In this document: piece by piece, positions 1-64,000 of the stretch
Layout: each line of letters starts with the position of its first letter
How positions within the stretch are numbered: the first letter of the stretch is position 1
From: a virus
Reading direction: 5' to 3' (one strand)
IMG/VR virus record: IMGVR_UViG_3300027710_001279
Span: 9,043 to 73,042 of that record
DNA length: 64,000 bases
Translations under genes and position numbers: made by a program
The notes under the pieces: model-generated
Told to the model about the DNA's origin: nothing
The model's input: only the letters and a program-made list of their open reading frames with translations
The model's database searches: none

Positions 1-2
1 CA

Positions 3-1457
3 TACTTTAACGACAGCCAAAGACAGGCAACTAAGGATGCTGGCAAAATTGCAGGCTTGGAGGTACTCCGTATTATCAACGAACCAACTGCGGCTGCATT
101 GGCCTATGGTGTTGACAAAGCAGATAAGGCTGATCGCAAGATTGCTGTGTATGATTTGGGTGGTGGAACATTTGACGTATCAATCATTGAGATTGCCAAC
201 GTTGACGGCGATAAACAAATTGAAGTGTTGTCCACTAATGGTGACACATTCTTAGGTGGTGAAGACTTTGACCAACGTATCATGGATTACTTGGTAGCGG
301 AGTTTAAGAAAGACAATGGAGTTGATCTTACCAAAGACATGTTGGCCCTACAACGTCTTAAAGAAGCCGCTGAAAAGGCCAAGATTGAATTGTCAAGTTC
401 TGCACAGACAGATGTTAACTTGCCTTACATCACAGCAGACGCCAGTGGTCCTAAGCATATGAATGTTAAGATCACTCGTGCTAAACTTGAGCAGTTAGTT
501 GACGAGCTAATTCAACGTAGTATTGCCCCATGTAAAACTGCCATGTCAGATGCAGGTGTCACTGCTGGCGACATTGACGAAGTTATTCTAGTTGGTGGTA
601 TGACACGTATGCCTAAGGTTGCTGAAACAGTTGAGAAGTTGTTTGGCAAGGCACCACGTAAGGATGTTAACCCAGATGAAGCAGTGGCCGCTGGTGCTGC
701 CATTCAAGGTGATGTGCTAGGTGGTGGACGCACAGACGTTCTATTGCTAGATGTTACACCATTGAGCTTGGGTATTGAGACTATGGGTGGTGTAATGACT
801 AAGTTGATTCAAAAGAATACAACTATTCCTACTAAGGCAAGTCAAACATTCTCTACAGCTGAAGACAATCAACCTGCTGTAACTGTCAAGGCATTCCAAG
901 GTGAGCGTGAGTTCGTTCAATATAACAAGCTGTTAGGTGACTTTAACCTCGAAGGCATTCCTCCAGCACGTCGTGGTACTCCTCAAATTGAGATTACCTT
1001 TGATATTGATGCAAACGGTATTATGCACGTTAGCGCCAAAGATAAGAACACAGGCAAAGAAAACAAGATCACTATCAAATCTAGCAGTGGTTTAAGCGAA
1101 GCTGAAATCCAAGACATGATCAAGGACGCAGAACTTAACGCTGAAGAAGATAAGAAAAAGCGTGAACTTGTTGAAGCACGTAACGGTGCTGAAAATGCCA
1201 TTTACTCTATCAAAGAGGACAAAGAAAAATACATCGACCTAGTTACTGCCGAAGAAAAGGCCAATCTTGAAGATGCTATTAAGGCCGTAGAAGATGCATC
1301 CAAGGGAGATGATCCTAAGGTTATTCAAGATCTTGTGCAGGCAATGTTTAAGGCCATGGGTCCTTTGATGACAAAGAAACAACAAGAAGACGAGAAGGCC
1401 AAAGATAAACCTGCGGACGACAATGTTGTTGACGCAGAAGTAAAAGAGGCTGTATAA
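3..1457 (+). CDS. dnaK: Molecular chaperone DnaK (Hsp70), 5'-truncated by window edge
   Basis: Frame open from nt 3 ([14 protein letters not shown]); motifs [26 protein letters not shown]-terminal DAEVKE. Confidence 0.98.
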
Positions 1458-1461
1458 TTGT

Positions 1462-1469
1462 TATAAATA
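1462..1469 (+). promoter_or_regulatory. T4-type late promoter motif TATAAATA upstream of hsp20
   Basis: Exact TATAAATA in the intergenic gap; TAAATA recurs before many genes (e.g. ~2022, ~3533, ~5141, ~11207). Confidence 0.55.
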
Positions 1470-1473
1470 AAAT

Positions 1474-1549
1474 TGTAGGACACCTAAATGGGTCCTACAG
1501 TTGGGCATAGCGCCCAAATGATTCTTACTTATTAAAGGAGAAAATTATG
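1474..1549 (+). promoter_or_regulatory. ROSE-like RNA thermometer candidate in hsp20 5'UTR
   Basis: Three hairpins (TGTAGGAC/GTCCTACA; TTGGGC/GCCCAA; TTCTTACTT pairing with AAGGAGAA, one bulged A) with the last one covering the SD. Confidence 0.5.
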
Positions 1550-1981
1550 AATCAATTAGTACGTTTCGACACCAATGCTCTAAACAGAGCTCTAGTAGGA
1601 TTTGACACAATGTTCGACAACTTCGAACAACGTCTTGCAAGTCAAATCAACAACTCATATCCACCATACAACATTCTAAAACACGATGACAATTCTTACG
1701 AATTGGAAATTGCTGTCACTGGTTTTACACCAGAAGAAGTTGTAGTTGAGCTTGATCAAAATCAGCTTGTAGTCACAGGCAAACGTAGTCGTGATGAAGA
1801 CACTGAAACACAGTATCTACATCGTGGACTAGCAACTCGTGATTTTACACGCAGTTGGACATTAGCTGAACACATGGAAGTAGGGGAAGGCCGTATTAAA
1901 AACGGTGTTCTTACTATTGCTTTAACTCGTGTTGTTCCAGAAGCTCTTAAACCAAGAGTTTTGAAGATCAAAGCTGAGTAA
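1547..1981 (+). CDS. Small heat-shock protein Hsp20/IbpA family
   Basis: YPPYNI, YLHRGLATRDFTRSWTLAEH, NGVLTI motifs; strong SD. Confidence 0.95.
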   Translation: MNQLVRFDTNALNRALVGFDTMFDNFEQRLASQINNSYPPYNILKHDDNSYELEIAVTGFTPEEVVVELDQNQLVVTGKRSRDEDTETQYLHRGLATRDFTRSWTLAEHMEVGEGRIKNGVLTIALTRVVPEALKPRVLKIKAE

Positions 1982-1987
1982 TCCTAC

Positions 1988-2008
1988 GGGGGCTCCGGCC
2001 CCCTTTTG
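1988..2008 (+). terminator. Intrinsic terminator after hsp20
   Basis: GGGGGC-TCCG-GCCCCC followed by TTTTG. Confidence 0.75.
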
Positions 2009-2032
2009 TTAAACCCGTTATTAAATACAATC

Positions 2033-2338
2033 ATGGCAACAGATACAATCATTGAAAAGAAATCCAAAGTTACCGACACTATTAAAGCGCCTGGTAAATT
2101 TAAAGTTGTCGTCTGCAATGACGATGTAACTCCCGTTGAATTTGTAATATCCATGCTGGTCATGGTATTCCGACACACTGAAAAATCTGCACTAGAACTA
2201 ACACTGAAAATCCATAACAGTGGTAGTGCTGTTGCTGGTATTTTTAGCTACGAAGTTGCAGAGCAAAAAGCACTTGATGCAACCAATCTTGCTAGGGCCA
2301 ACGGTTATCCTCTGATAATTAAAGTAGAACCAGAATGA
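2033..2338 (+). CDS. clpS: ATP-dependent Clp protease adaptor ClpS
   Basis: KVVVCNDDVTPVEFVI, IHNSGSAVAG, YEVAEQK, ANGYPL; ATG 2033 chosen because it follows the terminator. Confidence 0.93.
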   Translation: MATDTIIEKKSKVTDTIKAPGKFKVVVCNDDVTPVEFVISMLVMVFRHTEKSALELTLKIHNSGSAVAGIFSYEVAEQKALDATNLARANGYPLIIKVEPE

Positions 2339-2346
2339 GGAACTAA

Positions 2347-2883
2347 ATGAGCTTAAAAGATTTAACCAGTGCTAAACACACAGAGGCTGAATCTACTCCG
2401 TTTATGAAGGCAGTGTTTGCAAAAACCCTGCCTTTTGATTTGTGGGTAGATTGGACATATCAAAAGTGGCTATTCTACGGAGCCATTGAAGGCGCCGCAG
2501 GTGCTAATAGACTGTTAGGAGATTTGCCAGACATTCGCAGGGCATTTTATTTGTTCATGGATTATAATGAGATGAACACTGACCGTAAAAAACACGAGTT
2601 TCGTCCCATTGTCGTTGACTACTACAATTATCTAATTTCTATTGCCAAAGATCCTAACAAGGTTATGGCTCATTTGTATACCTGGCACATGGGTGATATG
2701 TTTGGCGGCCAAATGATCAAGAAGATTGTTCCAGGCGCACATCGTAACTTAGAGTTTGAAGATGCTCGAACACTAATGACCAACATACGCAATAAACTAG
2801 ACGACAGTATGGGTGAAGAGGCTAACATAGCCTTTGACTGGGCCATACGAATGATGAGGGATTATGACAGTAGTTTGGGATAA
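2347..2883 (+). CDS. Heme oxygenase (biliverdin-producing, HemO/Ho1-like)
   Basis: LKDLTSAKHTEAE (proximal His) and AHLYTWHMGDMFGGQMIKK (distal helix). Confidence 0.9.
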   Translation: MSLKDLTSAKHTEAESTPFMKAVFAKTLPFDLWVDWTYQKWLFYGAIEGAAGANRLLGDLPDIRRAFYLFMDYNEMNTDRKKHEFRPIVVDYYNYLISIAKDPNKVMAHLYTWHMGDMFGGQMIKKIVPGAHRNLEFEDARTLMTNIRNKLDDSMGEEANIAFDWAIRMMRDYDSSLG

Positions 2884-3535
2884 GATCAGTAAGTTAGCCG
2901 CAGACATTACAGACAAGTTTAATGCTACCGGAGAAAAAGCTCAAGGATCGTTAGAAGAACAATACGGCTGGCATAACACCCTTTGGTCCAGCAACAGCTA
3001 TCGCAGAGCTCACGTTGAAATTGTAGACTTCCGTGAAACTTATAAGATATATATTTTACACGTTACAGTATTTCCACACTTTAACGACCCTAGTCCTATC
3101 TACGGATTTGATGCCGTATGTGGACCTAACAAAATAACAGGTGCGTTCCACGATTTTAGCCATGCTGGCGACCCTCAAAGTTTTATGTATCTTTGGTTCA
3201 AAGCCCGGGTCAACGGACTAGAATGGAATAAACCTAGACAACTACCCGAATGGGCGCAACAGATCTTTAGTCCTGCTATGGTAGCCGCAGGCAATCTACA
3301 GGATGAATCTGAAATAGATCAACTATGTGCTACTGCATTAACTACTCTAGATTTCTATCTAAAAAATGTAGGCAAAGAGCAACAAGATGTAGCTGATTAT
3401 CACATGGCTCAAAATCGTTATTGCCACTATCAAAAGCAGAATCCGCACGTAGTTAACAGTATGATTAGCATGGGCGTACCTGAGCCCAAAATGAAGCAGT
3501 TTGTGAGAGAAATTCTATTCCCTGAATTTCACTAA
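2864..3535 (+). CDS. Ferredoxin-dependent bilin reductase (PcyA/PcyX-like)
   Basis: RRAHVE, ILHVTVFP, PIYGFD, GAFHDFS, LPEWA..IFS, QNRYC..QKQNPH; overlaps the heme oxygenase gene. Confidence 0.88.
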   Translation: MTVVWDKISKLAADITDKFNATGEKAQGSLEEQYGWHNTLWSSNSYRRAHVEIVDFRETYKIYILHVTVFPHFNDPSPIYGFDAVCGPNKITGAFHDFSHAGDPQSFMYLWFKARVNGLEWNKPRQLPEWAQQIFSPAMVAAGNLQDESEIDQLCATALTTLDFYLKNVGKEQQDVADYHMAQNRYCHYQKQNPHVVNSMISMGVPEPKMKQFVREILFPEFH

Positions 3536-3545
3536 ATACTGAACT

Positions 3546-4667
3546 ATGAGATCACGTGAATTTTTAATCGAAAAAGCCCCAACGCCCACTCCGGGGATGA
3601 AAAACAAAAATGCCGGACTTGCGGCCAGCAAGGTTCCAATGGGTCAGCCACCGGAAGTTGAACCTATACTTAAAAAGTTAGGTTACAAGGAAATTAAAAA
3701 AGCAGGCAATTTCCTTATTGTAGTTGTAGAGATTCCTCCTAAGAGTAAAAATATGGAATTCCGTGTCGAGGTGATGAAAAAAATAGCGGCAGGGTTACAG
3801 GCTACGTTCCCGGGAACTATATATAATCCTATACAAAGCACTAAAAGCTCTATTGGATTTGTAGAAATTCCAAACAATCCTATTAAAGTTCTTGTTAAAG
3901 ATTTTAAAAAACAAGGCACAAAACGTGCCGGTGTTGCCAATGAACATCAACTAGTTGCGTTAATCCAAGAACAGATACAAGCATACGGTAAAGTTGACGT
4001 ATTTTTCCAAGATGATAGAGGTAGAAGATTAGAAGTACCTGACGTTATTAATATTGTAGCAAGTGGCACAGATACCAAAGACCGAAAGAAAGCTGACGTT
4101 GTGTTACATAGTGCTTTATCAAAAGTTCCTGTATCTATTAAACAAGAAAATGCAGAAGTTTGGGAAAGTGCAGATACTTTATTTGGTGCCAGAGCAAGAA
4201 AGATCATTGATAAATTAAAGAAAGATGGACTTGTTAACTTAAATCAAATTAATCAAATTCAGGTCAAAGGACAGTTACTACCTGTTTATAAACTAGACAA
4301 AGAAATTGTTGTTCAGCCTACTTCGCAAGATGCTATGCAGGCAGTGTTTGGCTCAGATTTAAACCCAGAAGGCGGTATCATTGTACAAGATTTTCAACCT
4401 CACCACTTTGTGCAGTATGATGACACTATTATCATAGACTGTTATGCTGTAATCAAAACTCAAGAAGATATTCCAGAATCTCATTTAATGTACTTTTTGA
4501 TTAAAAACATGCCCGGAAGAGCTAGTTTAGGCTATTACGGTTTAGGTACTCAGGCAGTTACTATGTCTAGAGCATTTGGTAAACAACTAACTAAAACTCC
4601 AATTTTTGTAGATCAAGCAGGTAATACGGTCCCGGCTCCAAAACCACGAAATCCAGCGGTTGAATAA
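3546..4667 (+). CDS. Hypothetical protein, possible PD-(D/E)xK nuclease, CTS-like N-terminus
   Basis: ANE...KADVVL...VSIKQ pattern; starts MRSREFLIE. Confidence 0.45.
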   Translation: MRSREFLIEKAPTPTPGMKNKNAGLAASKVPMGQPPEVEPILKKLGYKEIKKAGNFLIVVVEIPPKSKNMEFRVEVMKKIAAGLQATFPGTIYNPIQSTKSSIGFVEIPNNPIKVLVKDFKKQGTKRAGVANEHQLVALIQEQIQAYGKVDVFFQDDRGRRLEVPDVINIVASGTDTKDRKKADVVLHSALSKVPVSIKQENAEVWESADTLFGARARKIIDKLKKDGLVNLNQINQIQVKGQLLPVYKLDKEIVVQPTSQDAMQAVFGSDLNPEGGIIVQDFQPHHFVQYDDTIIIDCYAVIKTQEDIPESHLMYFLIKNMPGRASLGYYGLGTQAVTMSRAFGKQLTKTPIFVDQAGNTVPAPKPRNPAVE

Positions 4668-4733
4668 ATTTCCCCGATCTTTTTCTAGACTTAAATAAGT
4701 CTACAGAGTTAAATACTCTTATATAGGAAAGAT

Positions 4734-5105
4734 ATGGAAATACTGTTTTTGCTGTTATTATTCCAAATCAAGCATTGGTATGCTGATTTTAAAATTCAAA
4801 CCTACATGCAGACAGTTAAGAAAGGCGTGTGGCTAGACCCAGTTGGCATGAGCCACACTGCCGACCATATTTGGACCACGCTGGTCTGTTTATTTGTATT
4901 CAATTTCATTCATCCTATTCCAGCACTTACTATCATTGTAGTAGCATTATTAGAAGGCCTCTATCATTATATGATAGACTACACCAAAGTAAAATACGGT
5001 TGTAAAGACAACACTAAACCTTTGTTCTGGAACCAATTTGGTCTAGATCAACTAGCACATCAAACATCTTATCTTGTCATTGCTTGGTATTTGCTGATTC
5101 TTTAA
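4734..5105 (+). CDS. DUF3307-like membrane protein
   Basis: KHWYADF..Q, HYMIDYTK, GLDQLAH; hydrophobic helices. Confidence 0.75.
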   Translation: MEILFLLLLFQIKHWYADFKIQTYMQTVKKGVWLDPVGMSHTADHIWTTLVCLFVFNFIHPIPALTIIVVALLEGLYHYMIDYTKVKYGCKDNTKPLFWNQFGLDQLAHQTSYLVIAWYLLIL

Positions 5106-5172
5106 CTTATCTGTATAGTTAATTTCTCTAAAATAGCCCGTAAATACTACGAAGGTTATTTCGGAGGAATCA

Positions 5173-5652
5173 ATGAAAAACACTTTAATCGCCGTAGGGC
5201 TAATGCTAACACTGGCATCAGCACAGGCCGAACTAGTTCACCAATTTAAAAATCCAGCCTTTAGCGGCATTGGATACAGCAGTCACGTTCTAACAATTGA
5301 CAGCATTGAAAAGTCACGTCGTGATGCCATTGAGGCAGATAAGAAGTCTGCTATTGCCAAAGCTGAAGCAGAACTACTAAACACTCCGCTGAATAGATTC
5401 ATGAGTCTATTCCAAAGTCAAGTATACGCTCAACTTGCTACACAATTAAGCAACAACTTATTCACAAACAAATGTAGTGCCGCAGATGGTACAGCAATTC
5501 CTGGTTGCGTAAATCCAACAACAGGTAATTTTGTATTAGATGGTAACACAGTTACCTGGGTCAAGGCCAATGACAAAGTTACACTAACAGTGGTAGATGC
5601 CAAAGGCAATAGAACCACTGTTGTAGTGCCGATTGCTAGTTTTAGTTTTTAA
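5173..5652 (+). CDS. csgF: Curli assembly protein CsgF-like
   Basis: Signal peptide then AELVHQFKNPAFSG (cf. CsgF FxFxNPxFGG); RFMSLFQSQVYAQLA; precedes csgG. Confidence 0.82.
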   Translation: MKNTLIAVGLMLTLASAQAELVHQFKNPAFSGIGYSSHVLTIDSIEKSRRDAIEADKKSAIAKAEAELLNTPLNRFMSLFQSQVYAQLATQLSNNLFTNKCSAADGTAIPGCVNPTTGNFVLDGNTVTWVKANDKVTLTVVDAKGNRTTVVVPIASFSF

Positions 5653-5662
5653 GGAGTAAAGA

Positions 5663-6601
5663 ATGAACGCAATTAAATTATCCTTAATAACACTAGCCGT
5701 AGTAGCCCTGGCAGGTTGCTCAACAGTTCGTCCATGGGGCAGCACACAGATCAAAGAAGAAGCTACGGTCAGCGAAACAATTAACAAAAGCTTCAATAAT
5801 GTTCCAAGTCCAGCAGGACCGGCAGTGACAGTGGCAGTATACGGTTTCAAAGACATGACTGGACAGCGTAAGCCAAGCTCAACACTGAGCTTATTCTCTA
5901 CAGCAGTTACACAAGGTGCCGAAGCGTACCTAATTAAAAGTTTACAAGAAGTTGGCAATCGTCAATGGTTCACAGTTGTTGAGCGTGTTGGCCTAGACAA
6001 CTTGTTGAAAGAGCGTCAGATGATCAAACAGACTCGTGAGATCTATGAAGGCGCAAATGCCAAACCTTTACCTCCACTACAGATGGCGGGTGTTATTCTT
6101 GAAGGCGGCATTATTGATTATAACTCTAATACACTAACAGGCGGCACAGGTGCTCGTTGGTTGGGTATTGGAACACAAACAGCCTACACTCAAGACGTGG
6201 TTGTGATCAGTTTACGTCTGGTGAGTGTTCAAACTGGGGAAGTATTAACTACTGTAACAGTGGAAAAGAACTTGCTCAGTACCGCCGATGGCGCTACTGC
6301 ATTTAAATTCTTTAATCAGGCTACACAGGCATTTGAGTTCGATTCAAGCCAGACATTTAATGAACCTGGCAACTATGCACTACGTTCAGCAATTGAGACA
6401 GGTGTTGTTGAGTTAATTAAGAAAGGCGAACGTAACAGCTTATGGAAATTCAAGGAGAAACCTAATGAGTTGGTTCAAAAGGAAACCCCACGTGAAGGAG
6501 CCGCCAAAACTCCACCCGCACCACAGCAGTCCAATATCGGAAAGCGTGATGAAGGAAGCAAAGAAAAAAGTAATTGGAGTAGACTCCAATTCTGGAAGTA
6601 A
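5663..6601 (+). CDS. csgG: Curli secretion channel CsgG-like lipoprotein
   Basis: Lipobox LAGC; VAVYGFKDMTGQRK, STAVTQGA, WFTVVERVGLDNLLKERQ, EGGIIDY, LRLVSVQTGEV. Confidence 0.92.
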   Translation: MNAIKLSLITLAVVALAGCSTVRPWGSTQIKEEATVSETINKSFNNVPSPAGPAVTVAVYGFKDMTGQRKPSSTLSLFSTAVTQGAEAYLIKSLQEVGNRQWFTVVERVGLDNLLKERQMIKQTREIYEGANAKPLPPLQMAGVILEGGIIDYNSNTLTGGTGARWLGIGTQTAYTQDVVVISLRLVSVQTGEVLTTVTVEKNLLSTADGATAFKFFNQATQAFEFDSSQTFNEPGNYALRSAIETGVVELIKKGERNSLWKFKEKPNELVQKETPREGAAKTPPAPQQSNIGKRDEGSKEKSNWSRLQFWK

Positions 6602-6618
6602 GAAGAAAAAAGATTAGG

Positions 6619-6666
6619 TGTTAATTTTTTTACTGTAAATTTTTTTACACTGTTAAAAAATTAACA
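6619..6666. promoter_or_regulatory. Three tandem 16-bp TGT-N10-ACA-type palindromes upstream of the curlin-like gene
   Basis: TGTTAATTTTTTTACT (6619), TGTAAATTTTTTTACA (6634), TGTTAAAAAATTAACA (6651). Confidence 0.4.
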
Positions 6667-6739
6667 TCGGTGTTTAACTTGTAAGAGAATACATTTAAAT
6701 ATTGTAGGAGGGGACATTATTAAGTCCAAAGGAAACAAA

Positions 6740-7528
6740 ATGAAACAAATATTATTAGCACTAGCAATATTAACAGCGTTCCCGGCCATGGCCCAAACAG
6801 CGGTTACAGCCCCGAGTGCTCCAACAATTCCCGCAATGGCTACAGTTAGCCCTAACGCAACAGCCGCACTGGCTATTGCCACAACTAACCGTATCTTTAT
6901 TGATCAAAGTGGTGACAATCCTGATGTCAATATGACACAAGATGGTACTGGTAACAAAGCAGGGTCAGCTGCTCGTCCAGTATATCTACGTGGTATTGAC
7001 CAAACAGTTGTTACTCGTCAAATTGGTGTCAACAACGACATCAACTTAGAGTTAGTTAATGACACTACTGGCTCTGGCAAAGGCGTAACTGTTACAATTC
7101 AACAGATCGGCGACAGCAACATTGTTGATGCAGCCTGCGGTTATGGCACAGCAAGTACAGGTGGAACAGCACTGACAGGTTGTAATGCTGCTGACTTAAA
7201 CTGGAAGTTCACTGGCGACAGCAACGACTTTCAATTCCGTGGCACAGGCGCTGACCTAAAAAGCGCAGTTGATGTAACAGGCGACAGCAACGTATTCCGT
7301 ATTGATGCTATTGGTGACAAGCACAGTCAGACTATTAAGGTAGCAGGTGACACTAACACATTTAATATCAATCAACGCAGTACAGGTGCCGCAGGTTCTA
7401 GCATTTGGGTTGACCTAACTGGTAACAGCAACAGCTTTACAATGAGCCAAACTGGAACTATTGATAGCGTTATCAATATCAAGAGTGTATCTAACTCAGG
7501 TACATTTAACATCACTCAGAAAAACTAA
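6740..7528 (+). CDS. Secreted curlin-repeat protein (CsgA/CsgB-like)
   Basis: Signal peptide; repeated Q-x-G-x-x-N units (QSGDN, QDGTGN, QIGVNN, QIGDSN, VTGDSN). Confidence 0.75.
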   Translation: MKQILLALAILTAFPAMAQTAVTAPSAPTIPAMATVSPNATAALAIATTNRIFIDQSGDNPDVNMTQDGTGNKAGSAARPVYLRGIDQTVVTRQIGVNNDINLELVNDTTGSGKGVTVTIQQIGDSNIVDAACGYGTASTGGTALTGCNAADLNWKFTGDSNDFQFRGTGADLKSAVDVTGDSNVFRIDAIGDKHSQTIKVAGDTNTFNINQRSTGAAGSSIWVDLTGNSNSFTMSQTGTIDSVINIKSVSNSGTFNITQKN

Positions 7529-7537
7529 GGTGGCAAC

Positions 7538-8707
7538 ATGAGAGTTGCCTCTCTTATCATTGGCTTGTTAATGGCCGGTACCGCTTGGGCAGACATTGGT
7601 TCTGTCACCGAAGCATCTGGTACTGCCATTATCAAGCGTGGTAAAGATACAATTCAAATTGTCAAAGGCACTGAAATTAAAACTAATGATAAGGTTGAGA
7701 CTAAGAATGGTAAAGTTAAGATCGTTTTTAAAGACGATACAAATGTTACTGTTACTGAGTCGAGTAGCCTTGTTATTGACGACTTTGTATATGATCCTAA
7801 AAGCGGCGCGGGCAAGCTAGGACTCAAAGCTGCCGCAGGAACAGTTCGATATGTATCAGGTAGCATTGCCAAAGATCCTAAGAATGTAAAAATCAACACA
7901 CCTACTGCGGCCATTGCTGTTCGTGGAACAGACTTTGTTATGGCTGTTAGTGAAACAGGTAGCAGTATGATCATGTTGATGCCAACTTGTGAAATAGAAC
8001 AGAATGTAAACCTTAAAGGACTAACCTGCGGTAGTGGTGCTATTGATGTAGAAACCCCAGCAGGCATTGTTAAACTAAATCGTCCATATCAAGCTACACT
8101 AGTTGAAACACTAAACGGCATGCCTAGTCCTGCTGTTATTGTTGCTCTTAATGGTATGGCCATTGGCAACAACCTAATGGTTAATCCTCCACGCACAACT
8201 ACAGGTATGAATGTCATACAGGCTGCTCGTGCTGCTGCTGAAAAAACAGGCGATGCCAAGAAAGACGACAAAGATAAAAAAGACGACAAAGATGATGCCA
8301 AAGATCAAGAGAAGCAAGCAGTAGCCAGCAAAGGCGAAAAAGGCAGCGGAAACAGATCTTACAAGCAAGGTCGTAGTGCCAACGAAGGCGACGAAGACAC
8401 TGCTAATGGAACTAAAGTTGGTGTAGATGTAAACACTAACAAAGATGCGCTGTCTAATGATGTAGCAGCAGTAGGAGACACTGAAAATCCCTACGTTAAA
8501 AAGTTATTCAAAGATAAAAGTGAAACACAGCAAGTTGGTTGGTTATATGAAAGTCTAAGTCCTAACAGTCGTAACTATGCTAACGTTGTTATGCCAATGA
8601 ATACACAGGTTCAAGTTACAGTAACACAAGACATGCAGACTAACCAATGGAACTTTGCTCCAGGTAAGCCACAAGGACAGATTGTTATCAATCAGAACTT
8701 CAGATGA
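7538..8707 (+). CDS. FecR-domain secreted/periplasmic protein
   Basis: Signal peptide; IGSVTE, IVFKDDT, LVIDDFVYDP, TPTAAIAVRGTDF. Confidence 0.85.
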   Translation: MRVASLIIGLLMAGTAWADIGSVTEASGTAIIKRGKDTIQIVKGTEIKTNDKVETKNGKVKIVFKDDTNVTVTESSSLVIDDFVYDPKSGAGKLGLKAAAGTVRYVSGSIAKDPKNVKINTPTAAIAVRGTDFVMAVSETGSSMIMLMPTCEIEQNVNLKGLTCGSGAIDVETPAGIVKLNRPYQATLVETLNGMPSPAVIVALNGMAIGNNLMVNPPRTTTGMNVIQAARAAAEKTGDAKKDDKDKKDDKDDAKDQEKQAVASKGEKGSGNRSYKQGRSANEGDEDTANGTKVGVDVNTNKDALSNDVAAVGDTENPYVKKLFKDKSETQQVGWLYESLSPNSRNYANVVMPMNTQVQVTVTQDMQTNQWNFAPGKPQGQIVINQNFR

Positions 8708-10554
8708 AAAAGATATTATTTGCCCTAATGTTTTTATGCTCAAATGCATTTGCTGCTATCACTGATGGCAAGTTTGGTATCAATCAAATATTCGACGTGC
8801 AGTATTGGTGGAATGGTAATACACTAAACGCCAGTAACTTTATTGCTCCCTACAATAAAAACTTTCAAACAGTAACAGTTACCACAGGACAATACTTTCA
8901 GTTCTTTGCCAGCACGACTAATCCAGGAACCTACGGATTGAAGTTAATGAACAGCAACGGCACACAGCACAGTATTGTTCATGACACTGGCGATATCACT
9001 GCTTTAGGTAACGGTGCTATTTTCTATATCGGATCGGGATTCTTTGGCAACGTTATCACAACAGCAGCAGGCTACAACTATGGTGCTAGTGCTCAATTCA
9101 CTAACATGGATACAAGTGTTACTAGCAGTGACCTAAACAACTATACATTTGCCAGCACAACACCGTTGGCAGCAGGACAAACAGCGGCACCAGCAACTCC
9201 TACAGTTGATTGGAAAACGATTAAGACTAATAGCACACCTGTAGTAATCAGTGCTATTACTCCAACAAGTTATAACAGTCCTGCAGGTGAAGGTGCAGCC
9301 AATGCGTTTGACGGCAACACAGGAACAAAGTATCTAAACTTTGACAAAAAGAACGCCGGTGTTACAGTTAAACTAAGTCAAGGTCGTGTAGTTCAAAAGT
9401 TTACTATTACCACAGCCAATGACTTCAGTGGCCGCGATCCTACCAGTTACAAACTCTATGGCAGTAATAACGGCACTAACTGGACATTGATTAAACAAGA
9501 CACACTAAGTTTAAGTGAGTCTAGGTATTGGACTAGTCCTGAAATAGCGACAGGCAACACTACTGCCTATGTCTATTACTTTATTCTATTCCCCACAACT
9601 AAGTCAGGTGACGGTTGTGGATTAAATTGTGACAGTATGCAGATTGGTGAAGTTACATACTACTATGATCTAAATGATGGTGTTACTAGCACTGACTCTG
9701 GATCAGGTGGCACACCTAGTAATCCAGGAACAGCAGGCAGTGTCTGTGCTGACTGTGCTCCTACATGGCCAGCAACCAGTGATATTACTGTTGGTCAAAC
9801 TGCACAAAAGAATTCAGCAAAGAGCCGTGTATCAAACATTGTATTAGGCAACAGTCTACATCTTGAACAAAAGATCGGTAGTAGTGGTAACAGTGTAACT
9901 ATCGAACAGACCGGAAACTACAATAAGATTGCAGGCTTAGGTGGCAACACATACTCTGTCATTGACGGTGACAACAATAATATCAATATTAAACAAGGTG
10001 ACACGCTAGGTAAGAACTTGATTGAGTTCAGTATTACTGGTAACAGTAACACAGTTGGTATATGGCAAAGCCGTAATCCTACAACTGGACTACAAGATGG
10101 CAGTGAAAGTGGTGGACACTACATGGGTCTAAATATCACAGGCAGCACCAACACATTGTCGTTGAAACAAAGCAATGACGGTGGCACAACTAGTGGACAC
10201 TTTGCCTACATTGATATCACAGGTAACAACAATCAAGGCACACTAAAGCAAATGGGCAATGGTGAGAAAACATTCTTTGGCATTGTCAATGGAAATACTA
10301 ATGTGTTTGATGTTACTCAACAAGGGAGTGGAAGCTACTTTGATCTAAGTTTAACAGGCACAGGACATAATGTCACTGCCAACCAAAAGGACGCTGGCAG
10401 TCACAAAGCCACAATCAACTTGACCAATGCTGGTGGGTCTAGTACAGTCAATTTAATTCAGCAGGGTGCAACAGCACAAAACATCAACATTACTCAACAG
10501 TGTGCCACATTATCAGGATGTAGCGTTTCAGTAACGCAAGGCGGCGGACCATAG
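8704..10554 (+). CDS. Secreted protein with discoidin/F5-8-type carbohydrate-binding domain and C-terminal curlin repeats
   Basis: NAFDGNTGTKY...RDPTSYKLYGSNNGTNW domain; C-terminal QTGNYN, QGDTLG, QMGNGE, QQGSG repeats. Confidence 0.7.
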   Translation: MKKILFALMFLCSNAFAAITDGKFGINQIFDVQYWWNGNTLNASNFIAPYNKNFQTVTVTTGQYFQFFASTTNPGTYGLKLMNSNGTQHSIVHDTGDITALGNGAIFYIGSGFFGNVITTAAGYNYGASAQFTNMDTSVTSSDLNNYTFASTTPLAAGQTAAPATPTVDWKTIKTNSTPVVISAITPTSYNSPAGEGAANAFDGNTGTKYLNFDKKNAGVTVKLSQGRVVQKFTITTANDFSGRDPTSYKLYGSNNGTNWTLIKQDTLSLSESRYWTSPEIATGNTTAYVYYFILFPTTKSGDGCGLNCDSMQIGEVTYYYDLNDGVTSTDSGSGGTPSNPGTAGSVCADCAPTWPATSDITVGQTAQKNSAKSRVSNIVLGNSLHLEQKIGSSGNSVTIEQTGNYNKIAGLGGNTYSVIDGDNNNINIKQGDTLGKNLIEFSITGNSNTVGIWQSRNPTTGLQDGSESGGHYMGLNITGSTNTLSLKQSNDGGTTSGHFAYIDITGNNNQGTLKQMGNGEKTFFGIVNGNTNVFDVTQQGSGSYFDLSLTGTGHNVTANQKDAGSHKATINLTNAGGSSTVNLIQQGATAQNINITQQCATLSGCSVSVTQGGGP

Positions 10555-10555
10555 T

Positions 10556-10720
10556 ATGTTCAACGCCATTGGTTCATTGATGTTGGCAGGCATGCTGGCT
10601 CAAGAGCCAAGGTGTGTAAAATGGACATGGACAGGCGATGTCTATAATCGCAGAGTGGTATGCCTAGAATGGGACAAACCTCCCAAGCCACCTAAAGATA
10701 AGGATCCTAAGAAAACATGA
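10556..10720 (+). CDS. Small hypothetical protein (54 aa, not in ORF track)
   Basis: MFNAIGSLMLAGMLAQEPRCVKWTWTGDVYNRRVVCLEW...; fills the gap and overlaps the next gene by ATGA. Confidence 0.65.
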   Translation: MFNAIGSLMLAGMLAQEPRCVKWTWTGDVYNRRVVCLEWDKPPKPPKDKDPKKT

Positions 10721-11202
10721 TTGATCCTATCACAATTGGTATTGCTTTCACGGCCGCACAACAGTCGGTGGGCTATATTAAAAAAGCCATTGCCCTAGGC
10801 AAAGACGTTAACAGTCTCTACGGGCAGTTTGCCCGATTCTTTGAAAACAGTGATAAAATTCACTCTGCCAGCATAGAGGTACAAAACAGTAAAAAAATTC
10901 TCACAGATGGGCAGATTCGGGCCATGTCAATACAGATTGCCATGCAGAGTAAAGCTCTGCGGTCCGCTGAAAAAGAACTAAAAGAGATGCTGATATACTC
11001 GGGTAATAGTGATGTCTGGGATGAAATGATGGCTGAGCGTGTGCGTATGTACAAGGAGAGAGCCAAGTTAGAAGCAGATATAAAAAATGCTAGGATCCAA
11101 GCACAGTCTGATATGATAGATCGAGTACTTATAGGTATAAGTTTTATGGCAATAGCTATACCTGTTGTGCTTTTTACTTTTGCTATGATAGTAAGGTCCT
11201 AA
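10717..11202 (+). CDS. Hypothetical coiled-coil protein with C-terminal TM helix
   Basis: ORF track; MIDPITIG start; hydrophobic C-terminus. Confidence 0.6.
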   Translation: MIDPITIGIAFTAAQQSVGYIKKAIALGKDVNSLYGQFARFFENSDKIHSASIEVQNSKKILTDGQIRAMSIQIAMQSKALRSAEKELKEMLIYSGNSDVWDEMMAERVRMYKERAKLEADIKNARIQAQSDMIDRVLIGISFMAIAIPVVLFTFAMIVRS

Positions 11203-11217
11203 CCGCATAAATATTCA

Positions 11218-11529
11218 ATGCGTTTCGATGACTTCACAAAGCGACCTGTCCAACCACAGAGTCCACTAACTTATACAGAAAGTTTACAGGCTAAACTTGA
11301 TGCCCAAATGGCAGTTAAACCTGCTCCTAAATTCACAGCTTTAGAGTATGCTATGATGGAAGGTGGCCATAGTTTAGAAGAAAGCTACGGTGAAACATTT
11401 GGCCAAGCTGGAAAAGAAAAAACTAAAATAATGCGTAAACATAATATTAAACCAGGCGATGCAGAATGGTTTAAATTGTGGTTTAGTCTTCCTTACATGA
11501 CTGGAGAGAAACCCAATGAAAGTAAGTGA
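11218..11529 (+). CDS. Hypothetical phage protein
   Basis: ORF preceded by ATAAATA; KPGDAEWFKLWFSLP. Confidence 0.6.
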   Translation: MRFDDFTKRPVQPQSPLTYTESLQAKLDAQMAVKPAPKFTALEYAMMEGGHSLEESYGETFGQAGKEKTKIMRKHNIKPGDAEWFKLWFSLPYMTGEKPNESK

Positions 11530-11710
11530 GATATTAGAAAACTTTGCTGATGGTCGTAATCCACAAGACAAAGGTGATAGTAAACGTCACGGTATCAATA
11601 CTAAAGCATCAGTAAGTAGTTTACGTAAGACTGCTAAACAAGGTGGCCGCAAAGGTCAACTAGCACATTGGCTAGCTAATATGAAATCAGGGAGGGCTAA
11701 AAAGAAATGA
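11516..11710 (+). CDS. Small basic protein, CTS-like N-terminus
   Basis: MKVSEILE start; very K/R-rich. Confidence 0.6.
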   Translation: MKVSEILENFADGRNPQDKGDSKRHGINTKASVSSLRKTAKQGGRKGQLAHWLANMKSGRAKKK

Positions 11711-11997
11711 GAGCCTACGAATTTATTAATGAAGATTGGAATAAGGTTAACAAGCAAGATAAAACTGACGGACTAAGTCAGAAAGCTGTTAATGCTTATC
11801 GCAGAGAGAATCCAGGTAGTAAATTAAAGACTGCCGTTACTACTAAGCCCAGTAAATTAAAAGCAGGCAGCAAGGATGCTAAACGCCGCAAGAGTTTCTG
11901 TGCTCGTATGTCGGGTAACAAAGGTCCTATGAAAGACGAGAAGGGTCGCCCTACTCCAAAAGCAAAAGCACTAAGTCGATGGAACTGTGAAGAATGA
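11707..11997 (+). CDS. Small basic phage protein (RRKSFCARM type), CTS-like N-terminus
   Basis: MRAYEFINE start; KRRKSFCARM...KALSRWNC. Confidence 0.7.
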   Translation: MRAYEFINEDWNKVNKQDKTDGLSQKAVNAYRRENPGSKLKTAVTTKPSKLKAGSKDAKRRKSFCARMSGNKGPMKDEKGRPTPKAKALSRWNCEE

Positions 11998-14057
11998 AAA
12001 AAATATTATTAAGCCCCTGGTTGGCAATAGTAACACTTGCCCTAATAGTAGGTGTTCGATTTGCTGATCTAAGTTTTGTAGAATCGGTTAGACTTCGTTA
12101 CTTTGACCAATTGGTTACCAGCCAACCCGCCAAAGATATACCTGTACACACAGTTAACATCGACGAGGCAGCATTAGACAAGTACGGCCAGTATCCTTTT
12201 AGTCGTGACATTTATGCACAAATCATTCAAGAACTCTACAAAAGAGAAGCTGGATTAGTTGTTTTTAATATATTAATGCCTGAAAAAGACAGGTTTAAAC
12301 AAGACCCTGTGCTAGCACGTACTTTAGAACAATATCCAGTTATATTGCCCAACCTTGGAAGTATGTCTTCAAAGAATACAGCACACGGAAGCCCTGCCGC
12401 TATCATCGGTCAAGATCCTGCAGGCCGAGTAGTAGAATATCCAGGCATTATCAGTAACGTAGACATGTTAGGTGAACGTGCTGCCGGTGTTGGTATGGTA
12501 AACACATTCCCAGAGATTGATGGTGTTGTTCGTCGGACTCCTTTAGTGATTTACAGTCAAGAACATTTGTATCCTAGCCTAGCATTAGAGACACTGCGTG
12601 TCGCTGCCAAAGACAAAAACTTCCAAATTAAGATTGGAGAGATGGGTGTAGAAGCACTGCGTATTCCTAAGTTTGGTAAGATACCTACAGACGGATTAAG
12701 TCGTGTATGGATTGATTGGTCAGCAACTCCTCAACAGCATAGTCTAGTAGACTTGCCAGAATCATTTAAAGGTGAGATAGTTATTGTAGGTGTTAGTGCC
12801 GCAGGACTAGTCCAACCCGTTGCTACCAGCAAAGGCGAAATATGGCCACAAGATTTACAAGCGGCTGCTATGGGAACAATGTTAAGTGGCACCACTATAC
12901 AACGTCCTGAGTGGGCTGACCAGGCTGAAATATTAGCACTGATCCTTGCAGGTGCATTACTATTATTTTTAACAAGGTGGATGTATGTTGGAATTGCGAC
13001 AATGGTTGTATTGGCTGTTGGTAGTGTGTTCGCTAGTATGTACGCTTATAGTGGGCTTCATATTTTATTTGATACTACCGCTTTTACCCTTGGAATTGTA
13101 TTGGTTGCTTTACATGCCTATACAGTAAAATTCTTAGATGAGTTCTTCCAGAAGTCACAAATTAAAAAACAATTTGGTTCTTACGTAAATCCTATTATTG
13201 TAGAACGCTTACAAAAAGATCCTAGTTTTATTAAACTAGGCGGTGAGAAGAAAGAACTTACTGTTATGATGAGTGACATGCGTAACTTCACCGGGCTCGG
13301 AGAGACCTACGGAGATGACGTCGTAGCATTTACAGAAACAATGAATCGTTACATGACTGCCATTGCTGAACCTATTCTACGCAACAACGGTTGCTTGATC
13401 AAGTTCATTGGTGATGCAAGTTTACATGTTCACGGTGCTCCTATTCAAGAAGCACAAGATCCTGACCACGTGCTAGCAGGAATTCGCACAGGTTTAGAAA
13501 TGTTACATGCCGTTGAGTTGTTTAACATTGAATTAGAAAAAGAAGGTAAGCCAAAGGTAGGATGTGGATTAGGTATTAACACAGGACCTACATTGATTGG
13601 TAACATTGGAAGTAAAGACCGTTTTGCCTATGACGTCTTAGGCGACAGTGTTAGTTTAACAGCACGACTAGAAGGCCAAACAAAGAACTATGGTGTGTTA
13701 ATTATCATCAGTGAATCCACACAGTCTAGAGTAGGAGATGCGTATTTTACACTGCCTTTAGATTGTATTGCAGTTAAAGGTAAGAACATAGGTGTTAATA
13801 TCTTTACTGTGTTCTACAATCCAGATGAAACTGTAGCAGAAGCATGGTATAGTGCTAGAGAGCATCATGAACTAATGCTACAATATTATCGCGAACAACA
13901 ATGGGACAAGGCCATTAGTATGTGTCAAGAACTAACTGGTGAGTTCTACGGTAACATGGATCATTACTACGAACTGTGGATTGAACGTATTGCTGAAATG
14001 CGCTCTAGAGATCTTCCTGCAGACTGGGACGGTACTTACAGGGCTACGAGCAAGTAA
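11994..14057 (+). CDS. CHASE2-domain class III adenylate/guanylate cyclase
   Basis: N-terminal TM, CHASE2 (VNIDEAAL..YGQYPFSR, DGVVRR), TM helices, cyclase motifs SDMRNFT, KFIGDA, GINTG, YDVLGDSVSLTARLE. Confidence 0.93.
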   Translation: MKKILLSPWLAIVTLALIVGVRFADLSFVESVRLRYFDQLVTSQPAKDIPVHTVNIDEAALDKYGQYPFSRDIYAQIIQELYKREAGLVVFNILMPEKDRFKQDPVLARTLEQYPVILPNLGSMSSKNTAHGSPAAIIGQDPAGRVVEYPGIISNVDMLGERAAGVGMVNTFPEIDGVVRRTPLVIYSQEHLYPSLALETLRVAAKDKNFQIKIGEMGVEALRIPKFGKIPTDGLSRVWIDWSATPQQHSLVDLPESFKGEIVIVGVSAAGLVQPVATSKGEIWPQDLQAAAMGTMLSGTTIQRPEWADQAEILALILAGALLLFLTRWMYVGIATMVVLAVGSVFASMYAYSGLHILFDTTAFTLGIVLVALHAYTVKFLDEFFQKSQIKKQFGSYVNPIIVERLQKDPSFIKLGGEKKELTVMMSDMRNFTGLGETYGDDVVAFTETMNRYMTAIAEPILRNNGCLIKFIGDASLHVHGAPIQEAQDPDHVLAGIRTGLEMLHAVELFNIELEKEGKPKVGCGLGINTGPTLIGNIGSKDRFAYDVLGDSVSLTARLEGQTKNYGVLIIISESTQSRVGDAYFTLPLDCIAVKGKNIGVNIFTVFYNPDETVAEAWYSAREHHELMLQYYREQQWDKAISMCQELTGEFYGNMDHYYELWIERIAEMRSRDLPADWDGTYRATSK

Positions 14058-14762
14058 TTAAGATCGAATCTTTGCCAAGCCTACTGTTCTAAATAGTGTA
14101 AGCCACATCCACCCTAGGTCAAACTCAAACCAACGACGGCTCATTTTAGGACTGGCTGGATCAAGGTGATGGTTGTTGTGTAGTTCTTCACCACCAATGA
14201 TAATACCCCAGGGGCTAAAATTTGTACTGCGGTCTTTGGTCTCACCGTTACGATATCCTAGCCAATGGCCAACACCGTTGACAACACCTGCGGCCCAGAA
14301 TGGAATCCATATCATTTGTATACCCCACACTAACAATCCCCATGAGCCAAAAAGAACAAGGTCTATGACCAGCATTAAAGCTATGCCCAGGCGACTGTGT
14401 GGAGTATATAATTTGCGTTCGATCCAATCATCGGGTGTGCCTACACCGTATTGATTAATCATTGCTGTATCTTTGCTGGCCGTATGATATAAGAAGGCTC
14501 CTTTGAACAGGACATTCCATATGCCAAATACGTGCGGGCTATGCGGATCGCCTTCTACATCGGTTGATCTATGATGCTTGCGGTGTATGGCAACCCATTG
14601 CTTGGTAATTTGTCCTGTGGTCATCCATAACCAGAAACGCATAAAGTGTGCTAATATGGGATGAAATTCTATTCCACGATGTGCTTGTCCACGGTGCAAA
14701 AACAAAGTGACGCATACTATGGTAATATGCGTCACTATTAGAGTATAAAGTATTAATAGCAT
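14058..14762 (-). CDS. desA: Membrane fatty-acid desaturase (delta-9, DesA-like)
   Basis: His boxes HRGQAH, HRKHH, HNNHH; DPHSP; WFEFDLGW. Confidence 0.92.
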   Translation of the reverse strand: MLLILYTLIVTHITIVCVTLFLHRGQAHRGIEFHPILAHFMRFWLWMTTGQITKQWVAIHRKHHRSTDVEGDPHSPHVFGIWNVLFKGAFLYHTASKDTAMINQYGVGTPDDWIERKLYTPHSRLGIALMLVIDLVLFGSWGLLVWGIQMIWIPFWAAGVVNGVGHWLGYRNGETKDRSTNFSPWGIIIGGEELHNNHHLDPASPKMSRRWFEFDLGWMWLTLFRTVGLAKIRS

Positions 14763-14769
14763 CTACTAT

Positions 14770-15120
14770 TTAATCATCTCCGGCAGAACCTTTTATTTCC
14801 TCTTTGGTTGCTTTCCGTTTACCTATTGGTAGATCTTCATCTGCTGTCTTATTAATCTCAGCTTCTGCCCTAACACGCTCACGTTCAATGGTCTTGCCAC
14901 GCAGTTCCATAACAGTTTCAACCTTTTGATTTAATCTTATAAGGTCGTTGTCCAACATACGAATGCGATCAATAAGAGCAATAAGAGTTCCATTAGCTTG
15001 TCCTATAACAGGTTTGATTTCTGTGGTCACCCATGTCCACACATAGTAAATGAAATATCCCATGCCGCCAGCGGCTACAATAGGGAATCCATATTTGTTT
15101 ACTAATTCTACTGGATCCAT
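14770..15120 (-). CDS. Small membrane protein (GFPI motif)
   Basis: KYGFPIVAAGGMGYF TM plus coiled coil; paralog of 16145..16423. Confidence 0.6.
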   Translation of the reverse strand: MDPVELVNKYGFPIVAAGGMGYFIYYVWTWVTTEIKPVIGQANGTLIALIDRIRMLDNDLIRLNQKVETVMELRGKTIERERVRAEAEINKTADEDLPIGKRKATKEEIKGSAGDD

Positions 15121-15129
15121 ATATACTCC

Positions 15130-16143
15130 TTATCTTACCCAATACCAAATAACACCTGGATGAGCACCATCTTGGATATTAGCCAACCACGGTGCTGGTT
15201 CCCATCCACCAGGTGTGATCAATGTTCCCCACCAACCGCCACGGAATCCGTCTGTGGTCAACCAGCCATGGTTGATGCCAATACCTACCCAAGGCATACG
15301 TGCTTCCATGTCATCATAACCGTAGTTCCATGTTTGACCAGTGTCATTGTTGCCAAAACGTGCTAATTCTGTAATGTTCTTACGCCAGCCGGGTGTGCCC
15401 AACTGTTCATCACCAAAGTCAGCACCATCAACAATAGTTTGAGTAAATGAGTATGCTTCGTTAGCAGTCCACGCACCACCTAGTGATCCGTGTTCACGAG
15501 CAGTGATCATAAAATCAAATCCTGAGTCTGCTCGTTTGATCTTGTTAGCCCAACTTAAGATACTGTAGTTTTGTTCAACTGAACGATTGTTGTATTGGGC
15601 CAGTTGAGTAGGGCAAGTGGTAGCGTTGCGACTAAACACTTGTTCTTCTGTCCAGTTACTAATAGAATTTTGAACGATTAATGTCCAGCCACCGCCTAAG
15701 GTAGTCATGTCACAGTAGACAGCAAAGGGATTGCCATCGTTGATGTCATCGTTTTGTATCCAGTATACACCATCTTCACTGTCTGGATAGTCTTGTTTGA
15801 TCTGCCAAGCACTGGTGCTGTATTCTTCTCTAGTCAATCCAGTGTTTAATCCTAGTGCTAGATTACGTGCTTTAAGTTCTGCTTTCTCTCTTGCTAGGAT
15901 AGCCGCTTCGGTTGTGCGTAGTGAGGCAGTTAATGTCGAACGATCTGCGATACTCAGCGTGTCATAATAGTTTAATATAGTTTCTTGATTCACAATCTCT
16001 TCCTCTGTTTCAGCACCGATATCCTGATTGGCAATTTCTTCACGGTAATCATTTACGGGTTTTGATACTAACTTTCCGTCCGGAGTTCTTACCCAAGTAA
16101 AATCGCTGGTGTATTCTTTGCCATTCCATACAGATACAACCAT
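15130..16143 (-). CDS. Fibrinogen-like domain protein
   Basis: DGVYWI...VYCDMTTLGGGWTLI; start placed at ATG 16143 just after the upstream stop. Confidence 0.75.
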   Translation of the reverse strand: MVVSVWNGKEYTSDFTWVRTPDGKLVSKPVNDYREEIANQDIGAETEEEIVNQETILNYYDTLSIADRSTLTASLRTTEAAILAREKAELKARNLALGLNTGLTREEYSTSAWQIKQDYPDSEDGVYWIQNDDINDGNPFAVYCDMTTLGGGWTLIVQNSISNWTEEQVFSRNATTCPTQLAQYNNRSVEQNYSILSWANKIKRADSGFDFMITAREHGSLGGAWTANEAYSFTQTIVDGADFGDEQLGTPGWRKNITELARFGNNDTGQTWNYGYDDMEARMPWVGIGINHGWLTTDGFRGGWWGTLITPGGWEPAPWLANIQDGAHPGVIWYWVR

Positions 16144-16144
16144 G

Positions 16145-16423
16145 TTAGTCTTTCCTTTGATCTGCTTGCTCTGCACGACTAATTCTGTCGTAATCAGGTT
16201 GTAGGCCTAGTGCATGACTTACTTTAACATCAATACGTTGAAGTTGGTTGGTCATAGTATCAACACGGCTGTCTAAGCCTTTAATGATACCACCCATACC
16301 ATTGACACTGGATGTAACTCCAGCAAGGATGAATTTTAGTGTAAGGAAAACAAAGTAGCCAGCAGCCATGGCACCTGCAATAGGAAAGCCAAGCTCTGCT
16401 ACTAATTTAAAGAAATCTCCCAT
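16145..16423 (-). CDS. Small membrane protein (GFPI motif)
   Basis: ELGFPIAGAMAAGYF; SD GGAG upstream; paralog of 14770..15120. Confidence 0.6.
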   Translation of the reverse strand: MGDFFKLVAELGFPIAGAMAAGYFVFLTLKFILAGVTSSVNGMGGIIKGLDSRVDTMTNQLQRIDVKVSHALGLQPDYDRISRAEQADQRKD

Positions 16424-16483
16424 ATTTTGCTCCCAGTGTATTATATTTACATATAATGATTTGGGGAAAATATGGGTATATAA

Positions 16484-17197
16484 TTATTCTTCTAGCCACC
16501 AAGCAGGAGATTCTTGACGCACCTGGCATACAAAGTCAGCGTCACGAGGAACGCCCGGAGGGCAACTTGGATCAGGTACCGCAGCCATACCAGGTGCAAA
16601 CTCACCCCAGCGATCGCCTTTAAAGTCTTTGTTTACATGAGTGTAGGGTGTCCAAAACTCTGCACAAATATTTTGATATGTGGAGTAAGGTACCTTTTCG
16701 TTGTTCCAGGCAATAAAACGTTTAACACTATCGCCTGCAATAATTTGAATATTGTTTTCGGCAAACTTATGTCGTGGGCACCAGAATGTAGTCCATCCAG
16801 ATTCTAAACTGTTTACGTAGTCTTGCATACGTTCAGAGATAATAAACGCATCCGACTCAACGTGAATGATTTTTTCAAACCCGTATTTCTCTGCATAGGC
16901 TGCGGCAAACATATAACTTCTATACCAACCTGGATATACAGCGTGTCCACTGTAACCTAGGTTCTGAGCAAAGTGATAGATCACTGCGCGGCTTTCAGGA
17001 CATTCGTCCGGTAGTTGATTTTCTTGAATAACTTCTACGCCTTCCCATCCGGGCATCATGGCGCTACCATCATCAATGAATAATATTTGATCATATTCGA
17101 GCTTACTATTCTCCAAGGCGTTAGCCCATCGTCCAAATAGTCCGTCCCAACGTGCTTGATCGTTTGAGTAAGATGTGCAAAATACTAATGTTTTCAT
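16484..17197 (-). CDS. Putative glycosyltransferase (GT-A-like)
   Basis: ILFIDDGS and IIHVESDA motifs. Confidence 0.55.
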   Translation of the reverse strand: MKTLVFCTSYSNDQARWDGLFGRWANALENSKLEYDQILFIDDGSAMMPGWEGVEVIQENQLPDECPESRAVIYHFAQNLGYSGHAVYPGWYRSYMFAAAYAEKYGFEKIIHVESDAFIISERMQDYVNSLESGWTTFWCPRHKFAENNIQIIAGDSVKRFIAWNNEKVPYSTYQNICAEFWTPYTHVNKDFKGDRWGEFAPGMAAVPDPSCPPGVPRDADFVCQVRQESPAWWLEE

Positions 17198-17220
17198 AAC
17201 ATTAATTATACACAAAAGAC

Positions 17221-17249
17221 TTGACAAGAGCAAATCAAGGCTGTATCAT
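17221..17249 (+). promoter_or_regulatory. sigma70-type promoter of the sugar cluster
   Basis: TTGACA-17-TATCAT. Confidence 0.6.
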
Positions 17250-17302
17250 ATTTGTTATAGTGCAGATAAAAATAATTTAAATACTGCAGAACAGAGGATT
17301 CA

Positions 17303-18103
17303 ATGACAAACCGATTAACTTTTAGCCACAGCGGCACATTTGGCGATACTATCTACAGTATGTGCCCAGTAAAAATACTAGGTGGGGGAGATGTTTATAT
17401 TAAACTCAACGGAATGAACGAAGTATCGTGGAACGCATTTGGAGCACCAAACGCAGGACCACACGCAGGTAGATACACACAGCAAGACATAGACTTTTTA
17501 TTCCCACTGCTAGAAAAACAAAGTTACATTCACAAATTAGACTTGTGGCGTAACGAAACAGTAGATCACGATCTAGCCGATCATTATAAATTTACCACAG
17601 GACCCAAAGGTTGGCAAGGAAATCAAACTGAATGCGCTGCCTTAGTCTGCGGATTAGATCTCGACGAACATCGTCAAGCATTATTAATTGATCCATGGTT
17701 AGATGCTGTTGAACCTATCCGCATCAATAATCGTCCTATTGTTATCAACAGAACGCCACGTTATCTACAAGGTGGTGATCCTAATGCTCCTACTTGGCGC
17801 AAGTGGGTTGAAGATGGCTTAGATGACGTTGCTGTATTCTTAGGCACACAAGAAGAAGCAGATGCGTTTAATCGTCAGTTTAGTTGTAATGTACCTTATC
17901 ACAAAGTTGAGGATATGTTAGAGATGGCACGTATTATTCAAGGTGCTGAACAGGTTATGGCTAATCAAAGTATTGTTATGTCCCTAGCTATTGGCCTAGG
18001 TAAAACATTCTGGTGTGAAACTAGAAAAGACTATGACAACTATCGCAGTCCTAGAGGCTGGGGAGATGTTTGGTTTCCCCGTGTTAATGGATTCTACTTC
18101 TAA
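17303..18103 (+). CDS. Putative glycosyltransferase (GT9/heptosyltransferase-like)
   Basis: HSGTFGD N-terminus; ARIIQGAEQVMANQS...AIGLGK. Confidence 0.5.
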   Translation: MTNRLTFSHSGTFGDTIYSMCPVKILGGGDVYIKLNGMNEVSWNAFGAPNAGPHAGRYTQQDIDFLFPLLEKQSYIHKLDLWRNETVDHDLADHYKFTTGPKGWQGNQTECAALVCGLDLDEHRQALLIDPWLDAVEPIRINNRPIVINRTPRYLQGGDPNAPTWRKWVEDGLDDVAVFLGTQEEADAFNRQFSCNVPYHKVEDMLEMARIIQGAEQVMANQSIVMSLAIGLGKTFWCETRKDYDNYRSPRGWGDVWFPRVNGFYF

Positions 18104-18663
18104 TGATTGAAGTTATAGATCTACCTTTGAAAGATGCAAAGGTAATAAAATTAAAACGACATACTGATAACCGTGGCTGGTTCACTGAAACATTTAGGCA
18201 GGAATGGCTCGACCAAGCAGGCATTACATCTAATTTTATATTTGACTTTTACAGTTTTAGCATCAAAGCAGGAACAGTAAGAGGCATGCATGGTCAAACT
18301 AGTAATGCACCACAGGCTAAATTAGTCAGCGTTCTTAATGGTAGCATCTATGATGTGTTAGTTGATGCTAGACTAGACAGTCCTACATATGGACAAAGTT
18401 GCGGAGTTACTATTTCAAAAGACGAGCCTAGTCTTGTTTACATACCACGTGGTTTCTATCACGGATTCATTACACTAGATCCCAACACCTACGTTGGTTA
18501 CAGAGTAGACGGGTATCACAATGGCGCAGAAGAATGTGGCGTTATGTGGAATGATCCACAGTTAAAAATTAAATGGCCTCTGAATGATGAGCTAACTATT
18601 AGTCAGAGAGATCAAAGTCATCCAAGTTGGAATGACTGTTATAAATTTCAAGGAACACTATGA
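18103..18663 (+). CDS. rfbC: dTDP-4-dehydrorhamnose 3,5-epimerase
   Basis: DNRGWFTE, GTVRGMH, QAKLV, DVLVDARLDSPTYG, YIPRGFYHGF. Confidence 0.93.
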   Translation: MIEVIDLPLKDAKVIKLKRHTDNRGWFTETFRQEWLDQAGITSNFIFDFYSFSIKAGTVRGMHGQTSNAPQAKLVSVLNGSIYDVLVDARLDSPTYGQSCGVTISKDEPSLVYIPRGFYHGFITLDPNTYVGYRVDGYHNGAEECGVMWNDPQLKIKWPLNDELTISQRDQSHPSWNDCYKFQGTL

Positions 18664-19319
18664 CAAAAATTGCAGTATGTCAGTTATGGGACCATAACTA
18701 CCAAGCACTAGCAGATGTAAGCTGGACACAGAATAAAAAACTATACTGTGACCATTGGGGTTATCCCTATCATGTTAAAACAGAAGGCTTTACATATTGC
18801 CCTAGCTATGAAAAAATCAAGTTCATGCTAGACATTATGAACGAACATCCAGAATATGATTGGTTGTACTGGGCAGGTGCCGATACATTGATCACTAACT
18901 TCTACATTAAGTTAGAAAGTTTTATCGATGAAGACTACCACATCGTTATGGCCAAGGACATTAACGACATTAATGCCGACAGCTTTATGTTAAAAAACAG
19001 TCCAGAAAGCAGAGCTTACTTTGCCTACTTGTGGACACAGGTTGAAAAGTATCAAACACACATGTGGTGGGAACAACAGGCTATGATTGACAGCATGCCA
19101 ACATATGGTCACTTGTTTAAGTTTGTTCCACAAAAAACATTTAATAGTTTCTTATACAAGCAACTGTATTGGAACATCTATCGCAGTGACATTGATAAAA
19201 CTGGCAACAGTGGGCAATGGACACCTGGCGATTTCTTAATTCACTTTGCAGGCAGCGGCTTGCCTAAGAAAGAATTATGCCAACAGTTCCTTGGATTAGT
19301 TAGACACATTACACCTTAA
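18660..19319 (+). CDS. Glycosyltransferase family 34-like
   Basis: WLYWAGADTLITN, WWEQQAM, GDFLIHFAG. Confidence 0.75.
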   Translation: MTKIAVCQLWDHNYQALADVSWTQNKKLYCDHWGYPYHVKTEGFTYCPSYEKIKFMLDIMNEHPEYDWLYWAGADTLITNFYIKLESFIDEDYHIVMAKDINDINADSFMLKNSPESRAYFAYLWTQVEKYQTHMWWEQQAMIDSMPTYGHLFKFVPQKTFNSFLYKQLYWNIYRSDIDKTGNSGQWTPGDFLIHFAGSGLPKKELCQQFLGLVRHITP

Positions 19320-19328
19320 GAGAGAAAA

Positions 19329-20648
19329 ATGCAAGAAATTTTAAATCTAGTAAAAAAGTATATTGAAGAAAAAGAATCAAAGAAGACCTGGGTAGCAGGA
19401 AAAGACTTTGTTAACTATGCAGGCGCTTTATATGACTCCTCAGAATACATGGCAGGCGTAGAGTCGTTGCTCAAAGGTTGGCTGGCTCTAGGCGAGTGCG
19501 GCACACGATTTGAAAAAGAATTCCCTGCACAGTTTGGTAAAAATCTAGGAGTTTTAACAAACTCTGGTTCTAGTGCTAACTTGTTAATGATGGCTTCATT
19601 GACCAGTAAACGTGGACATAACTTTCCTAAAGGTACTAAGGTGTTAATGCCCATTGCTGGCTTCCCCACAACACTCAACCCCACGCTACAAGTTGGCTTT
19701 ACTCCTGTGTTCTGTGACATTGAGATCGATACACTAAACATTGACTTAGATCATGCAGAACGTATTCTGGCAGAAGATCCAGAGATTAAAGTCATTACCT
19801 TTGCCCACGTACTTGGAAATCCTCCTAACATGGATCGTGTTATGGAATTAGTTAAAAAGTATAACCTAGTATTGCTAGAAGATTGTTGTGACGGTCTAGG
19901 TACTAATTATGATGGCAAGCCGTTAGGCAGCTTTGGATTTATGGCCAGTTGCAGTTTCTATCCTGCACACCATATGACCATGGGTGAGGGCGGCTTTGTA
20001 GCAACTAACAGCGCTAGCCAAGAAGTTATTGTACGCAGTTTCCGTGAGTGGGGACGTGGTTGCTATTGTGTAGGCCCAGAAGCCAACAAACTTAAATGCG
20101 GCACTTGTGGAAGTCGTTTCAAAGAATGGATTCCAGAACTGCCCGGCGAGATATTTGACCACAAGTATGTCTATGATGAAATTGGTTATAACTTAAAGCC
20201 TATTGAATTACAGGCTGCTATGGGTCTAGAACAGATCAAGAAGCTACCACAAATTCACGAACTGCGTCAACGCAACTATGAATTGTTGTTTAAGATCTAC
20301 GAAAAGTATGAACAGTTCTTCCATATTCCACGAGCCTGTGATAAAGCAGATGTAAGTTGGTTTGCGTTTCCTCTTACCATTAAAGAAGGTGCTCCGTTTA
20401 CTCGTGCAGACATCGTTGACTACTTGGAAGAAAACTTGATTCAAACTCGTCCGTATTTTGCTGGTAACATCATGTTGCAACCTGCTTACAGTCATTTAAT
20501 GAATCCTGCAGATGCTCGTGATCACTTTCCTGTAGCAACATATACAATGAAGAACACATTCTTCCATGGATGCAGTCCTGTTATTACTCCAGAACAGATT
20601 GCCTACATTGGCGAGAAGGTAGATGGATTTATGAGTTTGTTTATCTAA
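19329..20648 (+). CDS. rfbH: RfbH/DdhC-like NDP-4-keto-6-deoxyhexose 3-dehydrase (DegT family)
   Basis: NSGSSANL, EDCCDGLG, SFYPAHHMTMGEGG (His in place of the PLP Lys), WGRGCYC, DHKYVY. Confidence 0.9.
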   Translation: MQEILNLVKKYIEEKESKKTWVAGKDFVNYAGALYDSSEYMAGVESLLKGWLALGECGTRFEKEFPAQFGKNLGVLTNSGSSANLLMMASLTSKRGHNFPKGTKVLMPIAGFPTTLNPTLQVGFTPVFCDIEIDTLNIDLDHAERILAEDPEIKVITFAHVLGNPPNMDRVMELVKKYNLVLLEDCCDGLGTNYDGKPLGSFGFMASCSFYPAHHMTMGEGGFVATNSASQEVIVRSFREWGRGCYCVGPEANKLKCGTCGSRFKEWIPELPGEIFDHKYVYDEIGYNLKPIELQAAMGLEQIKKLPQIHELRQRNYELLFKIYEKYEQFFHIPRACDKADVSWFAFPLTIKEGAPFTRADIVDYLEENLIQTRPYFAGNIMLQPAYSHLMNPADARDHFPVATYTMKNTFFHGCSPVITPEQIAYIGEKVDGFMSLFI

Positions 20649-20649
20649 G

Positions 20650-21468
20650 ATGAAAATATTTTTAACCGGAACTCAAGGCTTTATAGGACATAACCTATTA
20701 GAGTTTTATCACGGCTATGAAATATTCGAACATCGTAGATACATGGACATCGGTGCTAAGTTAGAATATTTTAAACCAGATCTAATTATACACTGTGCTG
20801 CCGAAATATATAAACCAGATGAGATGTGGAAGTCTAATATGGTCATGCTCTATGATATCTTAGACTATGTTAAAACTAATCCTAACACTAAGTTAATACA
20901 TATTGGATCAAGTTCGGAATACGGGCCTGTTCCAAGAGCAGCCGCTGAAACAGATAGGATTAATCCCATAGATATGTATCAGGCAACCAAAGGTGCAGGT
21001 ACATTGTTATGCCAAGGTTATGCTAGACAATACAAACTTGACATTGCTGTTGCAAGAGCGTATAGTGTATATGGTAAGTATGAAAAGCCGCATAGACTAT
21101 TTCCAAGACTTTGGAGAGCGTTCCAACTTGATCAACCTATGAAATTATTTCATGGATATCACGACTTCATTTATATCGATGACTTTGTTAGAGGCATTGA
21201 TACTATAAGACAGGCAGATAAACCTCTAGGTGATATTATAAATCTTGGATCAGGTATTCAATATAGTAATCAAGAAGTGTTAGAACTATTTGAAAAGGTA
21301 GCAGGAAAGCGAGCACCGGTTGAAGTAGTTCCAGCAATGGCTAAAGAATTTGAAAGTGAAGTATGGTTGTGCGATACAACTTACGCAAAAGAAAAATATA
21401 ACTTTGAAACAGTTTATACTTTAGAACAAGGTATTAGAGATTTCTTAAAGACTGCAAACTATAATTAG
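20650..21468 (+). CDS. NAD-dependent epimerase/dehydratase
   Basis: TGTQGFIG, GSSSEYG, YQATK. Confidence 0.88.
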   Translation: MKIFLTGTQGFIGHNLLEFYHGYEIFEHRRYMDIGAKLEYFKPDLIIHCAAEIYKPDEMWKSNMVMLYDILDYVKTNPNTKLIHIGSSSEYGPVPRAAAETDRINPIDMYQATKGAGTLLCQGYARQYKLDIAVARAYSVYGKYEKPHRLFPRLWRAFQLDQPMKLFHGYHDFIYIDDFVRGIDTIRQADKPLGDIINLGSGIQYSNQEVLELFEKVAGKRAPVEVVPAMAKEFESEVWLCDTTYAKEKYNFETVYTLEQGIRDFLKTANYN

Positions 21469-21475
21469 GAAAATT

Positions 21476-22195
21476 ATGACATTACAACGACAACTACTAA
21501 CCAGTAAACACACTACAATTGATATTGTTAGTGAAGATGAATCTGCTCAAGCACACTTTGATAACAGAGCAAACTTTGCTGACATTGTATTAAATCAAAT
21601 TAACACAGATCGATTCTATGACGATATACTCGATGGAGAAGATGATCTTACAATTTTAGACGTCGGCGGCAACATAGGATTGTTTAGCTTGTATGCTCAT
21701 GATAAGTCTAAGGCAATTTATCCTGTTGAACCAACACCAGGACACTTTCATATCCTCAAAGACTTAACTAAAAATTATCCTAACATTCATCCTGTTAATG
21801 TTGCGCTACACAATGAAGATACTACCATTGATTTTTATATCAGTGAAGAAAACTCTACAATGAACAGTAGCGTTAACAAGTATGGTACCAAAGTAGAAGT
21901 ACAGGCTCGCACACTAGCAAGTCTAATCAAAGAACTTGATCTAGAACATGTAGACTTTGTCAAGTGTGATATCGAAGGCAGTGAAATGGCTGCGCTAACT
22001 GATGAAACTGTAGGTGCAGTTAAAGATATTGTTGATGCTTGGTTTATCGAAGTACATGCCACAGACAACGAAACATTGAGAGGTATCGATAGCCTACGTC
22101 ACAATAGAGGACAGTTAATTGAAATCTTTGAAAGACAAGGGTATGCCGCCCAAATCTTAAGAGAAGATTCACTTTACATTTACAAAGATGAGTAA
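21476..22195 (+). CDS. FkbM-family methyltransferase
   Basis: LDVGGNIGLFS, VKCDIEGSE. Confidence 0.88.
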   Translation: MTLQRQLLTSKHTTIDIVSEDESAQAHFDNRANFADIVLNQINTDRFYDDILDGEDDLTILDVGGNIGLFSLYAHDKSKAIYPVEPTPGHFHILKDLTKNYPNIHPVNVALHNEDTTIDFYISEENSTMNSSVNKYGTKVEVQARTLASLIKELDLEHVDFVKCDIEGSEMAALTDETVGAVKDIVDAWFIEVHATDNETLRGIDSLRHNRGQLIEIFERQGYAAQILREDSLYIYKDE

Positions 22196-22793
22196 TTTAG
22201 TTAAACGTATTCTAGATATAAGCTATCAAGAAAAGCTGAGCCATCTAAGCTCTTGCCTTTCTGCGTTGCCTATTGTAGAAGAAATATACGAAAAGAAAAA
22301 AGAAGATGAAGTGTTTATCCTAAGTAATGGACATGCCGGGCTTGCACTATACGTAGTATTAGAAAAAAAATATGGTGTAGACCCTGTAATGCTTTTACAT
22401 AAACACGGTATTCATCCTAGCAAAGATTTAGAAAACAAACTATACTGTAGTACAGGTAGTTTAGGTAGCGGTCTACCTATCGCTGTTGGACATGCTCTAG
22501 CAGATAGAACAAAGAACGTTTACTGTATGATCAGTGACGGCGAATGTGCAGAAGGCAGTATTTGGGAAAGCCTGCGTTTTATCCACACAGCTAAGTTAGA
22601 TAACCTTCATGTCTATGCTAACATTAACGGAATGAGTGCTTACGAATATTTAGATGTAACTTATTTGGTAGAACGATTAAAGACATTCTTACCTAGAATT
22701 AATTTAAGAATATCCGAGCCTGCTGAATTTAGCTTTGCTAAAGGATTGTTAACTCATTATTATGTTATGAAAGGTGAGGACTACACGCCATGA
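22188..22793 (+). CDS. Transketolase-like, N-terminal TPP-binding subunit
   Basis: LSNGHAG, STGSLGSGL, SDGECAEGSIWE. Confidence 0.88.
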   Translation: MSNLVKRILDISYQEKLSHLSSCLSALPIVEEIYEKKKEDEVFILSNGHAGLALYVVLEKKYGVDPVMLLHKHGIHPSKDLENKLYCSTGSLGSGLPIAVGHALADRTKNVYCMISDGECAEGSIWESLRFIHTAKLDNLHVYANINGMSAYEYLDVTYLVERLKTFLPRINLRISEPAEFSFAKGLLTHYYVMKGEDYTP

Positions 22794-23272
22794 GAAAAGA
22801 ATGTATGAATCTGCTTCTTGCAGAAATGGTAGACAATGAGGATATCATCGTGTTAACTGCTGATCTAGGCTTTGGATTGTTAGATCAAATACAAAATACC
22901 TTTCCGGAACGTTTTCATAACGTAGGAGCCGCAGAGCAACTTATGATTGGGGCAGGAATTGGACTTGCAGAAGCAGGTAAGATTCCTGTATGCTATAGTA
23001 TGAGTTCGTTCCTATTGTATCGACCTTTTGAATTTTTGCGTAACTATGTTAATGCTGAATGTGTTCCTGTTAAACTAATTGGTAGTGGTAGAGATAAAGA
23101 TTATAGTCATGATGGACTAAGTCATTGGGCACATGATGATGAGCAGGTATTATCAGCGTTGCCTAACATTAAAATTTACAAACCAGAAAGTATCGAAGAG
23201 TTGGAACGTATCTGGCCAGACTTCATTAATAGTCTCGAACCTGCTTACTTAAACTTAACAAGAAAGATTTAA
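22790..23272 (+). CDS. Transketolase-like, pyrimidine-binding subunit
   Basis: LTADLGFG, NVGAAEQ, DGLSHWA. Confidence 0.88.
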   Translation: MRKECMNLLLAEMVDNEDIIVLTADLGFGLLDQIQNTFPERFHNVGAAEQLMIGAGIGLAEAGKIPVCYSMSSFLLYRPFEFLRNYVNAECVPVKLIGSGRDKDYSHDGLSHWAHDDEQVLSALPNIKIYKPESIEELERIWPDFINSLEPAYLNLTRKI

Positions 23273-23273
23273 A

Positions 23274-23936
23274 ATGTACGCTGTTATATCAATGCACACT
23301 CCAGACTATCAGCCATTGGCAGACTATACCTGGACTAAGAACAAATTAGAGTATACAGAACGGCACGGCTATGCCGCACACTGTAAAACTGATGATTTCA
23401 GACTGCCTAAAAATCAAGTAGGTGGAGAGAAGTTGCGTCTGTTCCGTGAATACTTTGATTCTAATCCCGGAGTAGAATGGATTTGGTGGTTAGAGACTGA
23501 TACTCTAATCACAAACTTCAATACTAAAATTGAAGATCTAATCGATAACAACTACCACTTTATTATTGGGACTGATGGCAACGGATTAAATGCAGGCAGT
23601 TTCTTTTTGCGTAATAGTCCAGAAGGTAACGCATATCTTAATTGGTTAATTTCTGTATGGCCTAAATATCAGAATCATCATTTCTATGAGCAGCAGGCTA
23701 TGATTGATAGCACAAGCATGCCTGAGTGGTCGCCTATTATCAAAGTAGAGCCACAGTATAAATTCAATGCACACGACTGCTGGCCCAATCAATGGCAACC
23801 AGGATTTGGTGTAGACAAGCTAGGAGAACGTGCTTGGTGGGAACCAGGAGATACCGTTGTACACTGGCCTGGTTCAAGTTTGCAAACAAGACTAGGAAGA
23901 CAGATCCCTTACTATATGCCCAAGGTGGTTAGATGA
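23274..23936 (+). CDS. Glycosyltransferase family 34-like
   Basis: WIWWLETDTLITN, LNAGSFFLRN, YEQQAM, VVHWPG; paralog of 18660..19319. Confidence 0.78.
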   Translation: MYAVISMHTPDYQPLADYTWTKNKLEYTERHGYAAHCKTDDFRLPKNQVGGEKLRLFREYFDSNPGVEWIWWLETDTLITNFNTKIEDLIDNNYHFIIGTDGNGLNAGSFFLRNSPEGNAYLNWLISVWPKYQNHHFYEQQAMIDSTSMPEWSPIIKVEPQYKFNAHDCWPNQWQPGFGVDKLGERAWWEPGDTVVHWPGSSLQTRLGRQIPYYMPKVVR

Positions 23937-24805
23937 GAAAAGTCTACGATTGTTTTACATTCTTTAATGAACTTGATCTTTTAGAACTTCGATTAAGTGA
24001 ATGTTATGATAGTGCAGATTATTTTGTAATTGCAGAAGCTAATAAAACATTCTCCGGTAACAACAAAAGATTTATCCTAGAAGATAATTGGGATAGATAC
24101 AAGGCATTCCACGATAAGATCATTTACATTAAAGTTGATGATATGCCCGAAGGTCCTAATGCATGGGCAAGAGAATACCATCAGCGCAATGCATTGATTC
24201 GCGGATTAGGCAATGCGGCAGACAATGATGTTGTAGCATTAACAGACTGCGATGAAGTATTACGTCCAAGAACGTTAAACATTCTACGCAACGATACAGA
24301 GCATTCAATTTGGATCTGTCGTCATCCTATGTTTTATTTTAAACTAAACTACTTAATGACACAACCTAAATCGTATCATGTTAATCCCATGGCAGTTCTT
24401 AAAAAGAATTTAACTGGTTTTCAGAATTTGCGTAATCATATGGTAGGTTGGGCATACCAACAACCGGATGATTACAACACCAACGAAGTTTGTACCATTC
24501 AGCACAGTGGTTGGCATTTTACCTATCTAGGCGATACTAAACATGCCGCAACTAAGTTGCTTAACTTTGCACACACAGAATCACAACACTGGGCCAGTAA
24601 GATTGATATCAATGAGATTATGACACGCAAAGGCGGCATTGATCCAAATAGCCCAGAAAGATTTGAATACATAGAATTAGATGAATACTTTCCAAAGACT
24701 GTATTAAACAATTTAGATCGTTGGAAAGATTACATCATCACAAATCCTGCAGTTAGCATTAAGAACTATGTGCCTTCTCTAAACTTAGATGAAATTTACA
24801 AATGA
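23933..24805 (+). CDS. Glycosyltransferase family 17
   Basis: YDCFTFFNELDLLELRL, EYHQRN, TDCDE, GWHFTY. Confidence 0.88.
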   Translation: MRKVYDCFTFFNELDLLELRLSECYDSADYFVIAEANKTFSGNNKRFILEDNWDRYKAFHDKIIYIKVDDMPEGPNAWAREYHQRNALIRGLGNAADNDVVALTDCDEVLRPRTLNILRNDTEHSIWICRHPMFYFKLNYLMTQPKSYHVNPMAVLKKNLTGFQNLRNHMVGWAYQQPDDYNTNEVCTIQHSGWHFTYLGDTKHAATKLLNFAHTESQHWASKIDINEIMTRKGGIDPNSPERFEYIELDEYFPKTVLNNLDRWKDYIITNPAVSIKNYVPSLNLDEIYK

Positions 24806-25602
24806 AAATATTAATAACCGGTGCTAGGGGATTTGTTGGAAGTTTCATTGCTAGGCATCTAGCAGAAAAACATACACTATTAACTCCTACAAGACAAGAG
24901 TTAGATCTTACAAACTTAGAACAGGTAGAGGATTGGTTCAGCAACAACGAAGTCGATGTAGTTGTGCATTGTGCGTTGAGTGGGCGCGAAGTTTTGTCTA
25001 GCACCGAACCACAATATCTAAGTGATGGTTTGTTGATGTTCCGTAATCTTTGGTTGCAAAAACCCAGATATAAAAGATTTGTACACTTGGGCACAGCCTA
25101 CGAATTTGATCTAACTAAAAATAACAACAATGTATTAGAACATGAGTTTGTTCATCACATACCAAGAACAAGTTACGGTTATGCTAAAAACATTGCGGCA
25201 AGGATTATACGAGATACACCAGGCTTTTATAACTTAAAGTTATTTGGAGTGTTTCACGAAACTGAAAGTTCTAACAGATTCTTTCAAAGGGTAAAACAAC
25301 AGGATGAAGTTATAATCAACAACGACATTTATTTGGATTACATTTATCTGCCTGACATACTACCCATGCTTGAACGCATGGTAGAAGGACACAGCCAACA
25401 TTCCGATGTTAACATGGTATACACCCATAAATATCGACTAAGTGAGATGGCAGAAATATTGTGCAACAATTTAGGTTTGCCACTAACAAAGATTAAAATT
25501 AAAAATTCAGCAGGCAATAATTTAACAGGAGACAGCGTAGTGTTGTCTAGTTATAATTTTAAACTAGTTGGATTAGAACAAGGACTAAGGAATTATAAAT
25601 GA
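24802..25602 (+). CDS. NAD-dependent epimerase/dehydratase
   Basis: TGARGFVG, YGYAK. Confidence 0.85.
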   Translation: MKILITGARGFVGSFIARHLAEKHTLLTPTRQELDLTNLEQVEDWFSNNEVDVVVHCALSGREVLSSTEPQYLSDGLLMFRNLWLQKPRYKRFVHLGTAYEFDLTKNNNNVLEHEFVHHIPRTSYGYAKNIAARIIRDTPGFYNLKLFGVFHETESSNRFFQRVKQQDEVIINNDIYLDYIYLPDILPMLERMVEGHSQHSDVNMVYTHKYRLSEMAEILCNNLGLPLTKIKIKNSAGNNLTGDSVVLSSYNFKLVGLEQGLRNYK

Positions 25603-26537
25603 AAGTTGTTTACGTTACCGGTTGTTTAGGTTTTATTGGTTACCATGTAACTAAAAAATGTCTAGACAAAGGTTGGTATGTCATAGGCGTCGACAAGGAA
25701 ACCTATGCTGCCAATCTACAGTTCTTACCAGAACTACAGGCCTACCCAAAATTTAAATATATTAAACAAGACATTCGTGACATCACATATTTGTTAGACT
25801 GTGATTATGTTATCAATACTGCCGCAGAAAGTCACGTTGACAATTCAATTGTTGGCAGTGAAGTATTCTTAAACAGTAACATCTACGGTGTTCATAATCT
25901 TTTACAAAACTTACAAAAGAATAAGTTCAAGGTTCCTACACTACTGCATTTTTCAACTGATGAAGTCTACGGTGATATTGTAGAAGGCAGTCACACTGAA
26001 ACAGATATCCTAAAGCCTAGTAACCCATACTCTGCAACCAAAGCGGCTGCTGACATGTTGATCAGTGCTTGGGCTCGTACACATAACATTCCCTGGGTTA
26101 TTGTACGCCCTACTAATAACTACGGCATTGGACAGTATGTTGAGAAGCTAATCCCCAAGGCTGTCAAATACTTGAGCATTGGTCGCAAGATTCCCCTGCA
26201 CGAAAACGGCACTCCCAGACGCACATGGTTGCATGTTAGTGACACAGCAAACGCTATCATCCATATTGTTGAAAGCGGAGTAACTGGTGAGATCTTTAAC
26301 ATCAGCGGTAACAGCGAAGACAGCAATATCAATATTGCTAAAAAGATTATTAAACAAGTCACTGGCACTGAAAACTATGATGACCATATTGACTTCAGTT
26401 GGGGACGTAAAGGACAAGATGTCCGTTACAGCATCGACGACAGTAAACTACAGGCATTAGGTTGGAAGGCACAGGCTAACTTTGATGAAGAACTGGCTAA
26501 AATTGTAGACTATTATAAAAATAACTTTGTTTGGTAA
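25599..26537 (+). CDS. rfbB: dTDP-glucose 4,6-dehydratase
   Basis: AAESHVDNSI, STDEVYG, PSNPYSATK, NNYG..QYVEKLIP. Confidence 0.93.
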   Translation: MKVVYVTGCLGFIGYHVTKKCLDKGWYVIGVDKETYAANLQFLPELQAYPKFKYIKQDIRDITYLLDCDYVINTAAESHVDNSIVGSEVFLNSNIYGVHNLLQNLQKNKFKVPTLLHFSTDEVYGDIVEGSHTETDILKPSNPYSATKAAADMLISAWARTHNIPWVIVRPTNNYGIGQYVEKLIPKAVKYLSIGRKIPLHENGTPRRTWLHVSDTANAIIHIVESGVTGEIFNISGNSEDSNINIAKKIIKQVTGTENYDDHIDFSWGRKGQDVRYSIDDSKLQALGWKAQANFDEELAKIVDYYKNNFVW

Positions 26538-26540
26538 AAT

Positions 26541-27242
26541 ATGAAAAAGAACCTTTTAATTATCCCTGCGGGACCTAATGCACTATTTCAACAGTGGAGC
26601 GACTATTCAAACTGTAATTTTGATCTAGTAGTTCTTAATTGGAGTTCTGCTCCACTGACTAACTTAGAACATGCTGCCTTTGTAGAAACTACTCCAGGAC
26701 AGAAGTGGAAAATTGTTGCAGACTTTGCCAGCAAGCAAGATTTAAGTCGTTACGAATACATTTGGATACTAGACGACGATTGCCTAACTACTCCAGAAGG
26801 TGTTGAAGCTACATTTAATTTCTGCAAGGAAAACAATTTGGATATGGCGCAACCAGCACTAACCCCGGACAGCTCCCGCACTCATCCTAGCACATTTTTA
26901 ATTCCCGGTGCAAAGATGCATATTACTGACACAGTAGAAATTATGGCACCTATCTTTAGTAAGGCAGCTTGGCCAGTATGTTCAGAACACTTTGGCAAGA
27001 TGCCAGCTGGTGTAGGTTACGGTCTTGAAGGATATTGGGCAGGTGTTCTTGACAGTAAATCAGGTACAACTAAGTTTGGTGGACAAGTAGCTGTCATTGA
27101 CTTATATCCAGTAAAGCATACAAAGACAGTAACTGGACCTGCTGAATACGCAAGAATGGGCATTAACCCAGATGATGACGGACACTACTTTGCTAATCTC
27201 GGGCACGGTTGGACATTTAACACTATTGAAGTCATAATGTGA
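26541..27242 (+). CDS. DUF707-like putative glycosyltransferase
   Basis: YEYIWILDDD, LDMAQPAL, VEIMAPIFS. Confidence 0.75.
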   Translation: MKKNLLIIPAGPNALFQQWSDYSNCNFDLVVLNWSSAPLTNLEHAAFVETTPGQKWKIVADFASKQDLSRYEYIWILDDDCLTTPEGVEATFNFCKENNLDMAQPALTPDSSRTHPSTFLIPGAKMHITDTVEIMAPIFSKAAWPVCSEHFGKMPAGVGYGLEGYWAGVLDSKSGTTKFGGQVAVIDLYPVKHTKTVTGPAEYARMGINPDDDGHYFANLGHGWTFNTIEVIM

Positions 27243-27724
27243 TTGCAATAACAGGCCATACTCAAGGCATAGGAAAATGTGCCTTTGAAAGATTGAGTCC
27301 TAACATAATAGGTTTTAGCAAGTCTACCGGATATGACATTACTAATTTTTTTGATCGTAAACGGATCATAGATGAATCTGTAAACTGTGATATCTTTATA
27401 AACAATGCTACAGCAGAGTTTGGTCAAACATTATTGTTTTTAGAATTGTTTGATGCATGGAAACATACTAATAAAACTATTATCAATGTTGGTAGTAGAA
27501 TTGCAGAAGTATTAGTATTACCAAATACTCATCAACACTTATTAAAGTATCAAGCTGAAAAACTTATTTTAAAAGAAATGAGCAATAGAGTAGTCGGGTT
27601 GTGTAAAGTTAAATATAAATGGTTTGGTTATGTAGGTACAGAAAAGATACTAAAAAAATATCCGCATTTTACAGAACAAGATTACATCACAGAAGATCAA
27701 GCAGTTAACATAATACTTTCATGA
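27239..27724 (+). CDS. Short SDR-like oxidoreductase
   Basis: ITGHTQGIG, DIFINNA, IINVGS, YQAEK. Confidence 0.7.
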   Translation: MIAITGHTQGIGKCAFERLSPNIIGFSKSTGYDITNFFDRKRIIDESVNCDIFINNATAEFGQTLLFLELFDAWKHTNKTIINVGSRIAEVLVLPNTHQHLLKYQAEKLILKEMSNRVVGLCKVKYKWFGYVGTEKILKKYPHFTEQDYITEDQAVNIILS

Positions 27725-28206
27725 TAAAAAAAGTAATAGATACTATCAACGTTGATCCTATTTTAGATAGTTTTTTTAAACTTAATAAAGATATAGTATG
27801 GACAATTTATCCGCAAGGACAGCAAGTTGGATTACAATATAAACCAAACGAAGACCATTGGTCAAGTGCAGTAGGAAAAAGTCAAGGTAAAGAACTAGAA
27901 TACACTGAATTAAATCCTTTCTTTAAAGATACAATATTCGAAACTATTATTAACCAATATAATTTAAAAAGAACTAGATTAATGTGGGTTAATCCAAAAT
28001 CATGTTATAGCTTACACCAAGATGAAACTCCAAGGATTCATATTCCATTGATTACAAACTCCGAATGTTATTTTTTATTCCCACCCGGAATGATGTTTTG
28101 CTTAGATGTAAATTCAGTATGGTGGGTAAATACAAAATTAAAACATACATTCTTAAATTGTTCAGAAGAACCAAGATTACATCTTGTTGGAGTAATTGAA
28201 AAATAA
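27721..28206 (+). CDS. Asp/Asn beta-hydroxylase-like Fe(II) oxygenase
   Basis: YSLHQD, RIHIPLITN, KHTFLN, PRLHLV. Confidence 0.75.
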   Translation: MIKKVIDTINVDPILDSFFKLNKDIVWTIYPQGQQVGLQYKPNEDHWSSAVGKSQGKELEYTELNPFFKDTIFETIINQYNLKRTRLMWVNPKSCYSLHQDETPRIHIPLITNSECYFLFPPGMMFCLDVNSVWWVNTKLKHTFLNCSEEPRLHLVGVIEK

Positions 28207-28213
28207 CCCAAAT

Positions 28214-28233
28214 GTGTTGTAAAAATACAACAC
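28214..28233. promoter_or_regulatory. Palindromic operator-like site upstream of a sigma70 promoter
   Basis: GTGTTGTA-AAAA-TACAACAC; core repeated at 28763-28778. Confidence 0.5.
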
Positions 28234-28242
28234 TAAAAGAGG

Positions 28243-28271
28243 TTGACAAGTTGGTAAAACCGTGTTATAAT
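28243..28271 (+). promoter_or_regulatory. Consensus sigma70 promoter
   Basis: TTGACA-17-TATAAT; spacer shares TGGTAAAACCGTGT with the promoter at 33871. Confidence 0.85.
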
Positions 28272-28280
28272 ATATGTAAC

Positions 28281-28466
28281 ATGATTAATATACACCCAAC
28301 ACTTAACCCACTTGAAGTTATCCTTGTCGAAGAGGATATGGCTAAAAAGGGGATTACACACTATACAATGACACAGGGCAACGACTGCATCTGGGTCTAC
28401 TATGGTCCAATGAACCTCTATTATATATTTAAAGAAGGACGTATTCATGACATCCAAATTGATTAA
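28281..28466 (+). CDS. Hypothetical phage protein
   Basis: ATG directly after the promoter. Confidence 0.6.
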   Translation: MINIHPTLNPLEVILVEEDMAKKGITHYTMTQGNDCIWVYYGPMNLYYIFKEGRIHDIQID

Positions 28467-28656
28467 AGTTATGCAAGAGACCACAGAGTGGTCCGATGGT
28501 GGCTCCAATCACACGTATATATTTAAAGATAAGCCCACAGGTCGTAGTGCCGCGGCCATTGCCTACATACCGGCAGGTTCTAAGATAGTGCAACGTTTCA
28601 AGAAGCCTATTAACTTAGACCTTAAGGGCAGGACGTTTGTAGAGTTGACAGACTGA
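28447..28656 (+). CDS. Hypothetical phage protein
   Basis: ORF track; overlaps the previous gene. Confidence 0.6.
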   Translation: MTSKLIKVMQETTEWSDGGSNHTYIFKDKPTGRSAAAIAYIPAGSKIVQRFKKPINLDLKGRTFVELTD

Positions 28657-28673
28657 TAATTTTCTAGTATAAT
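28645..28673 (+). promoter_or_regulatory. Consensus sigma70 promoter for tRNA-Arg
   Basis: TTGACA-17-TATAAT, 7 nt before the tRNA. Confidence 0.8.
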
Positions 28674-28680
28674 AAGACAA

Positions 28681-28757
28681 CTGACTGTAGCTCAACTGGA
28701 TAGAGCAACAGCCTTCTAAGCTGTAGGTCGGGGGTTCGAGTCCCTCCAGTCAGGCCA
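28681..28757 (+). tRNA. tRNA-Arg(TCT)
   Basis: Cloverleaf; ACAGC-CT-TCT-AA-GCTGT; CCA encoded. Confidence 0.95.
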
Positions 28758-28809
28758 AATTCGTTGTAAAAATACAACAAAAATAATTTGCCAAAAATGC
28801 AAAAAGTGG

Positions 28810-28838
28810 TTGACAACGAGACTAAATAAATGTATAAT
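28810..28838 (+). promoter_or_regulatory. Consensus sigma70 promoter of the leader/tRNA operon
   Basis: TTGACA-17-TATAAT with CTAAATA in the spacer. Confidence 0.85.
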
Positions 28839-28896
28839 TAACACATAGACAGCAATGATGCTGTTTATGGAAACAAAAGGTTTTAAGAGAAATAAA

Positions 28897-29043
28897 ATGC
28901 AATCGTGCAATAAACATCAACAATTTAATACGATGCCCAAACAGGCAGGTGTAATAGCCTCCAATTGGTCAACGATTGATTGTGGTAGTTTATCATATGA
29001 TCGCACACCAGAGATTACCAGGGTCCGGGAGGACTTAATGTAA
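28897..29043 (+). CDS. Putative attenuator leader peptide (48 aa, all 20 amino acids)
   Basis: MQSCNKHQQFNTMPKQAGVIASNWSTIDCGSLSYDRTPEITRVREDLM*; AAGAGA SD-like; 3' end inside the antiterminator. Confidence 0.6.
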   Translation: MQSCNKHQQFNTMPKQAGVIASNWSTIDCGSLSYDRTPEITRVREDLM

Positions 29044-29078
29044 ATGTAAGTTTACACTTAAACTCCAAGGACCCTAGG
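29018..29078 (+). promoter_or_regulatory. Antiterminator hairpin
   Basis: CCAGGGTCCGGGAG pairs with CTCCAAGGACCCTAGG; inner TTAA-TGTAAA/TTTACA-TTAA stem. Confidence 0.7.
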
Positions 29079-29105
29079 ATTAAAACCCTGGGGTTTTTTG
29101 TTTTT
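29071..29105 (+). terminator. Intrinsic terminator, mutually exclusive with the antiterminator
   Basis: ACCCTAGG-attaaaac-CCTGGGGT followed by TTTTTGTTTTT. Confidence 0.85.
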
Positions 29106-29117
29106 GGAAAAAGAAAA

Positions 29118-29279
29118 ATGATAGAACAAGATAAGAAGAAACAACGAGAAGTTGAGTTTATACAACAGTATACTCTATCCAAAGAAGATTTTCGTAAGAT
29201 GGTCTTAGAAAAGATGGAACGTGCTAAGGTATATAGTCAAGCCGTTAGAAAGCGCGAGATTGCTCAAGAGCGATTGTAG
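29118..29279 (+). CDS. Small charged helical protein (53 aa, not in ORF track)
   Basis: MIEQDKKKQREVEFIQQYTLSKEDFRKMVLEKMERAKVYSQAVRKREIAQERL*. Confidence 0.55.
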   Translation: MIEQDKKKQREVEFIQQYTLSKEDFRKMVLEKMERAKVYSQAVRKREIAQERL

Positions 29280-29498
29280 ACCGCAAAGTGTGAATAGGTA
29301 GCAACGCGAGCTACGGGATGCACTTAAAACATGTCTCAAATGGGCGGCAACTAGGATGGAATCCCTTGTGTGGGACTAAAAATCAGTTCGTATTAAAGCA
29401 TTCTTTAAGAACAGGCAGCCTAAGTATTTTAGAGTGCTTTAATACACACTCTCTACTTCCGTTGACTGGAAGGACAGGGCACGTAGTGCCGAGAGTGT
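29280..29498 (+). ncRNA. Unidentified structured RNA(s)
   Basis: GTATTAAAGCATTCT/AGAGTGCTTTAATAC stem (29390-29445); three-way junction ACACTCTC/GAGAGTGT enclosing CTTCC/GGAAG and GGCAC/GTGCC. Confidence 0.4.
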
Positions 29499-29508
29499 TA
29501 TCTATTTT

Positions 29509-29595
29509 GGAGATGTAGGAAAATTGGTAACCCCAGTGGACTGTAAATCCGCCGCCCGAAAGGCACTACTGGTTCGACTCCAGTCGTCTCCACCA
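29509..29595 (+). tRNA. tRNA-Tyr(GTA)
   Basis: GTGGA-CT-GTA-AA-TCCGC; long variable arm; CCA. Confidence 0.93.
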
Positions 29596-29600
29596 AATTT

Positions 29601-29675
29601 GGTCCCATAGTATAGCGGTAAGTATAGCGGCTTGTCACGCCGTCGGCAGGGGTTCGATTCCCCTTGGGACCGCCA
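29601..29675 (+). tRNA. tRNA-Asp(GTC)
   Basis: GCGGC-TT-GTC-AC-GCCGT; CCA. Confidence 0.95.
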
Positions 29676-29681
29676 AATTAT

Positions 29682-29756
29682 GCTCGGTTCGTCTATCGGT
29701 AAGGACGCTAGCCTTTCAAGTTGGAAAGACGGGTTCGATTCCCGTACCGAGTACCA
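29682..29756 (+). tRNA. tRNA-Glu(TTC)
   Basis: CTAGC-CT-TTC-AA-GTTGG; CCA. Confidence 0.93.
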
Positions 29757-29763
29757 AATAATA

Positions 29764-29853
29764 GGAAGCGTGGCAGAGTCCGGCTTATTGCAACAGTCTT
29801 GAAAACTGTCGGCTCGAAAGGGTCCGTGAGTTCGAATCTCACCGCTTCCACCA
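29764..29853 (+). tRNA. tRNA-Ser(TGA)
   Basis: ACAGT-CT-TGA-AA-ACTGT; long variable arm; CCA. Confidence 0.95.
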
Positions 29854-29860
29854 AAAGAGG

Positions 29861-29888
29861 TTGACATTCTACTTAATTCGTGTATAAT
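29861..29888 (+). promoter_or_regulatory. sigma70 promoter inside the tRNA array
   Basis: TTGACA-16-TATAAT. Confidence 0.75.
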
Positions 29889-29895
29889 TATATAT

Positions 29896-30009
29896 GCGAC
29901 CGTAAGTGGAATATGGCAGACCTCCCGCTATGCTCATAGCATAGAATGGGGACGGGGCGATGAGTCTAACTCGCAGCCTTTGCAGGTTCAAGCCCTGCCG
30001 GTCGTACCA
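29896..30009 (+). ncRNA. Aberrant 114-nt tRNA-like RNA
   Basis: Acceptor GCGACCG/CGGTCGT-ACCA and T arm GCAGG-TTCAAGC-CCTGC are normal; central arms are enlarged (CTATG-CTCATAG-CATAG; GAGT-CTA-ACTC). Confidence 0.7.
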
Positions 30010-30013
30010 AATT

Positions 30014-30104
30014 CGAGAGTGGGCAGGATGGTAATGCAGCTGATTGCTAATCAGTAGACCAGCTTAAAACTGGTCACAGGGTTCGACTCCCTGACTCTCG
30101 GCCA
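30014..30104 (+). tRNA. tRNA-Ser(GCT)
   Basis: GCTGA-TT-GCT-AA-TCAGT; long variable arm; G73-CCA. Confidence 0.93.
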
Positions 30105-30108
30105 ATTT

Positions 30109-30182
30109 GTATCCCTGGTGTAATGGCAGCACCGCGGTCTCCAAAACCGTCAGTCAAGGTTCGAGTCCTTGGGGGTACGCCA
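30109..30182 (+). tRNA. tRNA-Trp(CCA)
   Basis: GCGGT-CT-CCA-AA-ACCGT; CCA. Confidence 0.95.
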
Positions 30183-30188
30183 ATCAAC

Positions 30189-30265
30189 GGTGACCATAGT
30201 GTAAAGGTTTAGCACCGCACTCTGTGAAAGTGCTAGAATGGGATCGTTCCCCATTGGTTACCCCA
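30189..30265 (+). tRNA. tRNA-His(GTG)
   Basis: GCACT-CT-GTG-AA-AGTGC; G-1:C73; atypical T loop ATCGTTC. Confidence 0.9.
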
Positions 30266-30275
30266 AGGAGCTATA

Positions 30276-30686
30276 ATGGAAAAACTAAAAACATTCAATA
30301 TTTTGAAAGGTTCTGTTCGCAGGTTCGATGAACTGCTAGGACGAACATTGTATCGTGTATCTGCAGATGAGGCAGAACTAACATTGTATCTGTCGGATAC
30401 AAACTATGTAAGATTCTGTCACCACCAAGATTGTTGCGAAAGTGTTTACATAGAAGATATCTGTGGAGATCTCAACGACCTTGTTGGGGCACCTCTAGTA
30501 GAAGCTGAAGAAGTTTCTAACTATGATGATGGCCCAGTAGATAGTAGCGATGAATCTTACACATGGACATTTTATCGTTTCCGCACACGGAAAGGTAGTG
30601 TGTCAGTTCGATGGTATGGGTCCAGCAATGGATACTATTCCGAAAGTGTCAGCGTAGAATTTGTTGACACTACAATACCCGGATAG
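30276..30686 (+). CDS. Hypothetical phage protein within the tRNA array
   Basis: AAGGAG SD; HHQDCCESVYIED...WYGSSNGYYSE; stop codon lies inside tRNA-Ile. Confidence 0.75.
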   Translation: MEKLKTFNILKGSVRRFDELLGRTLYRVSADEAELTLYLSDTNYVRFCHHQDCCESVYIEDICGDLNDLVGAPLVEAEEVSNYDDGPVDSSDESYTWTFYRFRTRKGSVSVRWYGSSNGYYSESVSVEFVDTTIPG

Positions 30687-30751
30687 CTCAGTGGTAGAGC
30701 AGCGCCTTGATAAGGCGTTGGTCGCAAGTTCAAATCTTGCTCCGGGTACCA
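30677..30751 (+). tRNA. tRNA-Ile(GAT)
   Basis: GCGCC-TT-GAT-AA-GGCGT; CCA. Confidence 0.95.
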
Positions 30752-30755
30752 ATTT

Positions 30756-30830
30756 ACCGCTGTCGTATAATGGAGTATACCCCTCGCTACGAACGAGGAA
30801 ATGGAGGTTCGATTCCTTCCGGCGGTACCA
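30756..30830 (+). tRNA. tRNA-Arg(ACG)
   Basis: CCTCG-CT-ACG-AA-CGAGG; CCA. Confidence 0.93.
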
Positions 30831-30836
30831 AATAAT

Positions 30837-30912
30837 GGGACCATAGCTCAGTTGGTAGAGCAGTAGACTTTTAATCTATTGGTCGGGAGTTCGAATCTCC
30901 CTGGTCCTACCA
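30837..30912 (+). tRNA. tRNA-Lys(TTT)
   Basis: GTAGA-CT-TTT-AA-TCTAT; CCA. Confidence 0.95.
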
Positions 30913-30916
30913 TAAC

Positions 30917-30992
30917 AGACATATAGCATAGTGGCTAATGCAGTTCCTTCATACGGAAAAGATCGTTGGTTCAAGTCCAACTATGTCTACCA
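30917..30992 (+). tRNA. tRNA with CAT anticodon (elongator Met, or Ile2 if lysidinylated)
   Basis: TTCC-TT-CAT-AC-GGAA; CCA. Confidence 0.88.
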
Positions 30993-30999
30993 ATTCAAT

Positions 31000-31075
31000 A
31001 CCAACTTAGCTGATGTGGTCATAGCAACGGTTTGAAGCACCGTGGAATGAGGTTCGATCCCTCAAGTTGGTACCA
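31000..31075 (+). tRNA. tRNA-Phe(GAA)
   Basis: ACGGT-TT-GAA-GC-ACCGT; CCA. Confidence 0.92.
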
Positions 31076-31082
31076 AGTTTGT

Positions 31083-31156
31083 TCCCGGATAGTGTAGTGG
31101 TAACACAACAGACTTTGACTCTGCTATTGTAGGTTCGATTCCTACTCCGGGTGCCA
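31083..31156 (+). tRNA. tRNA-Gln(TTG)
   Basis: CAGA-CT-TTG-AC-TCTG; CCA. Confidence 0.93.
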
Positions 31157-31177
31157 CAAAAATGTTTTAAAAAACCG

Positions 31178-31206
31178 TTGACAGATCTTAAAAAAGACTG
31201 TATAAT
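31178..31206 (+). promoter_or_regulatory. Consensus sigma70 promoter inside the tRNA array
   Basis: TTGACA-17-TATAAT. Confidence 0.85.
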
Positions 31207-31213
31207 AATTACT

Positions 31214-31244
31214 TGTTAAGCAATTAACACCGTTCTTTAAAAAT
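31214..31244 (+). promoter_or_regulatory. rrn-like boxB-boxA antitermination element
   Basis: TGTTAA-GCAA-TTAACA GNRA hairpin then CGTTCTTTAAAAAT, right after the promoter. Confidence 0.6.
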
Positions 31245-31258
31245 ATAATTTGATATTT

Positions 31259-31345
31259 GCCCGAGTGGTGAAATAGGTAGACACAAGAGACTTAAAATCT
31301 CTCGCTCTAACAGGCGTGCCGGTTCGATTCCGGCCTCGGGTACCA
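31259..31345 (+). tRNA. tRNA-Leu(TAA)
   Basis: AGAGA-CT-TAA-AA-TCTCT; long variable arm; CCA. Confidence 0.95.
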
Positions 31346-31512
31346 TTAGTTGATAGCATTCAGTGGGTATCGTATATGGACGCATATACTAGGCGGGCTA
31401 GTCGGGCCATCGATCAGTCCTAACACAACCACAGCAATGGCTTAGGAAGGGAAGCACCCGACTCCAAAATTCGCTCGTCGTCATAGACTGTGAATACTAT
31501 CAACTAATGGTA
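31341..31512 (+). ncRNA. Unidentified ~170-nt RNA closed by a ~22-bp stem
   Basis: TACCATTAGTTGATAGCATTCA pairs with TGAATACTATCAACTAATGGTA; GC-rich interior. Confidence 0.5.
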
Positions 31513-31518
31513 TTAAAT

Positions 31519-31594
31519 GTCCCGTTCGTCTAGAGGCCTAGGACACCACCCTTTCACGGTGACTACACCAGTTCGAATCTGGTACGGGACGCCA
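31519..31594 (+). tRNA. tRNA-Glu(TTC), second divergent copy
   Basis: CACC-CT-TTC-AC-GGTG; CCA. Confidence 0.95.
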
Positions 31595-31602
31595 AAGTTT
31601 TA

Positions 31603-31692
31603 CCCGCAGTAGCTCAAGGAGAGCAGGTCGGCTTATATCCGATTAATCTAGATAAGGTCCAGGATGGGGTTCGATTCCTCACTGCGGGACCA
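31603..31692 (+). tRNA. tRNA-Ile(TAT) with long variable arm
   Basis: CCCGCAG/CTGCGGG-ACCA; GTCGG-CT-TAT-AT-CCGAT; ~20-nt variable region. Confidence 0.75.
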
Positions 31693-31721
31693 TTGACAGT
31701 TTATAAATATTCTGTTATAAT
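31693..31721 (+). promoter_or_regulatory. sigma70 promoter with nested TATAAATA
   Basis: TTGACA-17-TATAAT; TATAAATA at 31702-31709. Confidence 0.8.
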
Positions 31722-31729
31722 AGTTTTAT

Positions 31730-31806
31730 GCCCAGGTGATGGAATTGGTATACGTGTTGGTCTTAGAAGCCAAATTTTGCGAGTTCGAGTCTCGCCCTGG
31801 GCACCA
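31730..31806 (+). tRNA. tRNA-Leu(TAG) lacking the long variable arm
   Basis: TTGGT-CT-TAG-AA-GCCAA; 5-nt variable loop; CCA. Confidence 0.9.
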
Positions 31807-31888
31807 TATTGAAGCACATTAAAGATAGGGTCGTAGCGGTTCTATGAACTTTAATACATACCAAGGTAGTTAGTGTGTTTCAATATGG
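31804..31888 (+). other. Long spacer hairpin between tRNAs
   Basis: CCATATTGAAGCACA/TGTGTTTCAATATGG. Confidence 0.55.
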
Positions 31889-31962
31889 GGGTGTAGCTCA
31901 GTTGGGAGAGCGCCAGCTTTGCAAGCTGGATGTCGCAGGTTCGATCCCTGTCACCTCCACCA
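31887..31962 (+). tRNA. tRNA-Ala(TGC)
   Basis: CCAGC-TT-TGC-AA-GCTGG; G3:U70; CCA. Confidence 0.95.
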
Positions 31963-31968
31963 GTTTAT

Positions 31969-32044
31969 TCCCTAGTAGCTCAGCGGTAGAAGCACCTGAC
32001 TGTTAATCAGGGTGTCGGTGGTTCGATCCCACCCTGGGGAGCCA
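31969..32044 (+). tRNA. tRNA-Asn(GTT)
   Basis: CCTGA-CT-GTT-AA-TCAGG; CCA. Confidence 0.95.
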
Positions 32045-32064
32045 GTTTTTTTAAGGATTTAAAT

Positions 32065-32241
32065 ATGTCAAAAGGTAGTAGCCCTAGGCCATATAGTGTT
32101 AGCCAAAAACAATTTGCTAATAACTTTGATGCAATTTTTCGCAAGCCTGATCCTAGGATAGTCGAAGAACAACAAATTGAAGATGAAGAATTCGAAAGAA
32201 TTGCTCAATCAAGTCAAGTTAAAGATACTACAAAAGATTAA
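32065..32241 (+). CDS. Small hypothetical protein (58 aa, not in ORF track)
   Basis: AAGGA SD; MSKGSSPRPYSVSQKQFANNFDAIFRK... Confidence 0.65.
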   Translation: MSKGSSPRPYSVSQKQFANNFDAIFRKPDPRIVEEQQIEDEEFERIAQSSQVKDTTKD

Positions 32242-32249
32242 TAATTAAA

Positions 32250-32324
32250 GCCGACTTAGCACAGTGGTAGTGCAATCGCCTTGTAAGCGATAGGTCATCA
32301 GTTCGAATCCGATAGTCGGCACCA
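32250..32324 (+). tRNA. tRNA-Thr(TGT)
   Basis: ATCGC-CT-TGT-AA-GCGAT; CCA. Confidence 0.94.
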
Positions 32325-32327
32325 AAT

Positions 32328-32401
32328 GCGGGGTTAGTTTAATGGTAAAACAGCAGATTTCCAATCTTCGGTCGAGAGTTCGATTCTCTCACTCCGCTCC
32401 A
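32328..32401 (+). tRNA. tRNA-Gly(TCC)
   Basis: AGA-TT-TCC-AA-TCT; U73-CCA. Confidence 0.92.
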
Positions 32402-32407
32402 ATTTTC

Positions 32408-32483
32408 GGGTCGTTAGCTCAGTTGGTAGAGCGCCTGCCTTACACGCAGGATGTCGGCAGTTCGAGCCTGTCACGACCCACCA
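32408..32483 (+). tRNA. tRNA-Val(TAC)
   Basis: CCTGC-CT-TAC-AC-GCAGG; CCA. Confidence 0.95.
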
Positions 32484-32489
32484 GTATTT

Positions 32490-32566
32490 CGGAGTGTAGC
32501 ACAGCCTGGTAGTGCGCCTGGTTTGGGACCAGGAGGTCCAAGGTTCGAATCCTTGTACTCCGACCA
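32490..32566 (+). tRNA. tRNA-Pro(TGG)
   Basis: CCTGG-TT-TGG-GA-CCAGG; CCA. Confidence 0.95.
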
Positions 32567-32575
32567 AGTTTTGTA

Positions 32576-32856
32576 AGACACATGGGTTGACCACAACGCC
32601 ACGCATCAAGGTAAGGTGTCTATAGTGTAAGTAGCAGGTTTGGTCATGCTTACACACAATCCCAACGTTCCGGGTGTCTCCGGATAGTGTGACCCACACG
32701 ATGAGAAGTAGTGTGACAACTACGGGTGGTAGTCTTTAAACCGAAAGGCCGCTAGCAATGCGAGAACGGTCCCTGTCGGGAAGCGGGTGGAAGGAGTGTG
32801 TGATGGGTATGATAGCGTCATATCTTGATACTCTATAATTACCGCCGGGGGATGCA
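32576..32856 (+). ncRNA. Unidentified ~280-nt multi-hairpin RNA
   Basis: Stems AGACAC/GTGTCT, GTGTAAGTA/TGCTTACAC, TCCGG/CCGGA, GTGTG/CACAC, GTAGT/ACTAC, CC-GAAA-GG, GGGTATGA/TCATATCT; no credible ORF. Confidence 0.55.
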
Positions 32857-32859
32857 GAG

Positions 32860-32927
32860 CATATATAAACACACTCTAGCCAAACGGCAACAAGTGGGCT
32901 CATGCCCATGAAGTGTGTTTATATATG
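32860..32927 (+). other. Long spacer hairpin
   Basis: CATATATAAACACACT/AGTGTGTTTATATATG, perfect 16 bp. Confidence 0.6.
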
Positions 32928-32942
32928 TTTTGGGAGAATTAT

Positions 32943-33095
32943 ATGCCAATGTATGAGACAACTGTAAGAACACCACAGGGTGAAGAAAAGAAAAGAATCT
33001 ATGCGGATACTCCGCAAGAAGCTAAAAAACTTTTTGAACAACTGTACGGTGGACCAAGAGCAGTGCCATACATACCGCATATAATTCCAAGTTAA
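32943..33095 (+). CDS. Small hypothetical phage protein
   Basis: GGAG SD; MPMYETTVRTPQGEEKKRIYADTPQEAKKLFEQLYGG. Confidence 0.7.
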   Translation: MPMYETTVRTPQGEEKKRIYADTPQEAKKLFEQLYGGPRAVPYIPHIIPS

Positions 33096-33099
33096 TTAT

Positions 33100-33178
33100 C
33101 GCGGGGTAGGGGAGTCTAGTCGTCCCCGCCAGTCTCATAAGCTGGAGATCGGAGGTGCGAATCCTTCCCCCGCAACCA
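33100..33178 (+). tRNA. tRNA-Met(CAT), initiator-like
   Basis: CGCGGGG/CCCCGCA with C1:A72 mismatch; CT-CAT-AA; lacks the canonical 3 G-C anticodon pairs; T loop TGCGAAT. Confidence 0.85.
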
Positions 33179-33201
33179 TTTTTTTAAACGTAAAGGTATA
33201 T

Positions 33202-33432
33202 ATGGCTATTAAACAACTAAGTCGCGGTACAACAATTGACACTGAAACATGTGTAGAAATGGTCGGGGGCAATCGATTTGATCTAGTATTGATTGCGGCT
33301 GTTAGAGCTAGAGAACTAGCACGTCAACATCGCCATGCTGAAAACAAAGGGCAGTTAAATGCTCCTGTAGCCGCTTTGCTTGATATCCAAGAAGGCAGAG
33401 TTGGTAACGAATATCTTAAAAGAATTCGTTAA
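33202..33432 (+). CDS. rpoZ: RNA polymerase omega subunit homolog
   Basis: CVEMVGGNRFDLVLIAAVRAREL...PVAALLDIQEG matches the omega NRF.LV..AA.RARQ and P.V.AL.EI..G motifs. Confidence 0.85.
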   Translation: MAIKQLSRGTTIDTETCVEMVGGNRFDLVLIAAVRARELARQHRHAENKGQLNAPVAALLDIQEGRVGNEYLKRIR

Positions 33433-33438
33433 TTAAAT

Positions 33439-33516
33439 GCAACGGTGGCAGAGCGGCCCAATGCAACGGATTGCAAATCCGTAAAACCGGGGGTTCAAAT
33501 CCCTCCCGTTGCTCCA
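33439..33516 (+). tRNA. tRNA-Cys(GCA)
   Basis: ACGGA-TT-GCA-AA-TCCGT; U73-CCA. Confidence 0.94.
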
Positions 33517-33540
33517 ATATCAAATTATAAATATTTTAAT

Positions 33541-33614
33541 GCGGGTATGATGTAAAGGTAACCTGAAACCTTGCCAAGGTTTATTTCCGAGTTCGATTCT
33601 CGGTACCCGCTCCA
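33541..33614 (+). tRNA. tRNA-Gly(GCC)
   Basis: AAACC-TT-GCC-AA-GGTTT; U73-CCA. Confidence 0.92.
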
Positions 33615-33647
33615 AACAACACGGCCCTACCCTCTAGTAACATAGTT

Positions 33648-33854
33648 CTACGGTGGGGTTTTTCTTTTTGCGTTATATAATCTTTCTTTGATTTCGTTGC
33701 GGACAATGTAGTCTGTGGAAGCGATTCTTGCCAACCACCCAGATAATAGCCCACGTTGATAGATTAATGTTTCCATTTTATCGCCCTTATAACAGAGTTC
33801 GAGTAACTCGTCGAGCTCTTTTTGGATCTCTTCAAGGTGGGTTTTTGGCTTCAT
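33648..33854 (-). CDS. Hypothetical protein
   Basis: ORF preceded by TATAAATA on the minus strand. Confidence 0.55.
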   Translation of the reverse strand: MKPKTHLEEIQKELDELLELCYKGDKMETLIYQRGLLSGWLARIASTDYIVRNEIKERLYNAKRKTPP

Positions 33855-33870
33855 AATATATATTTATAGG

Positions 33871-33899
33871 TTGACAAACTGGTAAAACCGTGTTATAAT
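33871..33899 (+). promoter_or_regulatory. Consensus sigma70 promoter
   Basis: TTGACA-17-TATAAT, near-duplicate of the 28243 promoter. Confidence 0.85.
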
Positions 33900-33923
33900 A
33901 TATACATAGCAAGGAGCAATATA

Positions 33924-34322
33924 ATGGAATTTCTCGTCGAAACTCGTAGCGTAAAGAAACGTAAATTTATAGAGGCAATTTTGCCCTCTATGATTAAACA
34001 ACTTAAATTGGAAAACAGTAAGAAAGTTTTGCTGGTTCGAGTTGCCAATGAGTGCGATGGACAGGGTATGACTATGCCACTGAATGGATTAGATGCCTAT
34101 GTCGTAGTTGTCAAGCCAGGTTGGTTTGCCGATATGGGTGTTACCCTTGCACACGAGATGGTTCACGTGCGTCAAATGGCCAAAGGTATTCTCAAAGTAG
34201 AAAATGGTGTTAACTACTGGCGTGGGAAGAAATACAGCAAGAAGACTAAGTATTTGGACATGCCTTGGGAACAAGATGCGTTTTCAAAGCAAGAACTTAT
34301 TTTTAGGAGGGCTGTAGAATAA
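33924..34322 (+). CDS. Zincin-like (HExxH) phage protein
   Basis: TLAHEMVHVRQ...PWEQDA. Confidence 0.75.
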   Translation: MEFLVETRSVKKRKFIEAILPSMIKQLKLENSKKVLLVRVANECDGQGMTMPLNGLDAYVVVVKPGWFADMGVTLAHEMVHVRQMAKGILKVENGVNYWRGKKYSKKTKYLDMPWEQDAFSKQELIFRRAVE

Positions 34323-34528
34323 TGGAAATCTCAAGAGCAGAACAAAGTGTTATAAAATATAATCTAGAACAGTACCGCTTAGATCAAGCTCGTTTGGAAA
34401 AACAGCGAGAACAAGACTACGCCAAAAAGATTGAAGAACGTAGACTTGATCAAGTTATAGCAGAACGAGTATCAAGAAATCTTCGTTTAGATTTGGACAA
34501 GGGTCGCATTTTAGATATAGAATGTTAG
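34322..34528 (+). CDS. Hypothetical coiled-coil protein
   Basis: ORF track; translationally coupled. Confidence 0.6.
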   Translation: MEISRAEQSVIKYNLEQYRLDQARLEKQREQDYAKKIEERRLDQVIAERVSRNLRLDLDKGRILDIEC

Positions 34529-34537
34529 GAGGCAATT

Positions 34538-35074
34538 ATGCCATGGATTGAAAATGTAGGTCTTGGAGATATTCCAAAAGGTCGGCATCACGATGCTGGC
34601 GAGAATTCGATGTTGATTCAGATTGTTGATCCGGCAATGGAGTTTCCTACCCCTATGCACAAGTTCAAAGAGACTCATCAGTTTGAGTTTTTGGATGTAG
34701 AGGAAAAGGACGAAGTGTTGGAAGAAGCTATGAAGTGTAGTCACGAACAAGCTGCCGAGTTGGTTCGCCTACTACAACACGCATTGGCTAATCGAATGAA
34801 TGTAGTCGTGCATTGTCATGCAGGTGTTTGTCGAAGTGGTGCAGTCTGCGAAGTTGGCGTCATGATGGGTTTTAATGATACTGAAGTCTTCCGTAGTCCT
34901 AACCTCCTAGTCAAGCATCGTATGATGAAGCACTTAGGTTGGACCTACGACGAGAACGAGCCTCACTCTATTAACGGTATAGGGCTCGATCCAGATTGGA
35001 CCAACAACAACGAAAAGGTGTTTACACTCGCAGGCGCAAGACGAGAGCGTAGACTAAGAGAAGGTGATATTTAA
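34538..35074 (+). CDS. Cys-based (dual-specificity/PTP-like) phosphatase
   Basis: VHCHAGVCRSG = HCxxGxxR. Confidence 0.88.
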   Translation: MPWIENVGLGDIPKGRHHDAGENSMLIQIVDPAMEFPTPMHKFKETHQFEFLDVEEKDEVLEEAMKCSHEQAAELVRLLQHALANRMNVVVHCHAGVCRSGAVCEVGVMMGFNDTEVFRSPNLLVKHRMMKHLGWTYDENEPHSINGIGLDPDWTNNNEKVFTLAGARRERRLREGDI

Positions 35075-35087
35075 AAAGGAGGGCAAG

Positions 35088-35693
35088 ATGCCTAGTGTAT
35101 TTTTAGTAAGCGATACGCACTTTGGACATACCGGCGTCTGTCGCTTCACACGTAACGATGGTGTTACAAAACTTCGCCCATGGGAATCTGCTGAGGAAAT
35201 GGACGAAGCAATGGTTAAAGCGTGGAACGAACAGGTAAAGCCCACTGACAAGGTTTACCATTTAGGTGACGTTGTTATCAATCGTAAAGCGTTAAAAATT
35301 ATGTCAAGATTAAACGGTGACAAAGTTTTAATTCGTGGTAACCACGATATCTTTAGGGATGATGAGTATAGAACTTACTTCCGTGAATTACGTGCCTATC
35401 ATGTTATGAACGGGATGATCTTGAGCCATATCCCGTTACACTCAGAGTCCATGGGACGCTTTGGTGTTAACATTCACGGTCACTTACACGCAAACCGTGT
35501 GAAGAAGGCTCGCGGTGTTGATGCACGTACTGGAGAAGTTTTATACAGCGATGAAAACGATGTTCGTTACCATTGCGTTTGTGTAGAACAAACTCCAAAC
35601 TTTGCGCCTATACTGTTTGAAGATGTCATTAAGAACATCGAAGCAGAAGGTGGTAGTGTAGGTTTTAAGAACGGCAACGGTCCGACAATGTAA
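35088..35693 (+). CDS. Calcineurin-like metallophosphoesterase
   Basis: SDTHFGH, HLGDV, RGNHD, SHIP, IHGHLH; AGGAGG SD. Confidence 0.9.
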   Translation: MPSVFLVSDTHFGHTGVCRFTRNDGVTKLRPWESAEEMDEAMVKAWNEQVKPTDKVYHLGDVVINRKALKIMSRLNGDKVLIRGNHDIFRDDEYRTYFRELRAYHVMNGMILSHIPLHSESMGRFGVNIHGHLHANRVKKARGVDARTGEVLYSDENDVRYHCVCVEQTPNFAPILFEDVIKNIEAEGGSVGFKNGNGPTM

Positions 35694-35694
35694 T

Positions 35695-35811
35695 ATGATC
35701 TACATTACTAACAAATACAATTCCATCCGACTACCCAATGAACCGGGTATGTTAGATTGGTTATTAGAAAATTATCCTAATTCAGGATATCACGTAGTAG
35801 AGATAAAATAA
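35695..35811 (+). CDS. Very small hypothetical protein (38 aa)
   Basis: MIYITNKYNSIRLPNEPGMLDWLLENYPNSGYHVVEIK* fills the gap exactly. Confidence 0.45.
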   Translation: MIYITNKYNSIRLPNEPGMLDWLLENYPNSGYHVVEIK

Positions 35812-35812
35812 T

Positions 35813-36280
35813 ATGCTAAAATGTTATCAATTGATTGGAGTGCCTGGGTCCGGCAAATCTACTTGGGTAGATAAGCAGGCCTGGGCTTTTTCTTGTGCAA
35901 AAGTTAGCACAGACAAATGGGTTGAAATTTATGCTAAAGAAGTAGGTCGTACCTATTCCGAAGTGTTTACGGATTTCATGCCTACTGCTGTAGACCTAAT
36001 GGCTAAAGAAGTTATTGTAGCACGTGAAATGAATCGTGACATTATTTGGGATCAGACCAGCACGACCGTTGCAAGTCGAGCTAAAAAGTTTCGTATGTTG
36101 CCGGACTATGAACATATTGCCGTAGTGTTTAAGACCCCTGAGCATACAGAACTTATGCGTCGATTGATGAGCCGTCCGGGCAAAGACATTCCAGATCATG
36201 TTATTGCTAGCATGATTGCCAGTTGGGAAGATCCAACTGAAGAAGAAGGCTTTAAAGAAATAAGATATATCGGTCCTTAG
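35813..36280 (+). CDS. P-loop kinase (AAA_33/polynucleotide-kinase-like)
   Basis: GVPGSGKST, IIWDQT, R...R lid, EEGF. Confidence 0.85.
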   Translation: MLKCYQLIGVPGSGKSTWVDKQAWAFSCAKVSTDKWVEIYAKEVGRTYSEVFTDFMPTAVDLMAKEVIVAREMNRDIIWDQTSTTVASRAKKFRMLPDYEHIAVVFKTPEHTELMRRLMSRPGKDIPDHVIASMIASWEDPTEEEGFKEIRYIGP

Positions 36281-36345
36281 TTCAATGGATAGAATGCTTG
36301 GCTTCGAACCAAGCGGTGTGGGTTCGATTCCTGCAGGACCGGCCA
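36271..36345 (+). tRNA. tRNA-Arg(TCG)
   Basis: CTTGG-CT-TCG-AA-CCAAG; CCA; overlaps the kinase stop codon. Confidence 0.93.
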
Positions 36346-36354
36346 TCGTGTCGT

Positions 36355-37185
36355 TTAAATACAATATGCATTAGGACATTCTGTTTTAATTTTTTCTTTT
36401 AGATCTAACAGCCAGTTTCCCGAAATAAGTATATCGTATGGTTTGTTAAAATAATCTTCAACAACTTTTATGTTATTTTGATGATACTGGATAAGATCTT
36501 CCGAACTAATTGGACAGGTCATGTTAAACAATTGACTAAACTCTATTACATTATCAATGGTGTTTAAAAATAAATTATCTAAATTGTAAGGTATCCATCC
36601 GTTGGCAGCTTTTTTACTCATACTTGCGTAATTAAAAAAATATTTAATGGTCAGGTCTACACCGTTAGACATGTTTAATCTCAGTGCTGGTTTTTCAAAT
36701 GAATAGAAATATCCCCTGTCTATTATTTCTTTACTCTTTTCAATTAATTTTAAGTTTTTTCCTGCACACCTAATAACATCATCTTCAGACCCTCCTATAT
36801 TAACCGGAAGGCTCCATCTCTTAATCCATAGTAATATATAAAACAGCGGTGTTAGTTTGTTACTACATAATTTAATACCTGCAAGCCTGGGCAAATTAAT
36901 ATTGTTAAGATCGAGAAAATAATGAGTAGGTAATATTAAATTCTTTTCTGAATACGCTATATCTATTCTTTTGCAATCAGTATCGTTGATGATTAAAGAT
37001 TCAGGCCAATAAGGATTTTTTATGTCAATTCCAAAATTTGCAAAAGGATTTTCTAACTCGCATCGATTAATATCGGAAGTCATTGACGATTGTAAAGAAT
37101 AAAAACTGTCATCTTTAGAAATTTGAGAACATAAAAAATCCCCGCAAGACCCACCTGTGAACCCTAATAGAAAAATGTTTTTCAT
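36355..37185 (-). CDS. Hypothetical protein (possible sulfotransferase/P-loop-like fold)
   Basis: FTGGSCGDFL N-terminus; AT-rich. Confidence 0.45.
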   Translation of the reverse strand: MKNIFLLGFTGGSCGDFLCSQISKDDSFYSLQSSMTSDINRCELENPFANFGIDIKNPYWPESLIINDTDCKRIDIAYSEKNLILPTHYFLDLNNINLPRLAGIKLCSNKLTPLFYILLWIKRWSLPVNIGGSEDDVIRCAGKNLKLIEKSKEIIDRGYFYSFEKPALRLNMSNGVDLTIKYFFNYASMSKKAANGWIPYNLDNLFLNTIDNVIEFSQLFNMTCPISSEDLIQYHQNNIKVVEDYFNKPYDILISGNWLLDLKEKIKTECPNAYCI

Positions 37186-37742
37186 CTAACAATTCCGTTT
37201 TGTAATAACGCCCATTTCTTTTCTTGGCAAGGCCAACACGCTCCACATTCGGGAATTTTGCCTTCACCACAAGTTCCAGTAATATCTAATAATTCACCCA
37301 CATTAAATTTTAAAGCAATTTTAACTAATTGATCTTTAGTAACTTCATAAAACGGCTGCAATACTTTAGAACTAATTGATTTACCCCTATTCGGTCCAGG
37401 AGGTAATTCTTTGGGATTAGCAGTATCGCCTAACAACAAAACATCTACCGGAAACTTCATAGAATCGACTACAGCCATTTTTACTTGAACAGAATGATTA
37501 GCGTCTTTGTTTCCAATTAAGATTGCTTTTAAGTTTTTATTGAATTTTTTATTAATCCAATCTAAAACTATGTTGTTAAAATATAAAGACTTATTTGGAC
37601 GGTCAATAACAAAGATAAGAAATTCATTATCTTTATTAAACTTACAGCACAGGTAAAGTAACAAGGCACTATCAAAACCACCAGATACAAAAATTCCAAT
37701 CTTCTTGTGTGTTTTCAAAATGTCTTTTAAATTGTCAATCAT
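37182..37742 (-). CDS. PP-loop ATPase (QueC-like)
   Basis: VSGGFDS; C-terminal TC...CGACWPC. Confidence 0.65.
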   Translation of the reverse strand: MIDNLKDILKTHKKIGIFVSGGFDSALLLYLCCKFNKDNEFLIFVIDRPNKSLYFNNIVLDWINKKFNKNLKAILIGNKDANHSVQVKMAVVDSMKFPVDVLLLGDTANPKELPPGPNRGKSISSKVLQPFYEVTKDQLVKIALKFNVGELLDITGTCGEGKIPECGACWPCQEKKWALLQNGIVR

Positions 37743-37753
37743 GCAGATATTTA

Positions 37754-37782
37754 TTGACTAAAATTTATCAAGGTAGTATAAT
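37754..37782 (+). promoter_or_regulatory. sigma70-type promoter
   Basis: TTGACT-17-TATAAT. Confidence 0.7.
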
Positions 37783-37798
37783 AAAAATAATTATTAAT

Positions 37799-38320
37799 AT
37801 GAAAAATAAATTTATAAAACTATACATGGATTGGGCAAAACGCTGTGCCGAACTCAGTCATGCAAAACGACTACATGTCGGAGCTGTTATTGTCAAAGAC
37901 GATACAGTTATCAGCTATGGGTACAACGGTATGCCAGCAGGCTGGGATAACGATTGTGAAAATATAGAATGGTGTTCGGCAGGTGGTTGGCTAAGTCCAG
38001 AAGAAATTATAGAAGGTTGGCCATACGAAGGCACATACCTAGACGGAGATGGTAATACGATGCAGGGTCGGTATCGTTTAAAAACTAAACCTGAGGTATT
38101 ACATGCAGAATCAAACGCTATTGCAAAGCTAGCGAAGTCTACTAACAGTGGGCTTGGGGCTGACTTATTTGTTACTCACATGCCTTGTCTCGACTGTGCC
38201 AAGATCATTTATCAGTCTGGCATTGGTCGTGTATGGTATGGTGCTAACTATAGAGATGATTCGGGAATCAAGTTCCTTGAAAAGTCCGGAGTTAAAATAG
38301 AAAAAATATCTAATGAGTAA
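37799..38320 (+). CDS. dCMP deaminase
   Basis: VGAVIV, GYNGMPAG, HAESNAI, PCLDC. Confidence 0.93.
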   Translation: MKNKFIKLYMDWAKRCAELSHAKRLHVGAVIVKDDTVISYGYNGMPAGWDNDCENIEWCSAGGWLSPEEIIEGWPYEGTYLDGDGNTMQGRYRLKTKPEVLHAESNAIAKLAKSTNSGLGADLFVTHMPCLDCAKIIYQSGIGRVWYGANYRDDSGIKFLEKSGVKIEKISNE

Positions 38321-38357
38321 TTGTAGCGTTAAATACTGTTTACATTAGAAATTAAAT

Positions 38358-38993
38358 ATGAACAAACTGTTTTGTCCTGTTAACTTAGATAAAAACTTTG
38401 TAGAGCCATGTGTTGCGTCATCATTAGATTATTGGCATGAAAAATACTATCCAAGAATCTTAAAAGAAAATCTTAAACCGCATAATCTTTATGTTATGCC
38501 CGACGTACACAAAACTGAATATCAAGACTTGAAAAAATATTTTCATAAAGAACTCGGGTTAATATTAAAAAGTATAATTTTATTTCCTACCATTCCTAAC
38601 AAGCTCAAAGATCCGCATAGAGACGGTCCACGATCAGATTATAGTTACAGCGCCATTAATATTCCTGTGGCCAATACAAAAGGAACACTTCAGGTCTGGT
38701 GGCCAGATTTCGATGAATCAAGAGTCAAACAATTTAATTTAACACGCCCAGACGGAACAAAGTCTATAGGATTTGATATTGTCCCAGAATGGAAAGAGGA
38801 AGAGTTTGATCAGGTTCCTAGTGATCATTCTTTAGAGTTGTTGTCTCCTCATTTGCTAAACACCAATGTTATTCATGGCGTAGATAATAGATCAAATAAT
38901 GACTGGAGATTGGTTATGTCTTTGAGATTTATTGGTAACCCAAAACTAGAGCAAGTTAAAGAGCAGATTTTAAACACAAGAGGCCATCTATGA
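38358..38993 (+). CDS. Putative Fe(II)/2OG-like (HxD...H) oxygenase
   Basis: PHRDG, AINIP, IHGVDN, RLVMSLRF. Confidence 0.65.
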   Translation: MNKLFCPVNLDKNFVEPCVASSLDYWHEKYYPRILKENLKPHNLYVMPDVHKTEYQDLKKYFHKELGLILKSIILFPTIPNKLKDPHRDGPRSDYSYSAINIPVANTKGTLQVWWPDFDESRVKQFNLTRPDGTKSIGFDIVPEWKEEEFDQVPSDHSLELLSPHLLNTNVIHGVDNRSNNDWRLVMSLRFIGNPKLEQVKEQILNTRGHL

Positions 38994-39646
38994 GTGTTGA
39001 TGTAAAATTAATGACCATTGATGATATTTTATCTATCCCCAGTGACCTATTAACTACTAACCATGTTGCAGGATCTAAAGTATTAGAGTTAGACGAAACA
39101 GTTTGGAAAAGAAGAGCTATAGGTTATGCAACACACGGTTCTGTAGAAGTATTAGGGGCATACGATGCTGACAAAATTTTAGGTGTTGCGTTTGTTATAT
39201 GGCCTAAACTTTCTCCTGCATATATGATTTCTAACCTAAGACTGTTTCATAACTTTCCTGGGTTTCCTGTAGATAAGAATGGGTATGGTGCATTGTTAAG
39301 CACTGCAATTGAAAAGGGCGAATCTCAAGGTAGATGGGAATTTTATATGAGACGAAACTTAGATTATGGCAGATGGTTTAACAGAAGATACCAAAAGAAA
39401 ACTTATGAAAACATTCCTATTAGCAAAAAATATCTAAGATCTGTTGAAGAAATAATTCCTGCTAATAATCAATCAAAATGGATTGCTACTAATACATTAT
39501 GTAATAATGAAATTGTCGGTGAAGACACAATTATTGTAAAATATTTTTGTCCACAGAACGAACGTAACACAAATTACATTCCCGAAGCTATGAGAATAAA
39601 GCACAAAAATACTCTTGATGTATTAACTAATTATAAACCAGAGTAG
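38990..39646 (+). CDS. Hypothetical protein, GNAT-like
   Basis: VLGAYDADKILGV, NGYGALL; similar layout to 46135..46746. Confidence 0.4.
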   Translation: MSVDVKLMTIDDILSIPSDLLTTNHVAGSKVLELDETVWKRRAIGYATHGSVEVLGAYDADKILGVAFVIWPKLSPAYMISNLRLFHNFPGFPVDKNGYGALLSTAIEKGESQGRWEFYMRRNLDYGRWFNRRYQKKTYENIPISKKYLRSVEEIIPANNQSKWIATNTLCNNEIVGEDTIIVKYFCPQNERNTNYIPEAMRIKHKNTLDVLTNYKPE

Positions 39647-40374
39647 TCTATGTAGGTAGTAGTCGGTGAGTTGTCCACCATTACCTTGTCCTTAAATTTA
39701 GAAATACTGCGTTCTAGTAAATCTCTATATTTTTTTACGTCTAGCACATACCTCCAGAATACAAATATAATTTTTTTGTATGCTGGATCGTAGGTACTAC
39801 CGTGTCTCACTCTTAAGTTATTGAATACAAATGAATTGGTTTCGGATAAATCCGGGTATATTCTTTCCTTTGATTCATTTTCAAAAAACAAAGTTGGGGC
39901 AGGGTTCTCATCATGAATCATTAACCTAAACGACAAGGGAGTATCAAAATAATAACTATCATCTCTATGAAGTAGTATAGGTTTATAGCTTGACCAGATG
40001 TTTATCCAGTGTAATTCTTTAAATGGCAAATAGTCTAAAATCTGTTCTCGTAACGCTGGAAATTTTAAAAACATATCTTCTTGAAGATTTATATTCCATC
40101 TTGTTTTTTCAGGAATACCCCATTCTGTATAATCTACAGAAAGGAAAGGACTACTTCCAGGAATTGCGTTGCTTTCTTTATCGTTGTAAAGTCGTTTTAT
40201 AGGAAGTGCTTTTTCAAAATACCAGCTAGCAAAGTTGTCGTCTTTTATAAGGGGAATATCTAAGGGAACAAAACAATAATTTTTATAGTCTTGTTCTAAC
40301 TCTTTAATCTCGTTGTCAAGGTTTGGAAAATACTTAAACTGATTCTCCCTCGCACTATTGGGGATTTTATTCAT
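39631..40374 (-). CDS. Putative HxD...H oxygenase
   Basis: LLHRDD, FVFNN..RHGS; paralog of 52183..52983. Confidence 0.6.
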   Translation of the reverse strand: MNKIPNSARENQFKYFPNLDNEIKELEQDYKNYCFVPLDIPLIKDDNFASWYFEKALPIKRLYNDKESNAIPGSSPFLSVDYTEWGIPEKTRWNINLQEDMFLKFPALREQILDYLPFKELHWINIWSSYKPILLHRDDSYYFDTPLSFRLMIHDENPAPTLFFENESKERIYPDLSETNSFVFNNLRVRHGSTYDPAYKKIIFVFWRYVLDVKKYRDLLERSISKFKDKVMVDNSPTTTYIDYSGL

Positions 40375-41153
40375 TTTTTTATTTTTTCAATAAACCATGC
40401 GGCAATATCAGGTTCGTTATCTTTTTCACCAAACTTATATTTTCCGGGCCACTTATGATGATTATTATGATATCCTGCACCTAATGTAATATAGGCTAAC
40501 CAATGAACATTTTTACTGTTGTCAGGAGTATTGTAATTTTGATAACCTTTAGTAGGATGATGGAAATAAACGTTACCCAAATCTTCAATCAGGTTAATCA
40601 AGAACCACCCGCCTAATGTCATAAAAAACAAACCAAAATAAATGTCTATTAAGTATGCTACGCCAACTGAACCCCAATAAAATTTATGGTAATGTCTATG
40701 AATCAGTTTTGCTAGAGAGTTTTTATAGAGCCAACGGGGAGCAACACCTGGAACAGTTTCTATAGGCTTAAATATTTGCCATCCAATAAATGCATTAAAA
40801 AATCCATTAACTGGACTATGCACATCTTGTTTAGTATCTGAAAACCTATGATGGTGATAGTGTAATCCGGCCCAGAAGATAGGACTACCCTGTCCTGTAA
40901 GTGCTCCACAGATTATAAATGCATTTTTCCAAAAGTTGTTTACTTGAAAACTGCTGTGAGATATGTATCGATGATAACCTATTGCCGCTCCAAAAATTCC
41001 TAATATATAGAAACCTAAAAACGCATAGAGTAAAAATAACCATTGAAAATCTGTAAACAGAACATAAAACGATACAGCGGTCAACAAAAAGTTAGGTAAC
41101 AGAATTTTAAAAAAGTGACTGTTTAATTGCATACGGATATTTACCTTGGCCAT
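40371..41153 (-). CDS. Membrane fatty-acid desaturase
   Basis: HRYISH, HYHHH, HNNHH; start uncertain. Confidence 0.88.
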   Translation of the reverse strand: MAKVNIRMQLNSHFFKILLPNFLLTAVSFYVLFTDFQWLFLLYAFLGFYILGIFGAAIGYHRYISHSSFQVNNFWKNAFIICGALTGQGSPIFWAGLHYHHHRFSDTKQDVHSPVNGFFNAFIGWQIFKPIETVPGVAPRWLYKNSLAKLIHRHYHKFYWGSVGVAYLIDIYFGLFFMTLGGWFLINLIEDLGNVYFHHPTKGYQNYNTPDNSKNVHWLAYITLGAGYHNNHHKWPGKYKFGEKDNEPDIAAWFIEKIKK

Positions 41154-41175
41154 ATATGAGTGCATAATTAATAGT

Positions 41176-42609
41176 ATGACTACTGTTGATTTTTTAATTT
41201 TTTCCGGAATAGGTTCTGCAGAGGAAACTTTTCATAAAACTCCAAGTAAACCCTGGAGATCAATAGGTCCTTCAAAAATTGCCAATAGTCTTAGAAATAA
41301 TGGATACACTGTTCAAATAATTAACTTTGCTACACTCCTTACCTACGAACAACTTTACAAGATCTCAAAACAGTATGTTGGGCCTAAGACGTTATTAGGA
41401 GTTAGTACTACATTTTTATACAGCGAATATAATTCTAGTAATGCATACGAAGGTCTACAAAATGTAGTAAAGCAATTGAAACAAGAAGTAGGATCTAAAG
41501 TTATTTTAGGTGGTCCTAGTGCTCATGCCTATAAAACATATTTCAATGCAGATTATATTGTTAACGGATATTCCGAAAATAAAATATTAGATTTATTTGA
41601 TCAAATTTTTAATTACGGTATAAAAAGAAAAACACGGTTAGATTGGGATATAAAAAGTTGTAACCATCGATGGCATGAAAGTGATCGGCTACAACCAGGA
41701 GAATCTATTCCTCTTGAAATTGGGCGAGGATGTATTTTTACCTGCAAGTATTGCAAGTTTGATATGTTAGGAAAGAAGCGAGGGGAGTATGTCCGTGACA
41801 TGTCTATGATTAAAGACGAAATAATTGAGAATTTTGAAAAATATAAGATTACCAATTATATGATAATGGATGATACGTTCAACGACGATGTTTATAAATT
41901 AGAAGACTGGTGCAAAATGGTAGACTCCTTGCCATTTAAGATACAGTATACTGCATATTGTAGAGCAGATCTTCTTTGGAGGTATCAAGATATTAGCAGA
42001 GAATTATATAGGACGGGCCTAATTGGATCGACATTAGGAATAGAATCAATGAATACCTATGCTTCTAAAATAGTAGGAAAAGCATGGAGTGGAAAACATG
42101 CAAAAGATTTTATTCCTTATTACATACATGATATATGTAAAGGTAGAACACTTACACAGATTAATTTTATTATAGGACTCCCTGGAGATACACTTGATGA
42201 TATATGGAATTGGGTACATTGGGCAAAAGAAAATAAAATTCCCACAGTCCATGCTCAGCCGTTGGTAATTCGACCACCGAGATTATTTCCAGATGATCCA
42301 GTGTTTAGTGAATTTGACAAAGATGCAGAGTCTAAATATGGTTATAGCATTCCCAACGATAAACGACCTTATGTATGGAAAAACAACATTATGACTTGGT
42401 TTGACGCCAGAAAAGAATATCGTAAAATTTATGATTATATTTCTAATAATTTTTGTGACTTATCATGGCACGGATTTTCTTCATTAAGTCTAGGATACTC
42501 TGTTGATGAAATACAGAGCACATCGTTGATAAAATTTTATGAAGACCCAGTATACACTGCTAGATCGCAAGCCTGGCTTGATAACTATGTAGAGTCTTTT
42601 AATGGTTAA
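41176..42609 (+). CDS. Radical SAM protein with B12-binding-like N-terminal domain
   Basis: ILGGP, RGCIFTCKYC (CxxxCxxC), DDTFND, GIES, FIIGLPG. Confidence 0.9.
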   Translation: MTTVDFLIFSGIGSAEETFHKTPSKPWRSIGPSKIANSLRNNGYTVQIINFATLLTYEQLYKISKQYVGPKTLLGVSTTFLYSEYNSSNAYEGLQNVVKQLKQEVGSKVILGGPSAHAYKTYFNADYIVNGYSENKILDLFDQIFNYGIKRKTRLDWDIKSCNHRWHESDRLQPGESIPLEIGRGCIFTCKYCKFDMLGKKRGEYVRDMSMIKDEIIENFEKYKITNYMIMDDTFNDDVYKLEDWCKMVDSLPFKIQYTAYCRADLLWRYQDISRELYRTGLIGSTLGIESMNTYASKIVGKAWSGKHAKDFIPYYIHDICKGRTLTQINFIIGLPGDTLDDIWNWVHWAKENKIPTVHAQPLVIRPPRLFPDDPVFSEFDKDAESKYGYSIPNDKRPYVWKNNIMTWFDARKEYRKIYDYISNNFCDLSWHGFSSLSLGYSVDEIQSTSLIKFYEDPVYTARSQAWLDNYVESFNG

Positions 42610-42670
42610 CGTTTTAAAAAATTACCCCCGTGATATTTAAAACTAAATACCAAAATACTTAAAAGATACC

Positions 42671-43450
42671 ATGAAAAAAATTATCGAAACTCTGTTACAC
42701 TATCAGACATTATACGTAGTATGGGGAAACATGATTCTGTTTGCTGGTTTACTATATTCTCTCCCATGGTCATGGTGGCTTCCGATCTCATTGATTGCTA
42801 GTTACTATGTTTGCACAGCAATTTCTGAAATTACAGTTCATCGATATTTTAGTCACAAATCTTACGAAGTTAGTGACTTTGGTGAAAAAGTTTTACTATT
42901 TTTAGCTTTATTTGTAGGACAAGGATCTATTGTGCATTGGGTAGCAGTACATCGTCAACACCATGCATTTGAAGATACTCCTAAAGACCCGCATAGTCCC
43001 TTATTTGTTCCTCTCTGGAGATTATTTTTAGGAATTTTCCCTCGATTAGATTACAAACGATCGTTAGTTGCAGACCTGTTAAGAAGTAAGCATAAGAATT
43101 ATATTCTGTTTGAAAAAAAATATTACCTTTTATTGTGGACTGCAATATGGACAATAAGTTTTTTAATTAGTCCTTGGTTAATGTTGTTTATTGTAGGCGG
43201 ATCAGTTCTTTGGTTTTTAGGAACAGCTCTTATTAATTTTATTGGGCATAATTCGAATAATGAAAAACGATTTAAAAATGATGTAGGATATAACAGCAGT
43301 TGGTTAAATCTTGCAACAGGTGCTGGGAATCATAACAATCATCATGCAAGACCGCAAAGTCATACATTTAAAGTAGATAAAGAAATTGATATCTATGGCA
43401 GTTTAATCGAACTCTACGCAACTAAGTTAAAAATTGAAAGAACTAATTGA
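42671..43450 (+). CDS. Membrane fatty-acid desaturase
   Basis: HRYFSH, HRQHH, DPHSP, HNNHH. Confidence 0.88.
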   Translation: MKKIIETLLHYQTLYVVWGNMILFAGLLYSLPWSWWLPISLIASYYVCTAISEITVHRYFSHKSYEVSDFGEKVLLFLALFVGQGSIVHWVAVHRQHHAFEDTPKDPHSPLFVPLWRLFLGIFPRLDYKRSLVADLLRSKHKNYILFEKKYYLLLWTAIWTISFLISPWLMLFIVGGSVLWFLGTALINFIGHNSNNEKRFKNDVGYNSSWLNLATGAGNHNNHHARPQSHTFKVDKEIDIYGSLIELYATKLKIERTN

Positions 43451-44144
43451 AGTTGGCATGCCGCATTTAGTTTACCATGGGTTAGATCCCGTATGGTTAC
43501 TGAAGTATATAGGGCATAAACATTGGAAATTAATAGAACATGTCCGTCCTATTAATAAAGATAACCAACGACTCTATGCAAGTTTTTTTGCAGCCAAGAT
43601 AGATTTTTTAAACGGGCAACAATCAATTACTGAAAAAAGCACAATAGAGATTAGCAGTGAAGTTTTTAAATTTAATAATCTAATCTACAGATCATCACAC
43701 ACGGTTAATGATATCTGTGTAACATTAGACAGTATTTTTGTTAGAAAAGATAAAGTAGCAGGTCTAATTAAAGACGAACCTGCTTGGTCAAGTACTGATA
43801 TTCCATATACAAAAGATACATTCTTAGAAGAACATAGTGAACTAAAAAGAAAATTAATGAATGTTGACTTTGCTACAGCAAAAGAGTTGGTGTTTAATCC
43901 AGCAGTATTGTTTAACGGAGTTAAAATACTTTATTGTGCTAATTATCTAAGTCTAGCATTGTTAAGCGAATGGATCACTTATCAAAGTTTACTTGACCCT
44001 ATTAAAAAAATAGAAATATTTTGGTTTAAGAATATTAGTGTTGGGGATAAAGTATATGGAACTACTTCAAACAAAAATAACGTATTTGAAACAGTATTAA
44101 TTTCAAATAATAGAGCAATGGGTTTCTGCAGAATTTACAGATGA
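43434..44144 (+). CDS. Pnap_2097-like biosynthetic protein (possible hot-dog fold)
   Basis: GMPHL...WLLKYIGHKHW...RLYASF...FNGVKILYCANY; family recalled from motif, not searched. Confidence 0.55.
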   Translation: MKELIEVGMPHLVYHGLDPVWLLKYIGHKHWKLIEHVRPINKDNQRLYASFFAAKIDFLNGQQSITEKSTIEISSEVFKFNNLIYRSSHTVNDICVTLDSIFVRKDKVAGLIKDEPAWSSTDIPYTKDTFLEEHSELKRKLMNVDFATAKELVFNPAVLFNGVKILYCANYLSLALLSEWITYQSLLDPIKKIEIFWFKNISVGDKVYGTTSNKNNVFETVLISNNRAMGFCRIYR

Positions 44145-44542
44145 GTTGGCTGTTCTAAGTTTAGAGAGTCTATCAATACCAGCTCAGTAGTCTCTTTTTC
44201 CATTCCGCCAAATATTCTTTCATGTTGTTCTTGATCGATGTTTATATTGTTAGCATCAAAAACAAATCCATATTGGGTTAATGTTTGGAATTTATCATAT
44301 AGATTCTTTAATAAAAGAAAATTATAGCTAGGATTAATCATTACAAAAATAACCACGCGATACAACACAAGATCTAAATGTGTTGTCCAACCATAGATTT
44401 TTCCTTGGTAGTTATCTGGAAATAAATTTAGTATATTAAAATCTGGATCATATTGTTTCATGACAGACGTAAAGTTGTCAGTATCATCGACATCAATTAC
44501 CGGAAGCTGTGCATATAATTCAATAACGGAGTATGGTTTCAT
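44135..44542 (-). CDS. Hypothetical protein (tandem paralog 3)
   Basis: MKQYDPDFN...KIYGW shared with neighbours. Confidence 0.55.
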   Translation of the reverse strand: MKPYSVIELYAQLPVIDVDDTDNFTSVMKQYDPDFNILNLFPDNYQGKIYGWTTHLDLVLYRVVIFVMINPSYNFLLLKNLYDKFQTLTQYGFVFDANNINIDQEQHERIFGGMEKETTELVLIDSLNLEQPTHL

Positions 44543-44544
44543 AA

Positions 44545-44919
44545 TTAATCAAATAAATTTCTTATTTTAGAAAACTGGCGAACATGCAAAGTATCATGGG
44601 TTGAAAATTTATCTAAAATTTGTTCCCGAGTTAACAATATTTTTTCTACGGTAATTGCAGGAGTTAAACCAGTAACTGCGCTTAAAAATTCTGATAATAT
44701 AAAATCTACAGAAGACGACTCTACAAAATAATAGTTTACCTTTGTTGATAACCCTTCAGTTGTTCTTATCCAGGCATATAAAATTTCTGCAAAATGTAAC
44801 GGTGTAATAAATTCACCAAAATTAAAATTAGGATTTAACTGTTTCATAGCTTCGTGATAAGACATACTCGAATGACTTTCGGGTAGTGTGCAGGTAGTTC
44901 TGATAACTGAAAAGTCCAT
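44545..44919 (-). CDS. Hypothetical protein (tandem paralog 2)
   Basis: MSYHEAMKQLNPNFN...ILYAWIR...VNYYFVE. Confidence 0.55.
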   Translation of the reverse strand: MDFSVIRTTCTLPESHSSMSYHEAMKQLNPNFNFGEFITPLHFAEILYAWIRTTEGLSTKVNYYFVESSSVDFILSEFLSAVTGLTPAITVEKILLTREQILDKFSTHDTLHVRQFSKIRNLFD

Positions 44920-44931
44920 TTTAATTCCTTA

Positions 44932-45318
44932 TCAGGTATTTATCAAATTTTCAAATCTCTCAGGGCTTAGAATTTGCACCTCGTGATTTCCTTGACTAAT
45001 AATATCCAACAGCTCTTGACCGGTAAAATTAAGATTATCAACTACAGTAAAAGGCATTTCTGTATGTTTAAAGACTGATAAATGTTTAACAATGTGATCT
45101 CTTACTTCTATAAAATCGTCATCTTCAACAAAATAGTAGCTTTCTACAAAAAAATGTTCACTAATATTCCTAATTAATCCGTGTATTTTATTATGTGCTA
45201 TAAGATATCCAAATGTTTCTACAAATCCCCAATCTGGGACTACTGCGTTAACCGCTTCAGTATATGCCATTTTACGATACCGTTCCGGAATAGTAGTCGT
45301 GAATTTTAATACTTTCAT
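44932..45318 (-). CDS. Hypothetical protein (tandem paralog 1)
   Basis: MAYTEAVNAVVPDWG...KIHGLIR...ESYYFVE. Confidence 0.55.
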   Translation of the reverse strand: MKVLKFTTTIPERYRKMAYTEAVNAVVPDWGFVETFGYLIAHNKIHGLIRNISEHFFVESYYFVEDDDFIEVRDHIVKHLSVFKHTEMPFTVVDNLNFTGQELLDIISQGNHEVQILSPERFENLINT

Positions 45319-46178
45319 GCCTTCAACCTATTTTTGGAATCGCCGTCTTTGTAAATATTAATTATAAATCCAGCTGGATCAAATTCCCACCATTTTCCAC
45401 TAGCACCTGTACCAAAATGGCTTGCGCCAGGGCGGCCGTGGTGATTATTATGCCAGCACTCGCCTAGCACCAACGGAAATAAAATAGGAACATTTAAACT
45501 CTTATCATTAGTCTTAAAATTTTGATACCCTAAGCCTTTCATATGAAATAAGCTATTGGTAATATTATATGTAATTAATGTAATCATTGCAGGCATCATA
45601 CTAAAAAATAAGAATAACTTTGGGCTAATTAAAAATAACACAAAATTAAATGCTAGATAAAGTTTCACATAGTGTGTATGCACAAATACTATTTCTTTGT
45701 CTCTAATTAAATCAATGGCATATTTAGGATTAATTTTTTCGCCGTCGAGTTTATACATCCACAATATAAAACTATGCCAGAAACCGTGAATAGGACTATG
45801 CGGATCATTAGGAGTATCAGGATGTCTGTGATGGTATCCTCGATGCACAGCAGTCCATAAAATAGGACTTCCCTGGCCTGCCATAGCACCTGTCCATAGT
45901 AATAATCGATGTTTCCATTTTGATTCTAACACAAAACTCTTATGACAGAAATATCTATGATAGCCGGCTGTAATTCCTAATACATTAAAAATAAAATATC
46001 CTGTTAAGAAATAAAACAAATTTGCTAATTCAAAATTAGCAAAAAATGAATATGTAGCATAGATACCTATTAAAATCATAGGAGTGATAGCCCCTAGCAA
46101 AACTGGTACTTCTAATAAATTTTTCCAAATAGGTCTAAACATTTTGTATTCTCGTGCCTGTTCTAACAATGTAATCAT
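45315..46178 (-). CDS. Membrane fatty-acid desaturase
   Basis: HRYFCH, HRGYHH, DPHSP, GECWHNNHH, WWEFD. Confidence 0.9.
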   Translation of the reverse strand: MITLLEQAREYKMFRPIWKNLLEVPVLLGAITPMILIGIYATYSFFANFELANLFYFLTGYFIFNVLGITAGYHRYFCHKSFVLESKWKHRLLLWTGAMAGQGSPILWTAVHRGYHHRHPDTPNDPHSPIHGFWHSFILWMYKLDGEKINPKYAIDLIRDKEIVFVHTHYVKLYLAFNFVLFLISPKLFLFFSMMPAMITLITYNITNSLFHMKGLGYQNFKTNDKSLNVPILFPLVLGECWHNNHHGRPGASHFGTGASGKWWEFDPAGFIINIYKDGDSKNRLKA

Positions 46179-46746
46179 CCTGTAATGGTCTTCTACCCAT
46201 CATTCCCCACACCCAGTCTACCTCAGGTTTTGTTCCTGCAGGAATTGTAACTGTAGTTTCATATGTATAACTGTTATTTATTTCAGGTATCATACGTTGA
46301 TAAAACGCATCAAACTTGCTCCAGCGACCTGGTTTAATTAGACTATGCCATGCCCTAAGGCCACGTAATTCGCATTCTCTAAACATAAATTCCCATAAAG
46401 GTTTCATATATCGTCTTAGAGCATTTTTGCTAGGATCAGATTTAAGATAAACAATGACCCAATCTTTGTTGTATGGAGAAGGTAAATCGCATCTCCATCC
46501 TACCATAGCCATCATTGTGTCATTTTCAAATAGACCATACAGGTAGTGATAGTCATCTCCGTTAAGATAGTATCTCTTCATCCCTAATATCCAAATTTTC
46601 CAAAACTCGTCTATTTGTTCTAAAGATTCATCAACATGGCTGTTCGGCCTTTGCTTTGCTCTTTCTGCTTCAGCAAGATGACATTTCCAAAACAATTTTT
46701 CTATTTGGTCTAGGTGTGATAAATCTAGTCTAATGATTTCGGCCAT
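46135..46746 (-). CDS. Hypothetical protein, GNAT-like
   Basis: IIRLDLSHL start; LYGLFENDTMMAMVG. Confidence 0.45.
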   Translation of the reverse strand: MAEIIRLDLSHLDQIEKLFWKCHLAEAERAKQRPNSHVDESLEQIDEFWKIWILGMKRYYLNGDDYHYLYGLFENDTMMAMVGWRCDLPSPYNKDWVIVYLKSDPSKNALRRYMKPLWEFMFRECELRGLRAWHSLIKPGRWSKFDAFYQRMIPEINNSYTYETTVTIPAGTKPEVDWVWGMMGRRPLQDDYIVRTGTRIQNV

Positions 46747-47270
46747 TCTTTAAATACCTCAGATTCGCCTGTAAATAAAATATCTTGACATGCTACTTTT
46801 GGATCACCTTGGCTAACACAAATTAGTTCTTCAAGCAAGATAAATTTAAGCTCACCAGTATTTAAATAATTTCTAACATTGATCAGAGTATTCCTGGAAT
46901 TGTGCTCTCGAGAAATAAAAATTGTTTTGGGATTTAAATTTTTATTAAGCCAATGTATTTGGCTTTCTACCATTTCTTTAAATAGTGGGTCTATTTCTTT
47001 AGATATGTGATCTTGCCTATTTAATTTCCATGTACGGTTGAGTATTCTATAACAATCTTTAGGCCAACTTGTTCGTCTAAAAATTGTGCTAAAAAGATAG
47101 GGTTTGTTATTTTTATAACCTATTGAAAAGGCTGTTTGATCTTGATAGTTAAAATTCTCAACTTTATAATTTTCTATTATCTTTCCAGAATACATACCAA
47201 TTAATTTTTTTCTAGATATATCGAATAACGATAAGAGGTCTGTATCAGTATGATCAAATGTAACAATCAT
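46725..47270 (-). CDS. Hypothetical protein
   Basis: YRILNR...IFISRE. Confidence 0.5.
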   Translation of the reverse strand: MIVTFDHTDTDLLSLFDISRKKLIGMYSGKIIENYKVENFNYQDQTAFSIGYKNNKPYLFSTIFRRTSWPKDCYRILNRTWKLNRQDHISKEIDPLFKEMVESQIHWLNKNLNPKTIFISREHNSRNTLINVRNYLNTGELKFILLEELICVSQGDPKVACQDILFTGESEVFKEWPKSLD

Positions 47271-47878
47271 GGTTCTATTAAGTTTTGAGCAGAGAGCCTC
47301 TCAAACATTTCTTCTTTAGAAATAGGGCGAACCGCTGATTTGCCAGTGTCTGCTAAGATAATGGTTTTAAATATTCTCACACTTATACAAAATCGCCAAT
47401 TATTGCTTTTGCTCATCATCCTATGGGGTCCATCAATATTAACAAAACAAGGTTTAGAAAGTTCAACAGACTCTACTAATTCAACCTCTTCTTCAGTCCA
47501 GGTCACACCCCCTCGGGTATTAAATGTTTGATACCATACTCCTTCTTTTTTAGACTTAAACCATTGCATATAGGTATCTTTCCAATTAATAAACCAGTTT
47601 AATCCCCAGGTGTCTTGTAATGGTAAAACTCCGTCTAAGTGTATTGGTCCACTGCTATGAGGCCTGAGTTTAAACCAATTTGCTCTAATAACTTCATTTT
47701 TACCTAAAAGGTGGTTGTCAGTAAAAAAAGAATTAAAGTAAGGAGGTATCTCAATATCATTTAATTGTCGAAACGGATGTTTGTATTCTTTAACAGCATT
47801 GTAGCTTACATCAAAGAATGAGCTAGGCAATCCTTCAAAATTGTAAGGGTCAGTTTTTAAATAATAAAAGTTTTTCAT
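47267..47878 (-). CDS. Putative HxD...H oxygenase
   Basis: IHLDG, WGLNW, GPHR, RFCISVR. Confidence 0.62.
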   Translation of the reverse strand: MKNFYYLKTDPYNFEGLPSSFFDVSYNAVKEYKHPFRQLNDIEIPPYFNSFFTDNHLLGKNEVIRANWFKLRPHSSGPIHLDGVLPLQDTWGLNWFINWKDTYMQWFKSKKEGVWYQTFNTRGGVTWTEEEVELVESVELSKPCFVNIDGPHRMMSKSNNWRFCISVRIFKTIILADTGKSAVRPISKEEMFERLSAQNLIEP

Positions 47879-48417
47879 TCGATGATATATTCTTTAAAAG
47901 TTTTTAATGCAACATCCCAATTAGTAGGGACAACTGGTCTCACAGTTAAACACCATCTATCAGAGTCTGAAAAGTTTTCTACTCTATGCGGAACTCCTGT
48001 TTTAATAATTACAGGTTTAGTTATTTTAACAGACTCTAATAATGTTACATCATCGTCATCCCAAAACAAGTAAGGAGTTTTAGCATTAGTCTTTTTAAAA
48101 TTTTCTAATTTAAGTTTAGGACTATTTGGTTTCCACCAACTCATTAAATGATCATTCCCCCATACCCAATTCACGCCCCATTGCTGATGAGTTAAGAATC
48201 CGTCAACATGAATAGAACATTTATTATGAGGGGGCGTTCTAAATATCATTGCTTTAATGTTTAAACCTAAATCGTTAAAAAATTTTATTAAATCAGGATT
48301 TAAAGATTTTTCAACATCAATTTTAAGAGTTATATGAGAATTTCCAGTATCTTTAGGAAACTGAAAATCACTTCTTAAGGGAGAAACTGATAAGTTGAGC
48401 TCTTTGTAATTATACAT
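47875..48417 (-). CDS. Putative HxD...H oxygenase
   Basis: IHVDG, WGVNW, VPHRVEN, RWCLTVR. Confidence 0.65.
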   Translation of the reverse strand: MYNYKELNLSVSPLRSDFQFPKDTGNSHITLKIDVEKSLNPDLIKFFNDLGLNIKAMIFRTPPHNKCSIHVDGFLTHQQWGVNWVWGNDHLMSWWKPNSPKLKLENFKKTNAKTPYLFWDDDDVTLLESVKITKPVIIKTGVPHRVENFSDSDRWCLTVRPVVPTNWDVALKTFKEYIIE

Positions 48418-48418
48418 A

Positions 48419-49129
48419 TTAATAAACAGGTTGATCAATGCCTAGCTGTTTTCTAAACTCGTCAGTAAAAATACCATCAACCCTTAAGGTATATTGTAAT
48501 TTGTTAGCTCTATCAACACCGTGTACATCAAGATCATTAAAAAATGCTGAACTAGAGTTAACTGGTATTTTTAATGCTGCGCTTTCATCATAGATATAAA
48601 ATCGTTTTTCCTTAGTAGGATTAAACCATATAAACTCGTTAGAATGTTCTTTGTATTCAAAGTTGTCTCTGTGTGGATACATGTCACAGTCGTTTTCTGT
48701 TAACCAAAATAATACTCTTCCAATTTCTTTAAAAGGTAATTTTTCTAGCCAGAGTTGAAGTCCTGGGAAAAAGTTGCTGTTGTCATGCCATTTGGTCTTA
48801 CTAGCATACTTTTTATTTTCAAAAGCGTTCCAAGAGTTATCAACCATATCTCTTATATAAACTACACTACTTCCACAATACCATCCAGTTTTTAATTTAA
48901 GATACAGTGGGCCTGCTTCCCTAGGTAAGGAGATAAACTTTTTAAATATTTCATTCTTTTCCTGGGGATCTAAGTATCTATCTAGGTGATTCTTTGCAGA
49001 TGGCAAAACTGCTGTTAGTATTTTACTCTGAGCAATACCTGCACAAATTTCGTCGTGCAGATCTTCTAGACCAGCAATGTCTAGATAAGAATCGCAGTTA
49101 ATATAAGGACTATTAACTATTCCTTTCAT
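48419..49129 (-). CDS. Putative HxD...H oxygenase
   Basis: PHRDN, FFNDLDVHG, YTLRVDG. Confidence 0.62.
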   Translation of the reverse strand: MKGIVNSPYINCDSYLDIAGLEDLHDEICAGIAQSKILTAVLPSAKNHLDRYLDPQEKNEIFKKFISLPREAGPLYLKLKTGWYCGSSVVYIRDMVDNSWNAFENKKYASKTKWHDNSNFFPGLQLWLEKLPFKEIGRVLFWLTENDCDMYPHRDNFEYKEHSNEFIWFNPTKEKRFYIYDESAALKIPVNSSSAFFNDLDVHGVDRANKLQYTLRVDGIFTDEFRKQLGIDQPVY

Positions 49130-49994
49130 AATTCCAATTCCAAGTGTATCCGTCTACTAGACCTAATTCTTCTTGAAGCTCATCAGTAAACGTGCCGTCA
49201 ATACGTAGTGTATATCTAAAATTAGGCTCAGGATCTACTCCGTGGTAGTCTCTGTTGTTAAAGAAATAACTTCTTGCGCCCTGTTCTAGATAAACTTTTT
49301 CTTTGGTAATTTCGTCATAGACAAAGCTAGGGCGCCAGCCTGGAGTAAAGAAAAGATTGATGTTGTGATCTTTGTGTTCTGCTACTACTCCATCTCGATG
49401 CACAATAACACCAGCATTAGGATATGTAGTAAAAAATAAAATTCTACCAATGCTCTTAAAAGGGAGAGCATTGATGTATTCGATTAATTTAGGAAACAGT
49501 TTTGCATCTTCTGTCCAGAGAGACTTTTGGTCTGTAGCTTTGTCAAAGAACCCAGCTTCTTTAATGTAAACTGTAAAGAACCAAGGAATCAAAGATCCGG
49601 CTGAAAAGTAAAAATACTTATAAACTGATTTGAATCGATCTTCGGGTTTTGAAGTTTCTAATATTTGTTTAATAGACTCTTTGTGGAAACCGTCCGGATC
49701 ATATTTTTCTAGCTCTCGCAACATTTCACTCCACCCATCTTTCATTCCGTATTTTTCTCTTATCTCAGGAGGATGTCCTCCAGTAGCAGTTCCCATTCTG
49801 TAATTCTTAGTCTTGGCAATCCCTATCGATATTTCTCTATGAAGTTCTAAATCCATAGAATGATCTAAGTATTTGTCCATGTTAAGCATAGGATGCCGAT
49901 CTTTGCCAACACCTTTGATACCATGTTCTTGGTGGTGAAAAGTTTGCCAGTTTCTCCCCTGGTGTGGGAAATACACATATTCTTGATCTTTCAT
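49113..49994 (-). CDS. Putative HxD...H oxygenase
   Basis: VHRDG, FFNNRDYHG, YTLRIDG; paralog of 48419..49129. Confidence 0.62.
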   Translation of the reverse strand: MKDQEYVYFPHQGRNWQTFHHQEHGIKGVGKDRHPMLNMDKYLDHSMDLELHREISIGIAKTKNYRMGTATGGHPPEIREKYGMKDGWSEMLRELEKYDPDGFHKESIKQILETSKPEDRFKSVYKYFYFSAGSLIPWFFTVYIKEAGFFDKATDQKSLWTEDAKLFPKLIEYINALPFKSIGRILFFTTYPNAGVIVHRDGVVAEHKDHNINLFFTPGWRPSFVYDEITKEKVYLEQGARSYFFNNRDYHGVDPEPNFRYTLRIDGTFTDELQEELGLVDGYTWNWNYERNS

Positions 49995-50003
49995 TGTTAA
50001 CCT

Positions 50004-50918
50004 TTATTCAGCTTTTAAAATTTCTAGCCCGGAAAATACATCACCGTCAATCAGCATTTGAAACGGATGTTTACCCCAAAATTCATTTGATACCCAGCAT
50101 TGATTATTTTCATCATAATCAAACCAAGGACTAAATCCCAGAACAAAATGTACCCTGTCAATTGGGGCAGGGTTAGTTAATAACACCCTATGAGCAATAT
50201 TGGTATCCCAAGTATATACTTTGCCTAATTCTAGGTGGTAAACATCATTACCTTCCATTTCAAACATATATTCTGGAGATGTTGTAATAGGGATGTTAAT
50301 TCTAATATTTTGACAAATAATTTCGTCCCTGTGCCAATTTAATTCTGCTAAACTTGAATCAGGAACATGATTTTTTAAAACGCCCAATCTACTACGAATC
50401 ATAGTTCTCTTTACTTTACTATCTAAAAACTCTTTTATATATCCGTAATTTGCCAATGTAGTTCTTTTTGTAAATCCATATGAGTCAAAATACGTGTCTT
50501 TTAACTGATTGTAATTTGATGTTTGATTCCAAAAGAATTGATCTCTTGCATTTTTAGGAGCTCCTAAAGTACTCTCATCTGGATCTATGCCATCCTTATG
50601 TCTAGGATTGCAAACAAAACTTAACCCTCCGTAGATTTCACTAGGTCCTTTTACACTGTTCCATCCTCTAAATTTTAATTGGTCTAATACTTCGAGAGTA
50701 TCTTTTCTAAGACGAACAAAATCAGTATCGTGCAATTTCATTTCAACCTTGCGCCACTTAACCTGATTTTTTATTTCTTCCCATTTTTGATAGGATCCAG
50801 TTTTACGAAAAATATATTTTTCGGTTTGGATATCCTCTGGAATTTCGTCTCGGTGTATTGTAAATTTAGGCATATCGATATTTATTTGCCTATACCACGG
50901 CCTCATAAATATTGACAT
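50004..50918 (-). CDS. Asp/Asn beta-hydroxylase-like oxygenase
   Basis: WHRDE, RINIPITT, WDTNIAHRV, RVHFVLG. Confidence 0.7.
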   Translation of the reverse strand: MSIFMRPWYRQINIDMPKFTIHRDEIPEDIQTEKYIFRKTGSYQKWEEIKNQVKWRKVEMKLHDTDFVRLRKDTLEVLDQLKFRGWNSVKGPSEIYGGLSFVCNPRHKDGIDPDESTLGAPKNARDQFFWNQTSNYNQLKDTYFDSYGFTKRTTLANYGYIKEFLDSKVKRTMIRSRLGVLKNHVPDSSLAELNWHRDEIICQNIRINIPITTSPEYMFEMEGNDVYHLELGKVYTWDTNIAHRVLLTNPAPIDRVHFVLGFSPWFDYDENNQCWVSNEFWGKHPFQMLIDGDVFSGLEILKAE

Positions 50919-51618
50919 GGCCTACCCTATATTCAACGAACCCACACACATGCTCTTTAATCAATCAGTCGATGCAGACTGGGCATTAAAAGAATGCCGA
51001 TGGATTATTGATAATCTTACTCCCAGTGACTACGCAAACGCTAGTGGCAAGTTTTTTAAAAATTACGTACAATGGTCATTCCATAAAACCAGCGAACAAC
51101 CTTTGATTAAAAAATTTACTGAGATATTAGAAAATAGCAAAGAAGATTTCCGTAAGGTATATAATAGAAATTTAGATTTTGAATTTGTCTATCTTGCCTA
51201 TGTTAAGGATATTGCAGAAGAATGTTCAATTTGGCATAGAGATTACTTTTTAATCAACGGTCAAGCACATTTAAGTGTGTTAGGGAACGGAGACCTGTTA
51301 TGTTACGACTATGAAAATAATCTACACAACATTAAAGTTCCAAATGGAACTTGCTGGTTTGTTAACGGTAGTAACTTTAATCATAAGATCAATACAGGTG
51401 TAGGCGAAAGATTTGAAATATGTGCTCCTATAAGTCCCCGCAAAGAAATTGTAGAGCCAAGGATGTTAGGAGTTAACCCTAACGATCCTTTGAAATTAGT
51501 AAACAGCAGTATACCTGCCTATGTAGAAGGACAGCGTAGATTAAAAGAACAAACGTTGGCTAATGTAAAAAAGGGGAAGGATACCCACGGCGGAGTTGTT
51601 GCAGACTTTAGCACATAA
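50917..51618 (+). CDS. Putative HxD...H oxygenase
   Basis: WHRDY, WFVNGSNFNHKI, ERF. Confidence 0.55.
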   Translation: MAYPIFNEPTHMLFNQSVDADWALKECRWIIDNLTPSDYANASGKFFKNYVQWSFHKTSEQPLIKKFTEILENSKEDFRKVYNRNLDFEFVYLAYVKDIAEECSIWHRDYFLINGQAHLSVLGNGDLLCYDYENNLHNIKVPNGTCWFVNGSNFNHKINTGVGERFEICAPISPRKEIVEPRMLGVNPNDPLKLVNSSIPAYVEGQRRLKEQTLANVKKGKDTHGGVVADFST

Positions 51619-51619
51619 T

Positions 51620-52186
51620 ATGCTGTATAAAAAAATTCCGTTAACCTACGAATCTGATCAGATTGCAGAGTATTATATGACACATATATCAAATACAATG
51701 TTTAGCGTAGGAGAACTTTCAGATATTGAAAGATTTAATCATAGAGGATCTGCAACTTTAGGAAGGAATTTTTTTAAAAAATTTCCTATATTAGAATCAA
51801 ATCTCGATAAGATGTTTGGTAAAGATAATTACATAGGAAGATTTTTTGCAACTAGGCCAAATAGTAAAGGGTTTGTGCATATCGACATGGCACATAGTGA
51901 GCTTAATCCTAGATACTGGTCTTTAAACTTTCCTGTGTTTAACTGTCAACACAACTACCATGAATGGTTTTCTACCAATTCTGAGCCGGACCTTATTTCT
52001 AAAGAATTTAATTCTTGGTTTTGGACTACTGATAACAATGTAAAATTAGTTGATAAACTAGAATTAAGTGAACCATATATTTTAAGTGTATCGGTTCCGC
52101 ATAGAATAAACAACCCAACTAACGAAGTGCGTGTAGTATTTGCTGTTAGAACCGTAAACAATGAAGAAACATTTGAGTTCTTATGA
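51620..52186 (+). CDS. Putative HxD...H oxygenase
   Basis: VHID, WSLNFP, VPHRINN, RVVFAVR. Confidence 0.65.
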   Translation: MLYKKIPLTYESDQIAEYYMTHISNTMFSVGELSDIERFNHRGSATLGRNFFKKFPILESNLDKMFGKDNYIGRFFATRPNSKGFVHIDMAHSELNPRYWSLNFPVFNCQHNYHEWFSTNSEPDLISKEFNSWFWTTDNNVKLVDKLELSEPYILSVSVPHRINNPTNEVRVVFAVRTVNNEETFEFL

Positions 52187-52983
52187 ATGAAAAAACATTA
52201 GTCACTGAATCTAGAAAACGAGAATCTCTAAGACGATGGGGAAGCTCGGAGTTTAATCAACTGGAACAAAAGTATGGAAAATATTTGTTTGTTCCGTTAG
52301 ACGTTCCTTTGATAAAATCTAATAAACACAACGAGTTAGTCACATTCTATTACCAACATGCTAAGTTAGCTGAACGTATAAAAGAAGACATTGCAGGATC
52401 AATGGATGATACTTATAGAGCTAAGTTTCTTTCTTTAAATAGTTCAGATACAGAAGCAGCTGATGTATGGACAAAAACTTATAAGCCAGAATTCGAAAAC
52501 ACTTTTAAAGATCTATTTGATCAAATTTACGAATACCTTCCCATACAAAAGGATACAAAAATCAGTTATACAATTTGGTCAACTCAGAGTCCTGTAGTAA
52601 TGCATCGAGATCACACATCATTGCTTGATCTTCCTTTAAATTTTAGAATTAAGTTATATGACAATAATCCGTCCGAAACTTTATTAATTAAAAATTGTTT
52701 AACAGACGGAGTTTATCAATACCAAAAAAATTGCTCACCTATACTTTTGCCTGAAGAAACAAACACCTGGACATGGAACAATGCCAGGATAGTTCACGGT
52801 AGTACGTATGATCCTTGTTATAAAAAAATGCTAATGATATTAGAGGATTTAAAAATAGACTGGATTAAGTATGAAACATTACTAGAAAAAAGTTTAATAA
52901 AATATAAAGACCACGTATTAGTCGATAATACATATCAACACTATGATTATTTTAACAAGGAATACTATGAACAACAACGTTAA
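52183..52983 (+). CDS. Putative HxD...H oxygenase
   Basis: MHRDH, WTWNNARIVHGS. Confidence 0.6.
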   Translation: MNEKTLVTESRKRESLRRWGSSEFNQLEQKYGKYLFVPLDVPLIKSNKHNELVTFYYQHAKLAERIKEDIAGSMDDTYRAKFLSLNSSDTEAADVWTKTYKPEFENTFKDLFDQIYEYLPIQKDTKISYTIWSTQSPVVMHRDHTSLLDLPLNFRIKLYDNNPSETLLIKNCLTDGVYQYQKNCSPILLPEETNTWTWNNARIVHGSTYDPCYKKMLMILEDLKIDWIKYETLLEKSLIKYKDHVLVDNTYQHYDYFNKEYYEQQR

Positions 52984-53215
52984 ACAACTAGCCGATCAAG
53001 CAATGGCAAGCACTCAATGGTCTGTGGTTAATAATCTAAGTACAGAATTAGCGAATAGAGAAGTAGAATTGGATATATTTGCTAAATTACTATTAGATGA
53101 TTACATGGACTTGTGTGAAAAAATAGCTCTTGAACAAAATAAAAGATTTGCGCCAGTAATCCATTCATTTATAAAATCATTTAAAGACTCCATTAAACAA
53201 AGATACACAGAGTAG
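52967..53215 (+). CDS. Hypothetical protein
   Basis: AAGGA SD before ATG 52967. Confidence 0.55.
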   Translation: MNNNVKQLADQAMASTQWSVVNNLSTELANREVELDIFAKLLLDDYMDLCEKIALEQNKRFAPVIHSFIKSFKDSIKQRYTE

Positions 53216-53290
53216 GCATTTACTAATCCATTAAAGTAGTATATAATAGAGGCGTAAAAGTGATAATTACTAGTATACTCTGGATGGAAA

Positions 53291-54025
53291 ATGGCTACTT
53301 CAACAGAAAACTTTGACTGGTCGGTATTAAATCGAAACAGCATAATCACGCTGATGCATACCCTGGCACCTGAAATAGTAAAACAACCACTTACTGTAGA
53401 AGAATTCCATAAAAAAGTAACTACATTACTAAAAAAATACTTGCCAGTTAGGGTGCGTAAAGCATTTAGTCCAAAAGTAGATCAGGGATTTGTGTATGTA
53501 GGCGGTTGCTATCACAGTGCATACGATGAAGATTATGTAAAATGCATTGAAGTATTATTCCAATACCGAGCCAATGAAAAAATAATAAACCTAACGTCTA
53601 AAAGATTTTCTAGTATGTGTACAACTATAGCAGACACCTTGCTACATGAAATTATCCACATGCGACAGTTTAGAAGAAGAAACTTCAAACAACTTCCAGA
53701 CTACGCCAGCAATGCAGAAAAAAGTGAAATTAGAGAAGAACAAGAGTATCTTGGTTGTTCAGATGAAATAGATGCCTATGGATTTAATATTGCCTGCGAA
53801 CTTATGGACAAGTTTGGTAAAAATAAAAACCAGATTGTTAACTATCTCAACGAAAACCAAAAGGGCAAGAAAAGACGTCATAACAGTTGGCGTATGTATC
53901 TTAAAGCATTTGAACACGACCACAATCATCCAATCCTACAGCGTGTCAAAAAGAAAGTGGTCCGATATCTTCCAGCAGCCGAAGCGGGCAAACCATATAG
54001 AAACAAAGATTGGATTAACTGGTAG
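53291..54025 (+). CDS. Zincin-like (HExxH) phage protein
   Basis: LLHEIIHMRQ...YLG..DEIDAY. Confidence 0.7.
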   Translation: MATSTENFDWSVLNRNSIITLMHTLAPEIVKQPLTVEEFHKKVTTLLKKYLPVRVRKAFSPKVDQGFVYVGGCYHSAYDEDYVKCIEVLFQYRANEKIINLTSKRFSSMCTTIADTLLHEIIHMRQFRRRNFKQLPDYASNAEKSEIREEQEYLGCSDEIDAYGFNIACELMDKFGKNKNQIVNYLNENQKGKKRRHNSWRMYLKAFEHDHNHPILQRVKKKVVRYLPAAEAGKPYRNKDWINW

Positions 54026-54054
54026 TTGACAACTGCCCAACATTCTGCTATACT
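54026..54054 (+). promoter_or_regulatory. sigma70 promoter (probably leaderless transcript)
   Basis: TTGACA-17-TATACT, 6 nt before ATG 54061. Confidence 0.7.
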
Positions 54055-54060
54055 AGTAGA

Positions 54061-54294
54061 ATGAACTACACCGTCCATCAAAGTCAAATTCGTACACTCA
54101 GGCAAGACGATCCTCGATTTATTATCAAGGACAAATTTGTTATAAGTCCTAGAGCAGGATTTGAATTTAGTCGAGACTGCCCTAGAGAACATAAACTAAT
54201 AATTATGGAAGCTATCAAAAACGAATGGCTGTTGCCTGTGGCAAATATTACAGAACGTGAACTAATTTTTATGGGACTCACAAATGAATCTTAA
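54061..54294 (+). CDS. Hypothetical phage protein
   Basis: ORF track. Confidence 0.6.
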   Translation: MNYTVHQSQIRTLRQDDPRFIIKDKFVISPRAGFEFSRDCPREHKLIIMEAIKNEWLLPVANITERELIFMGLTNES

Positions 54295-54877
54295 ATCAGT
54301 ACTTGAAGTTATCGGTCACAAATTTACCACAGGTGATGACTGGGGGATTAAAACTTTTAATAACACATCACATATTACATTCAAAGATCAAAACGGACGA
54401 GGGTGCGGTCATTGCATTTATAGAAATAACACTAATGAAGTAGTGTACCTAAGTGCAGAGGTTCCTGAACAACCATTGGCATTCCAATGGATCCACCTAG
54501 ATTACAAAAAATCCTACTGCGAGGAATTAGGTAATGATTGGAACATTGCCTGGGACGAAGTCACATATACTAATGTAATCACTGAAGAACTTATGCTCGA
54601 GTATATTACAGACATTGTAAATATTGATTACAACAATCTACCTGTTATAGACAGCAAAGAATATTTCTCAACCAACAAGGCCATTATGAAACAATATACT
54701 GTAAAACTTGATGTTAGATATACATTTGATGTTGAGGCCAATTCAATCGATGAAGCAGTAGCAAAAGCAACTCATTTCCAACAAACAATGAAACACGGTT
54801 GGGGTGATGTTCCGGAAGTAAGTTGGTTAGACACCGAAGTTGTCAAAGAGATTGTAGAACGTGAACTCCTTTCCTGA
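54284..54877 (+). CDS. Hypothetical phage protein
   Basis: ORF track; overlaps neighbours. Confidence 0.6.
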   Translation: MNLKSVLEVIGHKFTTGDDWGIKTFNNTSHITFKDQNGRGCGHCIYRNNTNEVVYLSAEVPEQPLAFQWIHLDYKKSYCEELGNDWNIAWDEVTYTNVITEELMLEYITDIVNIDYNNLPVIDSKEYFSTNKAIMKQYTVKLDVRYTFDVEANSIDEAVAKATHFQQTMKHGWGDVPEVSWLDTEVVKEIVERELLS

Positions 54878-55664
54878 AGTTAGAATCGGAATCATTGGAT
54901 TGGGTTATGTAGGTTCTGCAATCCTTAATTCTTTGTCCGATAGATTTATAGACTTGGTAATTATAGATCCCGATAAAGGTTATAACTCTAACTATAATGA
55001 TCTTGCGGGAGCAGAGGCAGTATTTGTCTGTGTTCCTACCCCACGTGACGACAATGGAAATTGTAATACGTCTATTCTTGAAGATGTGCTAGCCAGGTTA
55101 CATAATATTAGATATACCGGGGTTATTATTAGCAAATGCACAGCTCCTCCAAATGCATATCAAAAGTTAAATGAACAGTATCCAAACCTAGTTCATGTAC
55201 CTGAATTCCTTACAGCTTCAGATGCTATGCGAGATTACCTCAACGGCTCTTTTGCTATCATAGGAGGCAGTATCAAAGCCTATATGAATGAAGCTGAACG
55301 CTTTACTAAAATCAGTCAACAGAATTTAAAAACCATTGTGCATTGTGACATTGGTGAAGCCGCATTGACCAAATATGCTATAAACAGTTTTCTAGCCACT
55401 AAAGTTGTATTCATGAATGAGCTTCGTGGAGTAGCAGAAGCCGCTGGGTTGGATTATGATACTATTGCTACAATGGTTAAGTTAGATCGCCGAATTGGAG
55501 ATAGTCATATGAGGGTTCCAGGTCCAGACGGAACATTTGGATTCGGTGGACATTGTTTGCCCAAGGATACTGAAGCACTATTATCTCTGTCAAAAGATCT
55601 AGGTGTTAGTATGCAGGTGCTCGAAGCGGCATTAAAGAAGAATTTGTTACTTCGATTATCATGA
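54861..55664 (+). CDS. ugd: UDP-glucose 6-dehydrogenase family (short form)
   Basis: GLGYVG, VCVPTP, PEFL, KYAINSFLATKV.FMNE, GFGGHCLPKD. Confidence 0.88.
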   Translation: MNSFPEVRIGIIGLGYVGSAILNSLSDRFIDLVIIDPDKGYNSNYNDLAGAEAVFVCVPTPRDDNGNCNTSILEDVLARLHNIRYTGVIISKCTAPPNAYQKLNEQYPNLVHVPEFLTASDAMRDYLNGSFAIIGGSIKAYMNEAERFTKISQQNLKTIVHCDIGEAALTKYAINSFLATKVVFMNELRGVAEAAGLDYDTIATMVKLDRRIGDSHMRVPGPDGTFGFGGHCLPKDTEALLSLSKDLGVSMQVLEAALKKNLLLRLS

Positions 55665-56632
55665 GTAAAACTATAGTTGTCACCGGTGGGTGCGGTTACA
55701 TAGGTAGCCACGTTGCTCGAGCGTTCAAGTATGCCAACAGTAATAATAAAGTCCACTTAATAGATCGTGTCTATCGCTATCATACTATGAAGGGTCTGGA
55801 CGGATTTACTTGTAATAACTTTGCCAGTGATGTTGGACTCTCTGCAATAAGCAAACTGTCACCTGACATCATTGTGCATTGTGCAGGAACAAGTTTAGTA
55901 GAGCCCAGCGTCTATGATCCTGCTGACTATTATGAAAACAATGTTAGCTCAACAATTAGACTGCTCAATCACATTAAAGATTTTAAAAAGAAGCCTACAA
56001 TTCTTTTTAGTAGCAGTGCCAGTGTTTACGGTGAGCCGAAAGAATTACCCATTCCAGAAAGCCATCCACTTAATCCAATCAGTCCCTACGGTCGTACCAA
56101 GTTGATTGTCGAAACAATGCTGAGAGATTACAGTAATGCCTACGATATTAATAGCATTTGCTTTAGATATTTTAATGCCGCAGGTGCCTGGCCCATTGAA
56201 AACGACTTAGGTGAGGAACATGGAGGCACCCATATTATAGCCAGAGCATTAGAAGCTAGTATCAAAGGTAGAGCATTTAATATATTTGGAGACGACTACA
56301 ATACTCCAGATGGCACTTGTATTAGAGATTACATACACGTTTTAGATCTAGCACAGGCACACATTAAAGTTATCGACTATCTGGAATACAATCCCGGATT
56401 TCATGTATTCAATATTGGATCGGCGCAAGGGATCAGTAACAAACAAATTGCAGACTATGTCAGTGAAAAATATGGATTTGCATTCCTAAATTACGGAAAC
56501 AAGCGTCCAGGTGATCCTGCAATATTAATTGCGGATTCATCAAAGGCTAAAAGAGATTTGGATTGGGATCCGGAGCACAGTGATATCGGAACAATCATTG
56601 ATAGCGCATATCAGTGGTACACAAAATATTAA
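55661..56632 (+). CDS. galE: UDP-glucose 4-epimerase
   Basis: TGGCGYIGSH, FSSSASVYG, PYGRTK, RYFNAAGA, DGTCIRDYIHV. Confidence 0.92.
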   Translation: MSKTIVVTGGCGYIGSHVARAFKYANSNNKVHLIDRVYRYHTMKGLDGFTCNNFASDVGLSAISKLSPDIIVHCAGTSLVEPSVYDPADYYENNVSSTIRLLNHIKDFKKKPTILFSSSASVYGEPKELPIPESHPLNPISPYGRTKLIVETMLRDYSNAYDINSICFRYFNAAGAWPIENDLGEEHGGTHIIARALEASIKGRAFNIFGDDYNTPDGTCIRDYIHVLDLAQAHIKVIDYLEYNPGFHVFNIGSAQGISNKQIADYVSEKYGFAFLNYGNKRPGDPAILIADSSKAKRDLDWDPEHSDIGTIIDSAYQWYTKY

Positions 56633-56637
56633 TGGTG

Positions 56638-56666
56638 TTGACAAATCAATCTAAATAAAGTACAAT
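56638..56666 (+). promoter_or_regulatory. sigma70 promoter with CTAAATA in the spacer
   Basis: TTGACA-17-TACAAT. Confidence 0.7.
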
Positions 56667-56711
56667 AGAATTATATGGCAATCCTCTGCCTTAACATCGG
56701 AGAAAATTAAA

Positions 56712-57449
56712 ATGAGTGAACCAGTGACATTAAACAACATAGACGATAAGGGCTATGAAGAAGGATATATGGGTGCTAATATTCGTGCTAGAATGAAACG
56801 TGACAATAAACGTTTTTGGGCAGGAGATAACATTAGCGAATATGTTCATTTTACAGATTTCGATCGATTAGTCGACGAAGCAACAGAAGCATTTGAAAGT
56901 GTGCTAGACGCACTACTAATTGATCGAGAAAACGATCCAAACTCAAAAGGTACAGCTCGTAGATTGGCTAAGATGTACTTTAATGAAATTATGGCAGGAA
57001 GATATGAACCAGCACCAGACGCAACAGCGTTTCCAAATGATTCGGAGGACCGCTACGAAGGTATGTTGGTTGTTCGTAGCGAGCTTCGCAGTATGTGTAG
57101 CCATCATCACCAACCCGTTAGTGGCGTTGCTTATATTGGCATTATTGCCGCACAAAAACTCATCGGACTCTCAAAGTACACAAGAATTGCCCAGTGGTGT
57201 GCAAGACGAGGTACTCTCCAGGAGGAGTTGGCTAATGACATTGCTCGGGAAATAATGAAGGCTACAGATGCCAAAGATGTAGGTGTCTATATTCAAGCAG
57301 TACATGGATGCTGTGAGAATCGTGGTATTATGGCACATTCTAGTCTAACACAGACAACAGTACTCAAAGGTGCATTCAAAGATGACCAAGGTACTAAAAA
57401 AGAGTTTTTTGATAACATTAAACTACAACAAGATTTTGCACCTAGATAA
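56712..57449 (+). CDS. folE: GTP cyclohydrolase I
   Basis: SMCSHHHQP, IGLSKYTRI, LQEEL, HGCCENRG. Confidence 0.95.
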   Translation: MSEPVTLNNIDDKGYEEGYMGANIRARMKRDNKRFWAGDNISEYVHFTDFDRLVDEATEAFESVLDALLIDRENDPNSKGTARRLAKMYFNEIMAGRYEPAPDATAFPNDSEDRYEGMLVVRSELRSMCSHHHQPVSGVAYIGIIAAQKLIGLSKYTRIAQWCARRGTLQEELANDIAREIMKATDAKDVGVYIQAVHGCCENRGIMAHSSLTQTTVLKGAFKDDQGTKKEFFDNIKLQQDFAPR

Positions 57450-57510
57450 TGGCAAAATCAATTCTTGCTCTTTCAACAAATACCTAGTATAATAATTTTA
57501 AAGGAAACAA

Positions 57511-58296
57511 ATGAAAAAAGGTAAACTGAATATTCCAAGTCGGGCATCTACTCCTGCACCGACTCCTACTGCGGCAACTGCGGCCATGCAGACAGCATTT
57601 AATCGTCCAGGTGCGCCAGGACAGGCAATGCCCACTAACTTCCGTCCTACACCGCAGGCACAAGGTGGTAAACCTCCAAGTGTTATGATTGCTGTTCCAG
57701 CAATGGAAATGGTTAATGCAGAATTTGCACAACATTTAGCCATGGCGGCTGCTAACATGGTTGCCAATGGTGTTAAGATCAACTGTGCCTTTAACATCGG
57801 ATCAGTTATTACTATTGCTCGTCGTAACCTAGTTGATATCTTCCTAAAATCAGACTTTGATTACATCTGGTGGGTTGACAGTGATATGAAATTCCCAATT
57901 GACGCACCTATGCGTTTGCTGGCACGTGGCAAAGAGATTGTAGGTGCTAACTATCGTCGCAGACGTTTTCCTAACCCTAACTTTACTGGCATGAGCGGAA
58001 GTGCTGGCAAGTTTACAGAATTCCAAACTACGGATCAAAGTCCTCCTATGGAATTAATTGACGTATTACCACACGGTATGGTATTATGTAAGAGAGAAGT
58101 CTATGAACGGATTCCTCAACCTCATTATCTGCAAGAATTTATCCCATCATTAAATCTTGAGATTGGCGAAGATATTTTCTTCTGCCAGCAAGCCCAAAAG
58201 GCCGGGTATCAAATATGGTGTGATCAGGAATTGAGTAGAGAAGTAGCGCACATTGGTATTTTCCACTTTAACTATAATCTATCAGTTCCACAATAA
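57511..58296 (+). CDS. Glycosyltransferase-like (GT2) protein with P/A/Q-rich N-terminus
   Basis: ARRNLV, WWVDSD, GEDIFFC, HIG. Confidence 0.7.
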   Translation: MKKGKLNIPSRASTPAPTPTAATAAMQTAFNRPGAPGQAMPTNFRPTPQAQGGKPPSVMIAVPAMEMVNAEFAQHLAMAAANMVANGVKINCAFNIGSVITIARRNLVDIFLKSDFDYIWWVDSDMKFPIDAPMRLLARGKEIVGANYRRRRFPNPNFTGMSGSAGKFTEFQTTDQSPPMELIDVLPHGMVLCKREVYERIPQPHYLQEFIPSLNLEIGEDIFFCQQAQKAGYQIWCDQELSREVAHIGIFHFNYNLSVPQ

Positions 58297-58308
58297 GAAA
58301 GGAACCCC

Positions 58309-58479
58309 ATGTTGTTTGAAAGCATAGAAATTCGAAAGGTACGCAATGGTGTTATTGTAACACTACGTACCGACGAAGATGAAGATCAAGAATTCGTTTA
58401 CGATTCTGACAGAAAAGCAATTAAGTTTGTCAAAGACCTACTTGAAGCTAAAGAAGCAGTGAAACAACCTGCGGGTTAA
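58309..58479 (+). CDS. Small hypothetical protein (56 aa, not in ORF track)
   Basis: AAGGA SD; MLFESIEIRKVRNGVIVTLR... Confidence 0.65.
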   Translation: MLFESIEIRKVRNGVIVTLRTDEDEDQEFVYDSDRKAIKFVKDLLEAKEAVKQPAG

Positions 58480-58483
58480 AAAT

Positions 58484-58963
58484 ATGACAGTTAAAAAGAA
58501 ATACAATGTAGGTGATGTCGTTTGGATTTACGGTGTTCGTCGAGATAATGATAAATCCACACAAGGTACCGTAGTTAAATCATTTAATATCGAAGGATAT
58601 AATGATATGCACTACGTTGTATCTATTCCTACAGAGATTGAATCTTTGCTGGAAATTCGAACATGGCAAACTATCAGTCAAACCAAAGACGGGCATGTAG
58701 GTAGTTTGCGAGAAGCATTTAGCGATCCAGATGCGGCACATCGTATGTTGGCTAGGACTGGCGTGAAATTTATTTCAGACGCAGATGAAGATTACGAAGG
58801 TGACGGACACGATGGTATGGGAAGTTTTGCTGACGAGGAAGATGATGTTAGTCCAGATGCTATTCATGCCGCACTAGAGAAGTCTAAACAAGATGTTAGT
58901 CACAGCCCATTAAATCTTAAAGAAAAGCCAAAGCGCAGATACTTTAAGAAGAAAAAAGTATAA
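58484..58963 (+). CDS. Hypothetical phage protein
   Basis: ORF track. Confidence 0.6.
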   Translation: MTVKKKYNVGDVVWIYGVRRDNDKSTQGTVVKSFNIEGYNDMHYVVSIPTEIESLLEIRTWQTISQTKDGHVGSLREAFSDPDAAHRMLARTGVKFISDADEDYEGDGHDGMGSFADEEDDVSPDAIHAALEKSKQDVSHSPLNLKEKPKRRYFKKKKV

Positions 58964-59295
58964 TGAGTGCTGAATGGGTCCAAGTGTTAGGACAAGCATA
59001 TCCAGATTATGATGATTTAAAATTTTCAATGGAAAAAGGTCCTATCATTAAACCAGTTCTAACAAAAATAAAAAATCATTGGACATTAACTCTCGAAGAA
59101 GAATGGCATCATGATTCGGGTGGATCTTATACTATATCAGGATCTATTATGCTAGACGACATCATAGAGTGGACTGACAAAGAACTAGCCAAATGGAAAG
59201 ATTGCCGCAGAATAGCGTGGGATATGTGGCAATTTAAATCAAAACGTGAAGCTGAAAAATTCATAACATTATTTCATTTAATATGGCAGCAGTAA
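58963..59295 (+). CDS. Hypothetical phage protein
   Basis: ORF track. Confidence 0.6.
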   Translation: MSAEWVQVLGQAYPDYDDLKFSMEKGPIIKPVLTKIKNHWTLTLEEEWHHDSGGSYTISGSIMLDDIIEWTDKELAKWKDCRRIAWDMWQFKSKREAEKFITLFHLIWQQ

Positions 59296-59603
59296 AATTT
59301 GAAGTTGTTGAAAAAAACGGACAAGCAGTTGTTCATGAAATTCATAAAATAGTTGTCCATACATTTGGAATTGGTGATGTTGAAGACCCTGATATCTATG
59401 CCGCCCAACCTATCTGGGATTGGCAGCAAACTGATGCTGGCAAGTTTGTTATGGAAAATGCTATTAACACTCCGTCATATCATCAAAATTTAGATCAACA
59501 TACTTACGGGTATCGTTATGCTATTGTAGCAGAATTAGAAGCAAAGAAACTAAGTGAATTTTATCTAAGATGGGGCAAAGATGGAAGTAGTAAGATACGG
59601 TGA
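59283..59603 (+). CDS. Hypothetical phage protein
   Basis: GDVEDPDIYAAQPIWDWQQT. Confidence 0.6.
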   Translation: MAAVKFEVVEKNGQAVVHEIHKIVVHTFGIGDVEDPDIYAAQPIWDWQQTDAGKFVMENAINTPSYHQNLDQHTYGYRYAIVAELEAKKLSEFYLRWGKDGSSKIR

Positions 59604-59817
59604 GACTTGTACCATTAAACAAGCAAACTCAAGCAAAACAGTAGAAGCTGTAGTTTTTGAATTTAAAGAACGAAATAGCCTTGTTGTAGTGTTAAATAAA
59701 AGCGTAAAACTGTCAATGACCTGGAATGGTAAACTATACGAAGGTAAAATGGCAGGCATTGACTTTGTTAGCAGTGGACCAACAGTAAATAAGACAACAA
59801 CAAGCCTAAGGGGGTGA
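59581..59817 (+). CDS. Hypothetical phage protein
   Basis: ORF track. Confidence 0.55.
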   Translation: MEVVRYGETCTIKQANSSKTVEAVVFEFKERNSLVVVLNKSVKLSMTWNGKLYEGKMAGIDFVSSGPTVNKTTTSLRG

Positions 59818-60572
59818 GTATGCGTTTTTTATTAGCCATAGCTTTAATGGTATGCCTTACCAGTCATGCAGGAACCTATGCATTGTATAATTTTACCAAT
59901 GCAGAAATGACCACTGCTAGTCAGCACAACGAAATTGTTCCAATTGCTAGTGTAACTAAATTGTTTACTGCGGCACTGATTTTAGAAGAACAATTAGATC
60001 TATCTGAAAAGGTAAAAGTCCAAAGTAAGGCCACAGGGCGTTTTCCTGTAGGTACAATGGTTACTCGATTTGAGCTAATGAAGGCCATGCTAATTGCCAG
60101 CGATAACAGAGCCGCAGAAACTCTAGCACATACATATCCGGGAGGATATGAACGCTTCATTATAGATGTTAATACTATGGTTGGAGAAAAGAATTTAAAA
60201 AATACCAAACTAGAAGATGCCAGTGGATTAAAAGCAGGCAATGTTAGCACCGCAGATGACCTAGTAAATTTTGTTTACAATCTACGTAAGTTTCCTATAA
60301 TCATAGCACTGTCATCATCTGCCAATGATAGCATACAAGTTGAAACAAAGAAAAAACATGTTAATTTGCCAATCAGGAATACAAATCCTGACATCAACAA
60401 GTATAATAGTATAATGATCAGTAAGACAGGATTTACTAGTAAAGCAGGCAGGTGTTTGGTTATGCTGGTAAATTATCAAAATGAAATGTATGGGCTAGCT
60501 ATCCTAGGAGAAAAAACTCCAAAGACTAGATCTAAAGTAGTAAGTAATTTAATGAATTCAATAGAAGGATAA
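59814..60572 (+). CDS. Peptidase S11 D-Ala-D-Ala peptidase (PBP7/PbpG-like)
   Basis: Signal peptide; SxxK (SVTK), SxN (SDN), KTG. Confidence 0.88.
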   Translation: MSMRFLLAIALMVCLTSHAGTYALYNFTNAEMTTASQHNEIVPIASVTKLFTAALILEEQLDLSEKVKVQSKATGRFPVGTMVTRFELMKAMLIASDNRAAETLAHTYPGGYERFIIDVNTMVGEKNLKNTKLEDASGLKAGNVSTADDLVNFVYNLRKFPIIIALSSSANDSIQVETKKKHVNLPIRNTNPDINKYNSIMISKTGFTSKAGRCLVMLVNYQNEMYGLAILGEKTPKTRSKVVSNLMNSIEG

Positions 60573-60574
60573 CA

Positions 60575-60943
60575 ATGAACCCGTTTCGAGACCAAGAAAA
60601 ATTTATGCGAGCCTGCGATCAATCAGTAGGAGAGATCAACAAAGACCAATATAAACTATATTTGGATCTTATGGAAGAAGAATGGAAAGAACTCAAGGCA
60701 GCTTTGTTAATGGAAGACCGAGTAGAACAACTAGATGCATTATTGGATTTTATTGTTGTAACAACCGGTGCTATCCACAGCGGCGGGTTTGATGGTGAAG
60801 CTGGTTGGAAAGAAGTTATGCGTACCAATTTTGACAAGATCGATAAAGAGACTGGCAAGGTTCGTAAGCGTGAAGATGGAAAGGTATTAAAACCTTTGGG
60901 ATGGAAGCCACCCAAATTGGCTCAATTTGTTAAAGGAAAATAA
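60575..60943 (+). CDS. MazG-like/all-alpha NTP pyrophosphohydrolase
   Basis: EEWKEL, DALLD, EVMRTN..K, REDGKVLKP. Confidence 0.8.
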   Translation: MNPFRDQEKFMRACDQSVGEINKDQYKLYLDLMEEEWKELKAALLMEDRVEQLDALLDFIVVTTGAIHSGGFDGEAGWKEVMRTNFDKIDKETGKVRKREDGKVLKPLGWKPPKLAQFVKGK

Positions 60944-60944
60944 T

Positions 60945-61640
60945 ATGTTTGGAACAAATTATACAGGCGGTGATGTATTAAGTTACCGCAGTGCTAGTGA
61001 AATTAATTCAGCAATGGGTCGTGTTTATGGACACATGAGTATTGCTGTTATTGTATCAATGTTTGTCAGTTACTTTGTAGGCACAAGTCCAGAGTTGTTG
61101 GCATTCTTTTTTACAGGTGTATTAAAGTGGATTGTAATTTTTGCTCCGTTGGTAGCAATTTTTGTGGTTAGTTACATACTAGGTAATAATCCTAGTAAGA
61201 GTGTAGCACAGTTATGCCTGCATGGTTTTGCGGCACTGATGGGATTAAGTTTTTCAATGATCTTTGCGGTGTTTGCTATGGGTTCAATTGTCAGTGCCTT
61301 TATGGGTGCGGCAATCTTATTTGCTGTAATGAGCGGCTACGGTTACTTTACTAAACAGAGTTTGGATAGTCTAGGCAAATTTATGTTTGTTGGTCTAATT
61401 GCTATAGTGATTGCTAGCATTATCAATATCTTTATTGGATCAACTGTAATGCAAATGGTAATTTCAGCATTAGCCATTATTATCTTTATGGGACTTACTG
61501 CCTACGACACCCAGAAGATACGCGAAGCAGTTAGTGTTGATACTAGCGATGGTGTAGAAATTAGAGGAGCATTAACTCTATATATGGACTTTATTAATTT
61601 GTTTATTAATTTGTTACAACTTTTTGGAGATCGTAAATGA
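60945..61640 (+). CDS. Bax inhibitor-1/YccA family membrane protein
   Basis: Multiple TM helices; GLTAYDTQKI, GALTLYMDFINLF. Confidence 0.9.
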   Translation: MFGTNYTGGDVLSYRSASEINSAMGRVYGHMSIAVIVSMFVSYFVGTSPELLAFFFTGVLKWIVIFAPLVAIFVVSYILGNNPSKSVAQLCLHGFAALMGLSFSMIFAVFAMGSIVSAFMGAAILFAVMSGYGYFTKQSLDSLGKFMFVGLIAIVIASIINIFIGSTVMQMVISALAIIIFMGLTAYDTQKIREAVSVDTSDGVEIRGALTLYMDFINLFINLLQLFGDRK

Positions 61641-62074
61641 TCCGTGAGTTTATCAATATTGTAGAAGGCATTCGCATCACTGACGATTGGTTTAAGGACG
61701 GTGGGTTCAAAACTTATAAACGTCCAGCTAAAGAGCGTTATGAGATTGCTAGTGAACCCGGCACTATTGACACGCTCGAAGGTCCAGTTAAATATCCTGC
61801 AGGTTACTACATCATGACTGGACCAAAAGGTGAGCAGTATCCTATTACTCCAGAAAAGTTTAAAGATCTTAAGGACGATTTAGGTAACGGTGTTTGCACA
61901 CCAAAGAAGATTATCAAGTTTGCTAAATTAGCAGATCACTCCGGATCGGTTGACACTAGCTGGGGAGAGAAGTTATACTATAATACAGGCGAAGATGTTA
62001 TTGTTCGCCATGGTGAAAACGACTACGGTGTAGTTAAAAAAGACATATTTGCACAAACCTACGAAAGAGTGTAA
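61637..62074 (+). CDS. PGDYG-like hypothetical protein, CTS-like N-terminus
   Basis: MIREFINIVE; TLEG..., GEQYPI, DYGVVKKDIFAQTY. Confidence 0.6.
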   Translation: MIREFINIVEGIRITDDWFKDGGFKTYKRPAKERYEIASEPGTIDTLEGPVKYPAGYYIMTGPKGEQYPITPEKFKDLKDDLGNGVCTPKKIIKFAKLADHSGSVDTSWGEKLYYNTGEDVIVRHGENDYGVVKKDIFAQTYERV

Positions 62075-62913
62075 TGGCACAGCATACAAATTACTGGAGT
62101 TGCAGTCCTTTTGCAGATTGGCTTCGCGGCACTAAAAAACTCAGTGCAGGCACATCTGAAGAATGGGACGAGTGGACAACTGCGGCACAGATGAAGCACA
62201 ACTTCCGCTACTGGTTAGCGGAAGAAGGACTCAGCCATCTCCAAGATTTTGTAACATGGCCTGTAAGGAAACTCCATGACATCAAATATTATATTAACAA
62301 TCGTTTTGTTACTCGCACTCATAGCCTTACTGCTCATCCCCGTGACATCCGACCTGGCGATTGGTGTGATGTCGGTAATCGCTTTTTGCCTTGTCTCTTT
62401 AACGAGTTAGTCGACTTTGTTGAAATAGAGCAGGCCTGGAGTCATATTGCTTGGGGCAGTGAAGAAGATAAAGCAAAGTACAAGGCACCGTTCTGGGCCA
62501 CTGGTTGGTTCCGTTGGAGAACATGGCGCTGTCCACAAGCTGGGTTAGATCACCTTGATTGGGCAATGACATTAACCAATAGTGATTGGTGCGAGCCAAC
62601 TGATCCTAATTACAATAAGCCTACAGGACAAGCAATCCGCGCTAAAGAAATTAAAGAGCTTTATACCTGGTGGAAGGAAGTTTATCCCAATCGTCCAGAT
62701 CCGTATGATGCAAGTGGATGGACTGCTTACTGCGAACTTAGCCGATTAGCCAATGGTGGCAAGTTAAATTTCAGTGGAGATAAAACTCCTGCACTTAGAA
62801 AAGCTAGTAACTTAGCGCATAAGGAACTTCAAAGGATTGAAAAAGCCTACGAAAAAGAAGATGAAGCTATGATGATTCGCTTAATTAAAGCAAGAGATAG
62901 CCTATGGACCTAA
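62074..62913 (+). CDS. Hypothetical phage protein
   Basis: ORF track; Trp-rich. Confidence 0.65.
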   Translation: MAQHTNYWSCSPFADWLRGTKKLSAGTSEEWDEWTTAAQMKHNFRYWLAEEGLSHLQDFVTWPVRKLHDIKYYINNRFVTRTHSLTAHPRDIRPGDWCDVGNRFLPCLFNELVDFVEIEQAWSHIAWGSEEDKAKYKAPFWATGWFRWRTWRCPQAGLDHLDWAMTLTNSDWCEPTDPNYNKPTGQAIRAKEIKELYTWWKEVYPNRPDPYDASGWTAYCELSRLANGGKLNFSGDKTPALRKASNLAHKELQRIEKAYEKEDEAMMIRLIKARDSLWT

Positions 62914-63086
62914 ATGATCTAAAATGCCCTAGATGCGGAGACCCTAAATCTTATACCGCAGATTTTGATAGCTTTTATTGCAATTCTTGTAATGAATGGT
63001 TAGAAGATATCTGTAATGATCGAGAATGTTTATTTTGTAGAACTAGACCTTTAAAACCCAATGAGCAAAATATCAAGCAGTCCTAA
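62904..63086 (+). CDS. Small Cys-rich zinc-finger protein
   Basis: CPRC, CNSC, C...CLFC. Confidence 0.55.
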   Translation: MDLNDLKCPRCGDPKSYTADFDSFYCNSCNEWLEDICNDRECLFCRTRPLKPNEQNIKQS

Positions 63087-63639
63087 CCGACACACCTTTC
63101 AAAAAGAAGGCTATATTAAACGCTGTGAAGAAGAAGGCAAGTTGCCCAACCCCGACTATATTCAAATGTATAAAACCTGGCGTGAACAAGATGAAGAAAA
63201 TCTAAACGATCCAGAGTGGCAAAAAGATAACATGGAGTATGATCTCCGTAGCACAGAATGGATATGCGACAAGGTCAAAGAAAGTCAAGTCTATTCTCAA
63301 AATCTTTATGCCGCAATGTGCAACAATGAATTCCAAAAGTTAGACGTTATGCCTATTCTTAAAGATCAGCGTTGGAGTGCCTCGTGGAGAAGTGCTGGCG
63401 GGATTGTTGCTGACATGCGCGAGGAAGGTGACTACATCGATTGGTACTGTAGTGGAATTCGAAATGATAATCTTCAAACTCCTGAAGAATTTAATAATCT
63501 CACCGAAGAACAACAAATTTTCCAAAAAGAATTACAGGCATTTGTCCCAGAAAGTGTTGTTACTGACGAAATTCGAGAAGACCTCAAAAAGCTAGGTTGG
63601 ATAGTTATTCAAGATGACCAAGCCAATAATTTTATCTGA
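63061..63639 (+). CDS. Hypothetical phage protein
   Basis: SWRSAGGIVADM...GDYIDWYCSG. Confidence 0.65.
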   Translation: MSKISSSPNRHTFQKEGYIKRCEEEGKLPNPDYIQMYKTWREQDEENLNDPEWQKDNMEYDLRSTEWICDKVKESQVYSQNLYAAMCNNEFQKLDVMPILKDQRWSASWRSAGGIVADMREEGDYIDWYCSGIRNDNLQTPEEFNNLTEEQQIFQKELQAFVPESVVTDEIREDLKKLGWIVIQDDQANNFI

Positions 63640-63901
63640 AAAAAATTGGTTGGCGATTTACAACCAAATTGCCAAAGAGTATCCGCCTAGCGTGTTGTTA
63701 ATTCGCGACAGGATGCGCTCAGTTTTGGGCTTTACTAGTAGAACGCACGAGGAATGGTTTGATAGAGACGTTGATCGCAGAGATGTTGGGTATGGAACCA
63801 AATATCGTATAACAACTATACATTTGGATTTTTACAATGAACCAAAACGGACAATGTTCCTACTCAAATATTCGGAGTATATTGGTAAAACCAGCTCTTG
63901 A
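63614..63901 (+). CDS. Hypothetical phage protein
   Basis: ORF track. Confidence 0.6.
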   Translation: MTKPIILSEKNWLAIYNQIAKEYPPSVLLIRDRMRSVLGFTSRTHEEWFDRDVDRRDVGYGTKYRITTIHLDFYNEPKRTMFLLKYSEYIGKTSS

Positions 63902-63926
63902 CTTTCCAGTAAAATTCCTGTATAAT
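63898..63926 (+). promoter_or_regulatory. sigma70-type promoter
   Basis: TTGACT-17-TATAAT. Confidence 0.7.
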
Positions 63927-63956
63927 ATAACTATACTGAAACAGCAAGGAGCGATA

Positions 63957-64000
63957 ATGGCTACAGTAGCAGGCGTTAAGATTAAACCCAAAGTTAAAAA
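63957..64000 (+). CDS. Start of a gene cut by the window edge
   Basis: AAGGAG SD then ATG GCT ACA GTA... Confidence 0.6.
   Translation, partial: MATVAGVKIKPKVK

Follow-up and report, generated by a model that had tools for sequence, protein, structure and literature searches.

The window analysed here, a stretch of 64 kb, belongs to a viral contig of 73 kb that represents approximately 20% of a jumbo phage according to CheckV. The source is an uncultivated freshwater phage, with lake, subsurface, and wastewater metagenomes as origins. Between positions 28681 and 36345, ARAGORN detected 28 tRNA genes, all on the plus strand, as are the other features of the region described below. All 28 exceed the Rfam gathering score for tRNAs, and the set covers all 20 amino acids as an earlier note on this DNA had stated. 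The other parts which that note had named in this region were all found as well, and most of them are conserved among relatives. On the 73-kb contig, perfect sigma-70 promoters (TTGACA-N16-18-TATAAT) occur eight times compared to an expected 0.12, and seven of these eight fall on the plus strand at 28243-33899. One (28645-28673) precedes a solitary tRNA-Arg(tct) (28681-28757). The next (28810-28838), which is conserved in lineages L011, L026, L041, and L021, precedes a leader and attenuator unit followed by a small, conserved ORF of 53 amino acids (29118-29279; present in 4 of 32 lineages), the conserved non-coding spacer nc1 (29280-29508; six loci, 70-85% identity), and the tRNAs for Tyr, Asp, Glu, and Ser(tga) (29509-29853). 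Another perfect promoter (29861-29888) lies 5' of a tRNA-like RNA of about 115 nt (29896-30010) whose structure comprises an acceptor stem, a long arm resembling an anticodon arm, and a T arm; compensatory changes occur in 9 of its 33 pairs, and neither ARAGORN nor Rfam called it. The segment 30014-31156 contains the tRNAs for Ser(gct), Trp, and His, a DUF7448 ORF (30276-30686), and the tRNAs for Ile, Arg(acg), Lys, Met, Phe, and Gln. Further downstream, a perfect promoter at 31693-31721 is followed by the tRNAs for Leu(tag), Ala, and Asn, an ORF of 58 amino acids (32065-32241), four more tRNAs (Thr, Gly, Val, and Pro), the structured RNA nc4 with its core at 32664-32873, another small ORF that ends at 33095, and finally tRNA-Met, the whole segment running from 31693 to 33178. 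In the segment 33439-33672, tRNA-Cys and tRNA-Gly(gcc) are followed by a hairpin resembling a terminator, with a T run, at about 33623-33669, where the array ends.

The leader ORF (28897-29043 including the stop codon) consists of 48 codons and uses all 20 amino acids. An arm within its end (29018-29027) can pair with the 5' arm of an intrinsic terminator (29067-29098, T run thereafter), the element as a whole spanning 29018-29105. The antiterminator formed in this way competes with the terminator and has the lowest free energy of the predicted folds (-31.1 kcal/mol, z -2.6). The attenuator proposed in the earlier note has its leader ORF and both alternative hairpins, and the switch was found again in all seven lineages checked. 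If the end of the ORF is blocked, the terminator forms in 7/7 lineages; the minimum-energy fold of the free RNA is the antiterminator in six of them. All 20 amino acids are present in 52 of 61 leaders representing the family versus 2.6-3.5% of 48-residue windows. A literature search found no paper on an all-amino-acid leader. The attenuator can gate 29118-29853 only, a stretch with the tRNAs for Tyr, Asp, Glu, and Ser(tga) ahead of the next promoter.

A different kind of leader follows the perfect promoter at 31178-31206. It comprises a boxB-like hairpin (31214-31229) and the boxA element GTTCTTTAAAA (31232-31242), which starts 26 nt past the promoter, is the sole exact match to GYTCTTTAAMA within the 64 kb, and fits exactly the boxA consensus GYTCTTTAANA as given in a passage of PMC5725501. 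Across 594 kb of related loci, boxA matches number 35 on the plus strand and 13 on the minus strand. A promoter with at most one mismatch is located 7-56 nt upstream of 29 of the 35 plus-strand matches, and most of these lie 26-31 nt ahead of a tRNA. The hairpins scored better than 95% of shuffles in 15 of 23 unique boxA leaders and have at least eight different stem sequences with compensatory changes. The rrn-like arrangement described in the earlier note is a feature that recurs 5' of tRNA blocks in many lineages. In the window, the single boxA heads one tRNA block only; downstream of it lie tRNA-Leu(taa), the conserved spacer RNA nc2 (31346-31518), tRNA-Glu, and a tRNA-Ile(tat) of 90 nt (31259-31692). 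With at least seven separate promoters, the parts of the locus are not co-regulated, and the attenuator and the lone boxA could each serve just one block. The single integrated control that had been suggested for the locus was thus not borne out.

Embedded between tRNA-Met and tRNA-Cys is a gene for a homologue of the RNA polymerase omega subunit (rpoZ; 33202-33432, 76 amino acids) with an extended N-terminus. Its assignment in the earlier note holds by curated cut-offs (Pfam RNA_pol_Rpb6, 30.2 bits, cut-off 26; NCBIfam rpoZ equivalog, 28.6 bits, cut-off 23.6), and in alignments with solved structures of E. coli omega, its residues 14-72 correspond to residues 6-64. One split (support 100/99) separates 36 distinct phage omegas from 61 bacterial ones, and our literature search yielded no report of a phage omega. 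No beta or beta' Pfam domain was detected in five relatives, one of them 100% complete, and hence the phage protein would have to act on the host RNA polymerase. Since neither a further promoter nor a terminator was found at 31693-33620, omega appears to be co-transcribed with tRNAs in the window. The abstract of one preprint reports that omega loss sensitises RNA polymerase to termination and reduces its processivity (PMC13192885), and a passage of another that Ala2 and Arg3 of omega contact ppGpp (PMC13192712). At the positions homologous to these two residues, the omega of the window has Thr-Thr. It is solely this changed N-terminus that hints at the stringent (ppGpp) resistance considered in the earlier note. 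Four loci retain the bacterial MAR/MAK start, and thus the loss of the ppGpp contact is not a trait of the family.

Beyond the array, the perfect promoter at 33871-33899 opens a segment (33871-34528) with two ORFs of 132 (33924-34322, with an HExxH motif) and 68 amino acids (34322-34528). They are followed by the genes of a Cys-phosphatase of the dual-specificity type (HCX5RS; 34538-35074), a metallophosphoesterase (35088-35693), and a P-loop kinase of the PNK family (35813-36280), and by the last tRNA gene, tRNA-Arg(tcg), at the operon end 3' of the kinase (36271-36345). This is the series listed in the earlier note, located in a separate operon. In the phosphatase, the HCxAGxCRSG motif is invariant among 20 homologues. 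Its nearest folds among the matches listed are the protein and lipid dual-specificity phosphatases VH1, OH1, and DUSPs (TM 0.36-0.54), and no RNA triphosphatase is among its best 50 fold matches. The metallophosphoesterase (PF00149, 30.1 versus a cut-off of 21.5; phrog_547, 1.5e-49) is most closely related to aq_1665, a functionally uncharacterised protein that is its one clear solved relative among the matches listed, and weakly to PdeM. Neither the phosphatase domain of Clostridium Pnkp nor lambda phosphatase is among the 50 matches listed. An RNA substrate is proposed for both phosphoesterases. The kinase (AAA_33, 7e-18) has an invariant P-loop, Asp34, and RxxxR motif, and the PDB sequences matched at E<1e-3, 14 in number, all belong to polynucleotide kinases or to seryl-tRNA(Sec) kinase. 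An RNA ligase, for which the earlier note had advised a search elsewhere in the genome, is absent from the 73-kb contig, but relatives encode a DraRnl-type RNA ligase (equivalog 193 bits, cut-off 151; PHA02142 OB domain) inside the equivalent operon, 5 nt from the phosphatase. In lineages L026 and L008 it sits between the 68-residue ORF and the phosphatase. Among 26 viral loci with a ligase at least 72% identical to the one in these two cassettes, the phosphatase, phosphoesterase, or kinase adjoins the ligase in 19, in several gene orders. PF09414 was absent from eight and RtcB from five relatives' records searched, including the sole complete relative (352 kb), which is also without the kinase. 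The ligase of the phage studied here may be encoded in the unsampled part of its genome or come from the host.

Synteny across relatives was one point on which the earlier note had staked its interpretation, and the parts indeed stay together. In 48 related viral loci, whose omegas are 45-99% identical to that of the window, omega lies within a same-strand tRNA array in 47 cases, and the phosphatase (37 loci), the phosphoesterase (36), and often the kinase (19) are nearby. Dereplication left 32 omega lineages, of which 31 have tRNAs, 25 the phosphoesterase, 22 the phosphatase, and 14 the kinase; with regard to the kinase, many of the loci are truncated.

A module for tRNA supply, rrn-like transcription, and RNA healing is a prediction well supported by these comparisons. 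We lean, if only slightly, towards a full explanation with five parts, in which the region would serve the early maintenance of translation in a phage dependent on the host RNA polymerase. The strong consensus sigma-70 promoters would fire upon phage entry, and the long untranslated transcripts would carry the full set of tRNAs as well as several small conserved RNAs. A leader peptide in which no amino acid is missing and none occurs more than a few times would gate the first multi-gene block. A ribosome at the leader stop codon would melt the antiterminator and let the terminator form, whereas a ribosome that is absent or stalled anywhere would leave the antiterminator intact and permit read-through transcription. 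As happens in rRNA operons, Nus factors of the host may be recruited by the boxB hairpin and boxA that precede a tRNA block, leading to elongation that resists Rho and pausing. Omega, made together with the tRNAs, would join the host RNA polymerase, where it most likely stabilises elongation; in the subclade of the window, it may in addition impair the ppGpp site, to whose formation it contributes. The neighbouring operon would supply a polynucleotide kinase acting on 5'-OH ends and a pair of phosphoesterases, which together heal the ends of cleaved RNA so that an RNA ligase can seal them, with the metallo-enzyme proposed to open 2',3'-cyclic phosphates and the Cys-phosphatase to strip the remaining monoester.

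Several observations could be read differently. Large phages commonly carry tRNA arrays, and the locus might be an ordinary codon-supply island of a large AT-rich phage, in which the genes for omega, the phosphatases, and the kinase would be early accessory genes without mutual relation that stay close together only because gene order is shared among related phages. The separate promoters, the protein phosphatases among the fold neighbours of the Cys-phosphatase, and the wide spread of phrog_547 phosphoesterases (2060 phage records of various kinds) would fit this explanation. It is unlikely, however, as the other flanking genes of the window are kept in just 0-2 of the 32 lineages compared to the 14-25 that retain the individual enzymes, as the gene order of the cassette shifts while proximity persists, and as several lineages have the RNA ligase in the cassette, separated by 5 nt. 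Conservation at the RNA level is also seen for the boxA leaders and the leader-ORF switch. For the leader itself, it is possible, if doubtful, that the 48 codons encode a small protein of the phage, followed by a terminator of its own, and that the arm pairing and the amino acid set are by-products. The 38 N-terminal residues are well conserved as a peptide among the 61 representatives, a few percent of random windows also hold all 20 amino acids, and in lineage L041 the free minimum-energy fold already is the terminator. Against this reading stands the C-terminal tail, which is hypervariable and read in a different frame in 11 of the 61 representatives, yet preserves the GGGUCC arm across two reading frames. 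In the antiterminator, moreover, one pair has changed in a compensatory way (A-U to G-C) and another by wobble, the single Cys occupies four alternative positions among the lineages, and the single Tyr relocates when lost.

The enzymes may also act on DNA ends, nucleotides, or phosphoproteins instead of RNA, for example in DNA-nick repair with a ligase-associated phosphoesterase or in erasing host phosphorylation signals, and their tRNA neighbourhood would then be incidental. The best curated family of the phosphoesterase is PdeM of the ligase-associated DNA damage response, although this match is weak (37 bits, 1.9e-9) and far under the cut-off of 150; the DNA-repair kinase PNKP of mammals is among the relatives of the kinase, and the phosphatase resembles protein dual-specificity phosphatases. 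We give this reading little chance, because the cassette ligase of relatives passes the cut-off for an ATP-dependent RNA ligase and has the OB domain, the closest relatives of the kinase are the RNA-repair enzyme Pnkp1 and a tRNA kinase, and a tRNA gene ends the operon that the array adjoins. A further idea is that the phage omega is a take-over factor or decoy, which displaces host omega and redirects or weakens host transcription rather than aiding that of the tRNA array. An N-terminus 4-11 residues longer in 43 of the 47 loci whose ORF could be read, the Thr-Thr in place of the ppGpp-contacting residues, and a perfect promoter of its own in several lineages are consistent with such a role. 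It is nevertheless highly unlikely given the location of omega among same-strand tRNA genes in nearly all loci, its co-transcription in the window, and its conserved beta'-binding core motif.

Under the preferred explanation of a region that maintains translation, the benefit to the phage would be tRNA supply and repair during starvation, host shut-off, or a tRNA-cleaving defence; a role against anticodon nucleases, as envisaged in the earlier note, is one conceivable form of it. In its layout, the tRNA set resembles the ribosomal RNA operons of the cell, with a boxB/boxA leader in front of one tRNA block.

Across the region at 28681-36345, ARAGORN predicts 28 tRNA genes, all on the + strand, which together serve all 20 amino acids, and 28/28 pass the Rfam tRNA threshold; the tRNA set for every amino acid proposed in the earlier note is therefore real. 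The array does not stand alone. In the 48 viral loci from IMG/VR that were compared, whose omega proteins are 45-99% identical, tRNAs lie on the strand of the omega gene in 47/48, and omega mostly sits near the 3' end of the array, often less than 80 nt from a tRNA. Within the flanks examined, the phosphatase is present in at least 37, the phosphoesterase in at least 36 and the kinase in at least 19 of the 48 loci, counts that are lower bounds as many loci end early. Merging loci with an omega core at least 95% identical leaves 32 lineages, in which omega is accompanied by tRNAs (31), the phosphoesterase (25), the phosphatase (22) and the kinase (14), and the genes that flank the region in the window are kept in 0-2 of the 32. 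The order of the enzyme genes changes among relatives and their proximity is kept. The synteny on which the earlier note had staked its reading is thus borne out, with omega, tRNAs, phosphatase and phosphoesterase found together across the 48 loci. Judged from sequence, the region is a conserved module for tRNA supply and rrn-like transcription, and probably also for the healing of RNA ends. In some of the related loci (identified by L-numbers), single genes have their own perfect promoter directly upstream: the phosphatase in L030, L035 and L043, and the phosphoesterase in L017 and L033. A gene of the dCMP/cytidine-deaminase family follows the kinase in L026 (14683-15228). Synechococcus phage BUCT-ZZ01, which provides the best match to the phosphoesterase, has no tRNA or omega annotated near that gene.

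Perfect sigma-70 promoters (TTGACA-N16-18-TATAAT) occur eight times on the contig, where 0.12 would be expected, and 7/8 lie on the + strand between 28243 and 33899. A terminator scan found no terminator on this strand between 29100 and 33600, and a hairpin followed by a T run, resembling a terminator, is located at about 33623-33669, 3' of the last tRNA of the array. The enzyme genes form a unit of their own behind promoter 33871. The idea of a single integrated control is not supported: the locus has at least seven promoters and consists of parts without one shared control. The promoters at 28243-28271 and 33871-33899 form a nearly identical 29-mer, spacer included, which suggests a duplication or the site of a common regulator.

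Behind promoter 28810, a conserved 5' hairpin is followed by a leader ORF of 48 codons, with a conserved start ATG at 28897 and its stop at 29041, and then by a terminator at 29067-29098. The minimum-energy fold of 29010-29105 is not this terminator but a long hairpin (-31.1 kcal/mol, z -2.6), formed by pairing of CCAGGGUCC, which lies within the end of the ORF, with the 5' arm of the terminator. Folding was compared in seven lineages, represented by the window and the related loci L011, L026, L041, L021, L027 and L016. In 6/7 the free RNA has the antiterminator as its minimum-energy fold, and the terminator forms in 7/7 once the ORF end is held unpaired. The latter result depends on a simplification of our own, in which a terminating ribosome is mimicked by barring from pairing the final 15 nt of the ORF, the stop and the 10 nt that follow. 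The antiterminator pairing carries one double change, from A-U to G-C, and a single wobble change. Its GGGUCC arm is read in two different frames among the lineages, and 11/61 representatives of the leader protein carry a 'GS/GF' tail instead of the 'RV/GV' tail; that the arm is kept across two frames points to selection on the RNA. The attenuator recognized in the earlier note is thus recovered, with a short ORF, an intrinsic terminator and, overlapping the end of the ORF, an antiterminator that excludes the terminator and is excluded by it, and it is credible, from the predicted structures, that this device senses translation.

All 20 amino acids occur in the leader of 7/7 lineages and in 52/61 cluster representatives from a large protein collection; among the other nine, Cys alone is missing from six and Cys together with Leu from two, and the ninth is a fragment of 36 aa. 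Windows of 48 aa that contain all 20 amino acids make up 2.6% in the long ORFs of the contig and 3.5% in 494 ORFs of the clade. Cys is found exactly once in 50/61 leaders, at one of four positions, and Tyr once in 54/61, next to Trp where the usual Tyr has been lost. These relocations are suggestive and may represent few events on the family tree. Clustered codons of one regulating amino acid were not found in the leader. An upstream 1:2 pairing was not seen in the leader RNA either, so that absent translation should also give read-through. Under standard wobble rules, 43/48 leader codons are readable by the phage's own tRNAs, so that the attenuator could in addition exert feedback on tRNA supply. 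The next perfect promoter follows at 29861, and this limits the reach of the attenuator to a span that comprises only the small ORF at 29118, a spacer RNA and the tRNAs for Tyr, Asp, Glu and Ser.

A second leader element heads the tRNA block behind promoter 31178. On the + strand, a boxB-like hairpin (31214-29; 6 bp, GCAA loop) begins 7 nt after the -10 element, and two bases after the hairpin stands the boxA GTTCTTTAAAA (31232-42), 26 nt after the promoter. This boxA fits GYTCTTTAANA, given as the functional consensus for Nus-factor boxA in PMC5725501, exactly, and nowhere else in the 64 kb is a slightly narrower pattern matched exactly. The pattern [GT][CT]TCTTTAA[AC]A, counted over 594 kb of related loci, occurs 35 times on the array strand versus 13 times on the opposite strand, and a promoter with at most one mismatch ends 7-56 nt upstream of 29/35 array-strand matches. 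The next tRNA, usually 26-31 nt from boxA, is Leu(taa), Leu(tag), Glu(ttc) or Ile(gat) in the relatives, two of which contain GCTCTTTAACA. Of 23 unique promoter-to-boxA leaders, 15 have, within their last 26 nt, a hairpin whose stability exceeds that of 95% of shuffles. The predicted boxB-like stems vary among the leaders, with at least eight different sequences (for example GTTAA/TTAAC, GTTGA/TCAAC, GCTGA/TCAGC and GCTAA/TTAGC), and such differing stems are what compensatory change looks like. The order of promoter, hairpin and boxA, the exact consensus match and the similar leaders before tRNAs in relatives all agree with the rrn-like boxB-boxA that had been suspected here. Nus factors bound to boxA make rRNA transcription resistant to Rho (PMC4807359, PMC6614801). 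By analogy, a long untranslated tRNA transcript would share the need of rRNA for such resistance.

The ORF at 33202-33432 is confirmed as an rpoZ homologue by curated cut-offs of both Pfam (PF01192, RNA_pol_Rpb6: 30.2 vs 26) and NCBIfam (rpoZ equivalog TIGR00690: 28.6 vs 23.6). Its residues 14-72 correspond in alignment to E. coli omega residues 6-64, with a conserved GNRFDLVL-AA-RAR core, and 21 PDB omega sequences match at E<=0.01. The family is represented in metagenomes by at least 117 clusters, mostly of 74-77 aa, and in IMG/VR by 48 loci; tblastn found no omega of this family in isolates among 50,697 phage records. Two matches in phage records were rejected as a bacterial gmk-rpoZ-spoT locus mislabelled as phage. 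Locus L002 (CAKLQH020000003.1 144721-156909), from the 'Acinetobacter phage MD-2021a' records, is a chromosomal stretch with pilus genes, ispH, gmk, rpoZ, spoT and bfr, and these records look like bacterial DNA filed as phage. In the omega tree, 36 distinct phage proteins are separated from 61 bacterial ones by one branch (support 100/99), with 84 alignment columns and a bacterial sample consisting of the best 80 matches among species-representative genomes. The phage omega is at most 47% identical to any of these best 80 cellular matches. Given the short alignment and the limited bacterial sample, one old acquisition is consistent with the tree, not proven. The best cellular matches, again at no more than 47% identity, come from both Gamma- and Alphaproteobacteria and do not allow the host to be named.

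Omega and beta' are a textbook pair. A beta or beta' Pfam domain was not found in the records of five relatives, one of them complete, in a search that very divergent polymerases could escape. Together with the host-type promoters, this makes the RNA polymerase of the host the likeliest partner of the phage omega. Five relatives (L014, L016 and L017-L019) have a perfect sigma-70 promoter of its own directly upstream of omega. Loss of omega sensitises the E. coli polymerase to termination and lowers its processivity according to a 2026 preprint (PMC13192885). A second preprint describes contacts of omega Ala2 and Arg3 with the 5' diphosphate of ppGpp at site 1, and reports that ppGpp site 1 slows elongation (PMC13192712). 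The window's omega has Thr10-Thr11 at the positions of Ala2-Arg3 and thus lacks the E. coli-type feature of site 1; with 23 residues before NRFD versus 14 in the bacterial type, its N-terminus is nine residues longer. Among the 47 loci with a readable ORF, four encode an N-terminus of bacterial length that starts with MAR or MAK, 13 have four extra residues, and 30, the class of the window, have 7-11. A weakened ppGpp site, as judged from these alignments, is plausible for the subclade of the window, not as a trait of the family.

Several RNAs other than tRNAs are interspersed in the array. A structured RNA of about 210 nt (earlier called nc4) lies at 32567-32912 on the + strand, between tRNA-Pro and a small ORF. 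Its conserved core (32664-32873) is 77-95% identical in 8 loci with distant omega lineages and shows a compensatory change in 18/48 predicted pairs; a separate 91-nt 5' part is conserved in three further loci, and no Rfam family was found for 32560-32920 even at E<=10. A perfect promoter of its own immediately precedes a tRNA-like RNA (29896-30010; about 115 nt), in which an acceptor stem with ACCA is combined with a T arm and with a long arm that ends in a 7-nt loop reading CAU (UAU in L030). Among four sequences, 9/33 of its pairs are compensatory, and it is called by neither ARAGORN nor Rfam. Further non-tRNA spacers of the array are located at 31346-31518, which is closed by a long stem, 29280-29508 and 31807-31886; two of them are conserved in relatives (in 4 and 6 loci). 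At E<=1, Rfam returned only tRNAs and chance matches over 10 kb, and ARAGORN and Rfam found no tmRNA. At 90 nt and with a long extra arm, the tRNA-Ile with UAU anticodon (31603-31692) departs from what is usual for tRNA-Ile. Within the array, an ORF of 58 aa (32065-32241), with no family match, is the most widely kept small ORF (26/48 loci, 17/32 lineages).

Four metatranscriptome runs from four studies match 0.07-0.08 of the window's sampled words. Short contigs from metatranscriptomes, with 90-99% likeness, cover pieces of the leader, spacers, tRNAs, the 32567-32912 RNA, small ORFs, the phosphoesterase and the kinase, but they are contigs in which DNA carry-over is possible and to which tRNAs of other organisms add depth, so that this coverage cannot show transcription. 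One such contig, from a single study, ends at 29099, that is, at the terminator of the leader.

The three enzymes predicted in the earlier note can all be assigned at the family level. For the Cys-phosphatase (34538-35074), the HCxAGxCRSG loop is invariant in 20 sequences; the structural model (pLDDT 82) has VH1, OH1 and atypical DUSPs as top Foldseek matches (TM 0.36-0.54), and of the Pfam families Tc-R-P is passed (29.1 vs 27) and DSPc is not reached (28.2 vs 33.5). The protein therefore carries an HCX5R(S/T) loop on a DSP fold. Foldseek gave family-level folds only, and the substrate of this phosphatase cannot be read from its fold. The metallophosphoesterase (35088-35693) passes the PF00149 cut-off (30.1 vs 21.5), and all metal-binding motifs (DxH, GD, GNH and GHxH, formed by D9, H11, G60-D61, G84-N85-H86 and H130-G131-H132-H134) are invariant in 22 sequences. 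Its sole clear solved relative is aq_1665 (1.6e-15), the function of which is unassigned; in Foldseek, the model (pLDDT 89.5) next resembles the small phosphodiesterases MJ0936 and Rv0805, Mre11 and LpxH. The Pnkp phosphatase domain was matched neither by sequence nor among the top-ranked folds, protein phosphatases are not among the listed folds that the model resembles, and the best curated family, the ligase-associated PdeM, remains far below its cut-off. In the kinase (35813-36280), the GxxGxGKST P-loop, D34 and the RxxxR lid (R117-R121) are invariant in 15 sequences. A PDB search with the single sequence found nothing, and relatives were reached only by a profile of the 15 homologues, which retrieved 14 PDB sequences at E<1e-3, all of them PNKs or PSTK. 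The closest are Pnkp1 (4xrp, 1.3e-7) and the kinase domain of CthPnkp (4gp7, 8e-6), and the others are seryl-tRNA(Sec) kinase, mammalian PNKP and T4 Pnk (E 1e-4); the next matches have E values of 0.18 or higher (shikimate kinase 0.33). The kinase is thus PNK-like in its motifs and its nearest solved relatives. The last tRNA, tRNA-Arg(tcg), is indeed present after it and overlaps the end of the kinase gene. The first gene of the operon (33924-34322) encodes an HExxH motif and is kept in 5/32 lineages; its product has only weak, sub-threshold matches to putative metallopeptidase families.

An ATP-dependent RNA ligase needs 3'-OH and 5'-phosphate ends. The earlier note suggested a search for an RNA ligase elsewhere in the genome. 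On the 73-kb contig, about 20% of the genome, none was found (PF09414, RtcB or a homologue of the relatives' ligase), but relatives encode one within the operon itself. Between the 68-aa ORF and the phosphatase, both L026, whose omega is 89% identical to that of the window, and L008 have an ORF of 342 aa, which reaches 193 bits against a cut-off of 151 for the DraRnl RNA-ligase equivalog and contains the PHA02142 OB domain. PF09414 was found in 2/10 records of relatives, one of them the L026 contig, RtcB in none of the five relatives' records examined, and a complete relative lacks the kinase, PF09414 and RtcB alike. Among the best 80 of 173 stretches with relatives of the ligase, at least one of phosphatase, phosphoesterase and kinase lies no more than 6 kb away in 23. 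Within the same best 80, cassette genes are linked in 19/26 loci at ligase identities of at least 72% and in 4/54 below. In many linked loci the start of the phosphatase follows the ligase by 5 nt, and kinase and phosphoesterase come in differing orders. The strongest case for RNA-end healing by the three enzymes, in the service of an ATP-dependent ligase, is made by this close and repeated linkage. In such a pathway, as the chemistry of the superfamilies suggests, the metallo-enzyme would open a cyclic phosphate and the Cys-phosphatase would remove the resulting monoester.

CheckV rates the 73,042-base viral contig as about 20% complete, and the whole genome should accordingly be that of a jumbo phage of some 350 kb; the module also occurs in a relative whose 352-kb record is rated as complete. 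A megablast of 28000-37000 against phage records found no close isolate relative, as all matches were single tRNA genes. The best protein link found is a 687-aa adenylate/guanylate-cyclase-like protein (11994-14057), which is 40% identical to a protein of Methylophilales phage Melnitz and 34% identical to one of Pelagibacter phage HTVC008M. In a search of sequencing runs, near-identical DNA was found in metagenomes labelled as lake water, freshwater, subsurface or wastewater or plainly as metagenome. Among 20 runs that match part of the window, 14 DNA runs from six studies contain at least 0.27 of its sampled words, and the best-matching run may be the source sample. Genes for sugar modification are abundant in the window, with an aminotransferase and two nucleotide-sugar epimerases (19329-20648; 25599-26537; 55661-56632). 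On the - strand, convergent with the last tRNA, a PP-loop protein (37182-37742) has a QueC-like C-terminal match (28.8 bits vs cut-off 22) and may have a role in 7-deazaguanine modification.

Of the translation-rescue reading in the earlier note, the conserved module, tRNA supply, rrn-like transcription and, probably, RNA end healing stand, and one shared control is not supported. Integration, resistance to ppGpp and an anti-defence purpose of the locus are offered here as hypotheses, as is a role against anticodon nucleases, which is borrowed from the biology of T4 and T5. Read jointly, the parts would form a self-contained bypass of host control over tRNA supply. A pan-amino-acid attenuator would let shortage or cleavage of any one tRNA raise read-through into the phage tRNA genes; Nus antitermination of the rrn type would act on the tRNA transcripts; an omega without ppGpp contacts would make the host RNA polymerase ppGpp-blind at site 1; and a split four-enzyme pathway would heal and seal RNA, giving the Cys-phosphatase a new role at RNA ends. 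We regard this reading as rather unlikely.

Both tRNA arrays and RNA repair have been described for phages. We know of no account of the way in which a phage ensures that a long untranslated tRNA array is transcribed, or of whether it senses the state of translation, and we found no open-access or bioRxiv paper that describes a phage-encoded omega, a boxA leader within a phage tRNA array or an all-amino-acid leader. The boxA leader, the omega subunit and the all-amino-acid leader attenuator are three conserved, testable elements of the locus. The phage omegas offer a natural set of N-terminal variants for studies of ppGpp site 1 and elongation stability. The attenuator, if real, would sense a failure of translation in general, not one specific to an amino acid, and through the enzyme cassette RNA repair would gain a Cys-phosphatase and a new family of phosphodiesterases. 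The locus also bears on how large phages survive tRNA-cleaving defences, and starvation in slow-growing freshwater hosts.

The trp, his and phe amino-acid operons are controlled by leader-peptide transcription attenuators, in which, as in the phage leader, the ORF end overlaps an antiterminator arm that competes with an intrinsic terminator. In contrast to these systems, the phage device would gate tRNA genes and has no run of regulatory codons; every amino acid is present, the rare ones mostly once. The boxB-boxA-boxC antitermination leader of proteobacterial rRNA operons is a target of Nus factors (PMC10250234, PMC3177189, PMC5725501). The phage leader shares with it the order of promoter, hairpin and boxA, the exact consensus match and the position at the head of a long untranslated transcript, but its boxA heads tRNA blocks instead of rRNA, and some phage relatives have several boxA copies per array. 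The omega is like that of E. coli in passing the rpoZ equivalog cut-off and in its conserved core motif, and differs in being phage-encoded and 76 aa long, without the acidic C-terminal tail, and with a longer N-terminus that has Thr-Thr for Ala2-Arg3.

Phage T4 uses a tRNA cluster, PseT (Pnkp) and RNA ligase 1 to reverse the cleavage of tRNA-Lys by PrrC. The locus resembles this system in its phage tRNA genes, the PNK-family 5' kinase, a putative end-healing phosphoesterase and, in relatives, an ATP-dependent RNA ligase. Unlike in T4, the cassette abuts the tRNA array here, and the putative healing functions are split among three small proteins. The phosphatases of the phage cassette belong to the metallophosphoesterase and Cys-phosphatase superfamilies rather than to the HAD type, and the relatives' ligase, missing from the window's contig, is of the DraRnl type with an N-terminal OB domain. 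As in Pnkp1-Rnl-Hen1 and in Pnkp-Hen1 of Clostridium thermocellum, a Pnkp-related kinase is accompanied by a metallophosphoesterase; unlike in these systems, an extra Cys-phosphatase is present and the phosphoesterase is unmatched to the Pnkp phosphatase domain. Finally, the tRNA arrays of T5-like and other large phages have been proposed to replace tRNAs lost to host defences. With these arrays the locus has in common a large same-strand tRNA array in an early region with consensus sigma-70 promoters, and it is set apart from them by the omega, the boxA leaders, the attenuator and the several non-tRNA structured RNAs that accompany its tRNAs.

What the first reader, a model, noticed from the sequence alone, without database searches (positions are those of the whole stretch)
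28810..29105. All-20-amino-acid leader peptide attenuator at the head of a phage tRNA array
Seen: a consensus sigma70 promoter (28810-28838) precedes a 48-codon ORF (28897-29043). The ORF contains all 20 amino acids and 34 different codons, spread across synonyms (Ser TCG/TCC/TCA/AGT; Arg CGC/AGG/CGG; Thr ACG/ACA/ACC; Ile ATA/ATT). Its last codons (CCAGGGTCCGGGAG, 29018-29031) pair with 29063-29078 in a long hairpin with the stop codon near the apex. Bases 29071-29078 are also the 5' arm of an intrinsic terminator (ACCCTAGG/CCTGGGGT plus U-tract), so the two structures are mutually exclusive. Established: this is the logic of trp/his-type attenuation, but classical leaders are enriched in one amino acid and control biosynthetic genes. 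Inference: a ribosome reaching the stop masks the antiterminator arm and transcription terminates, while a stall at almost any codon (tRNA cleavage by host defence, starvation) allows read-through into the tRNA genes. That would be a general translation-health sensor for phage tRNA supply. Caveat: internal promoters at 29861, 31178 and 31693 mean only the first block (53-aa ORF, structured RNA, Tyr/Asp/Glu/Ser tRNAs) depends solely on it.
Basis: partly seen in the sequence, partly recalled or inferred. Interest (0 to 1): 0.92.

Follow-up and report, generated by a model that had tools for sequence, protein, structure and literature searches.

The report
All-amino-acid leader switch before phage tRNAs
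An uncultured freshwater giant phage and over a hundred relatives place a tiny gene containing all 20 amino acids inside a stop/go transcription switch ahead of their tRNA genes, so they probably make more tRNA when ribosomes read that gene too slowly.

Summary
Window 28810-29105 has a consensus promoter, a 5' hairpin, a 48-codon ORF, a long hairpin and an intrinsic terminator. The 3' strand of the hairpin (29069-29075) overlaps the terminator's 5' arm.

- I collected 112 unique full-length relatives from uncultured viral contigs. All 112 keep an ATG ORF of 42-53 codons whose stop lies in the apical hairpin.
- 97 of 110 unique peptides contain all 20 amino acids. The background is 2-4%, and the neighbouring small ORFs reach it in 3 of 70.
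- Cys, His and Tyr each occur mostly once but at changing positions.
- The antiterminator hairpin is supported by compensatory changes.
- 103 of 112 elements have a same-strand tRNA array 185-1171 nt downstream. The other 9 have 20-581 nt of downstream sequence.

Best reading (about 0.6): this is a ribosome-mediated attenuator. Completed leader translation permits termination, and slow or stalled translation gives read-through. Function is inferred, not shown.

The closest known system is the whiB7 uORF attenuator of Actinobacteria, so I class this as a new variant of a known kind. This scan has already found the same family on other genomes, with similar conclusions.

The parts
28810..28838 (+). 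Sigma-70 consensus promoter (TTGACA, 17 nt, TATAAT).
   Evidence: One search scored it 12 of 12. A TTGAC-N17-20-TAnAAT match was a selection criterion for the 112 unique elements. Among the 127 unique stretches, 12 had no such match, several of them truncated.
28846..28867 (+). 5'-terminal hairpin of the transcript.
   Evidence: folds it with 9 pairs. In the alignment the stem sequence differs between relatives while pairing is kept (seen by eye, not counted).
28868..28896 (+). A-rich translation initiation region with a weak GAG/AGAG Shine-Dalgarno.
   Evidence: the leader's start region resembles that of the phage's long ORFs, of which 20 of 52 have no SD-like core at all. In 18 of 111 relatives the ATG lies 6-10 nt after the -10 box, which implies leaderless mRNA.
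28897..29043 (+). Leader ORF of 48 codons plus TAA. It holds all 20 amino acids and 34 distinct codons.
28999..29016 (+). Nearly nucleotide-invariant 18-mer (codons D-R-T-P-E-I) just 5' of segment A. Its role is unexplained.
   Evidence: GAT 106 of 106, ACA 98 of 98, CCA 94 of 102, GAG 93 of 95, ATT 79 of 79.
29020..29026 (+). Segment A, the 5' strand of antiterminator helix P1 (AGGGTCC). It lies inside the ORF.
   Evidence: It is read in two different frames in different relatives.
29028..29066 (+). Inner antiterminator. P2 pairs GGAG (29028-29031) with CTCC (29063-29066). P3 is the variable apical hairpin 29035-29061, which holds the stop codon 29041-29043.
29069..29075 (+). Segment B, the 3' strand of P1 (GGACCCT). 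Its bases 29071-29075 are shared with the terminator's 5' arm.
29067..29105 (+). Intrinsic terminator: arms 29071-29078 and 29087-29094, followed by a T-tract.
   Evidence: Terminator pairs are canonical in 102 of 102 unique segments at each of the 8 positions. Part of this invariance comes from the search pattern.
29118..29279 (+). First read-through cargo: a 53-aa charged helical ORF.
   Evidence: 70 of 112 relatives have an ATG ORF of 44-66 codons starting within 30 nt after the terminator. It has no Pfam or PHROGs family.
29280..29508 (+). Second cargo: a conserved structured non-coding segment.
   Evidence: blastn matches in 71 of 107 relatives; z = -3.1; no Rfam family.
29509..29853 (+). 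First tRNA block (Tyr, Asp, Glu, Ser-tga). No strong promoter lies between the terminator and this block.

Best explanation
This is a ribosome-mediated transcription attenuator that reports how well the infected cell can translate a test gene holding every amino acid.

Transcription starts at the consensus promoter. The nascent RNA carries a 42-53-codon ORF.

- If a ribosome follows the polymerase closely and reaches the stop codon, it occupies P3, P2 and the 3' end of segment A. Segment B is left free. B then pairs with the downstream arm, the terminator forms, and a roughly 255-nt leader RNA is released.
- If the ribosome is absent, late, or stalled at any of the first 37-40 codons, A pairs with B as soon as B is made. 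The more stable antiterminator forms, and the polymerase reads through.
- A stall could come from a missing, uncharged or cleaved tRNA, from starvation, or from a translation inhibitor.
- Read-through reaches a small protein gene, a conserved structured RNA and the tRNA array.

Because every amino acid is represented, shortage of any one of them would raise tRNA transcription. This would give negative feedback on tRNA supply.

Shown: the conserved anatomy, selection for an open all-20 ORF, covariation of the antiterminator, the geometry, and the position at the head of tRNA arrays.
Inferred: that the ORF is translated, that the terminator works, and the direction of the response.
For: 1. ORF kept open.
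- 76 of 76 loci found by peptide and 112 of 112 unique full-length elements, many found by nucleotide pattern alone, have the ORF.
- Frames +1 and +2 are stop-free in 2 of 111 and 0 of 111.
- 6.0 stop-creating variants were expected among 153 observed variants, and 0 were seen.
- Frame-shifting indels around segment A are compensated, so the same TAA is reached.
- In 18 of 111 the ATG sits 6-10 nt after the -10 box.

2. All 20 amino acids.
- 97 of 110 unique peptides have all 20, 11 have 19 and 2 have 18. The background is 2.4-4.3%.
- Neighbouring small ORFs have all 20 in 3 of 70.
- Among 21 divergent representatives, 14 have all 20, against 1.15-1.19 expected when the changed residues are redrawn at random.
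- Cys occurs exactly once in 94 of 110, at 8 or more alignment columns. His occurs once in 92 and Tyr once in 88.
- 86 of 111 have all 20 within the codons 5' of segment A.

3. The switch.
- The antiterminator averages -26.0 kcal/mol and the terminator -15.9.
- The P1 closing pair is A-U in 50, G-C in 43, G-U in 4 and other in 5 of 102.
- In phylogenetically independent pairs the partner changed the same way in 6.2 and the opposite way in 0.0 of 9 (median p 0.03).
- On the model-fitted alignment 91.3% of cells pair, against 84.6 +/- 0.4 when shuffled (0 of 500). 11 of 16 pairs show changes on both sides. Slid controls pair in at most 56%.
- Native inner hairpins average -10.0 kcal/mol, chimeras -6.7 and shuffles -3.2.

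4. Geometry.
- The stop lies 15-19 nt after segment A in 103 of 111 and 21-32 nt before segment B in all 111.
- Constrained folds give the antiterminator for the free RNA in 88 of 112, the terminator with a block at the stop in 108 of 112, and the antiterminator with a block at codon 20 in 88 of 112 (window alone).

5. Context.
- 103 of 112 have a same-strand tRNA 185-1171 nt downstream. The other 9 have 20-581 nt of downstream sequence.
- 79 of 103 have no promoter scoring 11 of 12 or better in between.

6. Codon level.
- The window's leader samples 24 of the phage's 26 anticodon species. The background is 19.6 +/- 2.0, and 24 or more occurs in 0.6% of windows.

7. Precedent.
- In the whiB7 system, efficient uORF translation gives termination, and uORF composition decides which starvations are sensed (PMC10274678, passages read).
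Against: - There is no direct evidence of translation, termination or regulated read-through. The metatranscriptome data were contigs only and cannot show RNA ends or strand.
- In 24 of 103 relatives a promoter scoring 11-12 of 12 lies just before the first tRNA. The window's array also has further perfect promoters at 29861, 31178, 31693 and 33871. Much tRNA transcription is therefore independent of the switch.
- In 23 of 112 the free RNA's minimum-energy fold is already the terminator.
- Synonymous sites are unusually conserved. The same codon is used at 75-87% of identical residues, against 49-61% in the neighbouring ORF. No conserved structure was found in the ORF body to explain this. The RNA or peptide may have a further function.
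- The six inner P1 pairs never vary, partly because my search patterns required them. P1 therefore rests on one covarying pair plus the frame-independent conservation of segment A.
- The alignment used was fitted to the structure and contains 4 antisense rows out of 94.
- The Shine-Dalgarno is weak.
Confidence: 0.62

Rival explanations
1. This is a stand-alone small gene, encoding either a functional 48-aa peptide or a stable roughly 255-nt regulatory RNA, or both as with rnTrpL/peTrpL. It has its own promoter and terminator. Its place before the tRNA array is synteny only, and read-through is not regulated.
For: - The peptide core (W at 98%, DRTPE at 85-95%) and many synonymous sites are conserved.
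- A protective 5' hairpin and a strong terminator would give a stable RNA.
- 24 of 103 relatives have a promoter right before the first tRNA.
- Leader-like contigs are present in four metatranscriptome runs (weak evidence).
Against: - An ordinary small protein does not need all 20 amino acids. The neighbouring small ORFs have all 20 in 3 of 70.
- Cys, His and Tyr change position while their copy number stays at one.
- The C-terminus is read in two frames.
- The antiterminator overlapping the terminator covaries.
- The stop is held at a fixed distance from segments A and B.
- It matches no Pfam or PHROGs family.
Confidence: 0.17
2. It is an attenuator, but it senses something other than the general aminoacyl-tRNA supply. 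One option is a nascent-peptide arrest at the conserved W...DRTPE motif, with or without a ligand, as in TnaC or SecM. Another is polymerase-ribosome coupling set by nucleotide levels, as in pyrBI.
For: - W and DRTPE are conserved just before segment A.
- A block with codon 38 in the A site gives the terminator fold in the window. An arrest there would therefore lock termination.
- The invariant 18-mer 28999-29016 is unexplained.
Against: - This does not explain the all-20 property or the changing positions of the single-copy residues.
- DRTPE is conserved at the nucleotide level too, which an arrest peptide does not need.
- Some divergent members lack the motif yet keep the architecture, for example L282, L286 and L306.
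Confidence: 0.1
3. It is a purely non-coding cis-regulator, such as a riboswitch or a T-box-like tRNA sensor. The open frame would be incidental.
For: - Conservation is strong at the nucleotide level, and codon-position periodicity is weak (entropy 0.47, 0.42 and 0.58 at positions 1, 2 and 3).
- The whole unit folds with z = -5.7.
Against: - The ORF is open in 112 of 112 while the other frames are closed.
- Indels restore the frame.
- A leaderless ATG is present in 18 of 111.
- The all-20 property is maintained.
- No conserved structure was found in the ORF body.
- No Rfam family, T-box included, matches at E <= 1.
Confidence: 0.03

Closest known systems
whiB7 / wblC uORF transcription attenuator of Actinobacteria (PMC10274678; passages read)
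   Same: Both have a long, compositionally diverse uORF in the 5' leader. Efficient uORF translation lets a rho-independent terminator form, and translation stress lets an antiterminator form and gives read-through. In whiB7 the uORF's amino-acid content decides which starvations are sensed, as shown with Trp-less and His-less variants. [quoted passage not shown]
   Different: - The whiB7 uORF varies greatly between species, is specifically Ala-enriched, and lacks several amino acids in M. tuberculosis. Here all 20 are kept in 97 of 110, with no Ala enrichment.
- The cargo here is a small ORF, a structured RNA and tRNA genes of a phage, not a transcription factor.
- I saw no sequence relationship. 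I did not compare the sequences directly. Rfam gave no match.
Leader-peptide attenuators of enterobacterial amino-acid operons (trpL, hisL, leuL, pheL). The description is from established knowledge. Only listings and abstract starts of PMC3082878 and PMC4046918 were seen.
   Same: All have a promoter-proximal short ORF and mutually exclusive antiterminator and terminator helices. A ribosome at the stop codon masks the antiterminator's 5' strand.
   Different: - Those leaders carry runs of one cognate codon and control biosynthetic genes.
- They have a 1:2 hairpin that gives termination when the leader is untranslated.
- Here every amino acid is present, mostly once to three times. No 1:2 hairpin was found, and the untranslated RNA is predicted to read through (88 of 112).
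pyrBI attenuator of E. coli (recalled, not read here)
   Same: It has a 44-codon leader, and the outcome depends on how closely the ribosome follows the polymerase.
   Different: In pyrBI the close ribosome disrupts the terminator and causes read-through. Here the stop codon lies 21-32 nt before segment B, so the ribosome cannot reach the terminator and should favour termination.
T-box riboswitches (recalled; Rfam models searched)
   Same: They are leader RNAs with an antiterminator/terminator choice that respond to tRNA charging.
   Different: T-boxes bind one uncharged tRNA directly and need no ORF. No T-box model matched. Here an ORF is conserved.

Membership tests
Ribosome-mediated leader-peptide attenuator (trp/his class) | A short ORF with a start site directly downstream of the promoter. 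| tested here: met
   an ORF of 42-53 codons is present in 112 of 112. It has either an A-rich start region or a leaderless ATG.
Ribosome-mediated leader-peptide attenuator (trp/his class) | Mutually exclusive antiterminator and intrinsic terminator. | tested here: met
   Bases 29071-29075 are shared by the two helices, and covariation supports the antiterminator.
Ribosome-mediated leader-peptide attenuator (trp/his class) | The ribosome's position on the leader decides which helix forms. | not testable with these tools
   The geometry and constrained folds are consistent with this. No functional data exist.
Ribosome-mediated leader-peptide attenuator (trp/his class) | A run of codons for one cognate amino acid. 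| tested here: not met
   all 20 amino acids are present, and the rare ones mostly occur once.
Ribosome-mediated leader-peptide attenuator (trp/his class) | An upstream 1:2 hairpin that causes termination when the leader is not translated. | tested here: not met
   no conserved structure was found in the ORF body; the free RNA folds as the antiterminator in 88 of 112.
whiB7/wblC-type uORF attenuator | A long, diverse uORF whose efficient translation favours a rho-independent terminator. | tested here: inconclusive
   The architecture agrees. The response itself has not been measured.
whiB7/wblC-type uORF attenuator | Ala-enriched uORF upstream of a WhiB-family regulator in Actinobacteria. | tested here: not met
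   Ala occurs once or twice in 64 of 110 peptides; the downstream genes are a small ORF, a structured RNA and tRNAs. The element is found on phage contigs.
T-box riboswitch | A match to the T-box covariance model. | tested here: not met
   only tRNA and chance-level matches at E <= 1 in 28000-37000.
Known protein families (Pfam-A, PHROGs) | A profile match to the 48-aa product. | tested here: not met
   0 families at E <= 0.01.

The most novel reading that the evidence does not exclude
The leader is a probe set at the level of codons and tRNA isoacceptors, not only of amino acids. On this reading each conserved codon, including rare ones such as ACG, TCG, AGA, ATA, AGG and CGG, is kept because it samples one particular tRNA species of the combined host and phage pool.

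This would explain the frozen synonymous sites, and the 24 of 26 phage anticodon species sampled in the window. The switch would then act as a tripwire against host tRNA-cleaving defences, and as a homeostat for the phage's own tRNA output.

The SD-like GGAG followed by RTG-TAA at the ORF's end could hold the terminating ribosome long enough for the terminator to form. The released roughly 255-nt leader RNA might act in trans.
Probability: 0.25. Interest if true: 0.95.

Novelty: new variant of a known kind. Interest (0 to 1): 0.82.

Why it matters
Phage tRNA arrays are usually discussed as codon-usage compensation or as a counter to tRNA-targeting host defences. How their expression is controlled is largely unknown. 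Four full-text searches found no description of a leader-peptide switch before phage tRNA genes.

A leader ORF kept by selection to hold every amino acid would be a compact, general read-out of decoding capacity wired directly to tRNA supply. It turns the question 'do phages sense the state of the host's translation apparatus?' into simple reporter and in-vitro experiments.

It is also a natural design for a pan-amino-acid translation-stress sensor. It extends the whiB7 principle from an actinobacterial stress regulon to phage tRNA genes.

Tried and rejected
- RNAalifold on MAFFT alignments. On the whole unit it found only the terminator. On 93 antiterminator segments it found nothing, and on a 37-row subset it gave a shifted helix. 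MAFFT puts the AGGGTCC and GGGGTCC variants one column out of register. I replaced this with motif-anchored counts and a covariance-model alignment. In one search my anchors were off by one, and one search corrects it.
- RNAalifold on the codon-aligned ORF body gave no structure.
- Rfam at E <= 1 gave nothing on the + strand of 28846-29105.
- Cultured phages (INPHARED). No relative was found by blastn of 28600-29600 (only tRNA hits), megablast of 20000-28600, tblastn of the peptide, or blastn of 28990-29105 (4 chance-level hits).
- Pfam and PHROGs gave no family for the leader or the 53-aa ORF.
- Genome contigs pattern scan. Of 8 hits, 7 are unrelated terminators. One is a true member, on a 6.2-kb contig binned with a Polynucleobacter MAG. 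This is only a weak host hint.
- Sequencing runs. 6 RNA runs held small shares. The 4 I laid are contigs. They cover the leader, and some bridge the terminator. They show neither strand, ends nor transcription. The low depth in the bin just after the terminator is not evidence.
- A T-box-like tRNA sensor, and pairing of the invariant 18-mer with other conserved segments, were considered by eye only. Nothing convincing was found.
- Not used: structure prediction, complex prediction, the search for homologous proteins, the search of protein representatives and the protein-atlas search. They would not bear on the question.
- Supplements of PMC10274678 were not opened. They list uORF sequences and could refine the comparison.

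Full report
**What is there.** The window is part of a 73-kb viral contig estimated to be 20% complete. Relatives lie on contigs of up to 383 kb, so this is a giant phage of uncultured, mostly lake-water origin. At 28810-28838 there is a perfect TTGACA-17-TATAAT promoter. The predicted transcript begins with a 9-bp hairpin at 28846-28867, followed by an A-rich stretch. The ORF at 28897-29043 has 48 codons. Its last third runs into a three-tier hairpin:
- P1 pairs 29020-29026 with 29069-29075.
- P2 pairs 29028-29031 with 29063-29066.
- P3 spans 29035-29061, and the stop codon 29041-29043 lies in its 5' arm.

The terminator (arms 29071-29078 and 29087-29094, then a T-run) shares 29071-29075 with P1. 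ARAGORN finds 28 tRNA genes, 27 of them at or after 29509.

**The family.** A peptide-seeded scan of viral contigs gave 76 loci. After removing duplicates there were 127 unique stretches. I dropped 15 of them: rows with less than 340 nt upstream, rows without a promoter match, and L001, which is the window's own copy. This left 112 unique full-length elements. No relative exists in 50,697 cultured-phage records. One relative sits on a 6.2-kb contig binned with a Polynucleobacter MAG.

**The ORF is maintained.**
- All 76 peptide-found loci and all 112 unique elements have an ATG ORF of 42-53 codons ending between segments A and B.
- Frames +1 and +2 carry 2.8 and 4.4 stops on average and are open in 2 and 0 of 111.
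- Of 153 distinct single-base variants of consensus codons, 6.0 were expected to create a stop and none does.
- One group of relatives has 2 extra bases before GGGTCC and 1 after it. Segment A is then read as G-S instead of R-V, yet the same TAA is reached. Segment A is therefore conserved as RNA and the frame is conserved as a frame.
- In 18 of 111 the 5' hairpin is missing and the ATG lies 6-10 nt after the -10 box, as in leaderless mRNA.
- The Shine-Dalgarno is weak, but so are those of the phage's long genes.

**All 20 amino acids are kept by selection.**
- 97 of 110 unique peptides have all 20, 11 have 19 and 2 have 18.
- The background is 2.4% of real 48-aa windows of this phage's proteins and 4.3% of random draws.
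- The small ORFs next door (48-61 aa) have all 20 in 3 of 70.
- At 50% identity the peptides form 14 clusters. Eight are mostly all-20 and the rest have 19.
- For 21 divergent representatives I kept the residues shared with the window and redrew the rest at random. This predicts 1.15-1.19 all-20 peptides, and 14 were observed.
- Cys is present exactly once in 94 of 110 but at 8 or more alignment columns. His is present once in 92, at 8 or more columns. Tyr is present once in 88, mainly at column 41 or 29. Trp is present once in 99.
- 86 of 111 fit all 20 into the roughly 40 codons 5' of segment A.

**The switch.**
- Folded alone, the antiterminator averages -26.0 kcal/mol and the terminator -15.9.
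- The P1 closing pair is A-U in 50, G-C in 43, G-U in 4 and non-pairing in 5 of 102 unique segments.
- I built a tree from the upstream part only. On it, 9 well-supported independent pairs differ at the 5' base, and the partner changed the same way in 6.2 and the opposite way in 0.0 (median p 0.03).
- The other six P1 pairs never vary, partly because my patterns required them.
- A covariance model aligned 94 matches, 4 of them antisense.
- On that alignment 91.3% of cells pair, against 84.6 +/- 0.4 after shuffling (0 of 500).
- 11 of 16 pairs show changes on both sides.
- The covariation score is 0.252 against 0.138 after shuffling, and slid partners pair in 16-56%. This alignment leans towards the structure.
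- As an independent control, native inner hairpins average -10.0 kcal/mol, chimeras of two relatives -6.7 and shuffles -3.2.

**Geometry and predicted behaviour.**
- The stop begins 15-19 nt after segment A in 103 of 111 and ends 21-32 nt before segment B in all 111. A terminating ribosome should therefore cover P3, P2 and the edge of A, but not B.
- The free RNA's minimum-energy fold is the antiterminator in 88 of 112 and the terminator in 23.
- A 29-nt block at the stop codon gives the terminator in 108 of 112.
- Blocks at codons 10, 20 and 30 give the antiterminator in 80, 88 and 91 of 112.
- In the window, blocks at codons 15-36 keep the antiterminator and blocks at codons 38-40 give the terminator.

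**Context.**
- 103 of 112 have a same-strand tRNA 185-1171 nt (median 429) after the terminator. The other 9 have only 20-581 nt of downstream sequence (one search gives 73 of 76 for the first set).
- Upstream tRNAs occur only in the window, L002 and L004.
- 79 of 103 have no promoter scoring 11 of 12 or better in the gap. The other 24 have one, often about 38 nt before the first tRNA.
- The gap usually holds a 44-66-codon ORF (70 of 112) and a conserved structured segment (71 of 107).

**Unexplained conservation.**
- Codon-position entropy is nearly flat, at 0.47, 0.42 and 0.58.
- Conserved residues use almost a single codon each.
- For the same genome pairs, identical residues share the codon in 75-87% of cases in the leader, against 49-61% in the neighbouring ORF.
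- No conserved structure was found in the ORF body.
- The window's leader samples 24 of the phage's 26 anticodon species (background 19.6 +/- 2.0). It uses several codons that are rare in the phage's own genes. Selection on codon identity is therefore possible.

**Comparison with what is known.** Four full-text searches found no such phage element (listings and abstract starts only). I read passages of PMC10274678.
- In whiB7, efficient uORF translation gives a rho-independent terminator and translation stress gives an antiterminator.
- The M. smegmatis uORF has every amino acid but Cys.
- Trp-less and His-less uORFs lose the matching response.

The logic is therefore established in whiB7. What is new here is the strict maintenance of all 20 amino acids, the tRNA cargo and the phage setting.

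This scan has already reported the same family on other genomes, with similar conclusions. I reached mine from my own calls before reading those notes.

**Verdict.** I class it as a new variant of a known kind, of high interest.

Noticed in passing
window 29280-29508: A conserved structured non-coding segment lies between the small ORF and tRNA-Tyr. It has blastn matches in 71 of 107 relatives' downstream regions. Its fold has z = -3.1. No Rfam family matches. It is probably a new RNA made on read-through.
   Followed up: partly
window 29118-29279: A 53-aa charged helical ORF starts about 20 nt after the terminator. 70 of 112 relatives have a 44-66-codon ORF at that place, in two sequence types that share a ...KLIQDKFERA...-like core. 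It has no Pfam or PHROGs family.
   Followed up: partly
window 29028-29043: An SD-like GGAG, then a 4-10 nt spacer, then ATG/GTG/TTG as the last sense codon and the stop. This looks like a minimal 'start-stop' site and occurs in 55 of 93 unique segments. The stop is TAA in 88 and TAG in 5, and never TGA. It might hold the terminating ribosome.
   Followed up: partly
window 28999-29016: The 18-mer GATCGCACACCAGAGATT is almost invariant at all three codon positions across the family. I found no pairing partner for it.
   Followed up: partly
L282, L296, L297, L302, L304 and others (18 of 111 unique elements): This variant class has no 5' hairpin, and the ATG lies 6-10 nt after the -10 box, which suggests leaderless leader mRNAs.
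   Followed up: partly
window 29021-29036: Segment A can also pair locally with GGACTT at 29031-29036. This small hairpin appears in constrained folds with blocks at codon 5 and codon 38. Whether it is conserved was not counted.
   Followed up: no
window 28243-33899: Seven perfect 12-of-12 sigma-70 promoters lie on the + strand, starting at 28243, 28645, 28810, 29861, 31178, 31693 and 33871. Only two + strand terminators lie in the tRNA region, at 29067-29098 and 33794-33819.
   Followed up: no
window 30276-30686: A 136-aa DUF7448 protein (PF24240, E = 4e-29; phrog_2650) sits among the tRNA genes. Relatives occur in 179 viral stretches.
   Followed up: no
window 31603-31692: ARAGORN calls a 90-nt tRNA-Ile with anticodon TAT. 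The leader family keeps an ATA codon at one column (45 of 45 Ile there).
   Followed up: no
L355 1339-1406 and L356 1882-1949: Two MAG contigs (Verrucomicrobiota, Kiritimatiellia) share a conserved sequence that ends in a similar GGGTCC...GGACCCCGG terminator. It is unrelated to this family and I did not identify it.
   Followed up: no
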